This document shows, in pieces, positions 1-64,000 of a stretch of DNA of 64,000 nucleotides. Each line of letters begins with the position of its first letter. Position 1 is the first letter of the stretch. The notes under the pieces are model-generated. The model worked only from the letters and a program-made list of their open reading frames with translations, was not told the DNA's origin and searched no databases. The stretch is from assembly GCA_965237415.1 (NCBI GenBank), contig CBDEFM010000002.1, forward strand, positions 1,824,001 to 1,888,000. Direction: 5' to 3'. The position numbers and the translations under genes were made by a program. The stretch comes from Alphaproteobacteria bacterium (GTDB taxonomy: Bacteria; Pseudomonadota; Alphaproteobacteria; UBA828).

Positions 1-1
1 C

Positions 2-1255
2 GGCGAGGCGCGCAGGTTGCGGGAGCGTCTGGCGCGGGTCTGCGAGGGCCGCGCCTTCCTGCTGCAGGGCGGCGACTGTGCGGAGAGCTTCGCGGAGTTC
101 CATACCGACACCGTGCGGGACACTTTTCGCGTCCTCCTGCAGATGGCGGTGGTGCTGACCTACGGCGCCAAGCTGCCGGTCATCAAGGTCGGGCGCCTCG
201 CGGGCCAGTTCGCCAAGCCCCGCTCGTCGGATACCGAGACCGTGGACGGCAAGACGCTCCCCGCCTACCGCGGCGACATGGTCAACGGCATGGCCTTCGA
301 CGAGGAGGAGCGGACGCCCGAGCCTCAGCGTCTGCTCCGCGCCTACAGCCAGTCCGCGTCGACGCTCAACCTGCTGCGCGCGCTGGCCCAGGGCGGCTAT
401 GCCGACCTCCACGCGGTTCACCGCTGGAACCTGGGCTTCGTCACCGAGAGCACCCAGGGCGCACGTTACGAAGCGCTGGCCAATCAGATCGGCGAGACGC
501 TCGACTTCATGGCGGCCTGTGGGCTTACGGAGGAGACCTCGCCGCAGATCCGAGAGACCGAGTTCTACACCTCCCACGAAGCCCTGCTTCTGGAATACGA
601 GCAGGCGCTGACCCGTGTCGATTCGACCACGGGCGGGTGTTACGACTGCAGCGCACACTTGCTCTGGATCGGCGACCGTACGCGCCAGGTGGATGGCGCG
701 CATGTCGACTTCCTGAGCGGCGTCGGCAATCCTCTCGGACTCAAGGCGGGCCCGAGCTTGGAGCCGGACGACCTGCTCTCGCTTATCGACCGGCTCAACC
801 CGCGCAACGAGCCCGGCAAGCTCACGGTGATCGCGCGCATGGGGCACGAGGCGGTCGAGACCAAGCTCCCGCCCCTCGTGCGGGCCGTTCAGCGCGAGGG
901 GCGGCACGTGGTCTGGGCCTGCGATCCCATGCACGGCAACACGATCAAGTCGTCCAACGGCTACAAGACCCGCGTCTTCGACCAGGTCCTGGCGGAGGTG
1001 CGCGGCTTCTTCGCGGTGCACCGGGCCGAGGGCACGCACCCCGGCGGCGTCCATTTCGAGATGACCGGCCAGGACGTGACCGAATGCCTGGGCGGCGCGC
1101 AGGCGATTACCGAGGAGGACCTCTCCAACCGCTACCACACCCACTGCGACCCGAGGCTCAACGCCTCGCAAGCGCTGGAGCTCGCCTTCCTCATTGCCGA
1201 GCACCTGAGGGAGGAACGGGCGGCCACCGTGCAGCCGCAGGCGCTGCACGGTTAG
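2..1255 (+). CDS. Class II DAHP synthase (5' end lies outside the window)
   Basis: [38 protein letters not shown] and HCDPRLN motifs; the frame is open to the window edge. Confidence 0.95.
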
Positions 1256-1273
1256 CCGCAGCGGGGGGTCGCG

Positions 1274-2431
1274 ATGTTGCCCCAGAACGGGCCCTCCGAC
1301 CGGGAGGTCGCCCGCTACACCGACCACTACTTCACGCGCACGCGCAAGGCGATCGGCCGCTTCGGCGACGTCCGGGTTACCTACGCGCTGTTCTTGCGGC
1401 GGCCGGTCTGTTTCGCGCCCCGTCTGATGATCGAGTGGCTGGAATCGGTCGCGGCCGAGCGCGGCACCGAATTCACCATCGATTGCCAGTTCGAGGAAGG
1501 CGAGTGGGTCGGCGCCGGCGAGCCGCTGATCTACCTCTCCGGCTCCTTCCGCCATCTCGTCGATCTCGAGACGCTCTACCTGCAGCGGCTGGGCGCCGTC
1601 TGCGTCGCCGCCTACAACGCCTACGCCATGTCGCGCACTCTCCCCAAGGTCGCATTCCTGGCGATGGACGCGCGCCACTGCGCCGGCCTGGAGATGGCCG
1701 AGATGATGGCCTATGCCGCGAGCGTCGGCTCCGAGGCGGCCAAGCAGGAGTGCGGCGCCGTCGGCTTCATCGGCAACGCGACGGATGCGACCGCCCACTA
1801 CTTCGGCAATCAGCGGGGCTACGGCACGATGCCCCACGCCTTCATCGGCTATGCGGGCTCGACGCTGCGCGCGGCGGAGATGTATCACGAGGTCTTCGAG
1901 GGCGAGCCGATGACCGTGCTCGTCGACTATTACGGGCAGGAAGTCACCGACACGCTCGCGGTTTGCAGGCGTTTCCCCGAGCTTGCCGCACGCGGCGAGC
2001 TGAGCATCCGCCTCGACACCCACGGCAGCCGCTATGTCGAGGGCCTGGACATGGCGGAGTCCTACGCCGTGCTCGAGCACTACAGCCCGAACGCGGTGCG
2101 CGAATACCGCACCGAGGCGGAGCTGCGCTGGTTGAACGGCACGGGCGTGAGCGCGGCGGCGCTGTTCCACCTGCGGGCGGCGCTCGACGATGCAGGCTTC
2201 GAGAAGGTGAAGATCGTCGCAAGCTCCGGCTTCGACCCGGCCAAGTGCAGGGTCATGGCCAGCGTGAGCGCGCCGATCGACGTGATCGGCACGGGCTCGT
2301 TTCTGCCCGAGAATTGGTCGGAGACCTTCGCGACGGCCGATGTGATCGAGTACGATGGCACCTCACGGGTCAAGCTCGGCCGCGAGTTTCTGTTGCGGAA
2401 TGGCGAAGGCGACTCTCCCCGTTCACGATAG
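1274..2431 (+). CDS. Nicotinate phosphoribosyltransferase-like protein
   Basis: TDHYF, MDARH, GTMPHA, LVDYY, IRLDTHG motifs; directly upstream of nadE. Confidence 0.8.
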   Translation: MLPQNGPSDREVARYTDHYFTRTRKAIGRFGDVRVTYALFLRRPVCFAPRLMIEWLESVAAERGTEFTIDCQFEEGEWVGAGEPLIYLSGSFRHLVDLETLYLQRLGAVCVAAYNAYAMSRTLPKVAFLAMDARHCAGLEMAEMMAYAASVGSEAAKQECGAVGFIGNATDATAHYFGNQRGYGTMPHAFIGYAGSTLRAAEMYHEVFEGEPMTVLVDYYGQEVTDTLAVCRRFPELAARGELSIRLDTHGSRYVEGLDMAESYAVLEHYSPNAVREYRTEAELRWLNGTGVSAAALFHLRAALDDAGFEKVKIVASSGFDPAKCRVMASVSAPIDVIGTGSFLPENWSETFATADVIEYDGTSRVKLGREFLLRNGEGDSPRSR

Positions 2432-2476
2432 GCCACGCTGGAGGCCGCCGGCGCCTCCGTCAATGCTCACCCGACC

Positions 2477-4138
2477 ATGACCGATACCCTCGCCATCGCG
2501 CTCGCCCAGCTCAATCCCACCGTGGGGGATTTGGAGGGCAACAAGGCGCTGATCCTGCGCGCGCGGGCCGAGGCGGCGGCCCAGGGTGCGGACCTCGTGG
2601 TCTGCACCGAGCTCGTCGTGACCGGCTACCCGCCCGAGGACCTCGTGCTCAAGCCGATGTTTCAGGAGCAGACACGGGCGACCGTGGAATCGCTCGCGGA
2701 AGCGACAGCCGATGGCGGGCCGGCGCTTCTGCTCGGCGCCCCCTGGGTCGAGGACGGCAAGCTCTACAATGCCGTTCTCCTGCTCGAAGGCGGCCAGGTC
2801 GCCGCGCAGCGCTACAAGTACGAGCTTCCCAATTACGGGGTCTTCGACGAGGTGCGGGTCTTCGCGCGCGCCGGCCTGCCCGGGCCGATCCCGTTTCGCG
2901 GCGTCCGCCTCGGCGCCATGGTCTGCGAGGATATGTGGTTCCCCGAGGTCGCCGAATGCCTCGCGGAATCGGGTGCCGAGATCATGATCGCGATCAACGG
3001 CTCGCCCTTCGAGAGCGACAAGGGCGACGTCCGTCTCAACTGCGCCGTCACCCGCATCGGCGAGACCGAGCTGCCGCTGATTTACACGAACCAGGTGGGC
3101 GGGCAGGACGAGCTCGTTTTCGACGGTGCCTCTTTCGTCCTCAACGCCGACAACAGCCTCTCCGCCCAGGCGCCGGCCTTCGAAGAATCTCTCGTGCTCA
3201 CCCACTGGTCGCGTGAGCGCGACGGCTGGCACTGCGCGCCGGGCCCGCGCGCCGCGCTGCCAGACGGTCACGCCGCGACCTATCGCGCCATGACTTTGGG
3301 GCTTGCCGACTATGTCGGGAAGAACGGCTTCCCCGGCGTGCTGATCGGGCTTTCCGGCGGCATCGATTCGGCGCTGACGGCCGCCGTCGCGGTCGATGCT
3401 CTGGGCGCGGAGCGGGTCTTCTGCGTCGCCATGCCGTCCCGTTATACCGCGCAATCCTCGCTCGACGACGCGGCGGAATGCGCGCGCCTGCTCGGCGTCC
3501 GCTACGAGGCGGTGGGGATCGAGCCGGCGGTGGATGCGCTGGGCGGAATGCTTTCTCCGCTCTTCGCCGGCCGCGAGGCGGACAAGACCGAGGAGAACAT
3601 CCAGGCGCGGGTGCGCGGCGTCATCCTGATGGCGATCAGCAACAAGCTCGGCCATATGGTGCTCACCACCGGCAACAAGTCGGAGATGTCAGTGGGTTAC
3701 GCCACGCTCTACGGCGACATGTGCGGCGGCTATTCCGTGCTGAAGGACGTTTACAAGACCGACGTGTTCGAGATGGCGCGCTGGCGCAACCGGAACTGGA
3801 TGGAGGGCCTCGAGGGGCCGCAGGGAGCGGTGATGCCCGAGGCGATCATCGACAAGCCGCCGAGCGCGGAGCTGCGCCCCGATCAGACCGATCAGGACAC
3901 GCTCCCCCCCTACGATGTGCTCGACGACGTGCTGCGGGGCCTCGTGGAGGAGGAGCGCTCGACGGCGGAACTCGTCGCCCGCGGCCACGCGGCGGAGACC
4001 GCGGAACGCATCTGGCGGATGCTCGATATCGCCGAATACAAGCGGCGTCAGGCACCGCCCGGCATCAAGCTCACGCTGCGCTCCTTCGGCAAGGACCGCC
4101 GCTACCCGATCACCAACCGCTACCGCGGGGCCGGCTGA
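2477..4138 (+). CDS. nadE: Glutamine-dependent NAD+ synthetase
   Basis: N-terminal nitrilase domain (LPNYGVFDE, CEDMW) plus GLSGGIDS, ENIQAR, TTGNKSE, PSAELRPDQ. Confidence 0.97.
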   Translation: MTDTLAIALAQLNPTVGDLEGNKALILRARAEAAAQGADLVVCTELVVTGYPPEDLVLKPMFQEQTRATVESLAEATADGGPALLLGAPWVEDGKLYNAVLLLEGGQVAAQRYKYELPNYGVFDEVRVFARAGLPGPIPFRGVRLGAMVCEDMWFPEVAECLAESGAEIMIAINGSPFESDKGDVRLNCAVTRIGETELPLIYTNQVGGQDELVFDGASFVLNADNSLSAQAPAFEESLVLTHWSRERDGWHCAPGPRAALPDGHAATYRAMTLGLADYVGKNGFPGVLIGLSGGIDSALTAAVAVDALGAERVFCVAMPSRYTAQSSLDDAAECARLLGVRYEAVGIEPAVDALGGMLSPLFAGREADKTEENIQARVRGVILMAISNKLGHMVLTTGNKSEMSVGYATLYGDMCGGYSVLKDVYKTDVFEMARWRNRNWMEGLEGPQGAVMPEAIIDKPPSAELRPDQTDQDTLPPYDVLDDVLRGLVEEERSTAELVARGHAAETAERIWRMLDIAEYKRRQAPPGIKLTLRSFGKDRRYPITNRYRGAG

Positions 4139-4141
4139 GCC

Positions 4142-5524
4142 ATGACGCTCTCGCTCCACAACACGCTCACCCGGCGGCGCGAACCGTTGGAGCCGGTGCG
4201 CCCCGGCCATGTCGGCATGTATGTCTGCGGGCCCACGGTCTACGACCTCGCCCATATCGGCAACGCCCGGCCCATCGTGGTGTTCGACGTGCTCTACCGG
4301 GTGCTGAAGCGGCTCTATCCGCAGGTCACCTACGTCAGGAACATCACGGACATCGACGACAAGATCAACGAGGCCTCGCGCAAGAGCGCCGAGCCGATCG
4401 AGTCGATCACCGCGCGGACCACCAAGGCCTTCCACGAGGATATCGCCGCGCTCGGCGCGCTGCCGCCCGACGCCGAGCCGCGAGCGACGGCGCACGTGTC
4501 CGAGATGATCGCGCTCATCGAGGCGCTGATCGAAGCCGGCAACGCCTATGAGGCGGAGGGACACGTGCTCTTCCACGTGCCGTCGGCGCCCCGCTACGGC
4601 GCGCTTTCCGGCCGCAACCGCGACGAGATGATCGCGGGCGCGCGCGTCGAGGTCGCGCCCTACAAGCGCGATCCGGCCGATTTCGTGCTGTGGAAGCCGA
4701 GCGACGAGACCCTGCCGGGTTGGGAAAGTGCTTGGGGACGCGGCCGGCCCGGCTGGCATATCGAGTGCTCGGCCATGAGCCGCGCCTATCTCGGCGAGAC
4801 GCTGGACATCCACGGCGGCGGCATGGATCTGATCTTCCCCCATCACGAGAACGAGATCGCGCAGAGCGAATGCGCCTGCCCCGGCGCGCCCTTCGCCCGC
4901 CACTGGGTGCACAACGACGTGCTCACCGTGGCGGGCGAGAAGATGTCGAAGTCCCTCGGCAACTTCGTCACCATCCGCGACGCGCTGGCCGAGACGCCGG
5001 GCGAGGTGATCCGCCTGGTCCTGCTGAGCACGCACTACCGGCACCCCTTGGACTGGACCGCCGACGGGCTCGCCCAGGCGCGCGCCAACCTGGACCGCCT
5101 CTACACCGCGCTGCGCAACGCGGGCGTGGAGGATGGGGCGGCCGACGACAGCGCCGACCCGGAGGTCGAGGCCGCGCTCTGCGACGATCTCAACACGCCG
5201 AAGGCGCTCGCCGTCCTCCACAGGCTCGCGGGCGACCTCAACCGGGCCGGCGACGCGTCGACCAAGGCGCGGGCCTGCGCCTCGCTGCGTGGCTCCGGCG
5301 CCCTGCTCGGGCTGTTGCAGGCCGACCCCGAGGCGTGGTTCCGCGGTGCGGGGCAGGAAGGCGGCATGAGCGATGCCGAAATCCAGGCGCTGATCGCAGT
5401 CCGTGCCACCGCGCGAGCCCAACGCGACTTCGCCGAGGCCGACCGCATCCGCGCGGCGATGGCGGCCGAGGGCATCGCCCTCGAAGACACGGCGGAGGGC
5501 ACGCTGTGGCGCCGTGCGCAATGA
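4142..5524 (+). CDS. cysS: Cysteine--tRNA ligase
   Basis: YVCGPTVY, HIGN, GRPGWHIECSAM, FPHHENE, KMSKS. Confidence 0.98.
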   Translation: MTLSLHNTLTRRREPLEPVRPGHVGMYVCGPTVYDLAHIGNARPIVVFDVLYRVLKRLYPQVTYVRNITDIDDKINEASRKSAEPIESITARTTKAFHEDIAALGALPPDAEPRATAHVSEMIALIEALIEAGNAYEAEGHVLFHVPSAPRYGALSGRNRDEMIAGARVEVAPYKRDPADFVLWKPSDETLPGWESAWGRGRPGWHIECSAMSRAYLGETLDIHGGGMDLIFPHHENEIAQSECACPGAPFARHWVHNDVLTVAGEKMSKSLGNFVTIRDALAETPGEVIRLVLLSTHYRHPLDWTADGLAQARANLDRLYTALRNAGVEDGAADDSADPEVEAALCDDLNTPKALAVLHRLAGDLNRAGDASTKARACASLRGSGALLGLLQADPEAWFRGAGQEGGMSDAEIQALIAVRATARAQRDFAEADRIRAAMAAEGIALEDTAEGTLWRRAQ

Positions 5525-5562
5525 ACGGTGTGCGCCGGTCCCGCGCCATAGCAGGCTGAGCC

Positions 5563-6375
5563 GTGGCGGGGACCGACCGGCGCAAGAGCCGCGCAGCGGC
5601 CCATGTCGAAAAGGGAGCGCCGGCGGTCATCCTCGTGCGCACCCAGCTCGGTGAGAACATCGGCGCCGCCGCCCGCGCCATGCTGAATTGCGGCCTTTCC
5701 GACCTGCGCCTTGTCGAGCCCCGCGACGGCTGGCCCAACGTCAAGGCGCTGGGCGCGGCCTCTGGCGCCGATGCGGTGCTGAGCGGCGCGCGCCTCTGCG
5801 CGACCGTGGAAGAGGCGGTGGCCGACCTCAACCTGGTCCACGCCACCACAGCGAGGCCCAGGGAGATGCTGAAGCCGGAGCTTGCACCGCGTGCGGCGGT
5901 CACGGCGCTGCGCGACGCAGGCCGCCGGGGCGCCCGGCTCGGCCTCCTCTTCGGGCCGGAGAAGGCCGGCCTCAAGAACGAGGAGCTGGTGCTGGCCGAC
6001 GCCATCGTCCGCATTCCGCTCAACCCTGCCTTCGCCTCGCTCAATCTGGCGCAGGCGGTCCTCATCATGGCTTACGAATGGCGCCTCGCGAGCGGTCCGC
6101 TGGAGGAAGAGTCGGAGCCGCCACCGCCAACGGGAAGCGCCCGGCCCGCCACCAAGGACGAGATCCTGCACTTCTTCGCGCATCTGGAGGGCGCGCTCGA
6201 TGCGCGCGACTTCTTCCCGACGCCCGAGATGCGGCCCAAGATGGTGCAGAACATGCGGACCATGTTCGAGCGCATCTCGCTCACCCACCAGGACGTACAG
6301 ACGCTGCGCGGCGTCGTGCGCGCGCTCACAGGCGAACCGTCCCGGCGCGGCTGGCCGCCGGGCTCGTCCGATTGA
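5563..6375 (+). CDS. TrmJ/LasT family SPOUT RNA methyltransferase
   Basis: ENIGAAARAM, LFGPEKAGL, SLNLAQAV. Confidence 0.9.
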   Translation: MAGTDRRKSRAAAHVEKGAPAVILVRTQLGENIGAAARAMLNCGLSDLRLVEPRDGWPNVKALGAASGADAVLSGARLCATVEEAVADLNLVHATTARPREMLKPELAPRAAVTALRDAGRRGARLGLLFGPEKAGLKNEELVLADAIVRIPLNPAFASLNLAQAVLIMAYEWRLASGPLEEESEPPPPTGSARPATKDEILHFFAHLEGALDARDFFPTPEMRPKMVQNMRTMFERISLTHQDVQTLRGVVRALTGEPSRRGWPPGSSD

Positions 6376-6399
6376 CACGGGACCTTCGGCGGCTATAGT
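6372..6399 (+). promoter_or_regulatory. sigma70-type promoter for rpsD
   Basis: TTGACA (6372-6377), 16-bp spacer, TATAGT (6394-6399). Confidence 0.7.
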
Positions 6400-6456
6400 G
6401 CGCCCGGCTCGCCGCCCCAGGGCGGCGGCGCGCGTCCTCCCACCGGCACGGACACG

Positions 6457-7071
6457 ATGAGCAAACGACAGCAGTCGAAATACAAGATTTGCCGCCGCCT
6501 CGGGGTCAACCTCTGGGGCCGACCCAAGAGTCCGACCAACAGGCGCGACTACGGGCCGGGGCAGCACGGCCAGCGGCGGCGCAAGCCGTCGGATTTCGGG
6601 GTGCAGCTCTCGGCCAAGCAGCGCCTGCGCGGCTACTACGGCAACATCACCGAGAAGCAGTTCCGCCGCTACTACCGCATCGCCGGCGACCGCAAGGGCG
6701 ACACCGGCGAGAACCTGATCGGGCTGCTGGAGCGGCGCCTCGATGCCGTCGTCTACCGGATGAAGTTCGTGCCGACCGTGTTCGCGGCGCGGCAGTTCGT
6801 GAACCACGGCCACATCCTGGTCAACGGCCGCCGGGTGACGATCCCGAGCTATCTGGTGCAGGACGAGGACCGCATCACGGTGCGGGAGCGCTCCAAGCAG
6901 CTGCCGCTGGTGCTGGAGGCGATCGATTCGCCGGAACGCGACGTGCCGGACTATCTGGAGGCCGACCACGACCGGATGGAGGGCCGCTTCATCCGCGCGC
7001 CGAAGGTCGCCGACGTGCCTTACCCGGTGCAGATGGAGCCCAATCTCGTCATCGAGTTCTACTCGCGGTAA
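6457..7071 (+). CDS. rpsD: 30S ribosomal protein S4
   Basis: [30 protein letters not shown]-terminal IEFYSR. Confidence 0.98.
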
Positions 7072-7166
7072 GCCTCATCCGTTAGGTCCCCTGCCCTTCC
7101 GATTGACAGGGCGCCCCATCCCGGCTTTTGTCTGCCCTTAGGTTCAGAGGGTCAGGGAGGAGCGAG

Positions 7167-7751
7167 ATGGGCGACGTAACGTTCGAGCACCACCTGCTGA
7201 AGGAAGCCGGCACGAGCCCCAACAACGGGGCGCTGTCGCTCATCGTCTACCGGAGCGTCATGGATGTCGGCGGCGACGAGCCGGAAGCCGCGGTCGAGCG
7301 CCACTTCGACGCCAACGGCTGGGGCGACGGCTTTCGCGGCGACACCTTTCCCTTCCACCACTACCACTCGATCGCGCATGAGGTCGTGGGCTGCGCGCGC
7401 GGCGCGGCGCGGCTCCAGTTCGGCGGGCCCGAGGGGCCGGTGGTCGATGTGCAGGCCGGCGATGCCGTGCTGATCCCCGCCGGGGTGGTCCACTGCCGGC
7501 TCGACGACAAGCCGGGCTACGTCAGCATCGGCGCCTATCCGCCGGGGCAGCAGCCGGATCTTTGCGTGCTGTCGGACCAGGATGCGGCGGTCTCCGACGC
7601 GCGGGACGATACCGAGGGCCTGGAGCTGAAGATCGTCCGCGACGCGGAGATGCCCGCGATCAGGGCCTCCATCGCCAGCGTCCCGCTGCCTGCGACCGAC
7701 CCGCTGGCAGCCGGAAGCGGCCCGGTGGAGAGCCTCTGGCTAGAGCGCTGA
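7167..7751 (+). CDS. Cupin-domain protein (YjlB-like)
   Basis: FHHYHSIAHEV, LIPAGVVH, GAYPPGQ; ATG at 7167 follows GGAGGAG. Confidence 0.75.
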   Translation: MGDVTFEHHLLKEAGTSPNNGALSLIVYRSVMDVGGDEPEAAVERHFDANGWGDGFRGDTFPFHHYHSIAHEVVGCARGAARLQFGGPEGPVVDVQAGDAVLIPAGVVHCRLDDKPGYVSIGAYPPGQQPDLCVLSDQDAAVSDARDDTEGLELKIVRDAEMPAIRASIASVPLPATDPLAAGSGPVESLWLER

Positions 7752-7858
7752 GCGCCGCCGACTGAGTAAACACTCTCGACGCGCAATCGTGAGAGAGAGT
7801 TTCAGTAGGGCTGATGTATCGCCGCTGTTGCTGTGGGCATCGTAAACGCTCGTGGACT

Positions 7859-8829
7859 TTAAAGTCTCAACGGTATACTTGTCACACGGATACGGCTCTC
7901 GGCATCTTTCACTTCAGCCCGTTCAAGTAGAGCTACAAATGCTTCGCATATCGCGTCCGGATACTTGGTTGGCCCAATGATAACTTGGTCCAAAATCTCA
8001 GGAATTTCAAGCCCAGTCAAACCGATTTCGGGCAAGTTCTTCAGGCGAAATTTGCAAATCGGTTGCGGCGTTCCGTTGACTATTTCAATGCTTCTCTCCA
8101 CATTCGGTGACTGCTCCATTGAAGGCATGTAAATTACGCGCCACTCACGCTCTTCGCTGAATCCTGGATGTTTCGTACACAAGACAGAAAATTTGAACGC
8201 GTTAAACATTGCGTCACATACTGTGTCCCGCCCCTGGTCACGAAGAAAATCATAGTGGCACCTGATCCCCCCGACTACCTTCTGCAATTCGAGTTCGAAT
8301 AACTCGTCGTCAAGATATAGTACCGGACTTGAATAAACCCCCGGTGGACCAATATACGCAAGAAACGGCGCATTATTCAGCACTAGTGCGACTCCGGTTG
8401 ACTCACCATAGGCTCTCCACATTGACAGCCGTCCATACTTATCGTCATCATCATCTGTGTGCTCCGACAGACATGCAATGTATGTAGTGTTGTGAAAATA
8501 TGGCATCCAATCATGGAAAAAATTTCTAATTCGGTGGTGATTCCAGGAAACATGCCATCTAGTGCCTCCCTAAACTGTTCTCCTGCCACTCCACCATATG
8601 CCCGATTAAAACAATTAAGTCCTTGCCTTACTTCCATGTAATCGTTCATGCAGGATATCTTCCGCATCCAAACTTGTTGAGTCTCCAATATCTTCATCGC
8701 CGCATCTGCAGTGGTGTAATGAACGAAGCGAGTGTTCTTCTTTTCCGCCGCTTTCAATTTTTCTACCGCAAGAGGATGAAATATATTGAGGAGACGCAAT
8801 TCATCTTCCGAAAGATTGAAATCAGTCAT
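7859..8829 (-). pseudogene. DUF2971-like protein, split by a 1-nt frameshift; low-GC insert
   Basis: FVHYTT...MNDYME in the 5' ORF; ACLSE, LSMWRAYG, KHPGFSEEREWR, IIGP in the 3' ORF; the frames join at the homopolymer around 8517-8522. Confidence 0.75.
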
Positions 8830-8961
8830 GAAATTACCTGCCTAATCGAAATGAGTGGTCAACTGATCAGAGTGGCCGCGCTCTGGCTCGGCCTATAAGC
8901 CCAAGCCCCGGCCGCCTACGGTTCAACTGTCCTATACAGTGAGCAGCGTAGTACGGCCAAG

Positions 8962-9072
8962 TCAAAGCAAGTCTTCGGGCTTCGTCGGCGGGTCGTCGAT
9001 TCGTGGGAACGCGTCGTCCAGCGGCTTCAACCCCGCCAGCACCTCCGTCAACGAGGGCGCCCGCGCGACCGG
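8962..9072 (-). pseudogene. C-terminal remnant of a VapB/AbrB-type antitoxin
   Basis: Hand translation PVARAPSLTEVLAGLKPLDDAFPRIDDPPTKPEDLL* resembles VapB C-termini; no AbrB N-terminus and no toxin gene follows. Confidence 0.5.
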
Positions 9073-9121
9073 TTGACCGGACCGGTCAGGCACATGCGTC
9101 TCCCGCGCATCGACAATCACG

Positions 9122-9469
9122 TCAATCGAAGACGCTGAAGTCGAGGGCGAGGCGCTCGCCGAGCCAGAGCGGGTAGTCGCGGTGGTCGGCGAGATCGTTG
9201 CCGGTATTGGGATGGACGAGCACCGGGTGGCCCCGGCGGTTGAGCATGAGCCAGGGTACGAACTCGGCGAAGAGGGCCGGCTCGAAGGCCACCTGGAACG
9301 TGGGCACCGGATGCGGCCCCACGGGCTTGTCGCGCCAGCGCCCGAGGCGCACGGGAAAGCGCGCGATCAGGTCCGTCCTGACCGCCGCGGCGCTCTTCCG
9401 CGTCGCCGGTTCGTAATAGACGTGGGCGTGGTAGCTGGCGATCGCCGCCGGCGGCAGCGATGGGTTCAA
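9122..9469 (-). CDS. DOPA 4,5-dioxygenase family protein
   Basis: [28 protein letters not shown]; TTG start overlaps the grxD stop. Confidence 0.85.
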
Positions 9470-9819
9470 ACGCGAGGCTCGACGCTGACGCCCCTGGTGC
9501 TCAGCAACTCCCCAAGCTCGCCGGTCTCGTACATCTCGCGGACGATGTCGCAACCGCCCACGAACTCGCCCTTGACGTAGAGCTGAGGGATCGTCGGCCA
9601 GTCGCTGAAGTGCTTGATCCCCTGGCGGATCTCCGGGTCCTCGAGCACGTCGAAGCCCTTGAAGCGCACGCCGAGCAGCGAGAGCATCTGCACCACGGTG
9701 GCGGAGAACCCGCACTGCGGGAACACCGGCGTCCCCTTCATGAACAGGACGACGTCGTTCTCGTCGATCACGCCCCGGATGCGGTTCTCGACCGGCGCGC
9801 TGGTCGTGGCCTCCATCAT
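9466..9819 (-). CDS. grxD: Monothiol glutaredoxin Grx4
   Basis: [25 protein letters not shown]. Confidence 0.95.
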
Positions 9820-9847
9820 GCGAAATCCCCTTTCATGTCCGTTCGGT

Positions 9848-10087
9848 TCAGGCGTCCGTAGGGACGCTGGTCTGTAGCGCAAGCGCATGCAGCTGATCGC
9901 CCATGCGCCCGCGCAGCGCGCGATAGACCATCTGATGCTGCTCCACCCGCGACTTGCCCGCGAACGAAGCCGAGACCACACGCGCCGCGTAGTGATCGCC
10001 GTCGCCACGCAGATCGTCGATATGGATCTGGGCGTCGGGGAGCGCCTCGCGAATGAGCTGCTCGATCTCCTGCACGTCCATCGGCAT
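9848..10087 (-). CDS. BolA family protein
   Basis: [26 protein letters not shown]; next to grxD. Confidence 0.93.
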
Positions 10088-10111
10088 CGGCGGCGCTCTC
10101 AGGCGAATTTC

Positions 10112-12381
<2,270 letters not shown>

Positions 12382-12385
<4 letters not shown>

Positions 12386-13071
12386 GAAAGCGCCTCCACC
12401 AGGCGATCGAACATGGCGCGCCCGTCCGCGCCGCCGAGCGCGGGCTCCGCGGCCCGCTCGGGATGCGGCATAAGGCCAAGCACCGTGCGGGCCGGATTGA
12501 GGATGCCGGCGATATCGGCGGCGGAGCCATTGGGGTTGGCGCCGTCGCCCCTCTCGCCGTTGTTGCCCACGTAGCGGAAGGCGACGAGCCCCTCGCCCTC
12601 GAGCCGGGCCAGCGTCTCCGCATCGGCGCAGTAGTTGCCGTCGTGATGGGCGACCGGCATCCGCACCACCTGCCCGACTTGATAGCCGGCGGTAAACGGG
12701 CTCTCGACCTCCTCCACGCACAGGCTGACCCAGCGGCAGACGAAGCGCAGCCCCGCGTTCCGCATCAGCGCGCCCGGCAGCAGCCCGGCCTCCGTCGCCA
12801 CCTGGAAGCCGTTGCAGATTGCCAACAGAGGCACGCCGGCGTTGGCCCGCCTCACGACGTCCGCCATCACCGGCGAGCGCGCCGCCATGGCGCCCGCGCG
12901 CAGGTAATCGCCGTGGGCGAAGCCGCCGGGGAGCACGATCAGGTCGCAGGCCGGCAGCGCCTGCTCGTCGTGCCAGACCATCGCCGGCGCCCGGCCCGCG
13001 CTCGCCTCCAGCGCCACCATCACGTCGCGGTCGCAGTTGGAGCCGGGGAAGACCACGATCACGGCCTTCAT
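12382..13071 (-). CDS. purQ: FGAM synthase glutaminase subunit PurQ
   Basis: FPGSNCD, LPGGF, ICNGFQ, NPNGS, MPHPER. Confidence 0.97.
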
Positions 13072-13130
13072 CGCGCCTCCGCAGCCGGACACGGTGCGTC
13101 CTCTCCGCCGCGCAGGACGGGAGCGAGCGC

Positions 13131-13177
13131 CCCCACCTCACCCCGGCCCTCTCCTCCCCCAGGGGCGGAGAGGGAGA
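13131..13177. repeat. REP-like GC-rich palindrome
   Basis: cctcaccccggccctctcctcccccaggggcggagaggg: ccctctcc/ggagaggg arms, a pattern common in alphaproteobacterial intergenic palindromes. Confidence 0.55.
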
Positions 13178-13305
13178 GTAGGCTGCGGCCGTCCGCGTCT
13201 CCTCTCCGCCCTCCCGAGGCGAAGAAGGAGCGACGAGCATTTGCGGCGCGGTCCCCCCTCCGCACCTCAGCCGGGGCGAGGAAGCACGGGCGGGTGCAGT
13301 CTGCG

Positions 13306-13446
13306 TCCCCCCTCCGCCTTCCCGGGCCGTCGGGCCCGGACGGCGCGACTGCGCCGCGCGCCGAATGGCGCGTAGGCAAGCGAGCGGAGCTCGCGCCCGC
13401 CGTTGAGGGAAATGAACCAGTCGGGAGGGGGACAGGGGGAGGTGGG
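13306..13446. repeat. About 140-bp multi-hairpin repeat, copy 1
   Basis: Near-identical to 13736-13875 (offset 429 bp). Confidence 0.9.
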
Positions 13447-13470
13447 ATGGCGTGGAAACCATTTCTTAGG

Positions 13471-13515
13471 CGGGATTCGGCGGGATTAAGTGGGATTAAG
13501 TGGGATTCCGTGGGA
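13471..13515. repeat. 10-bp-period tandem array (YGGGATTnnG x4.5)
   Basis: cgggattcgg cgggattaag tgggattaag tgggattccg tggga. Confidence 0.8.
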
Positions 13516-13735
13516 CGGACGGCCCAGGCGCAGGGTACGACGGCGGCGCCGGATGCCGGGCCGATTGCGGGCAGGAGAGGCTCCACCGACGAGCGCCCGC
13601 TCATCCGCACTGCGGCTGCCGTGCCCCGCTCTCTCTCGCTCTCCATGGCGCGATCCTGACGCGGACGCCCCACCCTGTGCCCCGAACCATTGTCCGGGGA
13701 GTCGGATCGGGAGTTGAAGCCGCCGCCGTCTACCT

Positions 13736-13875
13736 TCCCCCTCCGCCTTCCCGGGCCGTCAGGCCCGGACGGCGCGACTGCGCCGCGCGCCGAATGGCGC
13801 GTAGGCAAGCGAGCGGAGCTCGCGCCCGCCGTTGAGGGAAATGAACCAGTCGGCAGGGGGAAAGGGGAAGGTGGG
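13736..13875. repeat. About 140-bp multi-hairpin repeat, copy 2
   Basis: Near-identical to 13306-13446; ends accttcccc / ggggaaggt are complementary. Confidence 0.9.
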
Positions 13876-13903
13876 CCGATGACGGAGAATGACGGGCGCC
13901 GTC

Positions 13904-14146
13904 TCATTCGGCGAGGTCGATGGTGTAGTCCTCGATCACGGTGTTGGCGAGCAGGCGCGCGCACATGGCGTCGAGCTGCGCCCGCGCGGCCGCCGGGTCT
14001 GTCTCGGTAAGATCGAGTTCGAGATACTTGCCCTGGCGCACGCCGTCCACGCCGGCGAAGCCCATGCGCGCGAGCGTGTGCTCGATCGCCTTGCCTTGAG
14101 GGTCGAGAACGCCGGGCTTGAGGGTGATGTGGACTCGGGCTCGCAC
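13904..14146 (-). CDS. purS: FGAM synthase subunit PurS
   Basis: LKPGVLDPQG, VRQGK, LLANTVIE. Confidence 0.96.
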   Translation of the reverse strand: MRARVHITLKPGVLDPQGKAIEHTLARMGFAGVDGVRQGKYLELDLTETDPAAARAQLDAMCARLLANTVIEDYTIDLAE

Positions 14147-14152
14147 CCGATC

Positions 14153-14923
14153 TCACGCGCGCTCGTCGTCGTTGCGGTTGCTCGCCTCCTGCGCCACCGC
14201 CTCCCGCATCAGGCCCAGACGACGGGCGACTTCCTGATAGGCCTCGGAGACCCGCCCGAGATCGCGGCGGAAGCGGTCCTTGTCCAGCTTCTCGTCGGTC
14301 TCCAGGTCCCACAGCCGGCAGCTGTCGGGCGAGATCTCGTCGGCGAGCACGATACGCAAGTCCTCACCGTGCCAGAGCCGCCCGAATTCGAGCTTGAAGT
14401 CCACCAGCCTGATGCCGATGCCGTAGAACAGCCCGCTGAGGAAGTCGTTGATGCGGAGCGACATGGAGAGGATGTCGTCGAGCTCCTGCGGGGTCGCCCA
14501 GCCGAAGGCGGTGATGTGCTCCTCCGAAACCAACGGGTCGTCGAGCTCGTCGTTCTTGTAGCAATACTCGACGATCGAGCGCGGGAGCTGTGCGCCTTCC
14601 TTGAGGCCGAGCCGTTCGACCAGCGTGCCGGCGGCGAAATTGCGGATGATCACCTCGACCGGGATGATCTCCAACTCGCGAATCAATTGCTCGCGCATGT
14701 TGAGCCGGCGCATGAAATGAGTGGGCACGCCGATCTCATTGAGTCGCGCCATCAGATGCTCGGAGATACGGTTGTTGAGCACCCCCTTGCCGGTTATCAC
14801 CCCTTGCTTCTTGTTGTTGAAGGCGGTTGCATCGTCCTTGAAATACTGCACCAGGGTACCGGGCTCGGGCCCTTCGTAGAGGACCTTCGCCTTGCCTTCG
14901 TAGATCCGCCTGCGACGGGACAT
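14153..14923 (-). CDS. purC: SAICAR synthetase
   Basis: [43 protein letters not shown]. Confidence 0.97.
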
Positions 14924-15075
14924 GGTCGGCATCCTCGATGTGGGGGGCGTCGCGCCGGGTCGGCGCGCTTTGCGCACCCGTTACCTCGCAAACATAGTCA
15001 TAACAAGGGGCCAGTACAATCGTCTGTCGTCGTCGCTGCGGGCGAGCCGGGCACTACGGCCACGGGCACAGCTTT

Positions 15076-15825
15076 CTAAATGTCAATATTTTCAAATAGA
15101 TGACGATTCGGCGGCCCTGGCGCGAAACGCCAGACCGGGGTGGCGTCAGGCCGGCCCGGGCGCGGTAGCGCGATGAGCGACGCGTTGACCGTGCCGAATC
15201 CGCCCGTCGGCTCGATGCACATGGCGGCCTCCGGATCGCCCCCCGAGTCGCTTGTCCCGCGCGCGAGCAGCGCGGCCCATTCCTCCCAGGCATCCCGCTC
15301 GGGATCCGGCGGGAGTACCGATTCGAATGCCGCAAGATGTGTGCGGATCCGCGCCGAGTTCGCGTCGTTGCGCTCGCGCGCCGTGAACATGGAAAGACCC
15401 TCGGGCAGCGGGTGCAAGACCGGAGACTTGCTTCCATCGTGGCGCAGCCAGAACGCCTCGTCCGAATCGGCAACCACGAGGTTGAAGGGGCGATAGGCCC
15501 CGCCGTCGATATCGGCGAGCGCACAAGCCGAGGCCGCGGCATCGGCATGGTCGAGCGCATCCAGCACCAGCTCGCCCCGCGAGCGCTTGCCCGCCGCAGG
15601 CCCGAGCGCGCCCGTGCGGTTGAGGATGCCGGCCGCCAGACCGTCGTCGTTGACGCCGAGCCAGGTTCCGCCCGCGAGCTCGTCCTGGCCTGCGGTCACC
15701 TGCGCGCGGTCGGGCCAGTGGCGGCCCGGCGGCAGCCAGGGCCGGTCGATCATCTCGTCGCGGTTGGCGGCGATGAGGACCGGACAGTCGTGGCCGGGGC
15801 GTCGCAGGATCACGAGTGTGCACAT
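15076..15825 (-). CDS. NRDE/TANGO2 family protein
   Basis: N-terminal MC, AANRDE, GGTWLG, SRGELV. Confidence 0.9.
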   Translation of the reverse strand: MCTLVILRRPGHDCPVLIAANRDEMIDRPWLPPGRHWPDRAQVTAGQDELAGGTWLGVNDDGLAAGILNRTGALGPAAGKRSRGELVLDALDHADAAASACALADIDGGAYRPFNLVVADSDEAFWLRHDGSKSPVLHPLPEGLSMFTARERNDANSARIRTHLAAFESVLPPDPERDAWEEWAALLARGTSDSGGDPEAAMCIEPTGGFGTVNASLIALPRPGRPDATPVWRFAPGPPNRHLFENIDI

Positions 15826-15923
15826 GCCGCCTCCCCGCCCGAAGCGCCACGCTCGCCGTGGACCGGCGCGGGCCGCTCTGGCACAATGGGCGCGCGTCCA
15901 ATCATCGGCTGGGAGCCTGGGGC

Positions 15924-16244
15924 ATGAACACGTTTGACGACCGCAAGAACGCCGCCGAGGCGAAGTTTAGGCACGATCAGGAGTTTCAGTTCAAGGTCGT
16001 CGCCCGGCGCAACAAGCTTCTCGGCCTGTGGGCGGCGGAGAAGATGGGGATCGCGGGCGACGATGCCGAGGCCTATGCCAAGCAGGTGGTCATGGCCGAT
16101 TTCGAGGAACCGGGCGACGACGATGTCCTCCGCAAGGTGCGCGGCGACCTGACGCAGAAGGGCATCGAGGCCGACGATCAACTGATCCGCACGCAGATGG
16201 ACCGCCTGCTCGACGAGGCGAAGGGCCAGTTCAGCACCGAGTAG
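15924..16244 (+). CDS. DUF1476 / F1-ATPase zeta inhibitor subunit
   Basis: MNTFDDRK..EAKF.HD.E..FK..ARRNKLLGLWAAE, DFEEPGDDDV. Confidence 0.9.
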   Translation: MNTFDDRKNAAEAKFRHDQEFQFKVVARRNKLLGLWAAEKMGIAGDDAEAYAKQVVMADFEEPGDDDVLRKVRGDLTQKGIEADDQLIRTQMDRLLDEAKGQFSTE

Positions 16245-16290
16245 GCCGCACGCGCCGCGACCTCCACAATCCTCGCATTCAGGACCGCTG

Positions 16291-16815
16291 GTGAGCGGCG
16301 CTACTGCCGGCTGGGGCGTCCACGCCCATCGGGCGCTGCGTGCCGCCGGAGTACGCCAGGTCGCCCACGTGCCGGATGCCGGCCTGTCCGCGCTGCTCAG
16401 GCTGTGCGATGCCGACGAGACCATGCGGACGGTGCTGCTCGCCCATGAGCAGGAAGGCCCGGCGCTGGCCGCCGGCGCCTGGCTCGGCGGCGAGCGCGCG
16501 GCGCTGCTGATGCAATCGAGCGGAGTCGGCAACTGCGTCGCCGCGCTCTCGCTGATCCGCACCTGCCGCTTCCCCTTCCTCGCGCTCGTCACCATGCGGG
16601 GCGAGTGGGGCGAGACCAATCCGTGGCAGCTCCCCATGGGCCAGGGGTCGGCGGCCCACCTCGAACAATGCGGCGTCATCGTCTCCCGTGTGGACGACGA
16701 GGCGCACGCATTCGAGACCATCGCCGCCGCCGCCGCACTCGCCTTCGAGAGCGGGGCCGCAGCCGCGGTCCTCATCGGCCAGCGCGTGATCGGCGCAAAG
16801 AGCTTCGACGGATGA
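16291..16815 (+). CDS. ThDP-dependent sulfo-/phosphonopyruvate decarboxylase-like alpha subunit
   Basis: HVPD, HEQEG, LLMQSSGVGN, MRGEWGE.NPWQLPMG. Confidence 0.8.
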   Translation: MSGATAGWGVHAHRALRAAGVRQVAHVPDAGLSALLRLCDADETMRTVLLAHEQEGPALAAGAWLGGERAALLMQSSGVGNCVAALSLIRTCRFPFLALVTMRGEWGETNPWQLPMGQGSAAHLEQCGVIVSRVDDEAHAFETIAAAAALAFESGAAAAVLIGQRVIGAKSFDG

Positions 16816-17417
16816 CCGGCAAGGAACAGCCCGAGACCAGCCTCGACCGGCGCACGGCTGTGGCGCTGCTGCTCGGCGGACATGACGATGTGCTGGTGGT
16901 CCCGGGCCTCGGCTCCGCGACCTGGGACTGCGCCGCGCTCGGCGACAATCCGCTCCACTTTTCGCTCTGGGGCGCGATGGGCAACGCCTCGATGATCGGG
17001 CTCGGCCTCGCGCTCGCGCAGCCGGCCCGCCGCGTGCTGGTGCTGACGGGCGATGGCGACATGCTGATGGGGCTCGCGAGCCTCGCCACCATCGCGACGC
17101 AGGCGCCCTCTAATCTCGCCCTCGTCGTCCTCGACAACGAGCGCCACGGCGAGACCGGGATGCAACCCACGCATACGGCGCACCGCACCGACCTCGCCGC
17201 CGCCGCTGCCGCCTGCGGCTTCGCCGAGGCGCGGCAGGTCGCGGACGAAGCCGGCCTCCGCGCCGCGCTGCCGCTGGTGCACGACGTACCCGGTCCGACC
17301 TTCCTCACGGTCAAAGTCAAGGCCGAGCCCCTGCCCCGCGTCCTCCCGCCCCGCGACGGCGCCTACCTCAAGGACCGCTTTCGCACCGCACTGCTGGGAG
17401 AGGGCGCCGTCCTCTGA
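16812..17417 (+). CDS. ThDP-dependent decarboxylase beta subunit (ComE-like)
   Basis: GAMG, TGDGD...DNE ThDP motif, ETGMQ; ATGA overlap with the alpha gene. Confidence 0.8.
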   Translation: MTGKEQPETSLDRRTAVALLLGGHDDVLVVPGLGSATWDCAALGDNPLHFSLWGAMGNASMIGLGLALAQPARRVLVLTGDGDMLMGLASLATIATQAPSNLALVVLDNERHGETGMQPTHTAHRTDLAAAAAACGFAEARQVADEAGLRAALPLVHDVPGPTFLTVKVKAEPLPRVLPPRDGAYLKDRFRTALLGEGAVL

Positions 17418-17466
17418 CCGCAGTGCCCTCTCGGCCGTCCTGGGGGAGGGCCCACTCCCCCCGGTC

Positions 17467-17495
17467 TTGACCCTCGCCGTGATCGGGGATATGTC
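17467..17495 (+). promoter_or_regulatory. Candidate sigma70 promoter upstream of the NYN leader
   Basis: TTGACC (17467-17472), 17-bp spacer, TATGTC (17490-17495). Confidence 0.45.
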
Positions 17496-17505
17496 ATGGG
17501 CAACT

Positions 17506-17563
17506 CCCCCTGGGGTTTCGACCGCAGGGCGCGGGGCCTCCTCGGAGGCCCCGTCTTCAATTT
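17506..17563 (+). ncRNA. Candidate structured leader or small RNA (UUCG hairpin plus terminator-like hairpin)
   Basis: ccctg-g-ggt-TTCG-acc-g-caggg, then cggggcctcc-tc-ggaggccccg followed by tcttcaattt. Confidence 0.4.
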
Positions 17564-17573
17564 GGAGATTTCG

Positions 17574-18200
17574 GTGCGGACCTACGTCTATGTGGACGGG
17601 TTCAACCTCTACTACGGGGCGCTCAAAGGTTCGCCGTGGAAATGGTTGGACTTGTTAGCTCTTTTTCAGAATGTGCTCCAACCGCATCATCGGATTCTGA
17701 CCCTCAAATTCTTTACGGCGCGCGTGTCGGTAACGCCGAATGATCCGTCTAAACCGCAGAGGCAAGACACTTACCTCCGCGCCTTACAACACTATCGACC
17801 CGAGGTAGAAGTCTATTTTGGCCATTTCCTGAGTCACAACGTCAGATTGCCGCTCGCGGCACCGACCGCCCGACAGCGGACTGCTAAGGTGGTCAAGACC
17901 GAGGAGAAGGCCTCGGACGTAAACCTCGCGGTTCATTTGCTGAACGACAGCTGGCTGAACGCTTACGATTGCGCGATTGTCGTCACCAACGACAGCGACA
18001 TTGCCGAGGCGATGCGCTTGGTCAAGCAACATCACCGCAAACGAATCGGTCTGGCGACGCCGGGAAATCGACATCCGTCGCGTCAACTGACGGCACACGC
18101 CGATTTCTCTGTCCACATTCGCAACAAGGCGGTCCTTCAGCAGTCGCAACTGCCGGACCCAATCCCCGGCACGACCATCCGCAAGCCTGATCTCTGGTAG
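17574..18200 (+). CDS. NYN domain (LabA/DUF88, PIN-like) ribonuclease
   Basis: YVYVDGFNLYY, EEKASDVNLA, VVTNDSD acidic motifs; GGAG before the GTG; lower GC than its flanks. Confidence 0.88.
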   Translation: MRTYVYVDGFNLYYGALKGSPWKWLDLLALFQNVLQPHHRILTLKFFTARVSVTPNDPSKPQRQDTYLRALQHYRPEVEVYFGHFLSHNVRLPLAAPTARQRTAKVVKTEEKASDVNLAVHLLNDSWLNAYDCAIVVTNDSDIAEAMRLVKQHHRKRIGLATPGNRHPSRQLTAHADFSVHIRNKAVLQQSQLPDPIPGTTIRKPDLW

Positions 18201-18213
18201 CGTCCGCCTGCCC

Positions 18214-19266
18214 CTATCGACGGATTTTCGTGCCGCTGTCGCTGTCGAAGAGCCGCGCCTTGGCGGGATCCAGATTGATGCCGACTGCCGCGTCCATCGT
18301 GGCCTCGAAATCCTTGTCGGCGCGCACCACCACCTGCTCTTCGTTCAGAAGACAGGTCACGATCGTCTCGTTGCCGGTCATCTCCGTCGAATAGATGTGC
18401 GCCCGCAGCATAGCGTCCTCCACCGGCGCAAGCGCGGCGTCTTCGGGCCTGAAGCCGAGGTAGAGAGAACCGCCGGGTGCCGCGCCGGAAAGCGGCACCG
18501 CGCCGTCCTGCACGGTGAACATGCCGTCCTCCACCGTGCCCTCGATGATGTTCATGGCCGGCGCCCCGATGAAGCGGGCCACGAAGAGGTTGGCGGGGTC
18601 GTCGTAGATTTCCTTCGGCGGCGCGACCTGCTGCAGCACCCCTTCGTCCATCACCGCGACCCGATGCGCGAGCGTCATCGCCTCGACCTGGTCATGGGTC
18701 ACGTAAATGGTCGTCACGCCGAGCTCCGACTGCAGGCGCTTGAGCTCCACCCGCATGGCGATGCGGAGCTTGGCGTCGAGGTTGGAGAGCGGCTCGTCCA
18801 TCAGGAAGACCGATGGCGTGCGCACCATGGCGCGGGCCAGCGCCACGCGCTGGCGCTGGCCGCCGGAAAGCTGGCGCGGATAGCGGTGCAGCAGGTCCTC
18901 CAGATGAACCTTTTCCGCGGCCGCGCGCACTGCGCCCTCGAGCTCGGCCGCGGGCGTGCCCCGCAGCTTCAGCGGATAGCCGATGTTCTTGGCGACCGTC
19001 ATGTGCGGATAGAGGGCATAGGACTGAAACACCATCGCGACGTTGCGATATTTCGGCAGCACAGTGGTCACGTCGTGATCGCCGATCTCGATGGTGCCCC
19101 CGCTCACGGTCTCCAGACCCGCCACCATGCGGAGCGCGGTGGTCTTGCCGCACCCGGATTCCCCGAGAAGCACCAACAGCTCGCCGTCCGCGATGTCGAG
19201 GCTCAGGTTCTTGACCACCTCGTTCGAACCGAAGGACTTGCGCACATCGATCATCCGCACGCGCAT
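18214..19266 (-). CDS. Carbohydrate ABC transporter ATPase (MalK/UgpC type)
   Basis: GESGCGKT, VFQSYALYPH, LSGGQRQR, DEPLSNLD. Confidence 0.95.
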   Translation of the reverse strand: MRVRMIDVRKSFGSNEVVKNLSLDIADGELLVLLGESGCGKTTALRMVAGLETVSGGTIEIGDHDVTTVLPKYRNVAMVFQSYALYPHMTVAKNIGYPLKLRGTPAAELEGAVRAAAEKVHLEDLLHRYPRQLSGGQRQRVALARAMVRTPSVFLMDEPLSNLDAKLRIAMRVELKRLQSELGVTTIYVTHDQVEAMTLAHRVAVMDEGVLQQVAPPKEIYDDPANLFVARFIGAPAMNIIEGTVEDGMFTVQDGAVPLSGAAPGGSLYLGFRPEDAALAPVEDAMLRAHIYSTEMTGNETIVTCLLNEEQVVVRADKDFEATMDAAVGINLDPAKARLFDSDSGTKIRR

Positions 19267-19284
19267 CGCCGAATCTCCCGCCCT

Positions 19285-20333
<1,049 letters not shown>

Positions 20334-20337
<4 letters not shown>

Positions 20338-21458
20338 AGCTCGGTCCTGCGGGTCTTCCGGCCCGCGAAGTTGAAGAACGAGAGGCAGGTCACCGTCGCC
20401 ACGAACAGCAGCATGTACCCCACCGCTGCAGAGCCGCCGAGGTCCTGCGTGCGCCAGGCGATGAAGGCATGGAGTGTGAGGGATTCGGTGGCGATTCCGG
20501 GGCCGCCATTGGTGAGCACGTTGGGCAGATCGATGATCTTGAAGGCCTCGATCAGGCGGATCAGGACGATGGTCGCGGCGACCGGCGCGATCGCAGGCCA
20601 CGTGATGTCGCGGAATGATTGCCACCCGCCCGCGCCGTCGATACGCGCGGCTTCGAGTTGATCGCGCGGCTGGTTCTCGATGGCCGCGAGCAGGACGATG
20701 AACATGAACGGCGTCCACTGCCAGGTATCGCCGATGAGCACCACCATGCGCGCCGTCCACGGATCCGACGCCCAGGCGAATTCGCTGAGCCCGAGCCCGG
20801 TCCAGATGTCGGCGAAGGGTCCTTTGTGCATGTCGGCGAGCATGCGGAACATGTAGGCGATGCCGACGGGCGTCACCATGATCGGCAGAAAGAAGACCAC
20901 GCGAAACAGGTTCCGCCCGTAGATATTCTGCGAGCAGAGAACGGCCAGGCCGAGCGCCAGCCCGAATTGAACCGAGACGCCGACGAACACGTAGAAGAGT
21001 GTGACCACGAGCGAGCCGGGAAAGCCGCCGCCCAACGTCAACACCAGAAGAATGGTCAACGCACCGGCGACGAGCGTGGCAACGGATCGCCCGATGACGC
21101 CAACCACAGTCGCGCCAGGCCGAATCAGATAACGAACATAGAAGTAGAGCAGGGGCGCAAAGATCGCGCCTATGACCAACCAGTCAATGGCGCCCAGGGG
21201 ATCGAATGTTCCGAGCAGATGATACTGCTGGGATCCGAAGATCAGCTTCTTGAAGTTGAGCCACTTGACGAACTTGAGCAGAAAACCTTCGGAGGAAAAT
21301 TTCAGCTTGGTCAGAGTGAGATAGGCCGAGATCAATAGCGGAAACAACGAAAACGCCAGCAGCGTGAGCACCGCCGGCAGGATGAACACCTTGCCGGCAT
21401 TGCGGTCGACCCACTCGCCGATGCGGTCGCGACCGTCGCGGGCCTCCAGAAAGGCCAA
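20334..21458 (-). CDS. Carbohydrate ABC transporter permease (MalF type, extended)
   Basis: DTWQWTPF, EAARIDGA, TNGGPG. Confidence 0.9.
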
Positions 21459-21486
21459 TGCCGGAATGCCTTAGTCGAACAAAGCG

Positions 21487-21528
21487 GCTCCGGCACGCGC
21501 GGTCAGTAGCCTGGGCGCGTGCCGGAGC
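21487..21528 (-). terminator. 14-bp hairpin between the binding protein and permease genes (terminator or mRNA stabiliser)
   Basis: gctccggcacgcgc (21487-21500) / gcgcgtgccggagc (21515-21528) perfect inverted repeat. Confidence 0.6.
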
Positions 21529-21540
21529 CTGAAGGGTCGT

Positions 21541-23031
21541 CTAACGGCCGAGCGTCGCGCGATAAGCTGCGCCCTGATCGTCGACGTCGTTTTCTTCGTT
21601 CAGCTCATTCCAGCCGTCTTCGATGGCCTGCATCGCCTGCGCCTTGTCGATCTCACCTGCGAGCAGGCGGGAGATGGAGCTGTCGAGCACCACCTGCTGA
21701 TAGGCCTGGTTCTTCGGGATACGCAGGTCCAGCACCATGTTCGGGCTGTTCAGGCTGGCTTGAATGGCGCCGAGATAGTCATTCGCCGCGGCCTCGCTCA
21801 TTCCCGCCTTCACCCAGACACCGATATCGCTGAACTGCGAGAGACGATAGGGGTTGAAGCCGGTCATGCCGATGGTCACGTCCTCGTTGGACTGCGCCGG
21901 CTGCGACATGTGGGAGAAGAAGGCGTAGGCCGCATCCTTCACCTTGTCGTCCGCTTTGGCGTTGATGGCGCCTGACCAGCCGCCGAAGGCGGCGAAGGGC
22001 GCGCGATTGACCCCGTTGATGGCGTAGGGGCAGATCTCGGCATCGCACGGCACGAGCTTGCCGGTGGCGCGGTCGAGCACCTCCGTCGAGCCGGGCAGCA
22101 TGATCGAGCCCACCTTGTCGATGACCTGGGAGTTCTCCGGATCGATGGCGAGCGTGCCGATATCGCCCCAGTCGATGGTCAGCGCGCAGCGGCCGGAGGT
22201 GAACAGGCTCCGCGTGTCGCCCACGTCGAGGTTGATCTCGTCGGGCGGCCCGTACTGGGTCGTCTCGACGTAAACGTCGAGGGCGGCGGCGAAGGCATCG
22301 TTGTTGACCAGCGGCTCCATGGTGTCGGCATTGAAGAAGATGCCCTGCGACGTCCCCTGCGACTGCAGGAACCCGCTCGCGACCGAGAGGATCATCCAGT
22401 AGGCCTGCGCATTGCGCTTCTTGGAGATGCAGGAGCCGTAGTCCGGCGAGCCGTCGCCGTTCATGTCCTGGCCGTCGAGTGCCTTGGCCGCGGCGATGTA
22501 GTCCTGCCACGTCTCGGGCGCCGCGATGCCGGCCTCGGCGAAGAGGTCGGAGCGGTAGTAGACCATCTGGAAGTCGCCATCGAGCGTGAGCATGTAGGTG
22601 TCGCCCGCGAACTTCTGCGAGAACTCGCGGAAGAACGGCGCGATGTCGTCCTCCTGGAGATTCTCATCCGCCGCGACGCGCGCGCTGAGGTTCTCCATGA
22701 AGCCTGGCACGATGTAGTCGACCGCCCACTGCGGCGCGAACACCGCTGCGTCGATGGAGTTGGTGCCCGATGCCCAGTCCGTCAGCACCTTGCTGTAGAG
22801 GTCCGAGAACGGCACCGTGATGATGTTGATCTGTGCGCCGGTCATGGCGTTGAAGTCCGGTGCGCGGCGCTGCAGCGGCTCGGCGATCTGCGGGCCGGTG
22901 AAGGTCATGATGTTGACCTCCACGCCATCGAACTCGCCGGCCGCCTGTGCCGTTCCGGCGACGAGCGCCAGCGCGGCGACGCCCGCAAGCGGCGCCAGAA
23001 CGGCGTTCTTGCACAGTGTCTTGATGTTCAT
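21541..23031 (-). CDS. ABC transporter periplasmic solute-binding protein (family 1)
   Basis: Signal peptide ending AQA; YYRSDLF...PETWQDY; FGGWSGAIN; first gene of the ABC operon. Confidence 0.9.
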   Translation of the reverse strand: MNIKTLCKNAVLAPLAGVAALALVAGTAQAAGEFDGVEVNIMTFTGPQIAEPLQRRAPDFNAMTGAQINIITVPFSDLYSKVLTDWASGTNSIDAAVFAPQWAVDYIVPGFMENLSARVAADENLQEDDIAPFFREFSQKFAGDTYMLTLDGDFQMVYYRSDLFAEAGIAAPETWQDYIAAAKALDGQDMNGDGSPDYGSCISKKRNAQAYWMILSVASGFLQSQGTSQGIFFNADTMEPLVNNDAFAAALDVYVETTQYGPPDEINLDVGDTRSLFTSGRCALTIDWGDIGTLAIDPENSQVIDKVGSIMLPGSTEVLDRATGKLVPCDAEICPYAINGVNRAPFAAFGGWSGAINAKADDKVKDAAYAFFSHMSQPAQSNEDVTIGMTGFNPYRLSQFSDIGVWVKAGMSEAAANDYLGAIQASLNSPNMVLDLRIPKNQAYQQVVLDSSISRLLAGEIDKAQAMQAIEDGWNELNEENDVDDQGAAYRATLGR

Positions 23032-23173
23032 TGGTTACTCCCCAGGTGATGCGACGCTCACGCGTCTGCGCGAAACGGTTCCGGCTCCCTCACAGCGAGC
23101 AGAGTCGGGATGGCGGCATGTACGCACAGCATCGCCATTTGTCCAGCGGGATCGGGCGTCGCGCGGTCTGGCC

Positions 23174-23344
23174 GGCGCGCCAGGCCGCGGTCGGATCCGG
23201 CCTCCGCACCACTCGGCCGCTGGTGCACGCAGTGCCAGGGCCGACCTCCCTCACGGTCAAGGTCAAGGCCGAGCCCCTGCCCCGCGTCCTCCCGCCCCGC
23301 GACGGCGCGTACCTCAAGGACCGCTTTCGCGCGGCGTTGCTGGG
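23174..23344 (+). repeat. Degenerate direct copy of the 3' end of the ComE-like gene (about 17228-17397)
   Basis: Both copies encode LTVKVKAEPLPRVLPPRDGAYLKDRFR. Confidence 0.9.
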
Positions 23345-24552
23345 CACCGACGCCACCCACCGAACTCGACACCGCATCGACCATCTCGGCGAAGAGCCCG
23401 CGCTCGGGACTTTCTCTCCCTCTGCCGGTGCTGTGTTGACTTGCTTTGCTGAGCACCCCACCGTTGCCGCCATGCTTTTCTCGAGTCGCAACGCTGTCGG
23501 GATGCTTCGGGATGTCGCTTCCTAAACGGCTGGCGTTTGCAAAGCTCGCTGGTAACGCGACACGGCTCCAACGGCATGGACTGCTCTGTAGTCACCGACG
23601 TCGAAACGACACTTTCGATTCATGCGTGGCGGCTGGTCTGATGGTATGCCCGAAATTCAACGAAGCGGAGTTCGCAACCATCCATCTGCCGGAGTTGGCG
23701 GATCGCCGCGCTCCCTAGCCACGCCCATTACCGCCGACCGACTCACTCTGCTGAGGAACGCGACACCATGAGACGCCAAATCGGATCCCTTCACTCAATC
23801 GCAATGCTCCTGGTGGTTGGCAGCTTGTCAGGGGTCCTGTCCGCTTGTGGCGGCGGATCCGACGGAGGGCCGCCGTCGTCGTCGCGTCCAGCGATACCCC
23901 AGGATGTTGCCGAGGCGCTCGATGTGGCGATCGACGCGGATCCTGCGTCGACGGCACCGGACTTGCTGGACGCGGAGGGCTCGGGGGCGCCCGCGGATGC
24001 ATCCGCACTCGAGGAAACGGCTGACGCGGTTGGAACCCGAATCGATGGCTGGGACGACAATGTGTACGTGCGAATGAACGAGGCGGATTCGACCGATACG
24101 TTCATAATCTACAGCAACAAGGACGAGCCAACGCCCACGCCGTTTTACATGGTCCACGCGCTCGACAACAGTGATTCCTTGATCCTCGACACCTCTAACG
24201 TCGGATTGGTCAGCGGTGTGGCCGAGTTCCCATCGGCGGTCAATCAGGTGGATGTGCTGTTCATGGCCGACGCCGAGTTTGCGGGCAGGTTCCACGGCGC
24301 GCCGGGCACCTATACGTGCGTCTCGATGTGCAGCCTCTCAACAAATATGAACGGCGCGCTGGCCGAGGTAGGCGGCGTTTGGCGATTCGCACCTGACGAT
24401 AATGAGTTCCTGGTGCCGGTAGAGGACAGCGACTACGTCCATTTCGGCTACTGGATGCATGAATCCGAAGCGAACGGCGACCCCATCATCATGGTCGGCG
24501 CCATTGCCGGCGGCACCGCAGAGTCCGCAATCGGCACCGTTCAAGACCTTGA

Positions 24553-26001
24553 GATCGTGTCCCGGCGCGTGGTGTAAGAGCGTTGCGCTCTACGCGGCTC
24601 CCGGCGGGTAGGGCCGGGACGTTCAGGCTGCCACGGTGGGCAGCGTGATGGGGACACCATCGCGCAGCGGAGCGATGGATTCCAGCGTCATGTATCTCCT
24701 TGAGACGGCCCACTCGTCGTTCTGCTCGAGAAGGATGGCACCGACGAGCCGTGTGATAGCGGCTTCGTTGGGAAAGATACCGACGACGTTGGTGCGGCGC
24801 TTGACCTCGGCATGGAGCCGTTCGATCGGGTTGGTCGAATGCAATTTCTGGCGGTGCTCCCTGGGGAAGCTCATGTAGGCGAGGACGTCGTGCTCGGCTT
24901 CGTCCATGAGAACTGCCAGCTTGGGCACCTTGGGCCTGAGTTGGTCGGCGACCTGGCGCCACTGGGCCTTGGCGCTGTCGGCGTCCTCCTGGGCGAAGGC
25001 GGTGGCGACGAAGGCGGAGACGACGCGCCGGCCCTGCCTGCCGGCATGGGCCAGCAGGTTGCGGGCGAAGTGCACGCGGCAGCGCTGCCATGTGGCGCCG
25101 AGGATCCGGGTCGCGGCGGCCTTCAGGCCCTTGTGGTCGTCGGAGATCACCAGCTTCACGCCGCGCAGCCCGCGCCGGGCCAGCGAGCGCAGGAACTCGG
25201 TCCAAAAGATCTCGGCCTCCGACGCGCCGATCGCCACGCCCAGGACCTCGCGGCGGCCTTGGTCGTTGACGGCCACAGCCACAGTCACCGCGACCGAGAC
25301 GATGCGCCCGGCCTCGCGCACCTTCAAATAAGTCGCATCCAGCCACAGATAGGGCCAGTCGCCCTCCAGCGGTCGATCGAGGAAGCCGTTGACCTTATCG
25401 TCGATCTCGCCGCACAGCCTGGAGACCTGGCTCTTGGAGACGCCCGACATCCCCATCGCCTGAACCAGATCGTCGACCGAGCGGGTCGATACGCCCTGGA
25501 TGTAGGCCTCCTGGATCACCGCAGCCAGCGCCTTCTCGGCCATCCGCCGCGGCTCCAGGAAGCCCGGGAAGTAGCTCCCCTTCCTCAGCTTCGGGATCTT
25601 CAGCTCCACCGTGCCCGCCCGCGTTTCCCAGCGTCGCTCGCGATAGCCGTTGCGATGGGTGATACGATCCGCCGAGCGCTCGCCGTGCCCGGCGCCGGTC
25701 AGGCCCTCGACCTCCAGTGCCATCAGCCGCTCGGCCGTGAAGCCGATCATCTCGCGAAGCAGATCGGCATCGGAGCTCTTCTCCAAAAGCGCGCGCAGGG
25801 TCATCATGTCCTGGGTCATCGTGGTTCTCCTTCGGGTCAGGTTGGTTCGCTCTAGCCCAACCCTAAACCGGAACCGCGATGGCCTCCGCTGTGGATAGCC
25901 GGCTTGCCTACGCCAGACTCTCGGCGGTCGCTACAGCAAGCCGCCTACCCACAGCTAACAGAGGCTCCAACAACTCCTACACCACGTCCTGGGACACGAC
26001 C
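24553..26001 (-). mobile_element. IS256-family insertion sequence
   Basis: Imperfect 28-bp terminal IRs gatcgtgtcccggcgcgtggtgtaagag / rc ggtcgtgtcccaggacgtggtgtaggag; target duplication accttga(g) at 24546 and 26002. Confidence 0.95.
24623..25819 (-). CDS. IS256-family DDE transposase
   Basis: [46 protein letters not shown]. Confidence 0.97.
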
Positions 26002-26529
26002 ACCTTGAGGGCCGCGCGAGCTACAGGGGGGCGGCTACAGGTGTCTACGTGACAAGGACATACACGTTGGACGGTGAAGTCGATAGACGGAGAGGCGGCC
26101 AGTTTACCGCCGACGCAATGCTCACTGCCACGTTTGGCGGTGGCAGCGTGCCGACCAACGACCACTACTCGATCATCGGCTCAATCGACAACTTCAGGAG
26201 CAGAAACGGCAGATCCATCGACTCCAGTTGGAGTCTCGACCTGGAGGCAGCGTCGTTCGACAGTCAACAAGGCGGTGATCTCACAGGCACGAACGGCAAC
26301 GTGTTCAGCGGCGCGACCGTGGGCGATCGACGCTTGACGGGCGCCTGGAACGGCCGCTTCTTCGGACCCGTCGTCGTCGACAACGATGACGCGATGCGAG
26401 GCAACCAGTCCACGTTCCCGTCCGGCGTCGCCGGGACTTTCAGCGGCCATTTCACGAACGGTGCCGTCCTCGGCGCCTTCGGCGCGGAGATCGCCGACTG
26501 ACGCAAGCCCGCGCCGGCGGGCGTTCCCC

Positions 26530-27288
26530 TCAGTAACGGCCGACCGTGACGCCGCCGTCGACGATGATGGTCTGGCCGCTCACGTAGCGCGAGCCGTCGG
26601 AGCAGAGGAAGAGGATCACGTCGGCGATGTCGTCGGCCTCGCCGTAACGGCCGAGGGGGATGTAGGTGGCGGCTGCCTCCAGCCCCGCGAGGCCGAGCGA
26701 GTGCACGGTGGAGAGCGCCTGCGCGGTCTTGATGAAGCCCGGCGCCACGCCGTTGACGCGGATGCCGTCGCCGCCGAGATCGCAGGCGAGGCCGCGCACG
26801 AGGCCGACCACCCCCGCCTTGGCCGCGTTGTACTGCACATGATCGTGCCAGCCGTAGCTCGTGCCCATGACCGAGGAGACCGCGACCATCGCGCCCCGCT
26901 TCGCCTCGCGCATCGCCGGCGCAGCGGCGCGAAAGAGGCGGAACACGCCCTTCAGGTCGACATCGAGGGTGTGGTCCCACTTCTCGTCGCTCATCTCCGA
27001 GAACGGCACCTTGTGGGCGATGCCGGCGTTGGCGACGGCGGCGTCGAGCGGGCCGGTGGCGACTTCGGCGGCCTGGACCGCGGAGTCCACATTGGCGCTG
27101 TCGGTCACATCGACATGGCTGAATTCGGCGCTGCCGCCGGCTGCCTCGATGGCCGCGACGGTCTCCTGCCCCTCGTCGTCGAGCACGTCGGTGACGTAGA
27201 CGTGATAGCCGGTCCGGCCGAAGGCCAAGGCCGTGGCCTCGCCGATGCCGATTCCGGCACCCGTGATCATGACTGTCGGCTTACTCAT
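26530..27288 (-). CDS. SDR family oxidoreductase
   Basis: TGAGIGIG, NAG, YNAAK, VNGVAPG. Confidence 0.92.
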   Translation of the reverse strand: MSKPTVMITGAGIGIGEATALAFGRTGYHVYVTDVLDDEGQETVAAIEAAGGSAEFSHVDVTDSANVDSAVQAAEVATGPLDAAVANAGIAHKVPFSEMSDEKWDHTLDVDLKGVFRLFRAAAPAMREAKRGAMVAVSSVMGTSYGWHDHVQYNAAKAGVVGLVRGLACDLGGDGIRVNGVAPGFIKTAQALSTVHSLGLAGLEAAATYIPLGRYGEADDIADVILFLCSDGSRYVSGQTIIVDGGVTVGRY

Positions 27289-27391
27289 GAATAGCTCCCG
27301 TGCCCGCACGATAGGATGTTTGCGGCCCCGTGATAGTTCATATCCCCTGTTCTCTCAACGCGCCGCAAAGCCAGGGCGGCAGCGCCGAGAG

Positions 27392-28522
27392 CTAACCCGG
27401 GATCAGCACGCTCTGGCCGGTGGTGCGCCTTGCTTCGATGTCGCGGTGCGCCTCCGCCGCATCGGCGAGCGCATAGCGCCGGTCGATACGGGCGGCGACC
27501 GCGCCGCTCTCCAGCACCTCGAAGAGCGCCCGCGCCCTGTCCTGGAGCGCGTCCGGCGTGGCGTTCTCCTGGAAGAGGCCGGGGCGCACGACCGCGAGGG
27601 ATTTATCCGCCGCTGAAGAGAGGACATGCTGAGGGACGGCGCCCGACGAGCTGCCGTAAAGCACGAGCGTGCCGCCGGGGCGAAGGCAGGCGACGGAGGC
27701 CTCGGCCGTATCGCGGCCGACCGAATCGTAGACCGCCGCAAGGCCCTCGCCGCCGCTGAGGTCGGCGACGCGGGCAGCGACGTCCTCCCGCCGGTAGTCG
27801 ATCGCGTGGCGGCAGCCGTTGGCCTCGGCGAGCCGGCGCTTCTCGTCATCGCCGACGCAGCCGATGACGGTGGCGCCGCGATGCGCAAGCCACTGGCAGA
27901 GCAGCAGGCCGGTACCGCCTGCGGCGGCATGGACCAGCACGGTGTCGCCCGGCTGCACCTTGCCGCTCTTGTGAACCAGATATTCCGCCGTCATGCCCTT
28001 GAGCATGGTGGCGGCGGCCTGCTCGAAGCCGATGGCGTCGGGCAGCTTGACCACGGCGTCCGCCGCGATGGTGCGCAGCCCCGCATAGGCGCCGGGCGGC
28101 GCGTTCGCGTAGGCGACGCGGTCGCCTTCCTTCAGCCGCGTCACCGCGCCGCCCACGGATTCCACGACGCCCGCGCCCTCGAAGCCGATGACCCAGGGGA
28201 GCCCCGGCGAGGGGACGAGGCCGCGGCGCTGATAGGTATCGAGGAAGTTGAGCCCGACCGCCTTCTGGGCAATCCGCACCTCGGTTGCGCCGGGGTCCGG
28301 CACCCAGATGTCCTCGACGCGGAGCGCCTCCGGCCCGCCGGCCTCGTGCATCCTGACGGCCTGGGTCTTGACCGGCAGCCGGGTCCGGGCGCGGTGCTTC
28401 TGGCCGTACATCGTCGTGAAAATGCGGGTGAACTGGCGCTCGCGCGTGTGCACGGCGTCGAGAGGCAGGGCACCGGCCGGAGTCGGGAGGATCGGAGGCT
28501 CAACGGGTGTCGGCGTGTGCAT
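27392..28522 (-). CDS. Quinone oxidoreductase (MDR/Qor family); start uncertain
   Basis: GLNFLDTYQRRG, GFEGAG, LKGMTAEY, HAAAGGTG, YDSVG; possible extension of about 50 aa at the N-terminus. Confidence 0.85.
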   Translation of the reverse strand: MHTPTPVEPPILPTPAGALPLDAVHTRERQFTRIFTTMYGQKHRARTRLPVKTQAVRMHEAGGPEALRVEDIWVPDPGATEVRIAQKAVGLNFLDTYQRRGLVPSPGLPWVIGFEGAGVVESVGGAVTRLKEGDRVAYANAPPGAYAGLRTIAADAVVKLPDAIGFEQAAATMLKGMTAEYLVHKSGKVQPGDTVLVHAAAGGTGLLLCQWLAHRGATVIGCVGDDEKRRLAEANGCRHAIDYRREDVAARVADLSGGEGLAAVYDSVGRDTAEASVACLRPGGTLVLYGSSSGAVPQHVLSSAADKSLAVVRPGLFQENATPDALQDRARALFEVLESGAVAARIDRRYALADAAEAHRDIEARRTTGQSVLIPG

Positions 28523-28548
28523 GAAGCGCGGCGCTTGCCCTGGCGGGC

Positions 28549-29001
28549 CTAAGAGGTCTCGGGAAAGCGTTCGCCGCCTTCCGGTGCGAGGCCCGGCAAC
28601 CACGTCTCGTGGACGTGCAGCCATGCCACGCCGCAGGGCGCCGCCGCCTCGCGGCGAAAGAGGGCCGAGGAGAGGCGCGCGGATGTTGCGCCCCGGCGCC
28701 GGTGCCACTCCTCATAGGTGACCAGCGCATGATCGCCCGCCGCCCAGCGCAGGCGAAAATTCTCGATCCAGATCTCGAATTCGTCCGCGTCGGCGGCGAG
28801 TTGCCCGTGCAGGCATTCGAACTCGTCGACCAGCGCATCCCGCGGCGTCACCGTGCCGCGTGGCCCGATGACCTCGACCCCGTCATCCATCGCGTCGGAG
28901 AACCGGGCGAAGGTCTCGCCGGTTCGCGTCACGGCACCGGCCAGCCAATCCCGCAAGAAGGCGTGAAACCCCCGCACCTCCTGCTCGCAGAGCTTTTCCA
29001 T
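28549..29001 (-). CDS. NTF2-like / DUF4440 protein
   Basis: Typical size and pattern; ends WLHVHETW. Confidence 0.65.
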   Translation of the reverse strand: MEKLCEQEVRGFHAFLRDWLAGAVTRTGETFARFSDAMDDGVEVIGPRGTVTPRDALVDEFECLHGQLAADADEFEIWIENFRLRWAAGDHALVTYEEWHRRRGATSARLSSALFRREAAAPCGVAWLHVHETWLPGLAPEGGERFPETS

Positions 29002-29189
29002 CCTCAGGTCCCCGCTCCCTCCCTCGCCGCTCGTGTCGCCGGCCGCCCGGACAGCCGAAGATCACGATTGTACGCCGCAGATCGGGTAGTGCAGATCGGG
29101 TAGTGTGGTGCAGTGGTTATCGCACGGCAACGGTCCGGCCCAGCCGGCGCCGCGGAGCCGGCAGCGAACGCGCCGAAAGGGGGGCAGCC

Positions 29190-30638
29190 ATGTCAACGTT
29201 GATCAGGGGCGGCACGGTCGTGACCGCGGACGAGCGCTACCCTGCCGATGTCTATTGTGCGGACGGCAAGATCCAGGAGATCGGCACGGCGATCGACGTG
29301 CCCGCCGGCGCGGCCATCGTCGATGCGGGGGAGGCGCTGGTGATGCCGGGGGGGATCGACCCCCACACCCACATGCAACTGCCCTTCATGGACACCGTGA
29401 CCGGCGACAACTTCTACACCGGCCCCGCCGCCGGCCTCTCGGGCGGGACCACCATGATCATCGACTTCGTCATCCCGGCGCCGGATCAGCGGCCGATGGA
29501 CGCCTATCGGGTGTGGCAGCAGCGCGCGGCGAAGGCGCCGTCGGACTATTCCTTCCACGTCGCGATCACCAATTGGAACGACCGGATTCACGAGGACATG
29601 GGGACGCTGACCCGCGATCACGGGGTCAACAGCTTCAAGCACTTCATGGCCTACAAGGGCGAGATCATGCTCGACGCGGAGAAGATGATGCACAGCTTCG
29701 CGCGGGCGCGGGACCTCGGCGCGCTCTGCACCGTCCACTGCGAGGACGGCAATCTCGTCTGGATGATGCAGCAGGAGCTGTTGAAGGCGGGCGTCACCGG
29801 GCCGGAGGGCCACCCGCAGTCGCGCCCGCCGGAGGTCGAAGGCGAGGCCACCAATCGCGCAATCCGCATCGCCCAGCTCCTCAAGGCGCCGATCTATATC
29901 GTCCACGTGACCTGCCGGGAGGCGCTGGAGGCGATCACCCGCGCGCGCCTCGAAGGGCAGCGCGTCTACGGCGAGTGCCTGGCGCAGCACCTGGTGATCG
30001 ACGAGAGCGTCTATTACGACCCCGACCCGGTGTCCGCCCGCGCCTACGTGATGAGCCCGCCGTTCCGGCCCAAGGACCATCAGGAGGCGCTCTGGCGCGG
30101 CCTGCAGTCGGGCAACCTGCAGACCACGGCGACCGATCACTGCGCCTTCTGCAACTCGCAGAAGGACCTCGGCAAGGACGATTTCTCGAAGATCCCGAAC
30201 GGCACCAGCGGCGTCGAGGACCGCATGTCGGTGCTCTGGGACCAGGGCGTCGAGACCGGCCGGCTGACGGCCAACGAGTTCGTCGCCGTCACGTCGGCCA
30301 ACTGCGCGAAGATCTTCAACATCTATCCGCGCAAGGGGGCGATCAAGGTGGGCTCGGACGCCGACATCGTGGTCTGGAACCCCAAGGCCACGCGTACGAT
30401 CTCGGCCGAGACCCACCGCCAGAACAACGATTTCAACATCTACGAGGGCATGACCGTGACCGGCGTCGCGCGCGCCACCGTGAGCCAGGGCCGGCTGGTG
30501 TGGGACGGCGCGGAGCTCCGCGCGAACGAGGGCGACGGCCACTATATCGCGCGGCCGACCTTCCCGGCGGTGTTCGACGCGGTGAACACGCTCCGCGCGC
30601 GCCACCCGTTCCGCGCCGTCGAGCGGCCGGAGGGCTGA
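29190..30638 (+). CDS. hydA: Dihydropyrimidinase / D-hydantoinase
   Basis: PGGIDPHTH, SFKHFMAYK, VHCE, MSPP, ATDHC, IPNG..GVEDR. Confidence 0.93.
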   Translation: MSTLIRGGTVVTADERYPADVYCADGKIQEIGTAIDVPAGAAIVDAGEALVMPGGIDPHTHMQLPFMDTVTGDNFYTGPAAGLSGGTTMIIDFVIPAPDQRPMDAYRVWQQRAAKAPSDYSFHVAITNWNDRIHEDMGTLTRDHGVNSFKHFMAYKGEIMLDAEKMMHSFARARDLGALCTVHCEDGNLVWMMQQELLKAGVTGPEGHPQSRPPEVEGEATNRAIRIAQLLKAPIYIVHVTCREALEAITRARLEGQRVYGECLAQHLVIDESVYYDPDPVSARAYVMSPPFRPKDHQEALWRGLQSGNLQTTATDHCAFCNSQKDLGKDDFSKIPNGTSGVEDRMSVLWDQGVETGRLTANEFVAVTSANCAKIFNIYPRKGAIKVGSDADIVVWNPKATRTISAETHRQNNDFNIYEGMTVTGVARATVSQGRLVWDGAELRANEGDGHYIARPTFPAVFDAVNTLRARHPFRAVERPEG

Positions 30639-30651
30639 GAGAGCTTCCGTA

Positions 30652-32184
30652 ATGCCGAGCTTTCCGAACGTGCGGACGCCGAGCGTCGACGAACTCGTCG
30701 CCATCGCCGCCGAATTTGGCATAAGGCTGACGCCGGCTCTGGCGTCGTCCTACCGGGAGCTGATCGCCGAAGGCATCGAGTCCTATACGCGGATCGACGC
30801 ACTGCCCGAGCCGGGCCTGCCGGTCGCCTATCCGCGCACGCCGGGCCACCGCCCGCCGCCGGAGGAGAACCCCTACAACGCCTGGTACTGGCGCTGCGAG
30901 GTAAAGGGCGCACGCCACGGGCTGCTCGCGGGCAAGACCGTCGCGCTGAAGGACAACGTCTGCCTCGCCGGCGTGCCGATGTCGATCGGCGCCTCGGTGC
31001 TGGAAGGCTACGTGCCGGAGGTCGACGCCACGATCGTCACCCGCATCCTCGATGCCGGCGGGACGATCGCCGGCAAGGCCGTGTGCGGCGCCTTCTGCAT
31101 GGAGGGCTCGAGCATCACGGCGTCCACCGGGTTGATCCCCAACCCGCACAAGCCGAGCCACGCCGCCGGCGGCTCGTCGAGCGGCAGCGCCGCGCTGGTC
31201 GCGGCGGGCGCGGTCGATGTTGCCGTGGGCGCCGATCAGGGCGGCTCGCTGCGCATCCCGGCCGCGTGGTGCGGCCTCTACGGCATGAAGCCCACCTTCG
31301 GCCTCGTACCGTACTCGGGCATCGCCTCCATCGAGTTCACCCTCGATCACGCCGGGCCGATGGCCGCCAACCTGGAGGACATGACGCGGCTGCTCCAGGC
31401 GATGGCCGGGCCCGACGGCATCGATCCGCGCCAGCCCGACATCGATCCGCCTGACTACATGGCGGCACTGGAGGGCGGCGTGCGCGGCCTCAGAATCGCC
31501 TGCCTCGCGGAAGGCTTCGAGCGGCCGGAGAGCGAGCCGGTCGTGGACGAGCGGGTGCGGGCGGCGCTAAAGCGCTTCGAGGGGCTCGGCGCCGAGGTCA
31601 GCACCGTCAGCCTCCCGATGCATCGGGACGGCATGCACATCTGGGCCGGGATCGCGCGCGAGGGCGCGGTGCAGAACATGATCAAGGGCGGCGGCGTCGG
31701 GGTGAATCAGCAGGGCTACCAGATCACGTCGCTGCTCGATGCGAGCGCCCGCGCGCTGCACCGCCAGCCGAACGATCTGGCACCGACCGTCACTCTCACC
31801 CTCCTCTTCGGCGAATACATGCAGCGTGCCTATCACGGCCGCTACTACGCCAAGGCGCAGAACCTGCGCCGCACCCTCCGCGCCGCTTACGACGCCGTGC
31901 TGGCGGAGCACGATCTGATCGCGCTCCCCACCACCGCCATGCGGGCACGCCCGCTGCCGGACCCCGATACATGCTCGCCCGCCCAATACGAGCACGACGC
32001 CCACGATGCCCTGATGAACCCCTGCCCCTTCGACGCAAGCGGCCACCCGGCGCTCACCATCCCCTGCGGAATGGCCGACGGTCTCCCCATCGGACTCTCG
32101 CTGGTGTCCAGGCATTTCGGCGAGCCCGTCATGCTCCGCGCCGCCCAAGCGTTCGCCGACGCGGTCGACTGGCGGACCCTTTAG
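30652..32184 (+). CDS. Amidase-signature family amidase
   Basis: ALKD, GGSSSGS, GADQGGSLRIPA (Lys-Ser-Ser triad). Confidence 0.93.
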   Translation: MPSFPNVRTPSVDELVAIAAEFGIRLTPALASSYRELIAEGIESYTRIDALPEPGLPVAYPRTPGHRPPPEENPYNAWYWRCEVKGARHGLLAGKTVALKDNVCLAGVPMSIGASVLEGYVPEVDATIVTRILDAGGTIAGKAVCGAFCMEGSSITASTGLIPNPHKPSHAAGGSSSGSAALVAAGAVDVAVGADQGGSLRIPAAWCGLYGMKPTFGLVPYSGIASIEFTLDHAGPMAANLEDMTRLLQAMAGPDGIDPRQPDIDPPDYMAALEGGVRGLRIACLAEGFERPESEPVVDERVRAALKRFEGLGAEVSTVSLPMHRDGMHIWAGIAREGAVQNMIKGGGVGVNQQGYQITSLLDASARALHRQPNDLAPTVTLTLLFGEYMQRAYHGRYYAKAQNLRRTLRAAYDAVLAEHDLIALPTTAMRARPLPDPDTCSPAQYEHDAHDALMNPCPFDASGHPALTIPCGMADGLPIGLSLVSRHFGEPVMLRAAQAFADAVDWRTL

Positions 32185-32241
32185 AGCGAGTCCGTCTTTG
32201 ACGGGCTCGCGACAGGCCGCGACCCTGGTGAGAAATGCGAG

Positions 32242-33635
32242 CTAAGCGTCTTCCCTGAACACGGCCAGCGGCGAGCAGGGCGGCGGTATCGAGATGGCCT
32301 GGATGACGGTCTCGGGCTGGCGCAGGTAGTCGCCGAGCGCGCGGTCCTCTGCGCTGCGCTCCGGGGTCTCGATATGCGTGCCCAGGCGCCGGCCGAAACG
32401 GACCAGAGAGCGCCCGTAGCGCATCCGCTCCGCATCGTAACGGGAGAGAGCGCGCGAAATCTCGCCGGGATGGGCCTCGATGGCGTCGGTGAGGCAAACC
32501 GCGTCGCCGGTCGCCTTCACGACGCCCATTCCGGTGTGGGGCCGCGCGGAAAACGCGCATCGTAACGGGAGAGAGCGCGCGAAATCTCGCCGGGATGGGC
32601 CTCGATGGCGTCGGTGAGGCAAACCGCGTCGCCGGTCGCCTTCACGACGCCCATTCCGGTGTGGGGCCGCGCGGAAAACGCCGCGTCCCCCAGCATGGCC
32701 ACGCGCCCCTGCACCATCTGCGGCACCTCCAGATCCACGATGGTCTGGAAGAAGAGTCCGCGTGCAAGGGTCATCGGCTCCGCGAGCGCAGGCGGCAGGC
32801 GCTCCTCCGCCGCGCGATGAATTTCGTCGATCCACGAGCGAGCGATAAGGTCCGGCGCGATCCCTGCCTCGTGATAGTTGCCGGCCTCATCGGTCTGCAT
32901 CCGCCGCAACTCGTCGGCCGTGGCCAGCCTGTACCAGACGATATTGAAGCGGCGCTTGCCGGGGCTCAGGTCGCCATCCGGCCCCGCGACGGGGTAGCCC
33001 ACGACATGCTCACCGGGCGGCAGGCAGACGATAAAACGCGTAAGCAGAATATCGCGGTGCTCTGCCGAGAGCCGGTCCTCGTCCACGATGCCGCGCCACG
33101 CCACATAGCCTGCGTACTCCGGCACCGCCTCCGGCCAGAGCTGGGCGCGAACGGTGGAGCGCACGCCGTCGGCACCGATCAGGAGATCGGCCTCGACCCT
33201 GGAGCCGTCCGCGAAGTGCGCCAGCACGCCCTCTCCATGCGGCTCGACCCGCGTAAAGTTGGCGCCGGCAACGTAGCGCTCGTCGGGAAAGTTGCCGCGC
33301 AGAAGGTGGTAGAGATGCCCCCAGGTCGCTTGAATCTGCGGCAGGCGATAGCGGGCGAGGATGCGTCCGTCGGTCCCGAGGGTGATGCGCTCCTCGAGCC
33401 TGACGCCGAAGGCCTCGTCGATGGAGAGCCCCAGGCTCTCCAGCGCGGCATGAAGCCCCGGATGGGTCGCGATACCGACGCCCCGCTCGGCGAGCTCCGT
33501 GCCGATCCGCTCGTGCACCGTCACGTCGCAGCCAGCGCGCTGCAGCATGTTGCCGGCGAGCAGGCCGCCCATCGACCCGCCGACGACGACCACGCGCAAT
33601 CCCTTGGCTGAACGGCCGGTCGAACTATCTGTCAT
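32242..33635 (-). pseudogene. FAD-dependent monooxygenase (dihydroxypyridine-hydroxylase-like), frameshifted by a 125-bp tandem duplication
   Basis: GGSMGG, IGADG.RS, YAGYVAWRG, LGDAAF..RPHTG.G; the C-terminus lies in another frame after the duplication. Confidence 0.8.
32431..32680. repeat. Exact 125-bp tandem duplication
   Basis: 32431-32555 is identical to 32556-32680. Confidence 0.95.
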
Positions 33636-33659
33636 GGCAGCGGGTCTCCGTTCGAAGCG

Positions 33660-34859
33660 TTAGTGCGCAGACGGGCGGCCCCAGAGGCGCCGCGATGCGA
33701 TCGCGGCACCTTCGACCAGCGCCCCGAGCTTGCCCCAGGCCACGTCGTTCGCCACGAACTCGTAGCTCGCGAAGGTGCCGAAGCCGCAATCGGTCCCCGC
33801 GATGACCCGGCTCCGCTCGCCGATCGCCTCGACGGCAGCGCAGATACGATTGGCGACGAGCTCCGGATGTTCCAGATAGTTTGTCGTTACGTCGATGACG
33901 CCGGGGATGAACACCATGTCGTCTGGCAACGGTAGTTTCTTGAAGGCTGCCGTCTCATGCTCATGCCGGGGATTCCCAAGTGGGATGCTGAGGGCGCCGA
34001 CCTTGGCGCGATAGAGGATGGGCAACAGCTCCTCCACCGGTACGTCGTCCTGGTGTGGGCCTTGCCAGTTGCCCCAGCAGACATGCAGCCGGACCTTCTC
34101 GGGCGGGATGTCCGCGAGCGCGAGGTTCATCGCCTCGACGTGAAGCTCGACCCGCTCGAGAAAGTCGCCGAGCGGCCGCTCGCCGAACATGATGACGCGC
34201 TCCATGGCGAGATCGGGCGCGTCGATCTGCAGGATGTGGCCCTGGGAGACGACGTAGTCGTATTCCTTCTTGAGCTCCCGCGCGACACCCATCACGTAGT
34301 CACGATCGGCCGCGTAGACGGGATTGTCCTCTGCCCGGAGCAGCGTCGTCGTCACGATGCCGGGTGAGGCGGCCGTCATGAAGACATCCTCGAATCCTGT
34401 CGGCTGCCTGGCGAGGGAGCGGGCGAAAGAGTCGCACTCCGCCGCCACGCCGCTCAGCGTCTCGTCGTAGCGCACCGCACCCAGCGCCTGCGGCGCGTTC
34501 CACACTCGCGCCAGGTTCTCCGACGTGCCGATCTGGCGGCCGAGGAACGCCGCGAAGTCGGGAAACTTGATCATGTCGGTCGGCGTGTTGCGCTTCGATT
34601 CACCGCCGAAGCCGCTCATGCGCTCGGCCACGTAGGTGGAAAACCCGATCCGCGGCATCTCGCCGTCGTTGCCGATGTCGAGTCCGCAGACAAGCTGCTT
34701 GCCGACCGCGACATCCAGCGCGCGGTCGACCTCGCGGTCGAATTCGGCTTGTTCGAAGGGCTTTCCCTGCTCGCGACGAATCAGCAGGTCGGTTAGCGCC
34801 GTCGTGCGAGGAAGACTTCCCGCGTGCGTTGTCAGGATGCGCTCGTCGCTTGCCTTCAT
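33660..34859 (-). CDS. Cobalamin-independent methionine synthase II-like (single-barrel MetE / CoM-transferase-like) protein
   Basis: LTTHAGSLPR, QIDAPDL, LHVCWGN, NPRHEHE, GTDCGF. Confidence 0.88.
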   Translation of the reverse strand: MKASDERILTTHAGSLPRTTALTDLLIRREQGKPFEQAEFDREVDRALDVAVGKQLVCGLDIGNDGEMPRIGFSTYVAERMSGFGGESKRNTPTDMIKFPDFAAFLGRQIGTSENLARVWNAPQALGAVRYDETLSGVAAECDSFARSLARQPTGFEDVFMTAASPGIVTTTLLRAEDNPVYAADRDYVMGVARELKKEYDYVVSQGHILQIDAPDLAMERVIMFGERPLGDFLERVELHVEAMNLALADIPPEKVRLHVCWGNWQGPHQDDVPVEELLPILYRAKVGALSIPLGNPRHEHETAAFKKLPLPDDMVFIPGVIDVTTNYLEHPELVANRICAAVEAIGERSRVIAGTDCGFGTFASYEFVANDVAWGKLGALVEGAAIASRRLWGRPSAH

Positions 34860-35052
34860 CGGCAATGCCTCGCTCTTCTGCGGCCAATCCTCCGCGCATA
34901 AGCCTACGCGATGCGCTCGCCTCCCACCATTCGGCAACGCGTTTCACTGGCGGGTCTCCCGTCCGGGCTCGTTCCGGTATACCCTTTGGGCGACCATGGA
35001 TCGGTGGTCGCCGGTTGTTTTCAGGTAGCGCGCGTTATGGGGAGGTTGGCCC

Positions 35053-35364
35053 ATGCATCTCACTGTACGGGAAGAGGAACGTATTCAGATCTGGGCCGCC
35101 GCCGAGATGGCGCGGCGGCGCCTCGAGCGCGGCGTCAAGCTGAACTACCCCGAGGCGATCGCGCTGATCTGCGACGAGCTCCTGGAGCGGGCGCGCGAGG
35201 GCAGCATCCCGATGCTGACCGACTTGATGGAATACGGCGCCACGATCCTGAAGCGGGACGACGTGATGACCGGCGTGCCCGAGATGATGAAGGTGGTGCA
35301 GGTCGAGGCGCTCTTCCCGGACGGGACGAAGCTCGTCACGGTCATGAACCCGATCCGCGAATAG
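35053..35364 (+). CDS. ureA: Urease gamma subunit
   Basis: [31 protein letters not shown]. Confidence 0.93.
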
Positions 35365-35389
35365 CGCGGGCCACGCGAGGAGAAGGCCG

Positions 35390-35896
35390 ATGGCCGAGAG
35401 GAAATGGAGCCCGCCGCCGCTGCCCGAGTCGGTCGTGCCCGACGAGGCCTTCGACGTGGGCGAGCCGGAGAGGTGCGGGGCGATCGACTTCGCCGACGGC
35501 GATATCGAGATCAACGTCGGGCGGCCCTCGATCGAGATCGTCATGGTCAACACCGGCGACCGGCCGATCCAGATCGGCGCCCACTACCACCTCGCCGAGT
35601 GCAACAAGGCAATGGCCTTCGACCGCGCGGCGGCGTTCGGCATGCGCCTCGACGTCCCGAGCGGCAGCGCGGTGCGCTTCGAGCCAGGCCAGAGCCGCAA
35701 GGTGCGGATCACCGGCTACGTCGGGCGCCAGGTCGCCTACGGCATGAACAATATGACCAACGGCTCGGTCCGCTCCGGCATCATCAAGGAGCAGACGATG
35801 CGCCGTCTCAAGGCCGAGGGCTTTTGCTTCGAGGGCGAGCGCTATCGGGTCGAGACGCCGCCGGACGAGAGGTTCGGCGGCAAAGACGGCTACTGA
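35390..35896 (+). CDS. ureB: Urease beta subunit (N-terminally extended)
   Basis: NTGDRPIQIGAHYH, GMRLDVPSG.AVRFEPG. Confidence 0.93.
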   Translation: MAERKWSPPPLPESVVPDEAFDVGEPERCGAIDFADGDIEINVGRPSIEIVMVNTGDRPIQIGAHYHLAECNKAMAFDRAAAFGMRLDVPSGSAVRFEPGQSRKVRITGYVGRQVAYGMNNMTNGSVRSGIIKEQTMRRLKAEGFCFEGERYRVETPPDERFGGKDGY

Positions 35897-35932
35897 CGCG
35901 AGGCACGCGAATGCTGAACCGGCGCCGGCCGC

Positions 35933-35968
35933 GCCAGGAGCGGGGCCGGGAGCAGGGCCAGGAGCAGG
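35933..35968 (+). repeat. 12-bp tandem repeat x3 upstream of ureC
   Basis: gccaggagcggg gccgggagcagg gccaggagcagg. Confidence 0.7.
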
Positions 35969-35978
35969 GAACCAGAGC

Positions 35979-37685
35979 ATGAGCACGAAGATCGCCCGCC
36001 CGGACTACGCCGCGCAGTACGGGCCGACCACCGGGGACAAGATCCACCTCGCCGACACCGGCCTCGTGGCGGAAATCGAGCACGATTACACGACCTACGG
36101 CGACGAGCTGGTCTTCGGCGGCGGCAAGACCATCCGCGACGGCATGGGCCAGGCGTCGAAGTGGAAGCAGAGCGACGGCGGGCTCGACATGGTGATCACG
36201 AACGCCGTGATCATCGACCCGATCCTGGGCGTCGTGAAGGGCGACATCGGCGTGCTGGATGGCGAGATCGTCGGCGTCGGCAAGGCGGGCAACCCGGACA
36301 CCATGAACATCACGCCGGGGCTCATCGTCTCGCCCAACACCGACATCCTCTCGGTGGAGGGAATGATCTGCACGCCGGGCTTCGTCGACATCCACCCCCA
36401 CTTCGATTCCGTGCAGCAGCTCTACGAGTATCAGAACGCGGGCTTCACCACGGTGATCGGCGGCGGCTCGGGGCCGAAGACGGTGGGCATCGAGTGCCCC
36501 GGCGTCTTCAACATCCAGCGCATGCTGGAGGCGATGGCGGACATTCCGCTCAACTTCGGCAACTTCGGCAAGGGCAACGCGGCGACGCCGGGCTCGCTGG
36601 TCGAGCAGATCCTGGCCGGCGCCACGGGGCTCAAGATCCACGAGGACTGGTCGTCCTCGCCCGCCGCCATCGAGACCACGATGGAGCTCGCGGACGAATA
36701 CGACTTCCAGGTCCAGATCCACGCCGACACGCTGAACGAGACCGGCTACTACGAGGACACGATCGCGGCGATCAACGGCCGCGTCATGCACATTTATCAC
36801 TGTGAGGGGGCGGGCGGGGGCAACGCGCCTGACATGATGCGGGTCTGCGGCGAGCCCAACCTGCTGCCGAGCTCGACCAACCCGACCAACCCGTTCTCGA
36901 TCAACACGTACGACGAAGAGATCGACATGTTGATCACCTGCCACAACCTGAACAAGAGCGTGCCGACGGACATCGCCTTCATTCAGGGCCGGGCCAGGGC
37001 GGAGACCATGCGGGCGGAGGACGTGCTGCACGACATGGGGGCGATCAGCATGATCGGCTCCGACAGCCAGGGTGTAGGCCGCGCGGCGGAGAGCGCGCAG
37101 CGCTCCTTCCAGCTTGCGGCGGTGAACAAGGTGCGCTTCGGGCGTCTGTCTGAGGACGGTTCGGGCAACGACAACTTCAGGATCAAACGCTATCTCGCCA
37201 AGGTCACGATCAACCCATCGATCTGCTTCGGCGTCGATTCCTATGTGGGCTCGATCACGCCGGGCAAGCTTGCGGATCTGGTGTTCTGGCGGCCCGAGTT
37301 CTTCATCGCGAAGCCCGAGGTGACGCTGAAGGGCGGCTTCATCTCGCACGCGGTCATGGGCGATCCGGCGGGCTCGCTGATGACCGGCCAGCCGCTCAAG
37401 TACCGCCCGCAATACGGCTCCCTCGGCGTCAATCCGAAGCGGACCTGCTACTCCTTCGTGACCAAGGCAGCGATCGACAATGGCCTCGAGGACGTGCTCG
37501 AGACCCAGCAGCTCAAGCCTGTGAAGCGCTGCCGCACGATCTCCAAGCGCGACATGATCCACAACGACGCGCTGCCGGATATCGAGATCGACCCCGAGAC
37601 CTACAATGTCTACGTCGATGGCGAGCGCGTCACGGTGAAGCCGGCAAAGACCCTGCCCCTCACCCAGCTCTTTTACTTCCGATAG
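35979..37685 (+). CDS. ureC: Urease alpha subunit homolog with a divergent pocket
   Basis: YGPTTGD, FGGGKTIRDGM, HPH, GLKIHEDW, IHADTLNE, HCEGAGGG, PSSTNPT, SDSQ; Ni ligands retained. Confidence 0.92.
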   Translation: MSTKIARPDYAAQYGPTTGDKIHLADTGLVAEIEHDYTTYGDELVFGGGKTIRDGMGQASKWKQSDGGLDMVITNAVIIDPILGVVKGDIGVLDGEIVGVGKAGNPDTMNITPGLIVSPNTDILSVEGMICTPGFVDIHPHFDSVQQLYEYQNAGFTTVIGGGSGPKTVGIECPGVFNIQRMLEAMADIPLNFGNFGKGNAATPGSLVEQILAGATGLKIHEDWSSSPAAIETTMELADEYDFQVQIHADTLNETGYYEDTIAAINGRVMHIYHCEGAGGGNAPDMMRVCGEPNLLPSSTNPTNPFSINTYDEEIDMLITCHNLNKSVPTDIAFIQGRARAETMRAEDVLHDMGAISMIGSDSQGVGRAAESAQRSFQLAAVNKVRFGRLSEDGSGNDNFRIKRYLAKVTINPSICFGVDSYVGSITPGKLADLVFWRPEFFIAKPEVTLKGGFISHAVMGDPAGSLMTGQPLKYRPQYGSLGVNPKRTCYSFVTKAAIDNGLEDVLETQQLKPVKRCRTISKRDMIHNDALPDIEIDPETYNVYVDGERVTVKPAKTLPLTQLFYFR

Positions 37686-37709
37686 GCGGCGGCGGGCGCG
37701 ACAGTACGC

Positions 37710-38183
37710 ATGGCAGTCGTCACCGCGGTCCTCGGCACCGTCGACAGTCTGCGCGATCGGATCGAGAGCGAGGATCCGGTCCTGCTCAACTCGGAGGAGC
37801 GCGCCAGCGCCCATCTCGTGGGGCGCTCAGCAGGGGGCCGTGCTGTCCGCATCTCGCTGCCGCGCGGCACCGAGATCAACGACGGCGATGTGCTGGCGTT
37901 AGACGGCACCACGGCGCTGGTGGCGCGCGCGGCACCGGAGGCGCTCTACGTCGTCAGCCCCGACGATGCCTACACCTGGGGCGTCGCGGGCTATCAGCTC
38001 GGCAATCTGCACCGGCCCGTCCGCTTCACCGATGAGGGCATGCTGACGCCGGCCGACCCCATGGTGGCTGATCTGCTCACGCGCCTCGACATCGCCTTCG
38101 AGGAGCGCACGATTCCCTTCGTCGGCAGGCGCTACGGCGCCCACGGCGCCCATCACCACCACGACCATCACCATGACCGCTGA
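37710..38183 (+). CDS. ureE: Urease accessory Ni chaperone
   Basis: DGDVL, GYQLGNLH, His-rich tail. Confidence 0.85.
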   Translation: MAVVTAVLGTVDSLRDRIESEDPVLLNSEERASAHLVGRSAGGRAVRISLPRGTEINDGDVLALDGTTALVARAAPEALYVVSPDDAYTWGVAGYQLGNLHRPVRFTDEGMLTPADPMVADLLTRLDIAFEERTIPFVGRRYGAHGAHHHHDHHHDR

Positions 38184-38871
38184 CGGTCCCGACCGGCTCC
38201 TCTACCTGCTGCAGGTCGCGAACGCCTCGTTCCCGACCGGCGCGTTCAACCATTCTTACGGCTTCGAGACCTGGATCGACTCAGGCGCCCTCGACGACGG
38301 CGCGCGCTTCGAGAGCGCGTGCCGGGACTGGCTCCGCTATTGCGCCGTGCCGACGGACGGAGCCGCGGTCGCGCACGCCCACCGTCGCGCCGCCGCAAGC
38401 GATCTCGACGCCCTCGTGGACCTCGACCGCATCGTCGGCGCGCTCAAGCTGAGCCGGGAGGCGCGCGAGGCCTCGTTCAAGACCGGGCGCGCGCTGCTCG
38501 GCGCCTATCGCGACATCTTCTCGACCGAGTCCCTTGCGCCCTTTGCCGCGGCGGTGCGCGACGGGCGCTCTGAGGGGCATCAGGCCGTGGTCTTCGGCGC
38601 CGCGGCGGAAGCGCAGGGAATCGCCGCGGACGATGCGATCCTCGCCTTCCTCCACGCCGCGCTTTCCAACCTCGTCAGTGTCGGTGCGCGGCTGATCCCG
38701 CTCGGCCAGATCCAGAGCCAGCGGATCATCAGGGAGGCCTGGCCGCTGCTGACGCAGGGCACCGACGAGGCCTGCGCCATGGAGCTGGATGCGCTCGGCA
38801 GCGCCACCGCCGGCCTCGATATCGCCGGCATGCGGCACGAGCGCCTGCATACGCGGCTTTGTATGTCGTGA
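38173..38871 (+). CDS. ureF: Urease accessory protein
   Basis: FPTGAFNHSYGFE, RLIPLGQ, C-terminal HERLHTRLCMS. Confidence 0.92.
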   Translation: MTADGPDRLLYLLQVANASFPTGAFNHSYGFETWIDSGALDDGARFESACRDWLRYCAVPTDGAAVAHAHRRAAASDLDALVDLDRIVGALKLSREAREASFKTGRALLGAYRDIFSTESLAPFAAAVRDGRSEGHQAVVFGAAAEAQGIAADDAILAFLHAALSNLVSVGARLIPLGQIQSQRIIREAWPLLTQGTDEACAMELDALGSATAGLDIAGMRHERLHTRLCMS

Positions 38872-38930
38872 GCCTCTGCTCACGCGGTATTCAGGTCGTG
38901 AGCTCCTGCTCACGCGGATTTATGTCGTGA
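38862..38930. repeat. Twin palindromes with a 30-bp period, bounded by a 10-bp direct repeat
   Basis: cgtgagc-N4-gctcacg twice; tatgtcgtga at 38862-38871 and 38921-38930. Confidence 0.8.
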
Positions 38931-38966
38931 TACGGTAAGATCGGAGCAATCGGGGAGATTTTGGTC

Positions 38967-39611
38967 ATGCGCAGGCCGGTCAGGATCGGCATCGGCGGGC
39001 CGGTGGGGTCGGGCAAGACGGCGCTGCTGGTGTCGCTCTGCCGCAGCATGGGGCGGGACCATTCGCTGGCCGCCATCACCAACGACATCTACACCAAGGA
39101 AGACGCCGAGTTCGTGATCAAGTCGGGCGCGATTGCGCCGGACCGCGTGGCCGGTGTCGAGACCGGCGGCTGCCCGCACACCGCCATCCGCGAGGATGTC
39201 TCGATGAACGCCCATGCCATCGAGGAGATGGCGGCGCTGCATCCCGACCTCGACATCGTCTTCGTCGAGAGCGGGGGCGACAATCTGGCTGCGACCTTCA
39301 GCCCGGAGCTGGTGGACAGCTACGTCTACGTGATCGACGTGGCCGAGGGCGACAAGATCCCGCGCAAGGGGGGGCCCGCCATCACCAAGTCGCCGCTGCT
39401 GGTCATCAACAAGATCGACCTCGCGCCCTTCGTCGGCGCCGACCTGGGTGTGATGGAGCGGGATTCGAAGAAGATGCGGGGCGAGCGGCCCTTCCTCTTC
39501 ACCAACCTGCGCGCGGGCGAGGGGCTGGGCGAGGTGATCGCCTGGATCGAGCGCGACGTTCTCCTGATGGAAGGCCACGGTGGAGCCGAGCGTCGCGCCC
39601 ATACAGCCTGA
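38967..39611 (+). CDS. ureG: Urease accessory GTPase
   Basis: [27 protein letters not shown]. Confidence 0.97.
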
Positions 39612-40449
39612 TCCCCAATGGATCGTCGGTAAGTACGCGCTGATGAACGTCCGCGCGCTGAGCCGGCGCGGGCGCACGGAGATCGACCCGCTCTGCTGGC
39701 GCATTCCCTTCCAGTGGCAGGGCTATCACTACCAGGATCACGACGACCAGCCCTTCATGCTGCTGGTGAACAGCGGCGGCGGCTTCGTCGAGGGCGATGT
39801 CGCGCACTTCCACGGCGTGCTGGAGCCCGGCACGCGCGCCCTCTTCACTACCACGGCATCGAGCAAGTTCTACAAGTGCCCGGGCGGCGCCGTGTCGCGC
39901 GAGATCGTCGATCTCCATGTCGGCGAAGACGCGCTTCTGGAGTTCTGTCCGGACGAGGCGATCCCCTTCGCCCGCAGCCGGGCGCATCGGATCAACCGGA
40001 TCGACATGGCGCCGTCGTCCCGGCTCTTCGCCACCGATATGATTTCGGCCGGGCGTGTGCACTACGGCGCGGGCGAGATCTTCCGCTTCGACCATCTGAT
40101 CTCCGAGTTCCGCATCACCATCGGCGGCCGCCTGGCCGCACTCGACCGCCTGGTTGCGACCGCGCCCGAGACCATCGCCGCGCTCGAGCGGCTGTGGCTG
40201 GGGCGGCTGCACATGGCGACGGCCTTTGCTTATGCACCGGTTCTCGCGCCCGGCGTCGAGGACGGCGTTCACGAGGCCATCGACGGTGTGGACGGCACCG
40301 AGGCGGGCGTCACCCGCATCGGCAACCTGGTGATCGTCCGTATCCTGAGCCACGAGACGTGGCAGGCCCACGAGGCGCTCTTCAACGCGTGGACCGCGCT
40401 CCGCCCTGCCATCGCAGGCAAGAGCGCGCGCCCGATACGCAAGTGCTAG
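39580..40449 (+). CDS. ureD: Urease accessory protein UreD
   Basis: [28 protein letters not shown]-terminal RK; position in the cluster. Confidence 0.88.
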
Positions 40450-40472
40450 CGACAGGCTGAACGGGAACCCTC

Positions 40473-41201
40473 ATGGGCGGCGTGCTCGTTCTCGGACTCC
40501 TGGTCGGCATGCGCCATGCGCTGGAGGCGGACCATGTCGCAGCGATTGCGGCGCTCACGCAACGGAGCCGCGGCTTCCGCAGCGCCCTTCGCCTCGGCGC
40601 GGCGTGGGGTATCGGGCATACGCTGACCCTCTTCGCCGCCGGCACCATCGTGCTCTCGCTGGATGGGGTCATGCCCGAGCAGATCGCGCGCATCTTCGAG
40701 TTCGCCGTCGGCATCATGCTGGTTCTGCTCGGCGCCGATCTGCTCCGGCGTCTGATCGCGGCACGCGTTCACGTTCACGTCCATCGCCACGGCGATGGCA
40801 CGACCCACTTCCACGCGCACTCCCACGCCGGCGAGGCGGACCACACGTCATCCCGCCACGACCACGTGCATGTGCGCGGCCTGCCCGCGCGGGCGCTGGC
40901 GGTGGGGCTAATGCACGGCCTCGCGGGGTCGGCGGCGTTGATCCTGCTCACGGTGGGGCAGATCGACTCGTTCTTCTGGGCACTGGCCTATCTCGCGCTC
41001 TTCGGCATCGGCTCGATGATCGGCATGGCCGCGCTCTCCGTCGTCATCGCCATCCCGTTGCAGCGGGTGGCGCGGAGCCTCTCATGGGCGCACAACGCGC
41101 TGGGCGCGGCCATAGGGCTCGGGACGATCGGGCTTGGCGCCTGGGTTTCCTACCGGATCGGCGTCGTCGAAGGGCTGACGCTGACCGGCCTCGCCTCATA
41201 G
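40473..41201 (+). CDS. Ni/Co transporter (NiCoT/UreH-like)
   Basis: GMRHALEADH, WGIGH, His-rich loop, HGLAGS. Confidence 0.88.
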   Translation: MGGVLVLGLLVGMRHALEADHVAAIAALTQRSRGFRSALRLGAAWGIGHTLTLFAAGTIVLSLDGVMPEQIARIFEFAVGIMLVLLGADLLRRLIAARVHVHVHRHGDGTTHFHAHSHAGEADHTSSRHDHVHVRGLPARALAVGLMHGLAGSAALILLTVGQIDSFFWALAYLALFGIGSMIGMAALSVVIAIPLQRVARSLSWAHNALGAAIGLGTIGLGAWVSYRIGVVEGLTLTGLAS

Positions 41202-41250
41202 CGGCTGTGGGCCGATTGACTGCCGGCTCCTGCACTATGTCTCGAAGCGC

Positions 41251-41943
41251 TCACGACATATGCTGCGCGGCCGGAAAGTCGGGGATGGGTTTCCCGGGCC
41301 CGATACCGGATCGCAAGACCCCGTACGGCGGCAATACGACGCAAGGCTGGGAAGACATTGTGAGGCCGGATTCGATCAGCTCGCGCTGGACCGCGAGCGT
41401 GTTGTCGAGGATCAGGGCGACGAGGAAGAAGAAGCAGCCGAGGAAGAGCAGCGCCATTTTGGCGAAGTCGGACGGCCCGAACCATACCAGCAGCAGCGGC
41501 GCGAAGGAGGCCGCCGGCAGATAGCGCCAGCCCCCGGTGGTGGGGCTGATGAGGGCGCGCAGTTTGACGAAGCAGCCCATCAGGACGCCGAGCGGCACCG
41601 CGATCAGGCTGGCGGCGAAGAAGCTCGCATAGATGCGGTAAAGGCTGGTGCCGACATCGGCGATGAAGTTCTTCTCGGCGAACAGGTAGGAGATCTCGCC
41701 CACCACCAGCTCGACGCTCGGCAGGAAGCGCTGCTTCTCCTCGGGCGTCACGTAGTGGGCGACTTCCCAGACGGCGAAGAAGACGATGACGCCCACGATC
41801 CCCAGCACGACGGCGCGCTGCTGGCTGAGCTTGCCGAGAACGTCGAGAAAGGGCGCGCGCGGCGGTCTGAAGACCGGCGCGGCACCGCTTGGCTGAGTGC
41901 CCGTCTCGGTCTGCGGTGCGCCCCCGGCGTGCTCCGGCGCCAT
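41251..41943 (-). pseudogene. Nitrate/sulfonate-type ABC permease, truncated at the EAA motif
   Basis: RYLPAASFAPLLLVWFG...ELIESGLTM, then unrelated sequence from about 41357; no partner ATPase. Confidence 0.7.
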
Positions 41944-41995
41944 TCATGTCGCCCCGGAGCCCGGCGGTCGTTCAGGGAGCGCGTTCGCCGCATCG

Positions 41996-42868
41996 TCACT
42001 CGACCACCGCAATCGCCTCGACCTCGATCAACAGGTCCTCGAAGGCGTAGCCGTCGACGCGGACCGCCGTCGCCGCCGGCCCGAGCGGCGGGAAGTAGCG
42101 GCGCCGCACTTCCGTCATCTTCTCCCAGTACTCGGTGGGCGAGGCGCCGCTGTCGTCGTACTGGTAATAGGTGTTGAGCTTGATCACGTCGCTCATCGCG
42201 GCGCCGGCCTCTTTCAACACTGCGATCAGGCTCTCGAACACGTTCGCGGTCTGCACGGCGATGTCGCCGGGGCCTATGGTGCGCCCCGCCTGGTCGGCGG
42301 AGATCTGGCCGCCGGCGAACACCACGTTGCCGACCCGCCAGCCCTGGGAGAACTTTACCGGCATGCTCCAGTCCCAGTGGCCCGCCGGCATGATGCGCCG
42401 GCGTTCTTGCCCGAGGTGGGCGACGCCTTCGAGCTGGATCAGCTCGCCAGGATTCGAGAAATCCTTGACCCTGACCCCCGTGCCGGCGGGCCCCGGATCC
42501 GGCAGTTGCTCCATGCGCACCCGCGTCAGCGCCTCCCAGAACTGGGTGACCTCAGGGCCGGCGCTCTCGTGCCGGTAGTAGGTGTTGAGACGCAGAAGGT
42601 CGTTCATCGAGGCCCCGGCCTCGGCGAGGACGCCCGCCACGCCGGCGAAGCAGTTGCGGGTCTGGGCTGCGATGTCGCCGGCATCCCTGAGCGAGCCGTC
42701 GGCATTGAGAGAGCGCTGGCCGCCCACGAAGACCCAGTCGCCGGCCTGCCATCCCTGCACACAGGCCACGCCGTTGCCGCGCGACCAGTGTCCCTTTGGC
42801 ATGAGCGGGCGCTTGTCCGCGCCGACGACGGCGAACGCGTCGATCTCAAGCAGGAGTCCTTCGTACCC
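41996..42868 (-). pseudogene. Multi-domain Rid (YjgF/RidA) protein, 5'-truncated
   Basis: Two full Rid domains preceded by the tail of a third (EGLLLEIDAFAV). Confidence 0.75.
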
Positions 42869-43568
42869 GGCCTGGTGCATGGAGCGTTATCCGCATCTGG
42901 TGGATGCCATCCTTGAGGGCGGGCACGAGATCGCTGCCCACGGCTATCTCCACGAGAACCCCAACGACGAATCGCGCGACCGTCAGGAATACTGGCTCGA
43001 CCGGCAGATCGACGTGATCAAGCGTATGACCGGCCAGGCGCCACGCGGCTGGCGCGCACCGCTCTACAACGCGTCCAAGCATTCGCCGACGCTGCTTGCC
43101 GAGCGCGGCATGCTCTACGACGCGAGCCTGATGGGCGACGATGTCCCCTACGTGCTGACCACGCCCAAGGGCGAGGTCATCTGCCTGCCCTCCCATTGGG
43201 GCATGGACGACTGGCCGCACTACATGCACAGCCTCGATTTCCACTACACCATGACCATCAAGTCGCCGGACGAGGCCATGCTGGTCTTCGATTCCGAGTT
43301 CGAGGCCATGTACGAGAACGGCGGCATGTTGATCACCGTCTGGCACCCCTTCGTCTCCGGCAGGCTCGCGCGGATGCGCCGCGTGGCCGCGTGGATCGAG
43401 GCGTTGCAGAAGAAGGGCGGCGTCTGGTTCGCGACGATGGACGAGATCGCGAGCCACGTGCGCAAGTGCATCGATGACGGCTCGTGGACCCCGCGGGTCG
43501 AGCAGATGCCCTACTACGACGGCCGCATCCCGGAGTGGGAGCCGCAGGAGGCCGCCGCCGCCGAGTAG
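42864..43568 (+). pseudogene. Polysaccharide deacetylase (PuuE-like), 5'-truncated
   Basis: PAWCMERYP, GHEIAAHGYLHE, GWRAP, YDASLMGDD, WHPFVSGR; the N-terminal catalytic Asp motif is missing. Confidence 0.75.
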
Positions 43569-43727
43569 CGCCGGCTTAGCCCAGGGCGCGTCGAGGCGCG
43601 AGCATCCGCGCCTGCGGCGTCTCCTGGCGTTCGTGGCCGAACGAGGCAGCCTTTCCATGTCGGCCCCCCAGTGTGCGTCGGCCCGCAAATTGCGCTATCG
43701 AGAGGCCGGAAGCACGAGGTGCCACGC

Positions 43728-45614
43728 ATGACCGATATGCCCGAGAGCAGTGAGACGGGGCAGGCGACCGGGTCGACACCTCCGTCCAACAGGGTCTTCC
43801 CGAGCCCCTTCGATCTACCCACGCCCGATGGCGCAGAAGGCTGGGAAGAACTCTATCCCTATTACTGCCTGATCAGCGACGAGCGTCGCGAGATGGAGGA
43901 GGGAAAGTTCTGGTTCTTCGACGGGATGCACAACCCGGAACCGCTCTATCCCTTCGACACCATCATGACCGAGAACTGGTGGGTGGCTGCCAGTCAGATG
44001 GCGAGCCGCGTGTGGCCCATTCCCGTTGCCATGGGCATCGATCAGCGCCTGGTCAACGGCTACATCTATGTGAGCCCCAACAGCGTCACCGACCCCGACC
44101 AGATCGCCGCGCGCCACGAGCATTTTGCCCGCCGCGCCGGCCACTACTTCGAGAATTGGGACGAGATCTACGGCAACTGGGTCGAGAAGGCGAAGGATTG
44201 CATCGCGCGCTTGACGGAGATCGAGTTCCGTCCGCTACCGGAGTTGGAGCCGGAGGAGAACGTCTTCGGTCATCGCGGCGTCTACTCCTCGCACGACCTG
44301 CTCAGCGCCTATAACAGGCTGATCGAGAACATGCTCGAGATGGGGTCCTACCATTTCGAGATGCTGAACCTCGGCTACGGCGCCTACCTGACGTTCCGCG
44401 AATTCTGCCAGCAGGCGTTTCCGGGCATCACCGACCGGACGCTCACGCAAATCGTCTGCGGCATCGATAATCTATTGCTGCGGCCCGACGACAAGGTCCG
44501 TGAACTGGCCGCACTCGCGGTCGAGCGGAACCTCACCGACGTCGTACTCGGCCATCACGATCCCGACGCGATGCTGGCGGCCATGGCGAAGGCGCAGGGC
44601 GGGGCGGCGTGGCTGGAGGCGTTCGAGGAGGCGAAGGAGCCGTGGTTCCACTTCTCCACAGGCGTCGGCTACGACCATTCCGATCCGGTGTGGATCGACG
44701 ATCTGCGGCTGCCGTTCATTGCGCTCCGCGGCTATGTCGAGGCATTGCAGCGCGGCGAGGACATCCGCCGCCCGCTCGACCGCTTGCTGGCGGAGCGCAG
44801 CCGGGTGACGGAGGAATACCGCGCCCTTCTGCCCACCGATGAGGACCGCGAAGCGTTCGACGGCCTGCTGGCCCTCACCTGCAAGGTCTTCCCCTACGTC
44901 GAGGATCACAACTTCTACGTCGAGCACTGGCACCACACGATCTTCTGGTCGAAGGTGCGCGAGCTCGCGGACGTCTTCGTCGCGCACGACTTCTTCGACG
45001 ATCGCGAGGACTTCTTCTACCTGCACCGCCATGAGGTTTACGACGCGCTCTACGATCTGCTGATCGGCTGGGCCACGGGCACGCCGCCGAGAGGAGAAGT
45101 GTATTGGCGCCCAATCGTCGCGCGGCGACGGCGAATTCGCGACTCACTGAGAGCGTGGACGCCGCTGCCGGCGTTGGGAACGCCGCCGTCTGTCGTCACC
45201 GAGCCCATCACCATCATGCTGTGGGGGATCACCGAGAAGACGATCGAGGAGTGGCTCGGCGTCGATCCCGCCGCCAGCAGCGATGTCCTGCGCGGCGTGC
45301 CCGCCTCGGCCGGCAAGGTGAGAGGCCCGGCCCGCGTGATAACCCGGTCCGAGGATCTCTATGACATCGACGAGGGCGAGATCCTGGTGTGCCGGATTAC
45401 GGCGCCGAGCTGGGCGGCCGTCTTCTCCCGCATCGCCGCGGCGGTCTCCGATGTCGGCGGCATGATGGCGCACACCGCGATCATCTCGCGCGAGTACGGC
45501 CTCCCCGCGGTTGTGGGCGTGGGCTTCGCGACGGCAACGATTCGGACCGGCGATCGGGTCGAGGTCGACGGCAACGAGGGCATAGTAACGGTGCTGGAGA
45601 GAGCCGCGACGTGA
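43728..45614 (+). CDS. PEP-utilising enzyme, substrate-binding plus His-swivel subunit (phenylphosphate synthase alpha / HpeH-AcvA-like)
   Basis: C-terminal GEILVC..TAPSW...SDVGGMMAHTAIISREYGLPAVVG phospho-His motif. Confidence 0.85.
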   Translation: MTDMPESSETGQATGSTPPSNRVFPSPFDLPTPDGAEGWEELYPYYCLISDERREMEEGKFWFFDGMHNPEPLYPFDTIMTENWWVAASQMASRVWPIPVAMGIDQRLVNGYIYVSPNSVTDPDQIAARHEHFARRAGHYFENWDEIYGNWVEKAKDCIARLTEIEFRPLPELEPEENVFGHRGVYSSHDLLSAYNRLIENMLEMGSYHFEMLNLGYGAYLTFREFCQQAFPGITDRTLTQIVCGIDNLLLRPDDKVRELAALAVERNLTDVVLGHHDPDAMLAAMAKAQGGAAWLEAFEEAKEPWFHFSTGVGYDHSDPVWIDDLRLPFIALRGYVEALQRGEDIRRPLDRLLAERSRVTEEYRALLPTDEDREAFDGLLALTCKVFPYVEDHNFYVEHWHHTIFWSKVRELADVFVAHDFFDDREDFFYLHRHEVYDALYDLLIGWATGTPPRGEVYWRPIVARRRRIRDSLRAWTPLPALGTPPSVVTEPITIMLWGITEKTIEEWLGVDPAASSDVLRGVPASAGKVRGPARVITRSEDLYDIDEGEILVCRITAPSWAAVFSRIAAAVSDVGGMMAHTAIISREYGLPAVVGVGFATATIRTGDRVEVDGNEGIVTVLERAAT

Positions 45615-46705
45615 CCGACGATCCCCTCATCCTCTGGCTGGACCACGGGAGCGCGCCGGGGAATCCGCTGCTTGGCGGAAAGTTCGCCAGTCTCGCCGAG
45701 ATGACGGCGGCCGGTTTCTCCGTTCCTCCGGGTTTCGGCGTGACCACCGCCGCCTATCGCGCCTTCATGGAGCACGCGGACCTGCGACCGGAGGCGGAGC
45801 GGGTGCGGGACGCGGCTCGCGATATGGCGGTCGTGGACATCGGGAAGGATCGGGCGCGGCTCGTGGAGGCCATTGGCGCGTCCCCCATGCCGGAGGCGCT
45901 GGAGACGGCGATCCGACACGGCTATCGCCTTCTCGAAGAGAGGACGAATCGAGCCGGTGTGCCGGTCGCCGTGCGCTCCAGCGGCGAGGCGGAAGACCTC
46001 GCCGATGCAAGCTTCGCCGGCCAGTACGATACCTATCTCTGGATCGTCGGCGCCGATGCGGTGCTCCGCCAAGTCAGGGCGTGCTGGGCCAGCATGTTCG
46101 GCGATACGGCCCTCACTTACCGGGCGGGCGGTGATGACGCCGCGGTCGCTGGCGGCGGCATCTGCGTCGGTATCCAGCAGATGGTGGAGGCGCGCGCCGC
46201 CGGCGTCATGTTCACCCTCGACCCGCTGAACGGCGACCGTTCGAAGATTGTCATGGAGGCGTGCTGGGGTCTCGGCGAGGGGGTGGTGAAAGGCGACGTG
46301 ACACCGAGCCGGTTCACGATCGACAAGGTGACGTTGGAGATCGTCAAACGGGATGTCGTTCCTCAATCGGAGGAGTACCGCTTCGATCCCGCCTCGAGCG
46401 CGGTAAGGCTGATGCCGATCGCGCCCGAGCGGACACGCACGGCCTGCATCGAGGACGCCGAGGCGCTCGCGCTCGCGAAACTCGCGAAACAGATCGAGGG
46501 ACGGCGCGGCGCAGCGCAGGATATCGAATGGGCGATCGGCGCAGACGGCGATGTGCGCATCCTCCAGGTCCGGCCCGAAACGGTATGGAGCCAACGAGAG
46601 AGCGCGGGCCTCGTCTCCGAGAGCAGGACCGCCGTCGGACACGTGCTCGCACGGCTCTCGGGCGGCCGGGTGGCAGCGGCAGGCCCCGGACACCGAAACT
46701 CGTGA
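45611..46705 (+). CDS. PEP-utilising enzyme, ATP-grasp subunit (phenylphosphate synthase beta-like)
   Basis: LGGKFASL, VPPGF, VAVRSS..AED...ASFAGQYDT, WGLGEGVV, QDIEW, LQVRPET; GTGA overlap. Confidence 0.88.
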   Translation: MTDDPLILWLDHGSAPGNPLLGGKFASLAEMTAAGFSVPPGFGVTTAAYRAFMEHADLRPEAERVRDAARDMAVVDIGKDRARLVEAIGASPMPEALETAIRHGYRLLEERTNRAGVPVAVRSSGEAEDLADASFAGQYDTYLWIVGADAVLRQVRACWASMFGDTALTYRAGGDDAAVAGGGICVGIQQMVEARAAGVMFTLDPLNGDRSKIVMEACWGLGEGVVKGDVTPSRFTIDKVTLEIVKRDVVPQSEEYRFDPASSAVRLMPIAPERTRTACIEDAEALALAKLAKQIEGRRGAAQDIEWAIGADGDVRILQVRPETVWSQRESAGLVSESRTAVGHVLARLSGGRVAAAGPGHRNS

Positions 46706-47566
46706 AGAGCGCCGACTTCGCCTATCACCGCCCCGGCGACATCGCGGACGCCGTGCGCTGCCTGCAAGACTACGACGGCGGCGCCCGCATTCTGGCGGGC
46801 GGGCAGAGCTTGGTGCCGATGATGAACATGCGGCTCTGGCGACCCGAGGCGCTGATCGACATCAACGGGCTGACCGGCCTCGCCGGCGTGACGGGGCACG
46901 GGGACGAAACGCGGATCGGCGCGCTGGTCCGCTACACCACGCTGGAGTTCTCGCCGGTCGTCGCCGAGCGCCTTCCCTTGTTGCGGGCGATGGTGGCGTT
47001 TGTCGGCGATCGCCAGGTGCGCAATCGCGGCACGATTGGGGGCAGCCTGGTGCAGGGGGACCCGACGGGGGAAATGCCGCTGGGTTGTCTGGTCCTCGAC
47101 GCAACGGTCAGCGTCCTCGGGCCTTCCGGCGCGCGCAGCATCGCGATGGCTGACCTCTACGAGGGCGCCTACGCGGCCACGCTCGCACCCGACGAGCTGC
47201 TGACGGAGGTCCGCTTTCCCCCGGCATCCACCGCACTTCGCCTTTCGCGAGTGCTGCCGCAGACACAATGATTTTTGCGTGCTCTCGGTGGCTGCGGCGG
47301 GGCGAGTCTCGGACGTCGGCCGCTGGAGCGGGCTCCGCATCGGGCTCGGCGGGGTCAACGACACGCCCGTTCTGGCCGACGCCAGCATGGCATTGCTGGA
47401 GGGGAGCCGCCTCGACGACGCGGACATCGCGGCGGCAGGCGAGGCTGCGCGCGGCGCCATCGATCCGCCGGACGACATCCGGGGGTCGGCCGAATACCGC
47501 GCCCACCTCGTGCTGCTCTACGTCGCGCGCGTGCTGCGCGATTTGCGTACCTCGGCGCGCGACTGA
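46702..47566 (+). pseudogene. Mo-hydroxylase FAD subunit (CoxM/CutM type), frameshifted
   Basis: LAGGQSLVP, QVRNRGTIGGS; one extra C in the C5 run at 47218-47222 separates it from RRHNDF...SAEYR. Confidence 0.8.
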
Positions 47567-47593
47567 CTTCGGCCGGGCGCGAGAGGTCGAGCG

Positions 47594-48100
47594 ATGAAGT
47601 TTCGCCACGAGTTCCGCGTGCGGGAGAGCAGCGACAAGGTCTGGCGCTTCTTCGAGAGTCCGCTGGACGTCGCGCGCTGCATCCCCGGCGTCGAAGCGGT
47701 GGAGCCGATCGAGGACGGCGATGACAGCTATTCCGTCCGCGCGACCCAGAAGCTGGGTCCCATGTCGGCGACCTTTCAGGCCAAGGTTCGCATCACCGAG
47801 CGCGTCCACGGAGAACGGATCGAATTCACCGCGACGGGCAAGGCGGTGCGCGGCGCGGTCGGCAACTTCAGGGCCCAGAACGCGGTCACGCTCATACCGG
47901 AAGGCGACGAAACCTGCGTCGCGGTGGAGGGCGAGGTCGCGCTGGCCGGCGTGCTCGGCACTGTCGGAAGCGCGGTGATCAACAAGCAGGCCGCAAAGAC
48001 GACCGCCGCGTTCGCCTGCAACCTGGAGCAAGCGCTATCGGCTGCGGGAGAGCCGCGCGCCGGATCCCAGTCGGAGGAGACCGTCGTTGAGCGGGAATGA
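47594..48100 (+). CDS. CoxG/SRPBCC family protein
   Basis: VW..F..P..VARCIPG; located inside the Mo-hydroxylase cluster. Confidence 0.85.
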   Translation: MKFRHEFRVRESSDKVWRFFESPLDVARCIPGVEAVEPIEDGDDSYSVRATQKLGPMSATFQAKVRITERVHGERIEFTATGKAVRGAVGNFRAQNAVTLIPEGDETCVAVEGEVALAGVLGTVGSAVINKQAAKTTAAFACNLEQALSAAGEPRAGSQSEETVVERE

Positions 48101-48596
48101 GCGCGCGATCAGCTTCCGGCTGAACGGAGACCCGGTGTCGGCGGACGCGCCCACCCGCATGCACGCGGCCGACTTCCTGCGCCATCGCCTGGGCTGGACC
48201 GGCACCCACGTCGGTTGCGAGCAGGGCGTCTGCGGCATGTGCACGATCCTGGTCGACGGCGCCGCGATCAAGTCCTGCTTGATGCTCGCGGTGCAGTTGG
48301 ACGGCGCGGACGTGCTAACGGTCGAATCCCTGGCCGAGGACGACCGCCTCAATGACGCGCAAGACGCCTTCAAGAGGCACCACGCGCTGCAATGCGGCTA
48401 CTGCACGCCCGGCTTCCTCATGGTGGCGGTGAGCCTGAAGGCCAGCGGGCGCACGCTCTCCCGCGCGGAGGTCCGGGAGGAGCTCGCCGGTGTCCTCTGC
48501 CGCTGCACCGGCTACGAGAACATCCTGCGTGCGGTGGAGGATTATCTGGGCGCGGACCGCGTCAAGGAGCCGCCCGATGGCGAGGTATCGCGGTGA
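48087..48596 (+). CDS. Mo-hydroxylase 2Fe-2S subunit (CoxS type)
   Basis: GCEQGVCGMCT, QCGYCTPG, LCRCTGY. Confidence 0.95.
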   Translation: MSGNERAISFRLNGDPVSADAPTRMHAADFLRHRLGWTGTHVGCEQGVCGMCTILVDGAAIKSCLMLAVQLDGADVLTVESLAEDDRLNDAQDAFKRHHALQCGYCTPGFLMVAVSLKASGRTLSRAEVREELAGVLCRCTGYENILRAVEDYLGADRVKEPPDGEVSR

Positions 48597-50965
48597 GCAG
48601 GTCGCGCCAGAGCCTGATCGGCGCAGCCCTCACGCGCAAGGAGGACGATCGTCTGCTGCGGGGCGACGGTCTCTTCACCGATGACGTGCACCTCGCCCAC
48701 CAGCTTGAGATGGCGGTCGGCCGCTGCCCTTTCCCCCGCGCCGCGATTGGCGCGATCGACGTGGCGCAAGCCCGCGCCGTGCCCGGCGTCCGTCACATTT
48801 TGACGGGTGCCGACGTGCGGGCCGCGAGCGGGCCGCTGACGGTTCTGAGGCCGGTGCCCGGCGCGCCGTTGCTGCCCTACTACGCGCTGGCGGCCGAGCA
48901 GGCGATCCACGAGGGCCAGCCGGTGGTGAGCGTGGTCGCGACGAGCCGCGCGATTGCAGAGGACGCGCTGGACCTCATCGACATCGACTACGAGCCGCTG
49001 CCGCATGTGACGGACACGCTGGGCGCGCTCGCCGACGACGCACCGGTTCTGCATCCCGAGACGCTGACGTCGAACCTGCTGGCGAGCAACGTGGACCGCG
49101 CGGGCGATCCGGAGGATCGCATGGTCGCCGCCGAGGTCGTCGTCGAGGGGCGCTTCCGTGTGAACCGGGTGAGCGCGCTCCCCATGGAGCCGCGCGGTAT
49201 CGTCGCCCATTGGCGGGCAGGCGCGCGCACGCTGGAGGTCCATGCCTCCACCCAGACGCCGCACTTGATCCGGCAGCAGTTGGCGGAGTGCCTGCCGCTC
49301 GATGAGGGGTGCATTCGGGTCATCGCATCCGATGTGGGCGGCGGCTTCGGCATGAAACTCGGCCTCTATCCGGAGGACGTGCTGGCGGTGCTGCATGCGA
49401 TGGCGCTGCGACGACCGGTCAAGTGGATCGAAGACCGCCTGGAGTTCTTCCGCGCCAGCACCCATGCGCGCGAGGCCGTGCACGACGTCCAGATCGGTGC
49501 GGAGGCCGATGGTCGCATCGTCGCGATTACCAACCAGTACACCACCGACCTGGGCGCCTGGAACTCGACGTACGGCTCGGCGCAGCTCTCGAGCGTGGTC
49601 TTCACCGGCCCCTACAAGGTGGCCGATGCAGCCGTCGAGCGCCGCGTCGCGCTCACCAACAAGACCCCGATCGGGGCCTATCGCGGCTACGGTCAGCCGG
49701 AAGTCAATTTTGCGCTGGAGGTCCTCATCGACCGGCTGGCGCGCCGCCTGAAGATCGACCCGCTGGAACTGCGCCGGAAGAACATGTTGCGGCCGGAAGA
49801 TCTGCCCTGGACCACGCCGAGCCGGGCCGTCTACGACAGCGGCGACTATCTGAAGACCCTGGAGATGGCCGCCGAGGCCGTCGATTACGACGCGCATCGC
49901 GCCGGCCGCCGGGAAGACCGGGGCGAGGGGCGGTTGACGGGCATCGGCTTCGCCTCCTTCGTCGAGCGCACGGGTTATGCCAGCGCGCGCTTCCTCGCGG
50001 GCCGTGGCTCACGCTTCGGCGCCCACGAGAGCGTGATCCTGCGGGCGAACCGCTCCGGCGGCATCGACCTCTACACCGGCGTCTCGACCTTCGGCCAGGG
50101 GAGCGAGACGGCGTTCGCCCAGATCTGCGCCGAGGTCTTCGGCATCGACTACGAGGCGATCCACGTCCATGCCGGCGACAGCGGAGCATCGCCCCTCAAC
50201 ACCGGCGCCTTCGCCTCGCGCACCCTGATCGCGGCTGCCGGCGCCATCCGCGAGGCCGCGGACGCGCTCCGCAACAAGACCCTGCGCATCGCGGCCATGG
50301 TCCTGCAATCGACGCCGGAGGCGCTGGAGGTAAGCAGCCGCGCCGTCCGCGTCCGCGACGAGCCTGGGCGCACCGTCCCCCTCGCCGAGATCTTCACCCG
50401 GGCGATCATCGGGCAGGGTATTCCGGAGAGCGAGGAGCCGGGTCTCGACGCGACCGCGCACTTCGAGCCCTCGCACGCGGCGTTCTCGTTCGGGACCGCC
50501 GCCGCCGTCGTCTCGGTCGATCCCGAGAGCGGCGCGTTCGACGTGGAGCGCTTCGTCATGGCCCACGACTGCGGCGTCGCGGTCAACCCGCCCCTGGTGG
50601 AGGGCCAGGTGCGCGGCGGCCTGGTGCAGGGGCTCGGCGCGGCGCTGGCGGAGGAGCTTCGCTACGACGAGGGCACCGGCCAGCTCGTGAGCGGCAGCAT
50701 GCTGGATTACTTCGCGCCGACCATCATGGATGTCCCGCGCATCGACCTGGTGCACACGGAGGTTCCGTCCCCGGTCACGACCTTCGGGGTCCGTGGCGTC
50801 GGCGAGGTCGGCACGATCCCGCCGGCGGCAGCGGTCACCAACGCCGTCTGCGACGCGCTGGCGGACTTCGGCGTGGAATTCTCGGACCTGCCGCTGACCC
50901 CGGAGCGCGTCTGGCAGGCGCTGTCGCAGGCGAGGGACGCCCGCGCGGCCCGCGCGCCACGATGA
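48593..50965 (+). CDS. Xanthine dehydrogenase-family molybdopterin large subunit
   Basis: VGGGFGMK, AYRGYGQPE, GQGSET, GQVRGG, RGVGE; not the CODH form I motif AYxCSFR. Confidence 0.93.
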   Translation: MSRSRQSLIGAALTRKEDDRLLRGDGLFTDDVHLAHQLEMAVGRCPFPRAAIGAIDVAQARAVPGVRHILTGADVRAASGPLTVLRPVPGAPLLPYYALAAEQAIHEGQPVVSVVATSRAIAEDALDLIDIDYEPLPHVTDTLGALADDAPVLHPETLTSNLLASNVDRAGDPEDRMVAAEVVVEGRFRVNRVSALPMEPRGIVAHWRAGARTLEVHASTQTPHLIRQQLAECLPLDEGCIRVIASDVGGGFGMKLGLYPEDVLAVLHAMALRRPVKWIEDRLEFFRASTHAREAVHDVQIGAEADGRIVAITNQYTTDLGAWNSTYGSAQLSSVVFTGPYKVADAAVERRVALTNKTPIGAYRGYGQPEVNFALEVLIDRLARRLKIDPLELRRKNMLRPEDLPWTTPSRAVYDSGDYLKTLEMAAEAVDYDAHRAGRREDRGEGRLTGIGFASFVERTGYASARFLAGRGSRFGAHESVILRANRSGGIDLYTGVSTFGQGSETAFAQICAEVFGIDYEAIHVHAGDSGASPLNTGAFASRTLIAAAGAIREAADALRNKTLRIAAMVLQSTPEALEVSSRAVRVRDEPGRTVPLAEIFTRAIIGQGIPESEEPGLDATAHFEPSHAAFSFGTAAAVVSVDPESGAFDVERFVMAHDCGVAVNPPLVEGQVRGGLVQGLGAALAEELRYDEGTGQLVSGSMLDYFAPTIMDVPRIDLVHTEVPSPVTTFGVRGVGEVGTIPPAAAVTNAVCDALADFGVEFSDLPLTPERVWQALSQARDARAARAPR

Positions 50966-50975
50966 GGTAGCTGAC

Positions 50976-51650
50976 ATGGATTATCCCGTCCGCGGCCGCT
51001 ATGCGAACGCTGCGCTCTCGCCGCTGGAAGACGCGGCCATGGCGTGGTTGGACGGCTTCTATCAGCTGGAGCATCTCATCGCGACCCGGATGTGGGCGAT
51101 CAAGATCTGCCCCGAAGCCTCGCCGGAAGTACAATTTGCAGCGCTGGTGCATGACGCCGAGCGGTTCTTTCCCGGCGGCCCCTCCAGCACGCCGAGCAAC
51201 GGCTTCGACGATCCGGATTATCTCTTCGCGCATTCCACCCGGTCGGCGGATATCGTCGAGGAATGGTTGCGCAACCGCTCGCCGGCGCCGCCTGAGAGCT
51301 TCATCCGGCGCGTGCGCCGGCTCATCCTGCGGCACGAAATCGGCGGCGGATGGGAGGCCGATTTCGTGCAAGCCGCGGATTCGCTCTCCTTCCTGGAGAC
51401 CCTGGATTGGATCACCGTCGATTGGGTGCGGAGCGGCCCTTACACCGTCGCCCAGGCGCGGGAGAAGCTGGACTTCACCGTCGAGCGCATCCGGCCTTCC
51501 ATCGCCGTCGCCGCGGCGCTCCCGCTCTACGAGAGCGCCGTGCGCGCCCTGGACGCCGCCGAAGACTGCACGATGGACTTGAAACGACGGCGCGCGTTGG
51601 CGAGCAGCCGATCGTTCCTGTTCGGACTGCCTGTCTCGAAGGCGGGATGA
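50976..51650 (+). CDS. HD-domain (DUF4202-like) protein
   Basis: H...HD...H...HE...D metal-ligand pattern (EH, VHDAER, AHS, RHE, AADS). Confidence 0.7.
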   Translation: MDYPVRGRYANAALSPLEDAAMAWLDGFYQLEHLIATRMWAIKICPEASPEVQFAALVHDAERFFPGGPSSTPSNGFDDPDYLFAHSTRSADIVEEWLRNRSPAPPESFIRRVRRLILRHEIGGGWEADFVQAADSLSFLETLDWITVDWVRSGPYTVAQAREKLDFTVERIRPSIAVAAALPLYESAVRALDAAEDCTMDLKRRRALASSRSFLFGLPVSKAG

Positions 51651-51812
51651 AGGCGACCGGCCGGCTCATGCGCCAAGCCTAAGCGAACGCAGCTTCCCCC
51701 AAGTTCGCTCCCGCGCCGGCGCGGATCGTCCATCCTGAATTGCGTCAGGGGATCACACCCCTCGGTCTCGCCGCACGCCGTCAATGGAGGGGCACTGCGG
51801 CCCAAATTCATA

Positions 51813-51872
51813 TTGACAGGCAGTGCGACACCAGCGCATCGTTATCGAGATATCGAAATTGTTTTCGATATC
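51813..51872 (+). promoter_or_regulatory. Promoter plus palindromic operator of the hydantoinase operon
   Basis: TTGACA at 51813; perfect IR gatatcgaaa-ttgt-tttcgatatc at 51849-51872. Confidence 0.7.
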
Positions 51873-51941
51873 CGTAAGTTCGGGCTGCCGCGATAGACCA
51901 TCGACGGGAAGCCTAAAGGCCCGGCATCCGGAGGCAGCGCC

Positions 51942-53957
51942 ATGCCGAATGGATGGCAAGTCGGTATCGATGTCGGCGGTACGTTTACCGACGTGATCGC
52001 CGTGCACCGGGCGCGCGGCGAGGTGAGAGCCGCGAAGGTTCCCTCCCGCACCGACGATCGCATCGCCGGACTGGTGTCAGCGCTCGGCGCGGTCGATCTC
52101 GCTTGGTCGGACGTGGACGATCTGATCCACGGCACGACCATCGTCACCAACGCCATCATCCAAGGCGACCACGCCAACGTCGCGCTGATCGCAACCCGAG
52201 GGTTCTCGGACACGCTCGCAATCGGGCGCCAGAACCGGCGCCACCTCTACCGGCTCGACCTGCCGCCCAAGCTCACGCCCCAGGTCCCCGCCGAGCGCCG
52301 CTTCGAGGTGACCGAGAGGCTCGACCACGACGGCCGGGTCCTGGTCGCGCTGGACCCGGCGTCGGTCGAAGACGCGATCGGGCGCGTCGCGGCGAGTGGT
52401 GCGGAGGCGGTTGCCGTGTCGCTTCTCCATTCTTACGCCAACCCTGCCCACGAGGAGGCGTTGGGCGAGCGCCTGCGCGCAAGGGTCCCCTACGTCGCGC
52501 TCTCGCACCGGGTCAATCCCGAGGCCCGGGAGTACGAGCGTACGGCGACGACGGCACTCAGCGCCGGAGTCATGCCGCTGGCGGCGGCGTATATGGATGA
52601 TCTGGACAGGGCAAAGCCGGAGGAATCCCGGCTGCACCTCTTCCATTCTGCCGGCGGCATGGCATCGCCCGCGGCCTTGCGCGATCTGCCGCTCGGCCTC
52701 GCCGCCTCGGGCCCTGCCGCCGGCGTCGCTGCGGCGGGCCGCATGGCGCGTGCGCTCGGGATCGAGCGTGCCATCAGCTTCGACATGGGCGGCACCACCA
52801 CCGATGTCTGCCTGATCCTCGACGGCGAGGCGCAGATCGCGAGCGACCGCTCCCTCGGCGGACGGCCTTTGCGCCAACCCATGGTCGCCGTGGAGTCCAT
52901 CGGCGCGGGCGGCGGGTCCATCGCCCGGTTGGATCACGGCTCCCTGCTCGTGGGGCCCGAGAGCGCCGGCGCCGAACCCGGACCCGCCTGCTACGCCAAG
53001 GGCGGCGACCGGCCCACCGTGACCGACGCCAATCTGGTGCTCGGATATATGGACGTGGAGCGCGTCCTCGGCGGAAACGTACGCCTCGATGCGGCTCTCG
53101 CCCACGATGTCATCGCACCGCTGTCTGAGGCGATGCACATGACGCGGGAGGCTGCGGCGCTGGGGGTCGTCAAGGTCGCCAACGCGGCCATGCTGCGGGC
53201 GCTGCGTCGGGTCACCGTGGAGCGCGGCGTCGACGGGCGCACCTGCACCCTCCTCGCCTTCGGCGGCGCAGGCCCCATGCACGCGGTGGCGTTGGCCCGC
53301 GCCTTCTCCATCGACAAGGTGGTCGTCCCTGCCCACTCCAGCATGTTCTCCGCCCTCGGCTGCGTCGGCGCTGAGATGAGCTACGCGCAGCAGCGCACGC
53401 TGCGGGTCGCCTCGGACGCGTGGGACGGCGAACGCGTGGACCGGGCACGGCGGGAGCTCCGCTCGACCCTCGCTGCCCCCATACAGGCGGCCGGCCATGA
53501 CGACGACCATCTAACGGTCGAGGAGGTGGCGTCGATCCGCTACCGGGGCCAGAGCTACGCCATCGAGATCGCGGGCGCCGCCTTCGACGATCCGGTGCGC
53601 CTGGGCCGCGCCTTCATGGACCGCCATCGGACGCTCTATGGCTTCGCCACGGAGGAGCCGTGGGAGCTGGAGTCGATCCGGGTGCGAGTCTCGGCGCCCC
53701 GCAACGGCGAGGCCCATCTGCCTGCCGCCAAGACCAACGAAGCCCCCTCACTCACCAAGATGTTCCGGTGCACGTTCGGCGCCGGCGAAGCCACGATGAC
53801 GCCGCGCTACGACCGCGCGGGCTTGGGTGCCGATTGCCCGCTGGAGGGGCCGGTCATCGTCGATGACGCATGGTCGACCGTCGTCGTGCCGCCCGGCGCG
53901 ACGCTGACCGCCGACGCCGCCGGTCATCTTCACATCGCCACCGGGATCGAGCCATGA
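51942..53957 (+). CDS. Hydantoinase A / oxoprolinase family ATP-binding subunit
   Basis: IDVGGTFTD, HGTT, SGPAAG, DMGGTTTD, GAGGGS, GPESAGA.PGPACY. Confidence 0.93.
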   Translation: MPNGWQVGIDVGGTFTDVIAVHRARGEVRAAKVPSRTDDRIAGLVSALGAVDLAWSDVDDLIHGTTIVTNAIIQGDHANVALIATRGFSDTLAIGRQNRRHLYRLDLPPKLTPQVPAERRFEVTERLDHDGRVLVALDPASVEDAIGRVAASGAEAVAVSLLHSYANPAHEEALGERLRARVPYVALSHRVNPEAREYERTATTALSAGVMPLAAAYMDDLDRAKPEESRLHLFHSAGGMASPAALRDLPLGLAASGPAAGVAAAGRMARALGIERAISFDMGGTTTDVCLILDGEAQIASDRSLGGRPLRQPMVAVESIGAGGGSIARLDHGSLLVGPESAGAEPGPACYAKGGDRPTVTDANLVLGYMDVERVLGGNVRLDAALAHDVIAPLSEAMHMTREAAALGVVKVANAAMLRALRRVTVERGVDGRTCTLLAFGGAGPMHAVALARAFSIDKVVVPAHSSMFSALGCVGAEMSYAQQRTLRVASDAWDGERVDRARRELRSTLAAPIQAAGHDDDHLTVEEVASIRYRGQSYAIEIAGAAFDDPVRLGRAFMDRHRTLYGFATEEPWELESIRVRVSAPRNGEAHLPAAKTNEAPSLTKMFRCTFGAGEATMTPRYDRAGLGADCPLEGPVIVDDAWSTVVVPPGATLTADAAGHLHIATGIEP

Positions 53958-55549
53958 ATGGCGCTATCGATCCGGTGACCCTGGAGGTGATCCGCCACGC
54001 CCTGACGGCGACGGCGGAGGAAATGTCGCTCGTGGTCATGCGCTCGGCGCGCTCGCCGCTGCTGCGCGAGGCGGGCGATCTCTCGTCCGCGCTCACCGAT
54101 GCAGACGGCCACCTCATCGCCCAGGGCCGCGACATCCCGATGCACATGGGGGTCATGAGCTTCACCGTCCGCGAGTTCCTGAAGCGGGTGCCCAAGGCAC
54201 AGCTGGAGCCCGGCGACGTATGGTTCCTCAATCTGCCGGAAGTCGGCGGCAACCACTTGCCCGACGTGAAGGCGATCCGGCCGATCTACGCGGAGGGTGA
54301 GATCGTCGCCTTCGCGGAAAGTCTCGCCCATTGGGCGGATATCGGCGGCGCCGTGCCCGGCAGCTATGTCGCCGGCGCCACGGACGCGTGGCAGGAGGGG
54401 CTCCGCATTCCGCCCTTCCGGCTCTTCACCGCAGCGGGCCCCGACCGCGAAAAGCTCGACATGATCTGCGCCAACGTGCGGGGCGCAGACGAGCGCGAGG
54501 GCGACATTCTGGCGCAGCTCGCAGCCAGCCGGGCCGCGGAGGAGCGCGTGCACCACATCGTCGCCGAGCATGGCAGGGAGACGGTGTTGGACGCCATCGC
54601 CGCGATCCACGACCGGGCCGAGGCGCAGATGCGGGCGGCGCTCGCGGCGATTCCCGACGGCACCTATAGGGGCGAGGACTGGCTCGACGACGATGCCGGC
54701 GGAGGCGGGCCGGTTGCCGTTCGCGTTCTGGTGACGATCGAAGGCGACCGGGCGCGCTTCGATTTTTCCGAGACCGACGACGCGGCGCGAGGGCCCTTGA
54801 ACACCACGCCCTTCATCGCCGCGGCGTCCGTCTTCTATGTGGTCAAGACCCTGTTCGGGCCCGACATCCAGCCGAGCGGCGGCTGCTACCGCCCGCTTGA
54901 GATCGTGACCCGTCCCGGCTCCCTGCTCGATCCGTCCCCCGAAAGCCCCGTGGTGGGCGGCAATCACGAAACCTCGCAACGGATCGCCGACGCCGTGTTC
55001 AAGGCCCTCGAAGCCACCGGGCCGGAGCGCATTTCCGCCGGCGGGCCGACTACGTCGGGGCTGGTGCTCTTCGGCGGACGACGGGCCGACGGCGCCTGGA
55101 CCACCCTCTACGAGGTCCATGGCGGCGGCGAGGGCGCGCGGCACGACCGCGACGGTGCGCCGGTGGTGCGCGTTCACATGTCCAACGTGATGAACACCCC
55201 GGCCGAGGTGGTGGAAGCCGAATACCCCATCCGTATCGAATGCCAGCGCCTGCGCCAGGGCTCGGGCGGCGCGGGCCGGCGGCAAGGTGGCGAAGGCCTG
55301 CACCGCGAGTATCGCGTGCTCACCGACGACATGTCGGTCACCTCCATGTTCGAGCGCCGTGTGGTGCCGCCCTACGGCCTGCAAGGCGGCGACGACGGTG
55401 CGCCCTTCCGGGTCACCATCGACCACGCGGACGGCCGCCGCTCGGTGATGCCGGGCAAGGCGAACCTCCGGCTCGGCACCGACGACGTGGTCATCGTCGA
55501 GAGCTGCGGCGGCGGCGGTTACGGCGAGCCGGAACCGACAGGCCAGTGA
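53954..55549 (+). CDS. Hydantoinase B / oxoprolinase family subunit
   Basis: DPVTLEV, HLPD, HWADIGG.VPGS, QEGLRIPP, NTPAE, GGGGYG. Confidence 0.93.
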   Translation: MNGAIDPVTLEVIRHALTATAEEMSLVVMRSARSPLLREAGDLSSALTDADGHLIAQGRDIPMHMGVMSFTVREFLKRVPKAQLEPGDVWFLNLPEVGGNHLPDVKAIRPIYAEGEIVAFAESLAHWADIGGAVPGSYVAGATDAWQEGLRIPPFRLFTAAGPDREKLDMICANVRGADEREGDILAQLAASRAAEERVHHIVAEHGRETVLDAIAAIHDRAEAQMRAALAAIPDGTYRGEDWLDDDAGGGGPVAVRVLVTIEGDRARFDFSETDDAARGPLNTTPFIAAASVFYVVKTLFGPDIQPSGGCYRPLEIVTRPGSLLDPSPESPVVGGNHETSQRIADAVFKALEATGPERISAGGPTTSGLVLFGGRRADGAWTTLYEVHGGGEGARHDRDGAPVVRVHMSNVMNTPAEVVEAEYPIRIECQRLRQGSGGAGRRQGGEGLHREYRVLTDDMSVTSMFERRVVPPYGLQGGDDGAPFRVTIDHADGRRSVMPGKANLRLGTDDVVIVESCGGGGYGEPEPTGQ

Positions 55550-55582
55550 ACGGATGAACGACGCAAGCAAGGGAACGATGCA

Positions 55583-56365
55583 GTGAAAGTGGATGGCAAG
55601 AAGGCGATCGTCACCGGCGCCGCGAAGGGCATGGGCGCGGCCATCACCACGACGCTGGCACGCGAGGGCGCCGACGTCGTGCTCACGGCCCGCGAGACCG
55701 ACGCGCTCGATCGGGTTGCCGGGGATGTCCGCGCGCTCGGGCGCGAGGCCCACGTCGTAGCCTGCGATGTCACCGACGATGCGCAAGTGAAGGCAATGGT
55801 CGATCGGGCGCTCGCGGCCTTCGACGGGCGCATCGACATTCTGGTCAATATCGCCGGCGTCACCGGCCCCATCGAGACGCCGGTGCAGGATATTGACGTG
55901 GCCGACTTCGACTACGTCATCACGGCCAACGAAATCGGTACCTTCCTGCCCATCAAGTATGTGGTGCCGACCATGATCGCGCAGAGGAGCGGCAAGATCG
56001 TCAATATCGGCGGCACGTCGGGCCTGCGCGGCTACGCCATGCGGACCGCCTACAGCGCGTCCAAATGGGCGGTGCGCGGGATTACCCGCACGGTCGCGCT
56101 CGAGGTCGGCAAGTACAACGTCAACGTCAACGCTGTCTGCCCCGGCATCGTCGAGACGCCGCGCATGCAGAAGCTCTGCGAGGAGAAAGCCAGAGTGCGC
56201 GGCTGGACGATCGACCAAGTGTACGACGAATACGTTCAGGAGATGTGCCTGAAGCGTGTGACCACGCCGGACGACGTGGCCAACGCCGTGTTGTTCATGG
56301 CGAGCGAGGACAGCCGCCAGATCACCGGCCAGGCCATCACGGTCGACGGCGGCTGGGACGTGTGA
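55583..56365 (+). CDS. SDR family oxidoreductase
   Basis: TGAAKGMG, YSASK, VNAVCPG. Confidence 0.92.
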   Translation: MKVDGKKAIVTGAAKGMGAAITTTLAREGADVVLTARETDALDRVAGDVRALGREAHVVACDVTDDAQVKAMVDRALAAFDGRIDILVNIAGVTGPIETPVQDIDVADFDYVITANEIGTFLPIKYVVPTMIAQRSGKIVNIGGTSGLRGYAMRTAYSASKWAVRGITRTVALEVGKYNVNVNAVCPGIVETPRMQKLCEEKARVRGWTIDQVYDEYVQEMCLKRVTTPDDVANAVLFMASEDSRQITGQAITVDGGWDV

Positions 56366-56399
56366 GGCGGCAGCGCAGGCGATAACGGGAGGCGTCACG

Positions 56400-57287
56400 A
56401 TGTACACGCCGTTCGAGTTGGACATTCCGAACGACCTGGCCGGCGCTCTGGCGGCCCTCGCCAACGGTGCCGGCGAGACCGTTCTGCCCCTTGCCGGGGG
56501 CACGAACCTCATCGTCGACATTCGCGCCAAGCGCGAGCGGCCCGACCGGATGGTGGGCCTCGGCGAGGTCGACGAGTTGCTTGGCATGGACTTCGGAGCA
56601 GAGCGCATAACCATCGGCGGTCGCACCACGGTGAGCGACCTCCTGCGCTCGCCCGAGATCGCCCGGGCGGCGCCGTCGCTGATCGAGTCCGCCCGACTCT
56701 TCGGCGGCCTGATGGTGCGCAACACCGGGACTGTCGCCGGGAACATCGCGAGCGGCTCGCCCGCGGCGGATCTGGTGCCGCCGCTTCTCGCTCTCGATGC
56801 CGAGCTGACGCTGGTGAGTGCGTCGTCCACGCGCACGTTGGCGTTGGATGACTATTACCTCGGCTACAAACAGGATGCGCGGCGGCGGGACGAGCTGATC
56901 ACCCGGATTTCCTGGCCGCACCTGCCCGAGAATTCCGTCAACACCTTCTACAAGCTGGCCCGCCGCAAGGGCGATGCGATTACCGTCACCGGCGTGGCAG
57001 TGACGCTGGCGGCCGCGGGCGGCCGCTGCACCAAGGCGCGGATCGCACTTGGGGCCGTCGCGCCCATCGTCTTCCGCGCCAAGGAGGCCGAGGCGCTGCT
57101 GGAGGGCGAGGCGCTGACGCCGACGCTGATCGACGAAGCAGCGGCAGTGGCGGTATCCGCGTGCAGCCCCATCGACGATATCCGGGCTTCGGCCGACTAC
57201 CGCCGCCATACGGCCCAGGCCCTGACACGGCGACTGGTTGCCCAAGCGTGGGATCGGCTCGCCCAGGGGAGTAACGCGCATGCCTGA
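56400..57287 (+). CDS. Mo-hydroxylase FAD subunit
   Basis: LAGGTNL, VRNTGTVAGN, SPAAD, PIDDIRASADYR. Confidence 0.92.
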   Translation: MYTPFELDIPNDLAGALAALANGAGETVLPLAGGTNLIVDIRAKRERPDRMVGLGEVDELLGMDFGAERITIGGRTTVSDLLRSPEIARAAPSLIESARLFGGLMVRNTGTVAGNIASGSPAADLVPPLLALDAELTLVSASSTRTLALDDYYLGYKQDARRRDELITRISWPHLPENSVNTFYKLARRKGDAITVTGVAVTLAAAGGRCTKARIALGAVAPIVFRAKEAEALLEGEALTPTLIDEAAAVAVSACSPIDDIRASADYRRHTAQALTRRLVAQAWDRLAQGSNAHA

Positions 57288-57768
57288 CGAACGGACCATC
57301 ACACTCCGCATCAACGGCCGCGAGGAGGAAGGGCGCTTCCCCGCGCATCGCACGCTGTTGGAAGCGCTGCGGCAGCTCGGGCACATGGAAGTGAAGTGCG
57401 GTTGCGAGAAGGGCGATTGCGGCGCCTGCGCCGTGCTGCTTGACGGCATGGCCGTGGACAGCTGCCTGACCGTGGCCTGGATGGCGGCCGGCAAGGAGGT
57501 CACGACCATCTCCGGCCTCGGCGACCTCGATTCGCCCCATCCCTTGCAGCAGGCGTTTGCCGAAACCGGTGCCGCGCAGTGCGGCTACTGCATTCCAGGC
57601 ATCATCATCGCGGCGAAGGCGATCATCGACGAGAACCCGGAGCCCCGCGAAGACGACATCCGCTTAGGTCTCAGCGGCAATCTCTGCCGCTGCACCGGCT
57701 ACACCAAGATCTTCGAGGCCATCGCCGACGCGGCCGCCGCGATGCGCGCCGAGGGAGGTGAGCAATGA
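57280..57768 (+). CDS. Mo-hydroxylase 2Fe-2S subunit
   Basis: GCEKGDCGAC, QCGYC, GNLCRCTGY. Confidence 0.95.
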   Translation: MPDERTITLRINGREEEGRFPAHRTLLEALRQLGHMEVKCGCEKGDCGACAVLLDGMAVDSCLTVAWMAAGKEVTTISGLGDLDSPHPLQQAFAETGAAQCGYCIPGIIIAAKAIIDENPEPREDDIRLGLSGNLCRCTGYTKIFEAIADAAAAMRAEGGEQ

Positions 57769-60089
57769 CCCACACCGACATCGACGCAGGCGCGCTGGCC
57801 AACGTCCAATACCGGCAGATCGGCAAGCCGCTCACCCGCACCGACGCGCCAGGCAAGGTTACGGGCCGCACGCCCTATGCCGGCGATTACGTGATGCCCA
57901 ACATGCTGCACATGCGGGTGCTCCGCGCCGACATCGCGAGCGCCCGTCTCGTGCGTCTCGATGTCTCGAAGGCGCGGGCGCTCAAGGGCGTCGCCAGCGT
58001 GCTCACCGCCACCGATCTCGCCGACCGCACGGCGGCCACCGACATCCCCGGCCAGACCGGCCAGAAGAGGCTGGATACGGATCAGCCGGTTCTGGTGAAG
58101 GAGCGGGTCCGCTATTTCGGCGAGCCACTGGCGTTGATTGCTGCTGAAACCCGCGATCTCGCCGACCGGGCGGCGGACTTGATCGAGTTCGAGCTTGAGC
58201 CGATCCCTGGCGTCTACGACCCGCTGGAAGCGCTGCAGCCCGGCGCGCCGCTCGTCTACGGCAGCGACAACATCGTCGCCGAGCGCAAGATCAAGAAGGG
58301 CGATGTCGAGGCGGGCTTCGCCAAGGCCGACCTCATCGTCGAGAACACCTACAAGACACCCTTCCAGGAGCACGCCTTCCTGGAGCCGGAGGTCGGCCTC
58401 GCCTGGGTGGATGAGAACGACGTGGTCAACATCCGCGTCTCGACCCAGGTCATCGAGCACTTCCGGCCGATCGCCGATGCCATCGGCGTGCCGCACAACA
58501 AGGTCCGCGTGCGCGGCGCGCTGGTCGGCGGCGGCTTCGGCGGCAAGGAGGACATGACCGTTGAGGTCTATCTGGCGTTGCTTGCCAAGCACACCGGGCG
58601 GCCGGTGCGGCTGGAATACTCCCGCGAGGATTCCTTCGTGGGCCACGGCAAGCGTCACCCCTTTATCCTGACCTACCGCACGGGCGTCACGAAGGAGGGC
58701 AAGATCACGGCGCTCGACGTGCAGATGATCGCCGATGCCGGCGCCTACGTGTTCCTGAGCCCCTACGTCATCCTCTACGCGCTGGTCGCAGCACCCGGCC
58801 CCTACCGCGTCGACAACCTCAATGTCTTCGCCCGGGCCGTGGCGACCAACAACATGTACACCAGCGCCTTCCGAGGCTTCGGCGCGTTGCAGGCCTGCAC
58901 GGCCTACGAGCAGCAGATGGACGAGATCGCCGAGACGCTCGGCATCGATCGCCTGGAGCTCAGACGGCGGAATTTCCTGAAGACCGGCGAGCCCATGTCC
59001 ACGGGTTTCGTGCCGCCGAGCGCCATCTGGACCGAGCAGTGCGCGGAGAAGGCCTGGGCCGCGCTCGGCGAGCCCACGCCGGCGGAGGGGCCGATACGGA
59101 CAGGCCGCGGCCTTGCCTGCTATCAGCAGAGCTACGGGCGCCTCACCTTCCTGCACGACACCTCGGAGGCCTGGGTCGGCGTCGAGATGGACGGCACCGT
59201 TGTGGTGCGCTCCGGCGTCACCGACATCGGCGCCGGGCAAATTTCGGCGCTGGGCCAGATCGCGGTGGAGGTGCTGGGCGTCACCCTCGACAACGTGGTC
59301 ATCTACAGCAGCGATTCCGCGGTGACCCCGCTCGCCGGCACGACCACGGCGACACGCGCGCTCTACATGACCGGCAACGCCGCCAAGCAGGCGGCCGAGG
59401 GGCTTCGCGCCCGGCTCGCCGAACGCGCGGCGCAGGAATTCGGCGTCGCCCCCGACGAGATCGACATGGGCTTCAACGAGGTCTTCGTCATCGATAAGCC
59501 TGAAGCATCCATGCCCCTCGTCGACCTGGTGCGCATCTGCGCGGCCGAGGGCATCCACCGCTCCGAGCTCGCAATCTTCCGCGCGCCGTTCGGCGAATTT
59601 CTCGACCCCGAGACGGGCCAGGGTCAGGCCCATCCCGACTATGCCTACGGCGCGCATGCCGTCGAAGTCTCCGTCGATGTGGAGACCGGCGAGGTCGAGG
59701 TGCTGAAGAGCGTGGCCGCTCACGATGTCGGCCAGTGCATCAATCCGGCGGCGGTCGAGGGCCAGATCCAGGGCGGCGCGCAGAACGGCCAGGGCTACGC
59801 GCTCAGCGAAGAGATGCTCTACGAGGAGGGCCGCCTGGTGACGCCGTCGTTCAGCGAATACCTCATGCCGACCGCGATGGACATGCCGAAGGTCGAGTGC
59901 ATCATCCTCGAATCCCGCAGCGGCGTGGGCCCCTTCGGCGCAAAGGGCATCGGCGAGCCGGCCATGACCGCCGTCGCACCCGCCATCGCCAACGCCGTCG
60001 CCGATGCCATTGGCGTGCGCGTCTTCGAGATGCCGATCACGCCGGAGCGCGTGGTCCGGGCGTTGAAGCGGCGCGATGCCCCGCAATGA
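57765..60089 (+). CDS. Xanthine/nicotinate dehydrogenase-family molybdopterin subunit
   Basis: EHAFLEPE, VGGGFGGK, AFRGFG, EGQIQGG, GAKGIGE. Confidence 0.93.
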   Translation: MTHTDIDAGALANVQYRQIGKPLTRTDAPGKVTGRTPYAGDYVMPNMLHMRVLRADIASARLVRLDVSKARALKGVASVLTATDLADRTAATDIPGQTGQKRLDTDQPVLVKERVRYFGEPLALIAAETRDLADRAADLIEFELEPIPGVYDPLEALQPGAPLVYGSDNIVAERKIKKGDVEAGFAKADLIVENTYKTPFQEHAFLEPEVGLAWVDENDVVNIRVSTQVIEHFRPIADAIGVPHNKVRVRGALVGGGFGGKEDMTVEVYLALLAKHTGRPVRLEYSREDSFVGHGKRHPFILTYRTGVTKEGKITALDVQMIADAGAYVFLSPYVILYALVAAPGPYRVDNLNVFARAVATNNMYTSAFRGFGALQACTAYEQQMDEIAETLGIDRLELRRRNFLKTGEPMSTGFVPPSAIWTEQCAEKAWAALGEPTPAEGPIRTGRGLACYQQSYGRLTFLHDTSEAWVGVEMDGTVVVRSGVTDIGAGQISALGQIAVEVLGVTLDNVVIYSSDSAVTPLAGTTTATRALYMTGNAAKQAAEGLRARLAERAAQEFGVAPDEIDMGFNEVFVIDKPEASMPLVDLVRICAAEGIHRSELAIFRAPFGEFLDPETGQGQAHPDYAYGAHAVEVSVDVETGEVEVLKSVAAHDVGQCINPAAVEGQIQGGAQNGQGYALSEEMLYEEGRLVTPSFSEYLMPTAMDMPKVECIILESRSGVGPFGAKGIGEPAMTAVAPAIANAVADAIGVRVFEMPITPERVVRALKRRDAPQ

Positions 60090-60109
60090 GAGACGGGGCG
60101 CCCTGAGCG

Positions 60110-60871
60110 ATGGCCGATAGCAACGACAAGCCGCTCGGGCGATACATCCGGGTGCTTGAGACGGTGGCCGCCGCGCGAACCGGGCTCACGCTCACGGACA
60201 TCGCCAAGGAGCTCGAACTGCAACCGGGAACGGCACATCGCCTGATCCGCGGCCTCCTGGACCTCGACCTGTTGCGCAGCGCGCCTGGCACCAAGAGCTA
60301 CGTGACCGGGCCTCGCCTGCAAACCCTCCTCCACGCGACCATGGACGGCGCCGGCTATGCGGGGCTGGCGAAGTCGGTGCTGGACGGGCTCGTTGCGGAG
60401 TTCGGCGAGACCGCGCATCTGGCCCGGCTGAACGGCGACTTCGCCGAGTCCGTGCTGATGGAGCAGCCCGTGGGCTCCGACCGCGCCTTCGTGCAGCCGG
60501 GCCGGCAACTGCCGTTGCACGCGGCGGCCTCCGGCAAGGCGATCCTGGCGTTCCAGGACGAGGAGTTCGTCGCGCGCTACCTCTCGCGCCCGCGCACGCG
60601 CTACACGGAGAAGACCAGGGTCGGGGAAGCGGAGATCCGCACTGAGCTCGGTCAAATCCGCGCGGACGGCATGGCGGTATGCGACAACGAACTCGATGCC
60701 GGCGTGCTGAGCTACGGACATCCGATCCGGGTGAGCAGCGGCTATGTCGTCTATTCGGTCGGCATCACCGGCCTCGCGGACCGCTTCCGCCCCATGGAAC
60801 GAACCCGGATCAAGCAGAAGTTATCCGAGGCGGCGGCCGACCTCGGCAGGAGGCTCGGATTTACGAGCTGA
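60110..60871 (+). CDS. IclR family transcriptional regulator
   Basis: HTH (LTDIAKEL...TAHRL), ETAHL, PLHAAASGKAILA. Confidence 0.92.
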   Translation: MADSNDKPLGRYIRVLETVAAARTGLTLTDIAKELELQPGTAHRLIRGLLDLDLLRSAPGTKSYVTGPRLQTLLHATMDGAGYAGLAKSVLDGLVAEFGETAHLARLNGDFAESVLMEQPVGSDRAFVQPGRQLPLHAAASGKAILAFQDEEFVARYLSRPRTRYTEKTRVGEAEIRTELGQIRADGMAVCDNELDAGVLSYGHPIRVSSGYVVYSVGITGLADRFRPMERTRIKQKLSEAAADLGRRLGFTS

Positions 60872-60883
60872 TGGGAGTTCGCG

Positions 60884-61822
60884 ATGGTTGACGCACGCTT
60901 GGCAGAGATTATTCGGAATTGCCGGAACGGTACGGGAAGCAACTGCGGCGGATATCTGGAACCCACCGCCACGGGCCAACCGGGGGCCTACATCTCGACG
61001 ATCTTGCTATCGACGGGCAGTGTGAACCTTGAACAATTTCCAGGTTACCCATTCGACGAGGACTTAGACCAGGGCATGGCCAAAATCGTGTCCTACGATC
61101 GCGCCGAATGTAACGATTCCTATATCGGTCAAATCAATATGTTGCAGGCGTCGTCGTTCAGCGGCGTTAACGGAGCGATATGGGGCTACGACCTGGCAAT
61201 CGAACCCCGCATCGGGAAGACGTATCCTGTCGGCCGTATCGAGAATATACCCATCTACTCCCTCATTCCCTTACGCGATGCAACCCGGCAGCTCTTTGGA
61301 GTCGCCGAAAACCGGCATTTCCCTCCGCAAGAAGGCGCCATGGTCGTTTGCGCCGAGAAGTACCTCACAAGCGCGGTCTCCGACGGAAATTTGTGGATTT
61401 GGTGCGCTCTCGGGTTCGCGATTGCGGAAGACCGCGATAATCATGCTTGCTTGTTTATGGAAGACACGGGGTCGTTGAGGCTCGGGGAAGACGAAGAACA
61501 GACCGTGCGGCACAAGCTCGACGATAGGCTCAACAGGATCGCCTATGCGGCGTATCTATGCGGCGAGAATCAGGGCGCACGCTACAAGAAGATCTACATC
61601 GGCTGGAAGGCGTCCTACATACCGAAGAATCACGTGGGTTGTGCGCTCGCCTGCGCCCCATACGTGACGCTTCCGTCCGGCGCATTCAAGAACATTACTC
61701 CGGAGACCGACATCCTCGAGCTTTCGACCGAGGACTGGCTATCCAGAGTGGGCTTTTCCGAGGTGGACGAGCCCGACTATGCGCTCAAGACCCTGACCGG
61801 GCCGAATATCCCTCTCCAATAA
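60884..61822 (+). CDS. hdcA: Pyruvoyl-dependent histidine decarboxylase proenzyme homolog
   Basis: IVSYDRAE, YIGQINM..ASSF.G (Ser-Ser cleavage site at 61151-61156), CAEK, FMED.G, APYV; lower GC than its flanks. Confidence 0.85.
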   Translation: MVDARLAEIIRNCRNGTGSNCGGYLEPTATGQPGAYISTILLSTGSVNLEQFPGYPFDEDLDQGMAKIVSYDRAECNDSYIGQINMLQASSFSGVNGAIWGYDLAIEPRIGKTYPVGRIENIPIYSLIPLRDATRQLFGVAENRHFPPQEGAMVVCAEKYLTSAVSDGNLWIWCALGFAIAEDRDNHACLFMEDTGSLRLGEDEEQTVRHKLDDRLNRIAYAAYLCGENQGARYKKIYIGWKASYIPKNHVGCALACAPYVTLPSGAFKNITPETDILELSTEDWLSRVGFSEVDEPDYALKTLTGPNIPLQ

Positions 61823-61918
61823 ACGCGGATTCACGGGCCTAGGGAGAGACATCGTGATCGACGAATTGGGACGCCGGCCGGCGTCCGGCCGGTCTCCTCG
61901 CTGACCGGGAGAGGCACG

Positions 61919-63007
61919 TTGGTCGAGGACAGCATAGCGATCGAGGTACGCGATGCCGTCAAACGCTTCGGCTCGGTGACCGCACTCGCCGGGGCGAGTC
62001 TGACGATCCGGGACAACGAGTTTTTCACGCTGCTCGGGCCTTCGGGCTGCGGCAAGACCACCCTGCTTCGCCTGATCGCAGGCTTTGAGGACATCACCGA
62101 GGGGACGATCCTCCTCTACGGCGAGGAACTCGGCGACCTCCCTCCCAACAAGCGGCCGATCAACACCGTCTTCCAGCACTACGCGCTTTTTCCGCACATG
62201 ACGGTGGCGGAGAACGTGGCCTTCGGCATGCGGAGGCTCGGCTGGAGCAAGGCCGATATCGAGGACCAGACCGCCCGCATCCTCGACCTCGTGAAGCTCG
62301 GCGACCTCGCAGCCCGCAGACCGTCTCAGCTCTCCGGCGGGCAACAGCAGCGGGTGGCACTGGCGCGGGCGATGGCACCTCGGCCCCGGGTGCTGTTGCT
62401 CGACGAGCCGCTGTCCGCGCTCGATCTCAAGCTCCGGCAGGCGATGCGCATCGAGCTGAAGCAGATTCAGAAGGATACCGGCATCACCTTCGTCTTCGTC
62501 ACCCACGACCAGGAAGAAGCACTGACGATGTCGGACCGCATCGCCGTCATGTCGGCGGGCGAGATCCGGCAGATCGGGACGCCGCACGAAATCTATGAGG
62601 CGCCCGTCGACCGCTTCGTGGCCAACTTCATCGGCGAGACCAACGTCCTCGACGTGACCGTGCTGCGGGGGCCGGACGGCGCCTACACGTGCCGCCTGAG
62701 CAACGGCGCGGTGTTTCCGTGCCAAGCCGCCGGCACTCCGTCGGAGGACGGGGCCACCGCGCATGTGCTGATCCGGCCCGAGCGTCTGTCTTTTGTGGCC
62801 GCGGAACAGGGTGATCGCGGCCTCACGGGCGTGGTCGACCAGATCGTCTATCTCGGCACCGACATCCAGTACGGCGTCCGGCTCGACGGAGGGCCCGACG
62901 TCCTGGTCCGGACGCAAAATGCCGGCGAGGACGTGAGGCCTTACCAGTCCGGCGACCGGGTGGGCCTCACCATCGCCCCCGGCGCCGCCCGGCTGCTGGT
63001 GGACTGA
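61919..63007 (+). CDS. Polyamine ABC transporter ATPase (PotA type)
   Basis: GPSGCGKTT, NTVFQHYALFPH, LSGGQQQR, DEPLSALD. Confidence 0.92.
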   Translation: MVEDSIAIEVRDAVKRFGSVTALAGASLTIRDNEFFTLLGPSGCGKTTLLRLIAGFEDITEGTILLYGEELGDLPPNKRPINTVFQHYALFPHMTVAENVAFGMRRLGWSKADIEDQTARILDLVKLGDLAARRPSQLSGGQQQRVALARAMAPRPRVLLLDEPLSALDLKLRQAMRIELKQIQKDTGITFVFVTHDQEEALTMSDRIAVMSAGEIRQIGTPHEIYEAPVDRFVANFIGETNVLDVTVLRGPDGAYTCRLSNGAVFPCQAAGTPSEDGATAHVLIRPERLSFVAAEQGDRGLTGVVDQIVYLGTDIQYGVRLDGGPDVLVRTQNAGEDVRPYQSGDRVGLTIAPGAARLLVD

Positions 63008-63933
63008 TGACGGCCGAGCTCAGCAGCACCAGGGCAGTCTCCCGCACCTTCGCGCCGGTGCGCACCGGATTGCTGATCCCCACCTGGGTGGTGATCGGTT
63101 TCTTCCTCCTGGCCCCGGTGCTGATGATGCTCGTCTACTCCTTTCTGACGAAGGAGTTCCGCGGCGGGGTGATCTGGGAGTTCTCGCTCGCGGCTTACGA
63201 CCAATTCATCTTCGACCGCGGCCTCTTCGGCGACGATCCGCCCAAGATCGAGTGGACGTACATCGTCATCTTCGCACGCTCGATAATTCAGGCCGCCGTT
63301 GCCACCGTCCTCTGCCTCATCATCGGCTTCCCGACCGCATACTTCATCGCCACCCGGTCGCCCGAGACGCGCTCGATCTGGCTCTTCCTGGTCACGGTGC
63401 CCTATTGGGTGAACCTGCTCATCCGCACCGTTTCGATGAAGTTCCTCATCCGCGACAACGGGCCGCTCAACAAAGCCTTGATGGGTCTCGGACTCATCAA
63501 CGAGCCGATCGCGCTCATCAACACCGATTTCGCCGTGCAGCTCGGTCTCTTCTACTCGTACCTGCCCTTCATGGTGCTGCCCATCTATGCATCGGTGGAG
63601 CGTTACGACTTCGCGCTTTCCGAAGCGGCGGCCGACCTCTACGCCGGGCGCTGGACGATCCTCCGCCGGGTGATTCTGCCGATCGTGCGGCCTGGCATCG
63701 TGGCCGGTTGCATACTGGTCTTCGTGCCGAGCCTCGGCGCGTTCCTTGCGCCCGATCTTCTCGGCGGCGCCAAGTCATTCCTGATCGGCTCCCTGATCGA
63801 AGAGCAGTTCAAGGGCAACGCCGGCAATTGGCCGTTCGGCGCGGCCGCGTCGATGATTCTCCTCACTCTCGTGCTGATCGTGCTCTTGATCTATGCGCGC
63901 CGGCAAGCGCGGCGCAGCGCGAAGCAGGGCTGA
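63007..63933 (+). CDS. Polyamine ABC transporter permease (PotB type)
   Basis: PYWVNLLIR, YLPFMVLPIY, EAAADL, NWPFGAA. Confidence 0.92.
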   Translation: MTAELSSTRAVSRTFAPVRTGLLIPTWVVIGFFLLAPVLMMLVYSFLTKEFRGGVIWEFSLAAYDQFIFDRGLFGDDPPKIEWTYIVIFARSIIQAAVATVLCLIIGFPTAYFIATRSPETRSIWLFLVTVPYWVNLLIRTVSMKFLIRDNGPLNKALMGLGLINEPIALINTDFAVQLGLFYSYLPFMVLPIYASVERYDFALSEAAADLYAGRWTILRRVILPIVRPGIVAGCILVFVPSLGAFLAPDLLGGAKSFLIGSLIEEQFKGNAGNWPFGAAASMILLTLVLIVLLIYARRQARRSAKQG

Positions 63934-63934
63934 G

Positions 63935-64000
63935 ATGCGGCGCAGCCTCAATATCAGGCGCTACCCCGGCTTCCTGCCGATGACGATCCTCTGTCTGGTG
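63935..64000 (+). CDS. Probable second permease (PotC type), runs off the window
   Basis: ATG 1 nt after the upstream stop; MRRSLNIRRYPGFLPMTILCLV begins a hydrophobic segment. Confidence 0.6.
   Translation, partial: MRRSLNIRRYPGFLPMTILCLV

Follow-up and report, generated by a model that had tools for sequence, protein, structure and literature searches.

Urease is a textbook enzyme, considered to act on a single substrate, and the locus described here raises the question of whether an operon with all the parts of a urease is necessarily made for urea. It lies in a 64,000-nucleotide stretch of alphaproteobacterial DNA (the window; contig CBDEFM010000002.1, positions 1,824,001–1,888,000). A first-pass annotation of the window proposed a complete urease cluster whose alpha subunit has a remodelled substrate pocket and serves a substituted urea or similar compound released by neighbouring ring-opening enzymes. 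What stands of this interpretation is a conserved clade with its own maturation genes; the link to the neighbouring genes is not supported, and several of the motifs are not unique. Judged from the sequence, the enzyme, here called V type, may act on a urea-like compound instead of urea.

The cluster is indeed complete, with intact ureABC-ureEFGD genes and a His-rich NiCoT-like membrane protein between positions 35053 and 41201 (Table 1). The ureB product carries ~27 additional residues at its N terminus, and the open reading frame at 35404–35982, which overlaps ureB, has no family match. The start of ureD may lie further downstream than the longest open reading frame implies. The membrane protein matched no Pfam family; its translation is hydrophobic and reads with a HALEADH (H-x4-D-H) motif and a His-rich loop, and homologues follow ureD at two other loci (L210 and L211). 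The GC3, at 0.85–0.94, is typical for genes called in the window. The operon forms its own transcription unit: a MetE-like gene diverges from it, and the genes beyond 41201 run towards it. Rfam gave no match, riboswitch or other, anywhere in the window, and on six V loci it returned two tRNAs and one ALIL element and nothing else.

Table 1. Features of the ure operon, of the altered ureC segments and of two upstream genes (window coordinates)
Feature	Position	Strand	Match or remark
D-hydantoinase	29103–30638		TIGR02033 573 bits
Amidase	30652–32184
ureA, gamma subunit, 103 aa	35053–35364	+	PF00547 Urease_gamma 136.3 bits; TIGR00193 135.9 bits
ureB, beta subunit, 168 aa	35390–35896	+	PF00699 Urease_beta 126.8 bits; TIGR00192 126.2 bits
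ureC, alpha subunit, 568 aa, V type	35979–37685	+	Urease_alpha (PF00449) and Amidohydro_1 (PF01979); TIGR01792
Shortened pocket-wall loop GGGSGPKTVGIECPG, with Glu172	36459–36503	+	3 residues shorter than canonical
HEDWSSS, segment of the carbamylated Lys, His221 and Asp223	36639–36659	+	Gly225 to Ser
GGGNAPD	36813–36833	+	Gly279 carbonyl donor kept; His282 to Asn
Mobile flap, MLITCHN to AFIQGRAR	36927–36998	+	Cys321, His322, Arg338 kept; M319I, H323N, E336Q, S337G fixed
MLITCHN part of flap	36927–36947	+
AFIQGRAR part of flap	36975–36998	+	replaces AFAESRIR
DSQGVGR, with Ni ligand Asp362	37062–37082	+	Ala to Gly at 365; Met to Val at 366
ureE	37710–38183	+	UreE_C 47.7 bits; UreE_N 26.3 bits, slightly below its cut-off
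ureF	38173–38871	+	PF01730 135.5 bits
ureG	38961–39611	+	TIGR00101 335.2 bits (cut-off 204.2)
ureD, longest open reading frame	39580–40449	+	PF01774 146.5 bits, match starts at residue 62
Putative Ni permease, 242 aa	40473–41201	+	Translation; weak NicT/HoxN matches, 19 bits

The metal site of UreC is that of a urease. An amidohydrolase barrel with the HxH, carbamylatable Lys, His, His and Asp nickel ligands is present (H139, H141, K219, H248, H274, and D362), in agreement with the first-pass annotation, and the catalytic residues H221, D223, G279, C321, H322, and R338 are kept as well. The catalytic helpers His222, Asp224, His323, and Arg339 of the Sporosarcina pasteurii numbering, whose roles are described in the available part of PMC7433671, correspond to H221, D223, H322, and R338 here. 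According to the same part of that paper, the two nitrogens of urea are held by the carbonyls of Ala170, Ala366, and Gly280 and the flap is locked by His323, Asp224, and Arg339; the V-type changes flank these urea-holding and flap-locking positions. The AlphaFold model of UreC (pLDDT 87.1) gives TM-scores of 0.93–0.95 to solved ureases, confirming the urease fold, with a mean pLDDT of 66 over residues 161–170 of the remodelled loop (161–175). UreC passes the TIGR01792 equivalog (746 against a cut-off of 680) and stays below the cut-offs of NF009834 (705 against 1001), NF009685 (695 against 907), and NF010591 (681 against 1083).

The four motifs that had been reported as altered, the pocket-wall loop, GGGNAPD, MLITCHN, and DSQGVGR, sit exactly where they had been placed, and the canonical forms cited for them were confirmed in the aligned solved ureases of Yersinia and Helicobacter pylori (gggtgpadgtnattitpg, ggghapd, mvchhl, and dsqamgr). 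Further fixed changes had escaped notice, namely HEDWG to HEDWS, HTDT to HADT, AFAESRIR to AFIQGRAR, and TIAAED to TMRAED. Five conserved motifs of EC 3.5.1.5 ureases, the GTxATT loop, HEDWG, GGGHAPD, AFAESRIR, and DSQAMGR, are all altered in this protein.

The UreC clade that shares these changes defines the V type and comprises 95 database relatives at 68–98% identity. The short loop occurs in all 95, GIECPG in 90, DSQGVGR and AF[IV]xGRxR in 89 each, and HEDWS in 83. The motif differences are not a matter of chance or decay, for they are fixed in these relatives and no reading frame is broken; the first-pass annotation had likewise argued against decay. In the tree, V is monophyletic; its long stem (support 0.98) measures 0.328 substitutions per site, and its internal branches are short. 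Non-V ureases (28 sequences) conserve 244 positions at ≥85%, and 17 of these carry a different, fixed residue in 93 V sequences. Of the 17, 9 are no more than 5 residues away from a catalytic residue; the figure for the remaining 227 positions is 51 (Fisher p = 0.009). Position 225 is Gly in 28/28 non-V ureases; position 282 is Asn in 83/93 V sequences and His in 28/28 others. As markers of a clade the substitutions hold in part: the monophyletic clade is conserved, but parts of the motif list are not its own. The solved urease of Yersinia enterocolitica (4z42) likewise has CHN in place of CHH, the short acidic loop and the Ala-to-Gly change in DSQxMGR are found in a sister clade (S clade) and in two-subunit paralogues, and GGGN is not clade-wide (GGGNAPD in 78/95, with GGGHTPD in one subclade).

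The clade is rare. Among 401 sampled alphaproteobacterial genomes, 101 have any UreC and 3 have V; roughly 250 species genomes in all bear V. Cultured carriers include Hansschlegelia, Methylopila capsulata, Chelatococcus reniformis, and Mesorhizobium strains; among them, Hansschlegelia plantiphila, M. capsulata, and Mesorhizobium sp. SP-1A possess a canonical urease next to the V-type one. The altered residues themselves are fixed across phyla, and a tblastn search over 79 related loci found the remaining ure genes at most of them (ureA 75, ureB 78, ureE 69, ureF 68, ureG 64, and ureD 63). V is a distinct, horizontally spread urease subfamily. The 40 matches listed in a search of plasmids all have ≤54% identity, and at least one further record lies in the 60–80% band; in a library clustered at 50%, ureases merge into few representatives and the V clade is not separated.

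In other hosts V is commonly accompanied by genes for uptake and regulation. When V loci with a length of 19 kb or more are considered (46 loci), a Urt-like solute-binding protein (SBP) or an SSS transporter is encoded at 33 and a LuxR-family or AmiC-like regulator at 32, and the V layout with importer and regulator recurs in low-GC marine contigs. No V-type Urt-like transporter was found in the present genome. The nearest families of the V-linked transporter are urea transporters, and its parts all score below the NCBIfam cut-offs for urea transport (SBP 340/494.8, UrtB 253/374, UrtC 328/576, UrtD 237/304, and UrtE 267/286). The V-linked SBP keeps three (Q144, E146, and Y190) of the eight urea-binding residues of UrtA named in PMC10392092. 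Ser122 is replaced by Gly in 35/40 sequences and Tyr141 by His in 36/40, positions that are unchanged in the Haloarcula Urt SBP, and these are the only changes in the UrtA site specific to the V-linked protein; W120Y and N246V were dropped as V-specific because the Haloarcula protein has both. Its nearest solved relative is PDB 8tg1, for which no study was found in the literature.

The company that V keeps within a genome was examined in a non-random census of 21 genomes, comprising this one and 20 hand-picked from named isolates and long contigs. A canonical urease accompanies V in 12 of them and a further UreC paralogue of some kind in 19; V is the sole UreC in two (G005 and G010). Nine have no canonical urease, among them the present genome, in which one was looked for and not found. 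A second ureG-like gene (C2:3327013) was ruled out as part of a second urease cluster, being an orphan beside an acyl-CoA-dehydrogenase-like gene. The genome does carry two two-subunit short-loop UreC paralogues. No urea carboxylase was found above cut-off in it, nor in any of the five genomes tested among those that lack a canonical urease. Because both a canonical urease and a urea carboxylase are missing here, V is possibly the urea-degrading enzyme of this organism, and it may likewise serve as the urease of the tested genomes.

Our preferred reading, to which we assign a probability of roughly 0.5, is that the specificity of this nickel hydrolase has shifted towards a small N-substituted urea. 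UreABC, matured by UreDEFG and supplied by the permease, would build a nickel-dependent enzyme with a urease fold. Catalysis would follow urease chemistry, with the carbonyl oxygen on Ni1, the amide nitrogen on Ni2, and attack by the bridging hydroxide, the flap His probably aiding departure of the leaving amine. The pocket wall formed by the shortened loop would present Glu172, smaller residues (Gly365 and Val366) would lie near the distal leaving-group nitrogen, and the flap would be rebuilt by ITCHN, AFIQGRAR, and TMRAED. Given such a wall, distal nitrogen site, and flap, a small N-substituted urea or ureido compound would be the likeliest physiological substrate. Candidates are methylurea, hydroxyurea, semicarbazide, or a small N-carbamoyl acid, which would be cleaved to an amine and carbamate, with some residual urease activity probable. 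In most other hosts, the compound would be imported by the adjacent Urt-like ABC system and sensed by the LuxR-family regulator. The separate importer and regulator, the coexistence with canonical urease, the rarity of V, and the frozen changes near the active site count for a shift in specificity. Counting against it are the retention of all urea-binding and urea-activating residues, the passed TIGR01792 equivalog, the presence of H323N in Yersinia, and the neutrality of T249A in H. pylori urease (available part of PMC13051613).

That such a shift comes with a substrate delivered by the neighbouring ring-opening enzymes, as the first-pass annotation had it, appears improbable. The D-hydantoinase and amidase genes do lie 3–6 kb upstream of the operon, a D-hydantoinase homologue is found near V at 7 of 79 related loci and also near an S-clade urease (L158) and a two-subunit urease (L195), and caprolactamase-like hydantoinase A and B genes follow ureD at 8 and 6 loci, respectively. 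The link nevertheless fails when conservation is compared across 10-kb flanks, that is, up to ~47.7 kb of the window: the amidase, the RidA gene, the PEP-utilising pair, and the FAD-binding subunit recur at 0/79 loci and the MetE-like gene at 1/79. The D-hydantoinase (7 loci) and an FAD monooxygenase (10 loci) are almost confined to close relatives, six of the seven V loci with a D-hydantoinase belonging to close relatives of this genome and the seventh (L062) to a Thermoleophilia MAG, and the ure operon is transcribed separately from its divergent and convergent neighbours. A decaying or catalytically dead urease paralogue is far less probable still; several otherwise invariant motifs are changed as would be expected of one, but no frame is broken, no ligand is missing, the accessory genes are complete, the altered residues are fixed across phyla at 68–98% identity, and the GC3 is typical.

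The main alternative, a serious one although we hold it at less than even odds, is that V is an ordinary urease (EC 3.5.1.5). As a divergent isoform, it would owe to its altered loop and flap an adjusted affinity, pH response, regulation, or inhibitor sensitivity and not a different substrate, and it would be what degrades urea in this organism. This reading accounts for the retention of every catalytic and urea-contacting residue, the TIGR01792 score and the close structural match, and agrees with the lack of a canonical UreC and of an above-cut-off urea carboxylase in this genome, with V as the sole UreC in G005 and G010, and with a linked transporter nearest to urea ABC transporters. The module also occurs in low-GC marine contigs, where urea would be the obvious substrate, and Roseobacter genome papers interpret such clusters as urea use, by annotation only (available parts of PMC10675870 and PMC12075776). 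Against an ordinary urease stand the 17 otherwise conserved positions at which V has fixed another residue, preferentially close to the active site, an importer and regulator of its own together with a canonical urease in 12/21 genomes, transporter parts below the urea-transporter cut-offs with an SBP that lacks Ser122, and an occurrence in only 3/401 sampled genomes.

We know of no urease-family enzyme with a physiological substrate other than urea, and our literature search found none, nor any biochemical study of the V clade. The title of a 1980 paper by Dixon et al., as cited in PMC8821706, names formamide, acetamide, and N-methylurea as compounds that urease acts on. To our knowledge, genome and metagenome surveys take every ureC as a sign of urea use, and inferences on the nitrogen cycle from ureC counts would need correction if the V branch prefers another compound. 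A new natural substrate and a new nickel-hydrolase specificity would then be defined; if V is a plain urease, motifs held to be invariant (HEDWG, AFAESRIR, and DSQAMGR) would be replaceable as a set. The case is directly testable, as cultured carriers exist and the operon is compact. More tentatively, at a little under an even chance, the urease family may not be mono-functional: V would be the catalytic centre of a mobile module, made up of the Urt-like ABC importer, the LuxR-family sensor, and the Ni maturation set, that imports, senses, and hydrolyses a small N-substituted urea or ureido compound. This compound would be a nitrogen source for microbes in sea and soil that has so far gone unrecognised. 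The S clade and the two-subunit short-loop paralogues that occur in the same genomes would then form additional classes, each with its own specificity for small amides or ureas. Urease-like hydrolases are not mentioned in the available parts of reviews on guanidine (PMC12623156) and formamide (PMC10781810).

Compared with the canonical UreABC-UreDEFG systems of Klebsiella aerogenes and S. pasteurii (EC 3.5.1.5), the V-type operon has the same three-subunit layout and accessory genes, and the alpha subunits share all nickel ligands, His221, Asp223, Gly279, Cys321, His322, and Arg338, at 49–51% identity and a TM-score of 0.94–0.95. V differs in the loop, 3 residues shorter and with Glu172, in HEDWS for HEDWG, GGGN for GGGH, and DSQGVGR for DSQAMGR, in a flap with ITCHN, AFIQGRAR, and TMRAED, and in being linked, in other hosts, with a LuxR-family regulator and a Urt-like importer that scores below threshold. 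The best solved match is the Y. enterocolitica urease (PDB 4z42 and 6yl3; 4z42_C, E 4.3e-189), which has the flap CHN in common with V and, according to the HMMER alignment of the gapped loop, a Gly opposite the loop Ala position. In contrast to V, it has the long loop, GGGHAPD, AFAESRVR, and DSQAMGR.

The nearest branch to V is the S clade of uncharacterised ureases (P0096–P0121; L158–L168; support 1.00), which has the short loop GPKTVGI[D/E] and DSQG-GR as in V, whereas GGGHAPD, CHH, AFAESRIR, HEDWG, and Met366 set it apart. Its neighbours include above-cut-off UrtB, UrtC, and UrtE, an aliphatic amidase, and GATase-like, GltB-like, and GS-type-III-like genes. An assignment of this clade to the thaumarchaea, whose ureases are physiologically verified, was ruled out, as the S loci have 64–71% GC and bacterial-type neighbours. 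The two-subunit paralogues (UreC with a fused gamma/beta UreAB; this genome has two and Aminobacter pMET1 one) frequently share a genome with V and resemble it in the short acidic loop and DSQGMGR, but have fused gamma and beta subunits, a canonical flap and HEDWG, and different contexts, with amidohydrolases, AmiE, and AmiC/ANTAR genes. That one family can include a second urease paralogue with altered properties has a precedent in UreA2B2 of Helicobacter mustelae (PDB 3qga, titled 'Iron Containing Urease'; TM-score to the model 0.93). UreA2B2 is an iron enzyme that does not need UreDEFG, in contrast to V, which retains UreDEFG and a Ni-permease-like gene.

Family scans combined with GC3-guided gene calls yield one co-directional urease block in the window (GC content ~68%). 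The divergent MetE-like gene on one side and the convergent genes past 41201 on the other make this block look like a transcription unit of its own. The last protein of the block matches NicT/HoxN weakly in the family scan (19 bits); its H-x4-D-H motif and long His-rich loop, read from the translation, and the homologues that follow ureD in two marine contigs make putative nickel permease a reasonable but unproven label. An intact Mutator-family transposase (24623-25819, minus strand, 408 bits) precedes the block by ~9 kb and lies on the margin of the catabolic region. The catabolic island 3' of the block (42582-60871, plus strand) looks made for N-heterocycles. The FAD-binding subunit of its first molybdenum hydroxylase (46261-47566) is split between two ORFs, with FAD_binding_5 on 46261-47271 and CO_deh_flav_C on 47279-47566 in another frame; in the second hydroxylase both domains lie on a single ORF (56400-57287). 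A frameshift or an error in the assembly could account for the split.

Features of the urease block, the catabolic island and the two-subunit paralogues (G000:C2 positions refer to the window's own genome)
Feature	Position	Strand	Remark
MetE-like gene	33660-34937	-	divergent from urease block
ureA	35053-35364	+	GC3-guided call, family scan
ureB	35390-35896	+	GC3-guided call, family scan
ureC	35979-37685	+	GC3-guided call, family scan
ureE	37710-38183	+	GC3-guided call, family scan
ureF	38173-38871	+	GC3-guided call, family scan
ureG	38961-39611	+	GC3-guided call, family scan
ureD	39580-40449	+	GC3-guided call, family scan
242-aa hydrophobic protein	40473-41201	+	last gene of urease block
Polysaccharide-deacetylase/PuuE-like gene	within 42582-60871	+	catabolic island
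Split PEP-utilising enzyme pair	43671-45614, 45389-46705	+	catabolic island
Xanthine-dehydrogenase-family Mo hydroxylase set, first	46261-50965	+	catabolic island
Hydantoinase A/B	51942-55549	+	catabolic island
Xanthine-dehydrogenase-family Mo hydroxylase set, second	56400-60089	+	catabolic island
SDR gene	within 42582-60871	+	catabolic island
IclR regulator	60110-60871	+	catabolic island
Two-subunit urease paralogue L084	G000:C2:2550728-2553139		window's own genome
Two-subunit urease paralogue L085	G000:C2:2574246-2577521		window's own genome

The enzyme is certainly a nickel-dependent hydrolase of the urease fold, and decay can in practice be ruled out. UreC has its full set of nickel ligands and catalytic helpers (H139, H141, K219, H221, D223, H248, H274, G279, C321, H322, R338, and D362); 3' of the shortened loop its numbering equals that of H. 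pylori UreB and that of S. pasteurii minus one. H221, D223, H322, and R338 of H. pylori UreB are named in the available text of PMC13051613, and that of PMC7433671 has the two urea nitrogens held by the backbone carbonyls of Ala170, Ala366, and Gly280 and the flap locked by Asp224, His323, and Arg339. An AlphaFold model from a 41-sequence alignment (pLDDT 87.1, pTM 0.92) gave TM values of 0.93-0.95 at 49-51% identity against every solved urease, a uniformity indicating that none is closer than another. The four altered pocket motifs described in the first-pass annotation match the window UreC exactly in their coordinates, and alignment shows the canonical versions it cited in the ureases of Yersinia and H. 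pylori with solved structures. Two of its contrasts were too broad: CHN is already present in the Yersinia enzyme, and the short acidic loop and Gly for Ala366 are common to the two-subunit ureases and the S clade described below.

A search across 5.8 billion proteins placed 95 of the best 120 matches listed in one group, V, at 68-98% identity to the window UreC; hosts among these matches are Alpha-, Beta-, and Gammaproteobacteria, Mycobacterium, Thermoleophilia, Gemmatimonadota, and Dehalococcoidales. All 95 members share the short loop, and most keep GIECPG (90), DSQGVGR and AF[IV]xGRxR (89 each), HEDWS (83), and GGGNAPD and CHN (78 each); one subclade has GGGHTPD, retaining the His, and nine members replace the flap Cys by Val or Ala. 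In a FastTree phylogeny of 138 sequences V is monophyletic (stem 0.328, support 0.98), with S as its sister at 61-63% identity (support for S+V 1.00), followed by a group of Haloarcula urease, actinobacterial sequences, and two-subunit short-loop paralogues. The substitutions thus define a clade and are not noise. Of the positions conserved at ≥85% in 28 non-V ureases (244 in all), 17 carry a different residue that is fixed across 93 V sequences: A151Y, M159V, G225S, T249A, T269V, I270M, T307S, M319I, H323N, E336Q, S337G, I344M, A345R, M366V, W377F, G443I, and V537I. Nine of the 17 lie within 5 residues of a catalytic residue, compared with 51 of the 227 other positions (Fisher p = 0.009). T249A left the activity of H. 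pylori urease without significant change, according to the part of PMC13051613 available.

The genomic surroundings were compared in 79 related loci by tblastn with 33 window proteins, within 10-kb flanks reaching window genes up to ~47.7 kb. The ure genes were recovered in 63-78 loci, the MetE-like gene in one, and the amidase, RidA gene, PEP-utilising pair, and FAD-binding subunit in none. D-hydantoinase (7/79) and FAD monooxygenase (10/79) are nearly confined to close relatives; only the D-hydantoinase of L062, a Thermoleophilia MAG, falls outside them. Substrate supply by neighbouring ring-opening enzymes, as first proposed, is therefore improbable and at best lineage-specific. De novo clustering of neighbours with family scans revealed other companions: a Urt-like ABC importer, all parts of which score under the urea-transporter cut-offs, a LuxR-family regulator (Autoind_bind and GerE in Alphaproteobacteria, other GerE proteins in Mycobacterium and Burkholderiales), and sometimes HupE/UreJ. 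In Mycobacterium a sodium:solute symporter replaces the ABC system. A transporter of either kind is present in 33 of the 46 V loci that span at least 19 kb, and a LuxR-family or AmiC-like regulator in 32; the same layout is found on low-GC marine contigs. The 13 transporter-less loci comprise ten close relatives of the window genome (UreC 96-99% identical) plus L021, L065, and L071, and no orthologue of importer or regulator was found in the window's own genome. The importer's binding protein retains Q144, E146, and Y190 of the eight urea-binding UrtA residues named in the available text of PMC10392092, while at the remaining five positions 35-38 of 40 members carry Y, G, H, V, and T. Since W120Y and N246V also occur in the Haloarcula Urt binding protein, only S122G and Y141H are V-specific, a hint, not proof, of a different ligand. 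In L005, L010, L011, L015, L016, L029, and L072, from Alphaproteobacteria and one Burkholderiales MAG, the V-type ureD is immediately followed by a hydantoinase A/B pair of caprolactamase-like type (533 bits to NF050156, whose cut-off is 1000).

A census covered the window genome and 20 V-bearing genomes hand-picked among named isolates and long contigs. In 12 of the 21, V is accompanied by a canonical urease (long loop and DSQAMGR); another UreC paralogue of some kind is present in 19, and V is the sole UreC in two. No canonical urease was found in the window genome, where V is joined by two paralogues, L084 and L085, with fused gamma/beta UreAB (231 aa), short loops (GPITVGIDCGG and GPLFAIDCGG), DSQGMGR, and, in one, flap CHL. 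Both adjoin amidohydrolases of the cytosine-deaminase-like and PRK09061 types and lack an adjacent ureEFG; a 285-aa gene that follows one of the two is a possible ureD. The same genome also encodes an orphan UreG/HypB-type GTPase (284 aa, C2:3327004-3327858, L157 8004-8858; TIGR00101 239 bits, above cut-off), which has no urease in its vicinity; its neighbours are an acyl-CoA-dehydrogenase-like gene and a pair of hydantoinase A/B genes. Across an evenly drawn set of 401 alphaproteobacterial genomes, with up to three candidates scored per genome, a UreC match was found in 101. Only three carry V at ≥88% identity, namely the window genome and two others from its family; below these, identity reaches at most 56%.

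We give a probability of about 0.5 to a specificity of V shifted away from canonical urease. Otherwise invariant motifs were replaced together and then frozen, the changes fall in the wall and lid by which the distal (leaving-group) nitrogen is held, and residues 365 and 366 are smaller; the dedicated sub-threshold importer and regulator, the frequent co-occurrence with a canonical urease, and the rarity of V point the same way. That V is a plain urease isoform is a real possibility, somewhat short of even odds: everything required for urea chemistry is present, the protein scores above the equivalog cut-off, urea transporters are the nearest families to the partner transporter, and some hosts, including the window genome, have no other obvious urea-degrading route. 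Urea carboxylase above cut-off was found in none of five tested genomes lacking a canonical urease. Our literature search found no paper on the clade, and the available text of two Roseobacter genome papers simply annotates such clusters as urease (PMC10675870, PMC12075776). The clade would gain in significance only with proof of another physiological substrate.

Related ureases occur in other settings. The low-GC metagenome contig L166 (41% GC, 3432-11743) carries two tandem ureases in one cluster, the first with an S-like alpha subunit (GPVTVGIETPG, DSQGMGR), the second with fused UreAB and an H. pylori-like UreC (999 bits to NF010591) followed by ureG; one accessory set appears common to both types. 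Plasmid pMET1 of Aminobacter sp. NyZ550 (L104, 1-11879) encodes a two-subunit short-loop urease with full ureEFGD and HupE/UreJ, UrtBCDE annotated as urea transporter parts, and a binding protein without a name. Upstream is an AmiC-like binding protein with an ANTAR regulator, an arrangement known from amide-sensing operons. The S-clade urease lies in a conserved block (metagenome contig L158, 500-14856; also L159 and L168) ordered UrtB, UrtC, UrtE (above cut-offs), aliphatic amidase AmiE (709 bits), GATase-II-like, GltB-like, and GS-type-III-like genes, ureABC, ureD, and D-hydantoinase. The GATase-like, GltB-like, and GS-III-like trio is similar to gmaS/mgs, the genes for methylamine assimilation, and by that analogy a methylated urea or amide would fit as substrate.

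Follow-up and report, generated by a model that had tools for sequence, protein, structure and literature searches.

One of the closest described relatives of the locus treated here is the 3hpd cluster of Ensifer adhaerens HP1, in which HpdA1A2A3A4 turn 3-hydroxypyridine (3HP) into 2,5-dihydroxypyridine (2,5-DHP) only together with both kinase genes (Wang et al., 2020, bioRxiv 10.1101/2020.01.08.898148; Appl Environ Microbiol 86:e01313-20). According to the preprint, hpdA1-4 by themselves gave no conversion of 3HP, hpdA1-4 with orf9-orf10 gave stoichiometric 2,5-DHP, and knocking out orf9 or orf10 abolished growth on 3HP. A construct lacking orf7-orf8 is described there as still yielding stoichiometric 2,5-DHP, which means that orf8, if it is the HD gene, would be dispensable in the heterologous host. 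The authors raised phosphorylation as an explanation, and in the preprint account no intermediate was detected in whole cells. A precedent for a phosphorylated intermediate is described for the Hpe pathway, where the downstream enzyme takes only the phosphate ester and a dedicated phosphatase acts afterwards (PMC9618137).

ORF calling and family searches of the window, the whole 64-kb stretch of DNA analysed, revealed seven genes running in one direction on the plus strand between 43728 and 51650. KinA (43728..45614, 628 aa) is the substrate-binding and His-swivel subunit of a two-component dikinase and a homologue of 3hpd orf10, while KinB (45611..46705, 364 aa) is the ATP-grasp subunit and a homologue of orf9. 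They are followed by a CoxM-type FAD subunit (46702..47566; HpdA4 homologue), a CoxG/SRPBCC subunit of 168 aa (47594..48100; HpdA3), a CoxS-type [2Fe-2S] subunit (48087..48596; HpdA2), a CoxL-type molybdopterin subunit of 790 aa (48593..50965; HpdA1), and finally an HD-fold protein of 224 aa (50976..51650), a candidate phosphohydrolase corresponding to orf8 by position. The tight coupling of the seven genes claimed in the original prediction was borne out by direct reading of the sequence, with GTGA overlaps at 45611, 46702, and 48593; KinA/KinB and KinB/CoxM overlap by four bases each, and the remaining junctions are +27, -14, and +10 bases. Its subunit assignments held, Pfam recognizing the kinase pair as well as CoxM, CoxG, CoxS, and CoxL, with the two corrections that CoxM has a broken reading frame and that the HD protein falls below the Pfam threshold, so that motif and predicted fold have to identify it.

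The preprint lists further genomes carrying 3hpd clusters, among them Salinicola peritrichatus JCM 18795, Pusillimonas caeni KCTC 42353, Mycobacterium sp. GA-2829, Starkeya novella S2, strain R4HLG17, Hyphomicrobium sp. 99, Halomonas sp. MES3-P3E, and Pseudonocardia sp. MH-G8 (Wang et al., 2020). These eight are all found among our matches (in listing order L055, L070, L021, L023, L056, P0041, P0052, and P0117), and the five with L numbers share the synteny of the block, have KinA proteins 67-73% identical to that of the window, and fall in the same clade of 46 rows. Judged from sequence, the block is orthologous to the clusters listed as 3hpd and is a relative of the 3hpd hydroxylase module. 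The original prediction had not recognized the pairing of such a kinase with a Mo hydroxylase as characterized; orthology and synteny instead match the block to an already characterized pathway, that of the 3hpd 3-hydroxypyridine cluster. As both kinase genes are reported to be genetically essential for hydroxylation in E. adhaerens, the pairing is already in print. Our main reading, with a probability of roughly 0.68, is that we are dealing with the hydroxylase module of a catabolic cluster of the 3hpd type, acting on 3-hydroxypyridine or a very close analogue by a phosphorylate-hydroxylate-dephosphorylate route.

The linkage of kinase, Mo-hydroxylase, and HD genes is found in Alpha-, Beta-, and Gammaproteobacteria as well as in Actinomycetota. 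A quick KinA tree with 67 rows places the window in the 46-row clade (SH-aLRT 100). The CoxL orthologue is found in 38 of the 45 loci of this clade, an HD homologue and a CoxG in 39 each, and a NicX-like gene in 22, and every locus without CoxL is truncated by a contig end. None of the 21 loci in the sister clade has a CoxL, HD, CoxG, or NicX-like gene. The neighborhood survey suggested along with the original prediction thus came out positive.

The KinA swivel domain (PF00391, E 1.6e-22) covers residues 566-637 of the long ORF and carries the catalytic-type motif GGMMAH at residue 577. KinA scores 792 bits against NCBIfam NF006153 (cut-off 578), and shares 44% identity with the PEP-utilizing enzymes encoded in an annotated pps-ppc cluster and in a Cre-type P450/HD cluster alike. 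KinB matches PPDK_N (E 3.4e-90), and among solved structures it is closest to 9goj_A, an ATP-grasp chain of 387 residues that stands alone (E 1.1e-66). The pair can be classed as a small-molecule-type kinase. That it might be a plain PEP synthase or PPDK was rejected, since PF02896 (PEP-utilizers_C, the PEP/pyruvate-binding TIM barrel) has no match in KinA or KinB and TIGR01418 gives only 90 and 269.8 bits, respectively, against a cut-off of 739.75; on this point the prediction survived. Rifampin phosphotransferase, a single chain with all three domains, was also rejected, as the genes are split and the two proteins reach only 109 and 205 bits with NF041857 (cut-off 999).

The four hydroxylase subunits are encoded by separate ORFs, and the SRPBCC domain is a protein of its own. 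Pfam identifies FAD_binding_5 in CoxM (E 1.2e-44), COXG/SRPBCC (PF06240) in CoxG (E 3.7e-17), Fer2_2 (E 1.8e-26) and Fer2 (E 6.4e-06) in CoxS, and MoCoBD_1, MoCoBD_2, and Ald_Xan_dh_C in CoxL. The best solved relative of CoxL is quinoline 2-oxidoreductase (1t3q_B, E 2.1e-150). The enzyme had been predicted to be a Mo hydroxylase other than CO dehydrogenase, and this was confirmed: the CoxL loop at residues 362-370 reads AYRGYGQPE rather than the Cys-bearing AYxCSFR of the aerobic form I enzyme, and both NCBIfam CO dehydrogenase models stay under their cut-offs (556.6 vs. 950, and 504.8 vs. 991.15 for TIGR02416).

The hypothesis is that the module works by phosphorylation, oxidation, and dephosphorylation. 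KinB, with its ATP-grasp fold, and KinA, with the substrate domain and the swivel histidine, together make up a two-component dikinase like PpsAB, CreHI, and HpeHI, which would phosphorylate the ring hydroxyl with ATP as the donor. CoxL, CoxS, CoxM, and CoxG constitute a four-component Mo/[2Fe-2S]/FAD/SRPBCC hydroxylase, which would act on the phosphate ester and add a water-derived hydroxyl beside the ring nitrogen. A free 3-oxido group would be expected to push electrons to C6 and disfavor attack by Mo-OH, while a phosphate ester would remove this push and mimic the 3-carboxylate of nicotinate. Hydrolysis of the ester by the HD-fold protein would finally give 2,5-dihydroxypyridine. We infer the phospho-intermediate, this electronic rationale, the phosphatase role of the HD protein, and the substrate used in this organism.

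The lineage of the window is a variant, lacking linked maleamate-pathway genes as well as the membrane tail of the SRPBCC subunit. Seven tblastn queries for maleamate-pathway genes gave no match in the window, and NicX/D/E/F-like genes were not found in the window or in loci L001-L006 and L008-L017. The whole genome contains one NicX-like gene (47-48% identity), located 2.1 Mb from the block, and no match to NicD- or NicE-like genes at E<=1e-8. Of 40 CoxG homologues, 29 carry a hydrophobic tail at the C terminus; the CoxG of the window and 11 relatives have none, and the loss coincides exactly with the lineage of the window. The block is instead flanked by tandem RidA genes, a caprolactamase-like hydantoinase A/B, a second CoxMSL set, a dihydropyrimidinase, an amidase, a urease, and a polysaccharide-deacetylase-family gene (42582..43568, plus strand; PF01522, E 7.4e-11) ending 160 bases upstream of the block. 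The last has a weak PuuE-like match (72.6 bits, cut-off 424.6) and is found upstream of KinA in L001-L006 and L012-L014, a neighbor conserved only in the near clade of the window, and whether it belongs to the module is uncertain. The absent Nic-type genes, the flanking genes, and the clade-specific tail loss would all fit a module that in this lineage uses a different substrate, another hydroxylated N-heterocycle, and feeds some pathway other than that via maleamate. We consider this doubtful, however, as KinA and CoxL show 72-83% identity to their counterparts in the NicX-bearing clusters L007, L040, L052, and L051. The window is nested within the large clade, where L052 and L040 are its successive sisters, and L007 lies inside the window's own clade of 17 rows. 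The flanks moreover differ among near relatives, and in a genome with 34 HydA-like and 17 CoxL-like genes such neighbors are expected by chance.

For the HD-fold protein, which we keep as the candidate enzyme of the last step in the 3-hydroxypyridine route, the match to Pfam HD (PF01966) spans the full model but reaches only 15.7 bits against a gathering score of 22 (E 0.019). Seven of 17 homologues match Pfam HD at E<=1 (best E 0.00029), and 13 match DUF4202. An alignment of the 17 shows H33, H59-D60, H86, H120-E121, and D135 to be invariant, and the AF2 model (pLDDT 90.5) places the H...HD...D metal-ligand motif of the HD superfamily on an all-helical HD fold. The HD identity of the protein rests on these invariant residues and the predicted fold. 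Foldseek puts HD hydrolases on top, though with a best E of only 8.4e-03 and TM-scores, normalized by target, up to 0.66. The family is small, with 278 matches at E<=1e-5 in 5.8 billion proteins, found in the same organisms as the KinA matches, and the gene is single-copy in this genome.

A phosphatase role for this protein is a new proposal, put forward as a hypothesis. The protein could instead serve as a hydratase or an oxygenase, or have a regulatory role, in which case the phosphate would be lost spontaneously, through housekeeping enzymes, or in the course of the hydroxylase reaction. The six conserved positions for metal ligands point to a dinuclear site, and such sites are also known from HD oxygenases. 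The cyanamide hydratase Ddi2 is among the top fold matches, and the presumed orf8 was dispensable in the heterologous host as described in the preprint (Wang et al., 2020). This alternative is nevertheless unlikely, since most fold matches are HD phosphohydrolases (such as YpgQ, YfbR, YqeK, and PgpH), HD-domain genes also occur in the Cre-type dikinase cluster, and the gene is tightly linked to the module in 39 of 45 clade loci.

It could also be argued that the dikinase leaves the substrate alone and activates or maintains the hydroxylase, for instance by phosphorylating a subunit or cofactor. Both the lack of a detected intermediate in whole cells and the stoichiometric 2,5-DHP formed without orf7-orf8, as the preprint presents them, would agree with this (Wang et al., 2020). 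Against it, KinA keeps the non-swivel domain of about 500 residues common to small-molecule dikinases, with 44% identity over 98-99% of its length, and among the characterized two-component dikinases described in PMC12167813 no protein-acting member was met, which makes such a role improbable.

The N-terminal part of CoxM ends at a stop at 47271, while its C-terminal domain runs on in another frame to 47566; an ORF at 47268-47597 is an off-frame artifact. The frame is shifted by one base within the T3C5 tract at 47215-47222, where the window has one base more than its relatives L001, L004, and L013. Contigs from four of four public runs have one base fewer at 47218, and in these contigs, which derive from strain mixtures, the shorter form accounts for 74.5 of 134.8 depth units in X13, 89.3 of 100.3 in X14, 29.1 of 29.1 in X15, and 39.3 of 39.3 in X16. 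The frameshift is probably an assembly error. A genuine lesion in a decaying module, as the assembled frame, the lack of a linked downstream pathway in the searches of window and genome, and the mixed signal of X13 might suggest, is improbable given that the shorter form dominates in X14 and is the sole one in X15 and X16, that the lesion sits in a homopolymer tract, and that every other gene is undamaged, with 89-98% identity to its counterpart in L001.

Taking the 3-hydroxypyridine reading one step further, we tentatively suggest, at somewhat below even odds, that transient O-phosphorylation is an electronic switch enabling a Mo hydroxylase to attack a hydroxypyridine that would be electron-rich without it, that a dedicated, hitherto unnamed HD family with 278 detectable members, which accompanies the module, removes the phosphate, and that the lineage of the window has a soluble, tailless, maleamate-uncoupled form of the system.

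Among known systems, the phenylphosphate synthase PpsABC of the annotated cluster on plasmid pAZKH of Azoarcus sp. KH32C resembles the block in having an ATP-grasp subunit and a swivel/substrate subunit 44% identical to KinA. It differs by a third subunit with CBS domains and a linked phenylphosphate carboxylase, neither of which was found in the window; the block has no UbiD-type carboxylase, its partner enzyme being a Mo hydroxylase. The annotated Cre-type 4-cresol cluster on a Rhodococcus ruber plasmid combines a dikinase pair (44% to KinA) with an oxidizing enzyme and with HD-domain proteins some 220 residues long, and would share the phosphorylate-oxidize-dephosphorylate logic proposed here. 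In that cluster, however, a methyl group is oxidized by an O2-dependent P450, whereas in the block a Mo hydroxylase acts on the ring, and the HD proteins of the Cre-type cluster are only remotely similar to that of the window (hhalign E 0.0036, probability 9%). The Cre names are said to stem from Du and co-workers in 2016, who reportedly assigned the CreHI kinase, a P450 system, and a phosphohydrolase to 4-cresol. NagD-like phosphatases are of the HAD type. The Hpe/Acv hydroxyphenylethanone system (HpeHI, HpeCBA, and HpeD) comes close to the proposal with its ester-specific downstream enzyme and subsequent phosphatase, while that enzyme is described as a biotin carboxylase and the phosphatase as NagD-like instead of HD (PMC9618137). 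Quinoline 2-oxidoreductase (1t3q), a CoxL-type N-heterocycle hydroxylase whose large subunit is the nearest one with a solved structure, consists of three subunits, has no SRPBCC domain as a distinct protein, and does not depend on a kinase. Compared with 3hpd of HP1, by way of the clusters listed in the paper, the window lacks linked hpdBCDE (maleamate) genes and the transmembrane tail of the SRPBCC subunit, and its CoxM is frameshifted as assembled. The two agree in their gene order, in a hydroxylase built of four separate subunits with SRPBCC standing alone, and in having the genes for a PEP-utilizing mobile domain and PPDK_N contiguous with that of the FAD subunit.

Seven co-directional genes occupy 43728-51650 on the + strand. 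The first two encode the subunits of a split dikinase, KinA (43728-45614), 628 aa long and carrying a PEP-utilizers swivel domain at its C-terminus (E 1.6e-22), and KinB (45611-46705) with a PPDK_N ATP-grasp domain (E 3.4e-90). The hydroxylase subunits CoxM (46702-47566; FAD_binding_5), CoxG (47594-48100; SRPBCC), CoxS (48087-48596; [2Fe-2S]) and CoxL (48593-50965; three molybdopterin-enzyme domains) follow, and the last gene encodes an HD-like protein of 224 aa (50976-51650). Since the window is about 68% G+C, genes were picked using third-position G+C together with family matches. The block is as the original prediction described it, and direct reading of the sequence shows adjoining genes overlapping by GTGA at 45611, 46702 and 48593. 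The view that the hydroxylase is not a CO dehydrogenase also holds: CoxL residues 362-370 are AYRGYGQPE, and that identity was rejected because neither CODH model reaches its cut-off. A promoter and terminator scan of 43300-52100 gave one promoter-like and four terminator-like sites, no more than in shuffled sequences, and no operon boundary.

Comparison of 40 CoxL orthologues with 12 paralogues gave 62 positions that are rare in the paralogues but conserved to 95% or more in the orthologues, including R86, R208, R287, R350, R471, R487, H268, H435, H478, and H526. The AF2 model of CoxL has an overall pLDDT of 80.8, but seven stretches inside the chain (248-254, 283-290, 325-328, 364-366, 461-476, 530-542, and 702-710) score under 50, one of them within the AYRGYGQPE loop.

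CoxM is split between frames; the FAD-binding part ends at 47271, while the C-terminal domain runs on in another frame to 47566. An ORF at 47268-47597 was discarded as an off-frame artefact. The split is due to a T3C5 tract at 47215-47222, where the window has one base more than three loci of KinA relatives in other genomes (L001, L004, and L013). Contigs of four public sequencing runs are one base shorter at 47218, in 74.5 of 134.8 depth units for X13, 89.3 of 100.3 for X14, 29.1 of 29.1 for X15 and 39.3 of 39.3 for X16. The frameshift is likely to be an assembly error, a grading kept short of proven because these contigs derive from strain mixtures. Small shares of the window stretch also occur in public runs labelled sponge or coral metagenomes.

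The assignment of the last gene product to the HD domain stands in part. The protein scores 15.7 bits against Pfam HD, below the threshold of 22, but the motif residues and the predicted fold point to an HD protein. H33, H59-D60, H86, H120-E121, and D135 are invariant across 17 homologues, the structure model is confident (pLDDT 90.5), and the best fold matches, weak as they are (best E 8.4e-03), are to the HD hydrolases YpgQ, HD-GYP, YfbR, and YqeK and to an HD-fold cyanamide hydratase. DUF4202 is matched by 13 of the 17 homologues. A profile of the HD alignment found two chance-level matches only among PDB sequences (E 0.48).

The pairing of such a kinase with a molybdenum hydroxylase was not recognised as characterised in the original prediction; it has been published as the 3-hydroxypyridine (3hpd) cluster of Ensifer adhaerens HP1 (assembly VHKK01000000; bioRxiv 10.1101/2020.01.08.898148; journal version Appl Environ Microbiol 86:e01313-20). 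According to the preprint, HpdA1A2A3A4 is a four-component molybdenum hydroxylase with a separate SRPBCC subunit, converting 3-hydroxypyridine to 2,5-dihydroxypyridine. In a heterologous Ensifer host hpdA alone gave zero conversion, as did hpdA with orf7-orf8, while adding orf9 (PPDK-like) and orf10 (PEP-utilizing mobile subunit) to hpdA made the conversion stoichiometric; knockouts of orf9 and orf10 lost growth on 3-hydroxypyridine. The authors likened orf9/10 to CreHI and phenylphosphate synthase and speculated on an intermediate; they did not detect one and drew no conclusion on what orf9/10 do (bioRxiv 10.1101/2020.01.08.898148). The paper's list of orthologous clusters shares eight genomes with our KinA matches (L021, L023, L055, L056, L070, P0041, P0052, and P0117), and for this reason the window block is, on sequence grounds, a member of the published 3hpd kind. 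The HD gene presumably corresponds to orf8 by its position, because a GntR gene follows the HD gene in L052 and L054, two of the five full loci inspected. A search covering open-access papers and preprints found no later biochemical or mechanistic work on the kinase-dependent hydroxylase.

A neighbourhood survey for linkage of kinase, coxMSL and HD genes, as called for in the original prediction, was positive. Scanning one genome per species for KinA gave 136 pattern matches, 111 of them encoding relatives; the 72 distinct loci retained were compared with 24 window proteins by tblastn. A KinA tree of 67 rows, built by a quick method with SH-aLRT support and leaving out L044 (interrupted by a stop) and L009, L035, L048, L050, and L060 (match below 90% of KinA), falls into two parts, a 46-row clade including the window (SH-aLRT 100) and a 21-row group found mainly in Chloroflexota. 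Among the 45 other loci of the window's clade a CoxL orthologue is found in 38, CoxG in 39, an HD homologue in 39 and a NicX-like gene (a maleamate-pathway type) in 22, whereas none of the four occurs in any of the 21 loci of the sister group. The seven clade loci without CoxL are all shorter than 14 kb and each ends at a contig edge, and L019 is the sole full-length clade locus without the HD gene. The outcome counts as positive because the linked genes recur throughout a clade spanning Alpha-, Beta-, and Gammaproteobacteria and Actinomycetota. What is new here is that the kinase, the hydroxylase and the small HD-fold family occur together in four bacterial classes, and that the hydroxylase-tied dikinases form a clade separate from unlinked relatives. 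The observation made in the original prediction is confirmed, and its interpretation is partly supported.

Two Solirubrobacterales loci carry two KinA-like genes in tandem (L020 9997-13700; L022 7117-11869). Several distant clusters have an ammonium-transporter-family gene directly upstream of KinA (L051 8085-9605; L055 8131-9573; L024 7547-8944), which may be a substrate uptake system.

By the textbook account, molybdenum hydroxylases work without ATP. A hydroxylase that depends on a dikinase, as in a genetic report of 2020, is an exception yet to be explained. Over 98-99% of its length KinA shares 44% identity with the swivel subunits of two plasmid-borne clusters, an annotated pps-ppc cluster of Azoarcus and a Cre-type cluster of Rhodococcus ruber; the latter contains a P450, ferredoxin, reductase, SDR, aldehyde dehydrogenase and two HD-domain genes. 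Among solved structures KinB is closest to 9goj_A (E 1.1e-66), an ATP-grasp chain that stands alone and that we take to be HpeI. From parallels with the Hpe pathway and with other dikinases we commit to an order of phosphorylation, hydroxylation, and hydrolysis: 3-hydroxypyridine would be O-phosphorylated, the ester would then be hydroxylated adjacent to the ring nitrogen, and the HD-fold protein would hydrolyse the ester. In the accepted mechanism of molybdenum hydroxylases, Mo-OH attacks an electron-poor carbon as a nucleophile. Because of this we infer a chemical rationale for the ester, in that the 3-oxido group would donate electrons to C6, while a phosphate ester would not and would resemble the carboxylate of nicotinate.

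Characterised members of the dikinase family phosphorylate a phenolic hydroxyl via the swivel histidine and yield AMP (PMC12167813). The next enzyme of the Hpe pathway requires its substrate as the phosphate ester, with a dedicated phosphatase following later (PMC9618137). Against the proposed order of steps, the 3hpd preprint reports that no intermediate was detected and that the presumed orf8 is dispensable (bioRxiv 10.1101/2020.01.08.898148). The likeness of the HD protein to the Cre-cluster HD proteins is also remote (hhalign E 0.0036), with the ligand motifs aligned in register; BLASTP against a Cre-type HD protein was not significant (E 0.78). We put the mechanism of the window block forward as a testable hypothesis. 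The linkage, the distinct dikinase clade and a tail-less variant of the hydroxylase, described below, make phosphorylation, hydroxylation, and dephosphorylation directly testable with three purified components.

Upstream of the block, 35053-41201 holds a urease cluster of ureA, B, C, E, F, G and D and then an ORF of 242 aa that weakly matches HoxN/NixA nickel transporters (E about 5e-4). A further catabolic block for N-heterocycles or amides seems to lie at 29103-34937, where a dihydropyrimidinase (573 bits to TIGR02033, above cut-off) occurs with a PRK07235 amidase, a PRK07236-type FAD monooxygenase and a MetE-like gene. At 8001-10000 the G+C content is only 0.574, compared with about 0.68 in the rest. 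Downstream, at 51942-60871, a hydantoinase A/B pair of caprolactamase-like type lies with an SDR, a second CoxM/S/L set that resembles pucD/XdhA but stays below the cut-offs, and an IclR regulator. The hydantoinase pair and the second CoxMSL set probably lie near the block by chance, because the 4.75 Mb genome shows extreme paralogy, with 34 hydantoinase-A-like and 17 CoxL-like genes. Near relatives have no more in common in their flanks than a tandem RidA gene, an ABC permease and a polysaccharide-deacetylase-family gene.

Most other clade loci have the module beside NicX-like, alpha/beta-hydrolase, Amdase-family (maleate isomerase-like) and isochorismatase genes, that is, the maleamate pathway. 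In some, maleamate genes (NicX-like, at times with the hydrolase and the isomerase) are inserted between CoxG and CoxS (L007 14461-15489, L052 14551-16432, L040, L049, and L064). The window, in contrast, gave no match for seven maleamate-pathway queries, and L001-L006 and L008-L017 likewise have none. The whole genome has a single NicX-like gene (47-48% identity), 2.1 Mb away and adjoining an ABC transporter, and no match to NicD- or NicE-like genes at E<=1e-8. That the window lineage has changed substrate is given about one chance in four. The favoured reading is a substrate the same as, or very similar to, that of 3hpd, because the window's 11-row KinA clade is nested inside the linked clade, and NicX-like genes occur in the successive sisters L052 and L040 and in L007 inside the window's 17-row clade. 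Of 40 homologues of the SRPBCC subunit, 29 carry a hydrophobic tail at the C-terminus, in agreement with the transmembrane domain that the paper reports for the 3hpd subunit. The tail is missing in the window (47594-48100) and in 11 relatives (cited loci L001-L014 and L007), and the hydroxylase of this lineage may be soluble or differently anchored. New here, compared with 3hpd, is the existence of a tail-less variant without maleamate genes.

Follow-up and report, generated by a model that had tools for sequence, protein, structure and literature searches.

A pyruvoyl-dependent histidine decarboxylase family gene in a putative histamine catabolic operon of an alphaproteobacterium

The stretch of DNA analysed here (64,000 nt, referred to as the window) contains hdc, a gene of the pyruvoyl-dependent histidine decarboxylase (HDC) family, which forms part of an operon with the order iclR-hdc-potABCD followed by a homologue of histamine dehydrogenase, all genes lying on one strand (Table 1). 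On balance, we favour the view that a decarboxylase obtained by horizontal transfer has parted from its customary antiporter and now channels histidine into the catabolism of histamine. The bacterium probably breaks down histidine via histamine and not by the usual route.

Pyruvoyl HDCs are known chiefly from Firmicutes of food and the gut, where they produce histamine, are accompanied by a histidine/histamine antiporter and serve acid resistance and energy generation. In the present case the decarboxylase appears to be wired to a putative histamine importer and a histamine dehydrogenase, and the opposite physiological sense is therefore predicted, i.e. histamine would be a passing intermediate, not an end product. 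If true, this adds a decarboxylation-first route of histidine catabolism for bacteria, provides an example of the re-partnering of a horizontally acquired decarboxylase, and implies that a PF02329 gene in metagenomes is not always a marker of histamine secretion. The divergent HDC and the dehydrogenase homologue, in which two pocket residues are changed, would then also be candidate enzymes for histamine biosensing.

Table 1. Features of the hdc locus. Positions refer to the window, or to L029 (G000:C2:1884001-1896000) where indicated.
Feature	Position	Strand	Remarks
hyuA/hyuB-like ATP-dependent lactamase (hydantoinase/oxoprolinase family)	51942..55549	+	PF01968, PF05378, PF02538
Short-chain dehydrogenase/reductase (SDR)	55583..56365	+	PF13561, PF00106
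Three-subunit xanthine-dehydrogenase-family molybdenum enzyme (FAD, 2Fe-2S and MoCo subunits)	56400..60089	+	
IclR-family transcriptional regulator	60110..60871	+	PF09339, PF01614; all NCBIfam equivalog scores below cut-off
iclR-hdc spacer, 12 nt	60872..60883	+	TGGGAGTTCGCG, with GGGAG Shine-Dalgarno-like motif; read from sequence
hdc, pyruvoyl-dependent histidine decarboxylase family proenzyme	60884..61822	+	312 aa, ATG start
Ser90-Ser91 codons, predicted serinolysis site	61151..61156	+	Ser91 is the predicted precursor of the pyruvoyl group
GC-rich imperfect palindrome in the 96-nt hdc-potA spacer	61869..61897	.	without T-run
potA-like ABC ATPase	61919..63007	+	TIGR01187 381 bits, above cut-off
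potB-like ABC permease	63007..63933	+	PF00528; PotB model 237 bits, under cut-off
potC-like permease, start only	63893..64000	+	runs off the window
potD-like SBP	L029 ~4825-5829		past the window end
Histamine dehydrogenase homologue (P0122)	L029 5808/5913-7988		ends the operon ~4 kb past the window end

The hdc gene and its product

An earlier note, made from the sequence alone, had read hdc as a gene of the pyruvoyl HDC family, and a profile search upheld this: the product matches PF02329 (Pfam) with 159.3 bits (cut-off 25, E 1.6e-46) over profile positions 19-292 of 294. Its score against TIGR00541, the NCBIfam model of the HdcA equivalog, was 157 bits, under the cut-off of 346.65 bits, which only two of the 118 family proteins scanned passed (P0164 with 460.5 bits and P0178 with 581.4 bits). 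In alignment A1, which comprises 10 sequences including these two, the hdc product is approximately 30-33% identical to them. These scores mark it as a divergent representative of the pyruvoyl HDC family. The chain also matches the alpha chain of the Lactobacillus 30a HDC (PDB 1hq6_B, E 2.2e-23). The best Foldseek match of its AF2 model (pLDDT 94, pTM 0.92) was 1pya_B (E 2.4e-15, TMt 0.82, rmsd 2.3 Å), and the fold is thus predicted to be that of the L. 30a enzyme. The runner-up was pyruvoyl arginine decarboxylase. An identity as that enzyme was rejected, since the PF01862 score (18.6 bits) falls below the gathering threshold of 22.7, which leaves it as a distant structural relative only.

The Ser-Ser site and the YDRAE, CAxK, FxED and APY motifs listed in the earlier note could all be read from the translation, as Y71-D-R-A-E75, S90-S91-F92 (codons 61151-61159), C156-A-E-K159, F191-M-E-D194 and A258-P-Y260. 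Residues I68, V69, S70, Y71, D72, R73, E75, S90, S91, F92, C156, A157, K159, F191, E193, D194, P259 and Y260 are invariant in A1, and S91 is also invariant in the 60-sequence alignment A3. S90 and S91 fall opposite Ser81-Ser82 of L. 30a, where in 1hq6 the beta chain ends (…TTAS) and the alpha chain begins; the predicted chains are accordingly placed at residues 1-90 (beta) and 91-312 (alpha). Positions I68, Y71, D72, E75, K159, F191 and E193 align with L. 30a Ile59, Tyr62, Asp63, Glu66, Lys155, Phe195 and Glu197, which we take to have substrate-pocket or catalytic roles. The YDRAE and FxED motifs are both kept in just 75 of the 219 full-length PF02329 family proteins, so the family is probably not functionally uniform.

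The iclR stop codon ends at position 60871, and the ATG of hdc lies 12 nt downstream, behind a Shine-Dalgarno-like motif of its own, exactly as first noticed. The lower GC content of the gene was also confirmed, both in 400-nt windows (0.54-0.58 over hdc vs 0.63-0.72 in the surroundings) and at third codon positions (GC3 of 0.70 vs 0.84-0.90 in ten neighbouring genes). The dN/dS ratios of hdc (0.07-0.20 in 10 of 10 pairs) indicate that purifying selection on the gene is strong.

Distribution and descent

Within the genus, hdc is present in 15 of 20 genomes besides the source genome (16/21 in all). PF02329 was absent from four other genera of the same family (0/4) and from 400 other sampled genomes of Alphaproteobacteria (0/400). 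Across the lineage the GC3 of hdc is 0.69-0.71, vs 0.86-0.91 for its neighbours. In the phylogenetic tree the hdc clade is long-branched, stands apart from the HdcA clade of Firmicutes and is sister, with an SH-aLRT of 100, to a clade that has one Theionarchaea-labelled member. With this patchy distribution, the deviating composition and a sister clade of non-proteobacterial label, hdc looks horizontally acquired, as had been proposed. A Firmicutes donor is ruled out by the position of the gene outside the HdcA clade, and the description "Gram-positive-type", used in the earlier note, holds as a family label but not as a statement of descent.

The same note held that pyruvoyl HDCs are characterised mainly in Firmicutes and called for a check of their taxonomic spread. 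The PF02329 family was found to extend well outside this phylum: the source names include Rhodobacterales, Nitrospirota, Deltaproteobacteria and a green alga. Members are annotated on plasmids of Rhizobium, Salipiger and Methylocystis, and the family is common in environmental contigs, mostly together with an antiporter.

Comparison of the locus in relatives, also suggested earlier, showed that hdc occupies the iclR-potA interval at 14 of 15 genome loci. In genome G018 the gene instead follows the dehydrogenase gene at a distance of 26 nt and has its own Shine-Dalgarno motif. Genome G003 carries an operon that is otherwise the same, with hdc missing (an empty site). The gene occurs in 16 of the 17 genomes bearing the operon and in none of the four lacking it, although related genomes of one genus are non-independent observations for such counts. 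The hdc tree matches that of the neighbouring genes, apart from the G018 copy, which is the most divergent (branch of 0.18 vs 0.06 for its neighbours). The history of hdc may have involved one acquisition or two (one after iclR and one after the dehydrogenase gene).

The operon and its histamine dehydrogenase homologue

In the relatives, the gene string invariably has the hyuA/hyuB-like genes upstream, and an orthologue of the MoCo subunit occurs in 17 of the 21 genomes of the genus, namely the 16 with hdc and G003. A PDB search with the molybdenum enzyme gave generic family matches only (the best being 4-hydroxybenzoyl-CoA reductase, 361 bits), and no substrate can therefore be assigned to it. 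Downstream of hdc, PotA and PotB were identified in the window, in agreement with the PotABC-type transporter recognised earlier. The PotD-like binding protein scores approximately 205 bits to E. coli PotD, which gives no basis for a ligand call. This PotD-family periplasmic protein marks the adjacent ABC system as an importer. It is not obvious why a histamine importer should be placed next to an enzyme that makes histamine.

Pfam and NCBIfam scans of the window ORFs and of the downstream genes scanned revealed neither an APC antiporter nor HisS; the statement that hdcP and hisS are not in the window therefore stands. No terminator-like site was found between the operon genes, including the 96-nt hdc-potA spacer. 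The promoter and terminator scan (16 kb), which returned one promoter-like and three terminator-like sites, not above shuffled sequences, and is uninformative for a GC-rich genome, is mildly consistent with one transcript. Contigs from four metatranscriptome runs, all of the same study, cover almost all of the 19-kb stretch, with hdc at 95-99% identity, and one of them (X1 record 4, L027 12708-13041) spans the iclR/hdc junction. This is a weak hint of transcription, because such contigs show no level, strand or transcript ends and may stem from DNA carry-over.

The earlier note had placed hdc in a catabolic operon. This is borne out by the last gene of the operon, past the window end, whose product (P0122) matches, over its whole length, the histamine dehydrogenases 3k30 (912.6 bits) and 6de6 (882.6 bits), and scores 546 bits to trimethylamine dehydrogenase (TMADH). 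It is the top match to histamine dehydrogenases in the genome, the nearest paralogue reaching 722 bits. The Cys-rich 4Fe-4S stretch and the FMN-linking Cys are retained. By hand count on the alignment, C66, Y207, H210 and D302 are the equivalents of Cys35, Tyr176, His179 and Asp270. Tyr176 and Asp270 are named as members of the histamine dehydrogenase triad in the available part of PMC10180351, and His179 is assumed to correspond to Rhizobium His174. The same part of that paper proposes Gln65, Ile74, Phe77, Glu79, Asn115, Tyr181, Trp267 and Asp358 as histamine-site residues. Six of these eight are kept in P0122 (Q96, I105, F108, E110, W299 and D390, again by hand count), and two are changed (Asn115 to H146 and Tyr181 to L212). 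Substitution of Phe176, the Tyr181 equivalent of the Rhizobium enzyme, is described there as not tolerated (PMC10180351). Because of the two differences, the amine could be a histamine analogue.

Thirteen loci reach beyond potD, and in seven of them the dehydrogenase gene is not adjacent; the respective genomes carry a homologue of 71-74% identity elsewhere, and transposases follow potD in one such locus that was examined. Overall, no hdc-bearing genome of the genus lacks a histamine dehydrogenase homologue, the identity being 71% or higher throughout. Ten loci of other genera with a dehydrogenase homologue were also inspected: adjoining pot genes (at least 49% identity) were found in four.

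A proposed route of histidine breakdown

We infer the self-cleavage, the substrate, the direction of flux, the co-regulation and the fate of the aldehyde in the following scheme. The hdc gene would have been inserted by horizontal transfer into a pre-existing operon for histamine uptake and oxidation (iclR-potABCD-histamine dehydrogenase, with hyuAB-SDR-Mo enzyme upstream). The 312-aa proenzyme would cleave itself between Ser90 and Ser91 into a beta chain of ~90 aa and an alpha chain of ~222 aa, the N-terminus of the latter becoming the pyruvoyl cofactor. The cytoplasmic decarboxylase would convert L-histidine into histamine, which the co-transcribed dehydrogenase, of the 6-S-cysteinyl-FMN/4Fe-4S type, would oxidise to imidazole-4-acetaldehyde and ammonium, while the PotABCD-type importer would supply outside histamine to the same enzyme. 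The decarboxylase would thus have been given a new use, opening a decarboxylation-first breakdown of histidine in a genus mostly without the urocanase (Hut) route. Of the functions considered in the earlier note, feeding a catabolic route is favoured, given that the operon ends in a gene homologous to histamine dehydrogenase.

Urocanase (PF01175) was detected in three of the 21 genus genomes and was not found in the source genome; G003, with the operon but without hdc, has hutH and hutU. A clean complementarity of hdc and urocanase was rejected: 14 genomes have hdc only, two have both, one has urocanase only and four have neither.

A broader version of the route, in which the whole 13-gene string replaces Hut as an undescribed path from histidine to central metabolism, seems to us rather unlikely. 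After HDC and histamine dehydrogenase, the Mo enzyme, the SDR and ATP-dependent HyuAB would oxidise the aldehyde, hydroxylate the imidazole ring and open it via a hydantoin-like intermediate, in place of the HinF-G flavin monooxygenase route known from Pseudomonas. The gene order is fixed and the Mo enzyme co-occurs with hdc (17/21 and 16/21 genomes, respectively), but hyuAB/Mo enzyme genes adjoin the dehydrogenase homologue in none of the ten loci of other genera.

The same chemistry might serve another substrate, the decarboxylase acting on a methylated, thiolated or otherwise modified histidine and the transporter and dehydrogenase handling the matching amine. The sub-threshold HdcA equivalog score, the long-branched clade apart from characterised HdcA, the retention of both motifs in just 75 of 219 family proteins and the two changes among eight histamine-site residues are compatible with this, and the available text of PMC5500553 offers a precedent, 6-hydroxypseudooxynicotine dehydrogenase, which is 48% identical to histamine dehydrogenase. 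We nevertheless judge it a minor possibility, given that every position aligned with the L. 30a substrate pocket is unchanged and that the dehydrogenase scores 883-913 bits to two histamine enzymes, far above any other solved relative. Release of histamine as a signal to the host or neighbours, with the operon position just giving control of expression or product level, is improbable. Histamine is a known inter-kingdom signal (according to the available part of PMC8231116) and no dehydrogenase gene follows in seven of 13 loci, but those genomes, like every hdc-bearing one of the genus, carry a dehydrogenase homologue at least 71% identical, no exporter or antiporter adjoins hdc, and the neighbouring ABC system, with its PotD-family binding protein, is of the importer type. 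With the oxidase of the product also co-encoded, the host signalling suggested earlier is left without support.

We give little credence to a selfish or neutral insertion of hdc in a permissive intergenic spot, functionally unconnected with its neighbours. Such an event would fit the foreign composition, the empty site in G003 and the IS-rich, unrelated plasmid contexts of the PF02329 family in cultured Alphaproteobacteria; it is at odds with two positions within the same operon (after iclR and after the dehydrogenase gene), the restriction to operon-bearing genomes (16/17 vs 0/4), a tree matching that of the neighbours and the strong purifying selection. Very improbable, finally, is an antiporter-free counterpart of classical decarboxylase acid resistance, with a role in cytoplasmic proton consumption or pH homeostasis. 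Decarboxylation uses up a proton, and most other PF02329 members adjoin an APC permease. At the hdc locus there is no antiporter, and the product would accumulate unless oxidised, which leads back to histamine catabolism. The absence of hdcP also makes classical acid resistance unlikely, in line with the earlier suggestion of a different role.

In the literature searched, as far as the available parts of the sources extend, no mention was found of a decarboxylase gene beside the characterised histamine dehydrogenases, and literature outside the subscription journals yielded no description of an HDC-histamine dehydrogenase operon. Among 78 other environmental PF02329 loci, an APC permease lies directly upstream in 41 and an Orn/Lys/Arg decarboxylase downstream in 22, while a histamine dehydrogenase homologue was found in the flanks of none. 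These decarboxylase-antiporter modules encode the same enzyme family (40-50% identity to the hdc product); compared with them, hdc has lost its APC permease partner and gained another.

The hdc product shares with HdcA of Lactobacillus 30a and other Firmicutes (1PYA, 1HQ6, TIGR00541) the Pfam family, the fold, the Ser-Ser site and the pocket and catalytic positions. It differs in falling into a separate clade, below the TIGR00541 cut-off and at ~30-33% identity. Unlike in the Firmicutes hdc cluster, neither the hdcP antiporter nor hisS is nearby, and an amine-catabolic operon takes the place of the antiporter module. The last gene of this operon matches the histamine dehydrogenases of Nocardioides simplex (3K30) and Rhizobium sp. 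4-9 (6DE6) over its whole length, but in contrast to these enzymes its product has His and Leu at the positions of Asn115 and Tyr181, two of the site residues proposed in the accessible text.

As described in the available part of PMC8231116, the Hin pathway of Pseudomonas putida U and P. aeruginosa comprises the HinA permease, the HinC aminotransferase, the HinD aldehyde dehydrogenase and HinFLHG, and leads from histamine uptake through imidazole-4-acetaldehyde and imidazole-4-acetate to aspartate. The operon, in its proposed role, would share with this pathway the overall task of histamine uptake and conversion. As far as that description goes, the two differ in (i) uptake (a PotABCD-type ABC system in the operon vs an APC permease), (ii) deamination (a flavin/iron-sulfur dehydrogenase vs an aminotransferase), (iii) the regulator (IclR-type vs LysR-type) and (iv) the histidine decarboxylase, which is built into the operon, unlike in the Hin pathway.

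Family membership and divergence of hdc

The hdc product is confirmed as a member of the pyruvoyl histidine decarboxylase (HDC) family, as the earlier note had proposed. This follows from its match to PF02329 of Pfam (HDC; 159.3 bits against a cut-off of 25, profile positions 19–292 of 294), from PDB hits to the alpha chain (E 2.2e-23) and the beta chain (E 8e-4) of the Lactobacillus 30a enzyme, from a confident AlphaFold2 model (mean pLDDT 94, pTM 0.92; input, a 60-sequence alignment) and from the closest structure to this model, the Lactobacillus 30a chain 1pya_B (TM 0.82 on target, rmsd 2.3 Å, 222 columns). The next structural matches were pyruvoyl arginine decarboxylases. The beta-chain alignment stops exactly at the serine preceding the cleavage point, and all the motifs that the note had named were found in the translation (Y71DRAE75, S90-S91-F92, C156AEK159, F191MED194 and A258PY260).

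Judged by its sequence, the protein is a divergent member. It scores 157 bits with the NCBIfam HdcA equivalog TIGR00541, whose cut-off of 346.65 was passed by only 2 of the 118 family proteins scanned; to these two (P0164 and P0178) it is 33% and 30% identical, respectively. A 10-sequence alignment that includes both of them revealed the invariant residues I68, V69, S70, Y71, D72, R73, E75, S90, S91, F92, C156, A157, K159, F191, E193, D194, P259 and Y260. Their Lactobacillus 30a equivalents include, in the numbering of the PDB alignment, Ile59, Tyr62, Asp63, Glu66, Ser81/Ser82, Lys155, Phe195 and Glu197, whose roles in that enzyme include imidazole binding and proton donation. The conservation of the motifs is not trivial, since exact YDRAE and FxED occur together in only 75 of the 219 full-length family proteins retrieved.

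Positions of the features discussed (in the window unless another source is named)
Feature	Position	Strand	Remarks
Mutator-family transposase	24623-25819	-	PF00872, 408 bits
Amidohydrolase, amidase, FAD-dependent monooxygenase	29103-33635		511, 510 and 372 aa; monooxygenase on the opposite strand
Urease cluster, complete	35053-40449		gamma, beta and alpha subunits, UreF, UreG and UreD-like genes; upstream of the catabolic string
Second xanthine-dehydrogenase-family large subunit	47594-50965		857 aa, ~30% identical to that at 57765-60089; preceded by a CoxG-like gene
hyuA, hyuB, SDR, FAD / 2Fe-2S / MoCo subunits, iclR, hdc, potA, potB	from 51942	+	hyuA, hyuB: ATP-dependent hydantoinase/oxoprolinase family; the three subunits: xanthine-dehydrogenase-family (Mo) enzyme
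IclR-family gene	60110..60871	+	stop 12 nt before hdc start; GGGAG motif in spacer
hdc	60884..61822	+	ORF, ATG start, 312 aa
TMADH/histamine-dehydrogenase-family gene pair	G000:C1:12766-14835 / C1:258466-260535	+ / -	same genome as the window
Second such pair	G000:C1:10182-11723 / C1:261578-263119		same genome as the window
IS1595, phage-integrase, IS91-type and DDE transposase genes	L016 15458-20667		after potD in a relative
Two Mo enzyme-hdc-dehydrogenase strings	G002:C2:167150-177344; G002:C7:4500-14665		different contigs of one relative

The gene string and its terminal dehydrogenase

All genes from 51942 to the end of the window are tightly packed on one strand. A scan found no terminator-like site between genes of the string; a GC-rich palindrome lies between hdc and potA, without a T-run. 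Past the window end come potC, a gene for a periplasmic binding protein of the PotD family whose N-terminus resembles a signal peptide and, as the last gene of the string, one for a histamine dehydrogenase homologue of about 690 aa (P0122). The earlier view of the string as a catabolic operon gains from this last gene, which lay beyond the reach of that note and alters its reading.

P0122 matched the solved histamine dehydrogenases of Nocardioides simplex (3K30, 912.6 bits) and Rhizobium sp. (6DE6, 882.6 bits) over their full length, compared with 546 bits for trimethylamine dehydrogenase, and it is the best match of its kind in the genome (nearest paralogue, 722 bits). Hand counting on the alignment showed that the FMN-linking Cys35 is kept, as are Tyr176, His179 and Asp270; Tyr176 and Asp270 are named as members of the catalytic triad in PMC10180351, and His179 is taken as the equivalent of His174 of the Rhizobium enzyme. 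By the same count, six of the eight histamine-site residues given in that paper are kept, the substitutions being Asn115 to His and Tyr181 to Leu. The TMADH/histamine-dehydrogenase family has many paralogues in the genus (up to 7 matches per genome), and the two gene pairs on contig C1, with identical scores and inverted orientation, are due to an artefact of the assembly or to the inverted duplication of a large segment.

Distribution, partners and gene order in relatives

A single hdc copy is present in the window's genome. Among the relatives searched, all MAGs, hdc was detected in 15 of 20 genomes of the same genus (82–99% identity), in 0 of 4 from other genera of the family and in 0 of 16 more distant ones; PF02329 was found in 0 of 400 genomes drawn evenly from the rest of the class (308 genera). 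With 289 cluster representatives at E <= 0.001 among 1.84 billion, the family is small, but it reaches beyond Firmicutes: the source names include Rhodobacterales genera (among Yoonia, Thalassococcus, Roseibium, Palleronia, Arenibacterium), Nitrospirae, Deltaproteobacteria, Theionarchaea and a green alga, and members also occur on alphaproteobacterial plasmids. Seven of the 20 plasmid records with a family match come from Rhizobium, Salipiger or Methylocystis, and the plasmid copies, where annotated, are labelled 'histidine decarboxylase, pyruvoyl type'. The three plasmid loci opened showed unrelated, partly IS-rich contexts, in which histamine dehydrogenase was not seen. The label 'Gram-positive-type' holds for the family only: in a 79-row tree the Firmicutes-type clade, like the Rhodobacterales clade, lies apart from the genus clade. 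The latter, which also holds one 68%-identical sequence, has as its sister (SH-aLRT 100) a clade of five sequences, one of them labelled Theionarchaea; the deeper order lacks resolution. On sister-clade contigs, a pyruvoyl arginine decarboxylase gene lies just downstream in 2 of 3 loci, and one locus has a tyrosine-decarboxylase-like gene upstream.

With the sister-clade alignment, 80 metagenome loci were retrieved, two from this genus with the same operon and 78 others. An APC-family amino-acid permease is encoded directly upstream, on the same strand, in 41 of these 78 (35 of 57 when only loci whose upstream sequence reaches 1.2 kb are counted), which makes an antiporter-type permease the usual PF02329 partner well beyond Firmicutes; the window's hdc has lost it. 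An Orn/Lys/Arg decarboxylase gene lies just downstream in 22 of the 78, and a histamine dehydrogenase homologue was found in the flanks of none. Outside the genus, the loci (L043–L122) look like multi-decarboxylase islands: the permease gene is separated by 0–2 nt, the Orn/Lys/Arg decarboxylase gene often overlaps, and some lie near a gene for pyruvoyl arginine decarboxylase, a phosphatidylserine decarboxylase-like protein or a C69 peptidase. Conversely, 43 of 401 genomes of the class carry histamine dehydrogenase homologues (E <= 1e-180); of ten such loci from other genera, four have adjacent pot genes at least 49% identical; neither hyuAB nor the Mo enzyme is encoded beside any of the ten.

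Within the genus, 14 of 15 genome loci have the order iclR-hdc-potA. The dehydrogenase gene directly follows potD, as in the window's genome, in 6 of the 13 loci long enough to show it (two are too short). The remaining seven genomes encode a homologue elsewhere (71–74% identical; the one tested gave 878 bits to 3K30), and the transposase and integrase genes in L016, the one such locus examined, suggest that mobile elements removed its operon tail. Genome G018 has the order iclR-potABCD-dehydrogenase-hdc, with hdc 26 nt past the dehydrogenase gene and with its own SD, while G003 has the full hyuAB-SDR-Mo-iclR-potABCD-dehydrogenase string without hdc, its potA-proximal spacer being recognisable as that of the window. 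These two group together (97) in a neighbouring-gene tree of 15 of 18 loci (three lacked full-length neighbours), with which the hdc tree otherwise agrees. The Mo enzyme orthologue is present in 17 of 21 genus genomes (16 with hdc, and G003) and was not found in the four without hdc and operon, one of them 62% complete. The presence/absence comparison called for earlier, the G003 string, the G018 placement and the co-occurrence of hdc and operon thus show that hdc is an addition to a pre-existing operon, at two positions in it and nowhere else. The two strings of G002 may derive from a mixed bin, given its contamination estimate of 7%.

The lower GC noted for hdc was reproduced (0.54–0.58 versus 0.63–0.72 around it; GC3 0.70 versus 0.84–0.90 in ten neighbouring genes). 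Its GC3 among relatives is 0.69–0.71 in the window lineage, 0.74–0.81 in nine loci and 0.90–0.93 in four, that of neighbouring genes staying at 0.86–0.98, which looks like amelioration at different stages. In all 10 pairs among five loci, dN/dS was 0.07–0.20 (neighbours similar), which shows that purifying selection acts on hdc and that the gene is no relic. Its dS in these loci (0.53–1.2) exceeds that of the neighbours (0.17–0.58) two- to threefold; this and the GC3 range may stem from amelioration, from weaker constraint on codons or from recurrent exchange among members of the genus.

Proposed function and comparison with known systems

Homology and gene order lead us to favour, as fairly probable overall, the following mechanism. 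Self-cleavage of the proenzyme at Ser90/Ser91 would yield the pyruvoyl enzyme, which would convert cytoplasmic L-histidine to histamine; the co-encoded dehydrogenase would oxidise this to imidazole-4-acetaldehyde and ammonium, PotABCD may supply it with external histamine, and IclR probably controls the set. More speculatively, the Mo enzyme could be an aldehyde oxidoreductase or ring hydroxylase, and HyuAB a ring-opening lactamase.

That the substrate is a histidine analogue is unlikely; the divergence of hdc and the two histamine-site substitutions in P0122 speak for it, the invariant Lactobacillus 30a positions and the far higher scores of P0122 with the two histamine dehydrogenases against it. 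We give still less credence to histamine made for release, against which the dehydrogenase that ends the string speaks, and equally little to an insertion functionally unconnected to its neighbours; the absence of hdc from G003 favours the latter, purifying selection and the confinement to one operon do not. Least probable is proton consumption without an antiporter: the permease beside most other family members speaks for it, and against it that no antiporter was seen here.

Of the 21 genus genomes, three (G003, G006 and G007) gave a match to urocanase (PF01175), of the Hut route; the window's genome (96% complete) gave none. In G003, which lacks hdc, the urocanase gene adjoins one that matches histidine ammonia-lyase at full strength (569 bits). 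The tally (hdc only, 14; both, 2; urocanase only, 1; neither, 4; kin genomes, not independent) is suggestive, though not clean. Four metatranscriptome runs of a single study yielded contigs that cover hdc (95–99% identity), one spanning the iclR/hdc junction and others reaching into the hdc-potA spacer; they are a weak hint of transcription, as DNA carry-over is possible and strand, level and ends are invisible in contigs.

The enzyme adds a new and divergent member to a known family. What is unusual is that its partners are a histamine dehydrogenase and an ABC importer in place of an antiporter; no description of such an operon was found in the literature searched, whose coverage excluded subscription journals. 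In Hin, the known bacterial route of histamine catabolism (PMC8231116), the corresponding parts are an aminotransferase and an APC permease, with no decarboxylase, whereas the string described here encodes an ABC importer, a dehydrogenase and a decarboxylase. Imidazole-4-acetate degradation by Pseudomonas Hin needs the same enzyme classes as those encoded at 29103-33635, a likeness at the level of enzyme class.
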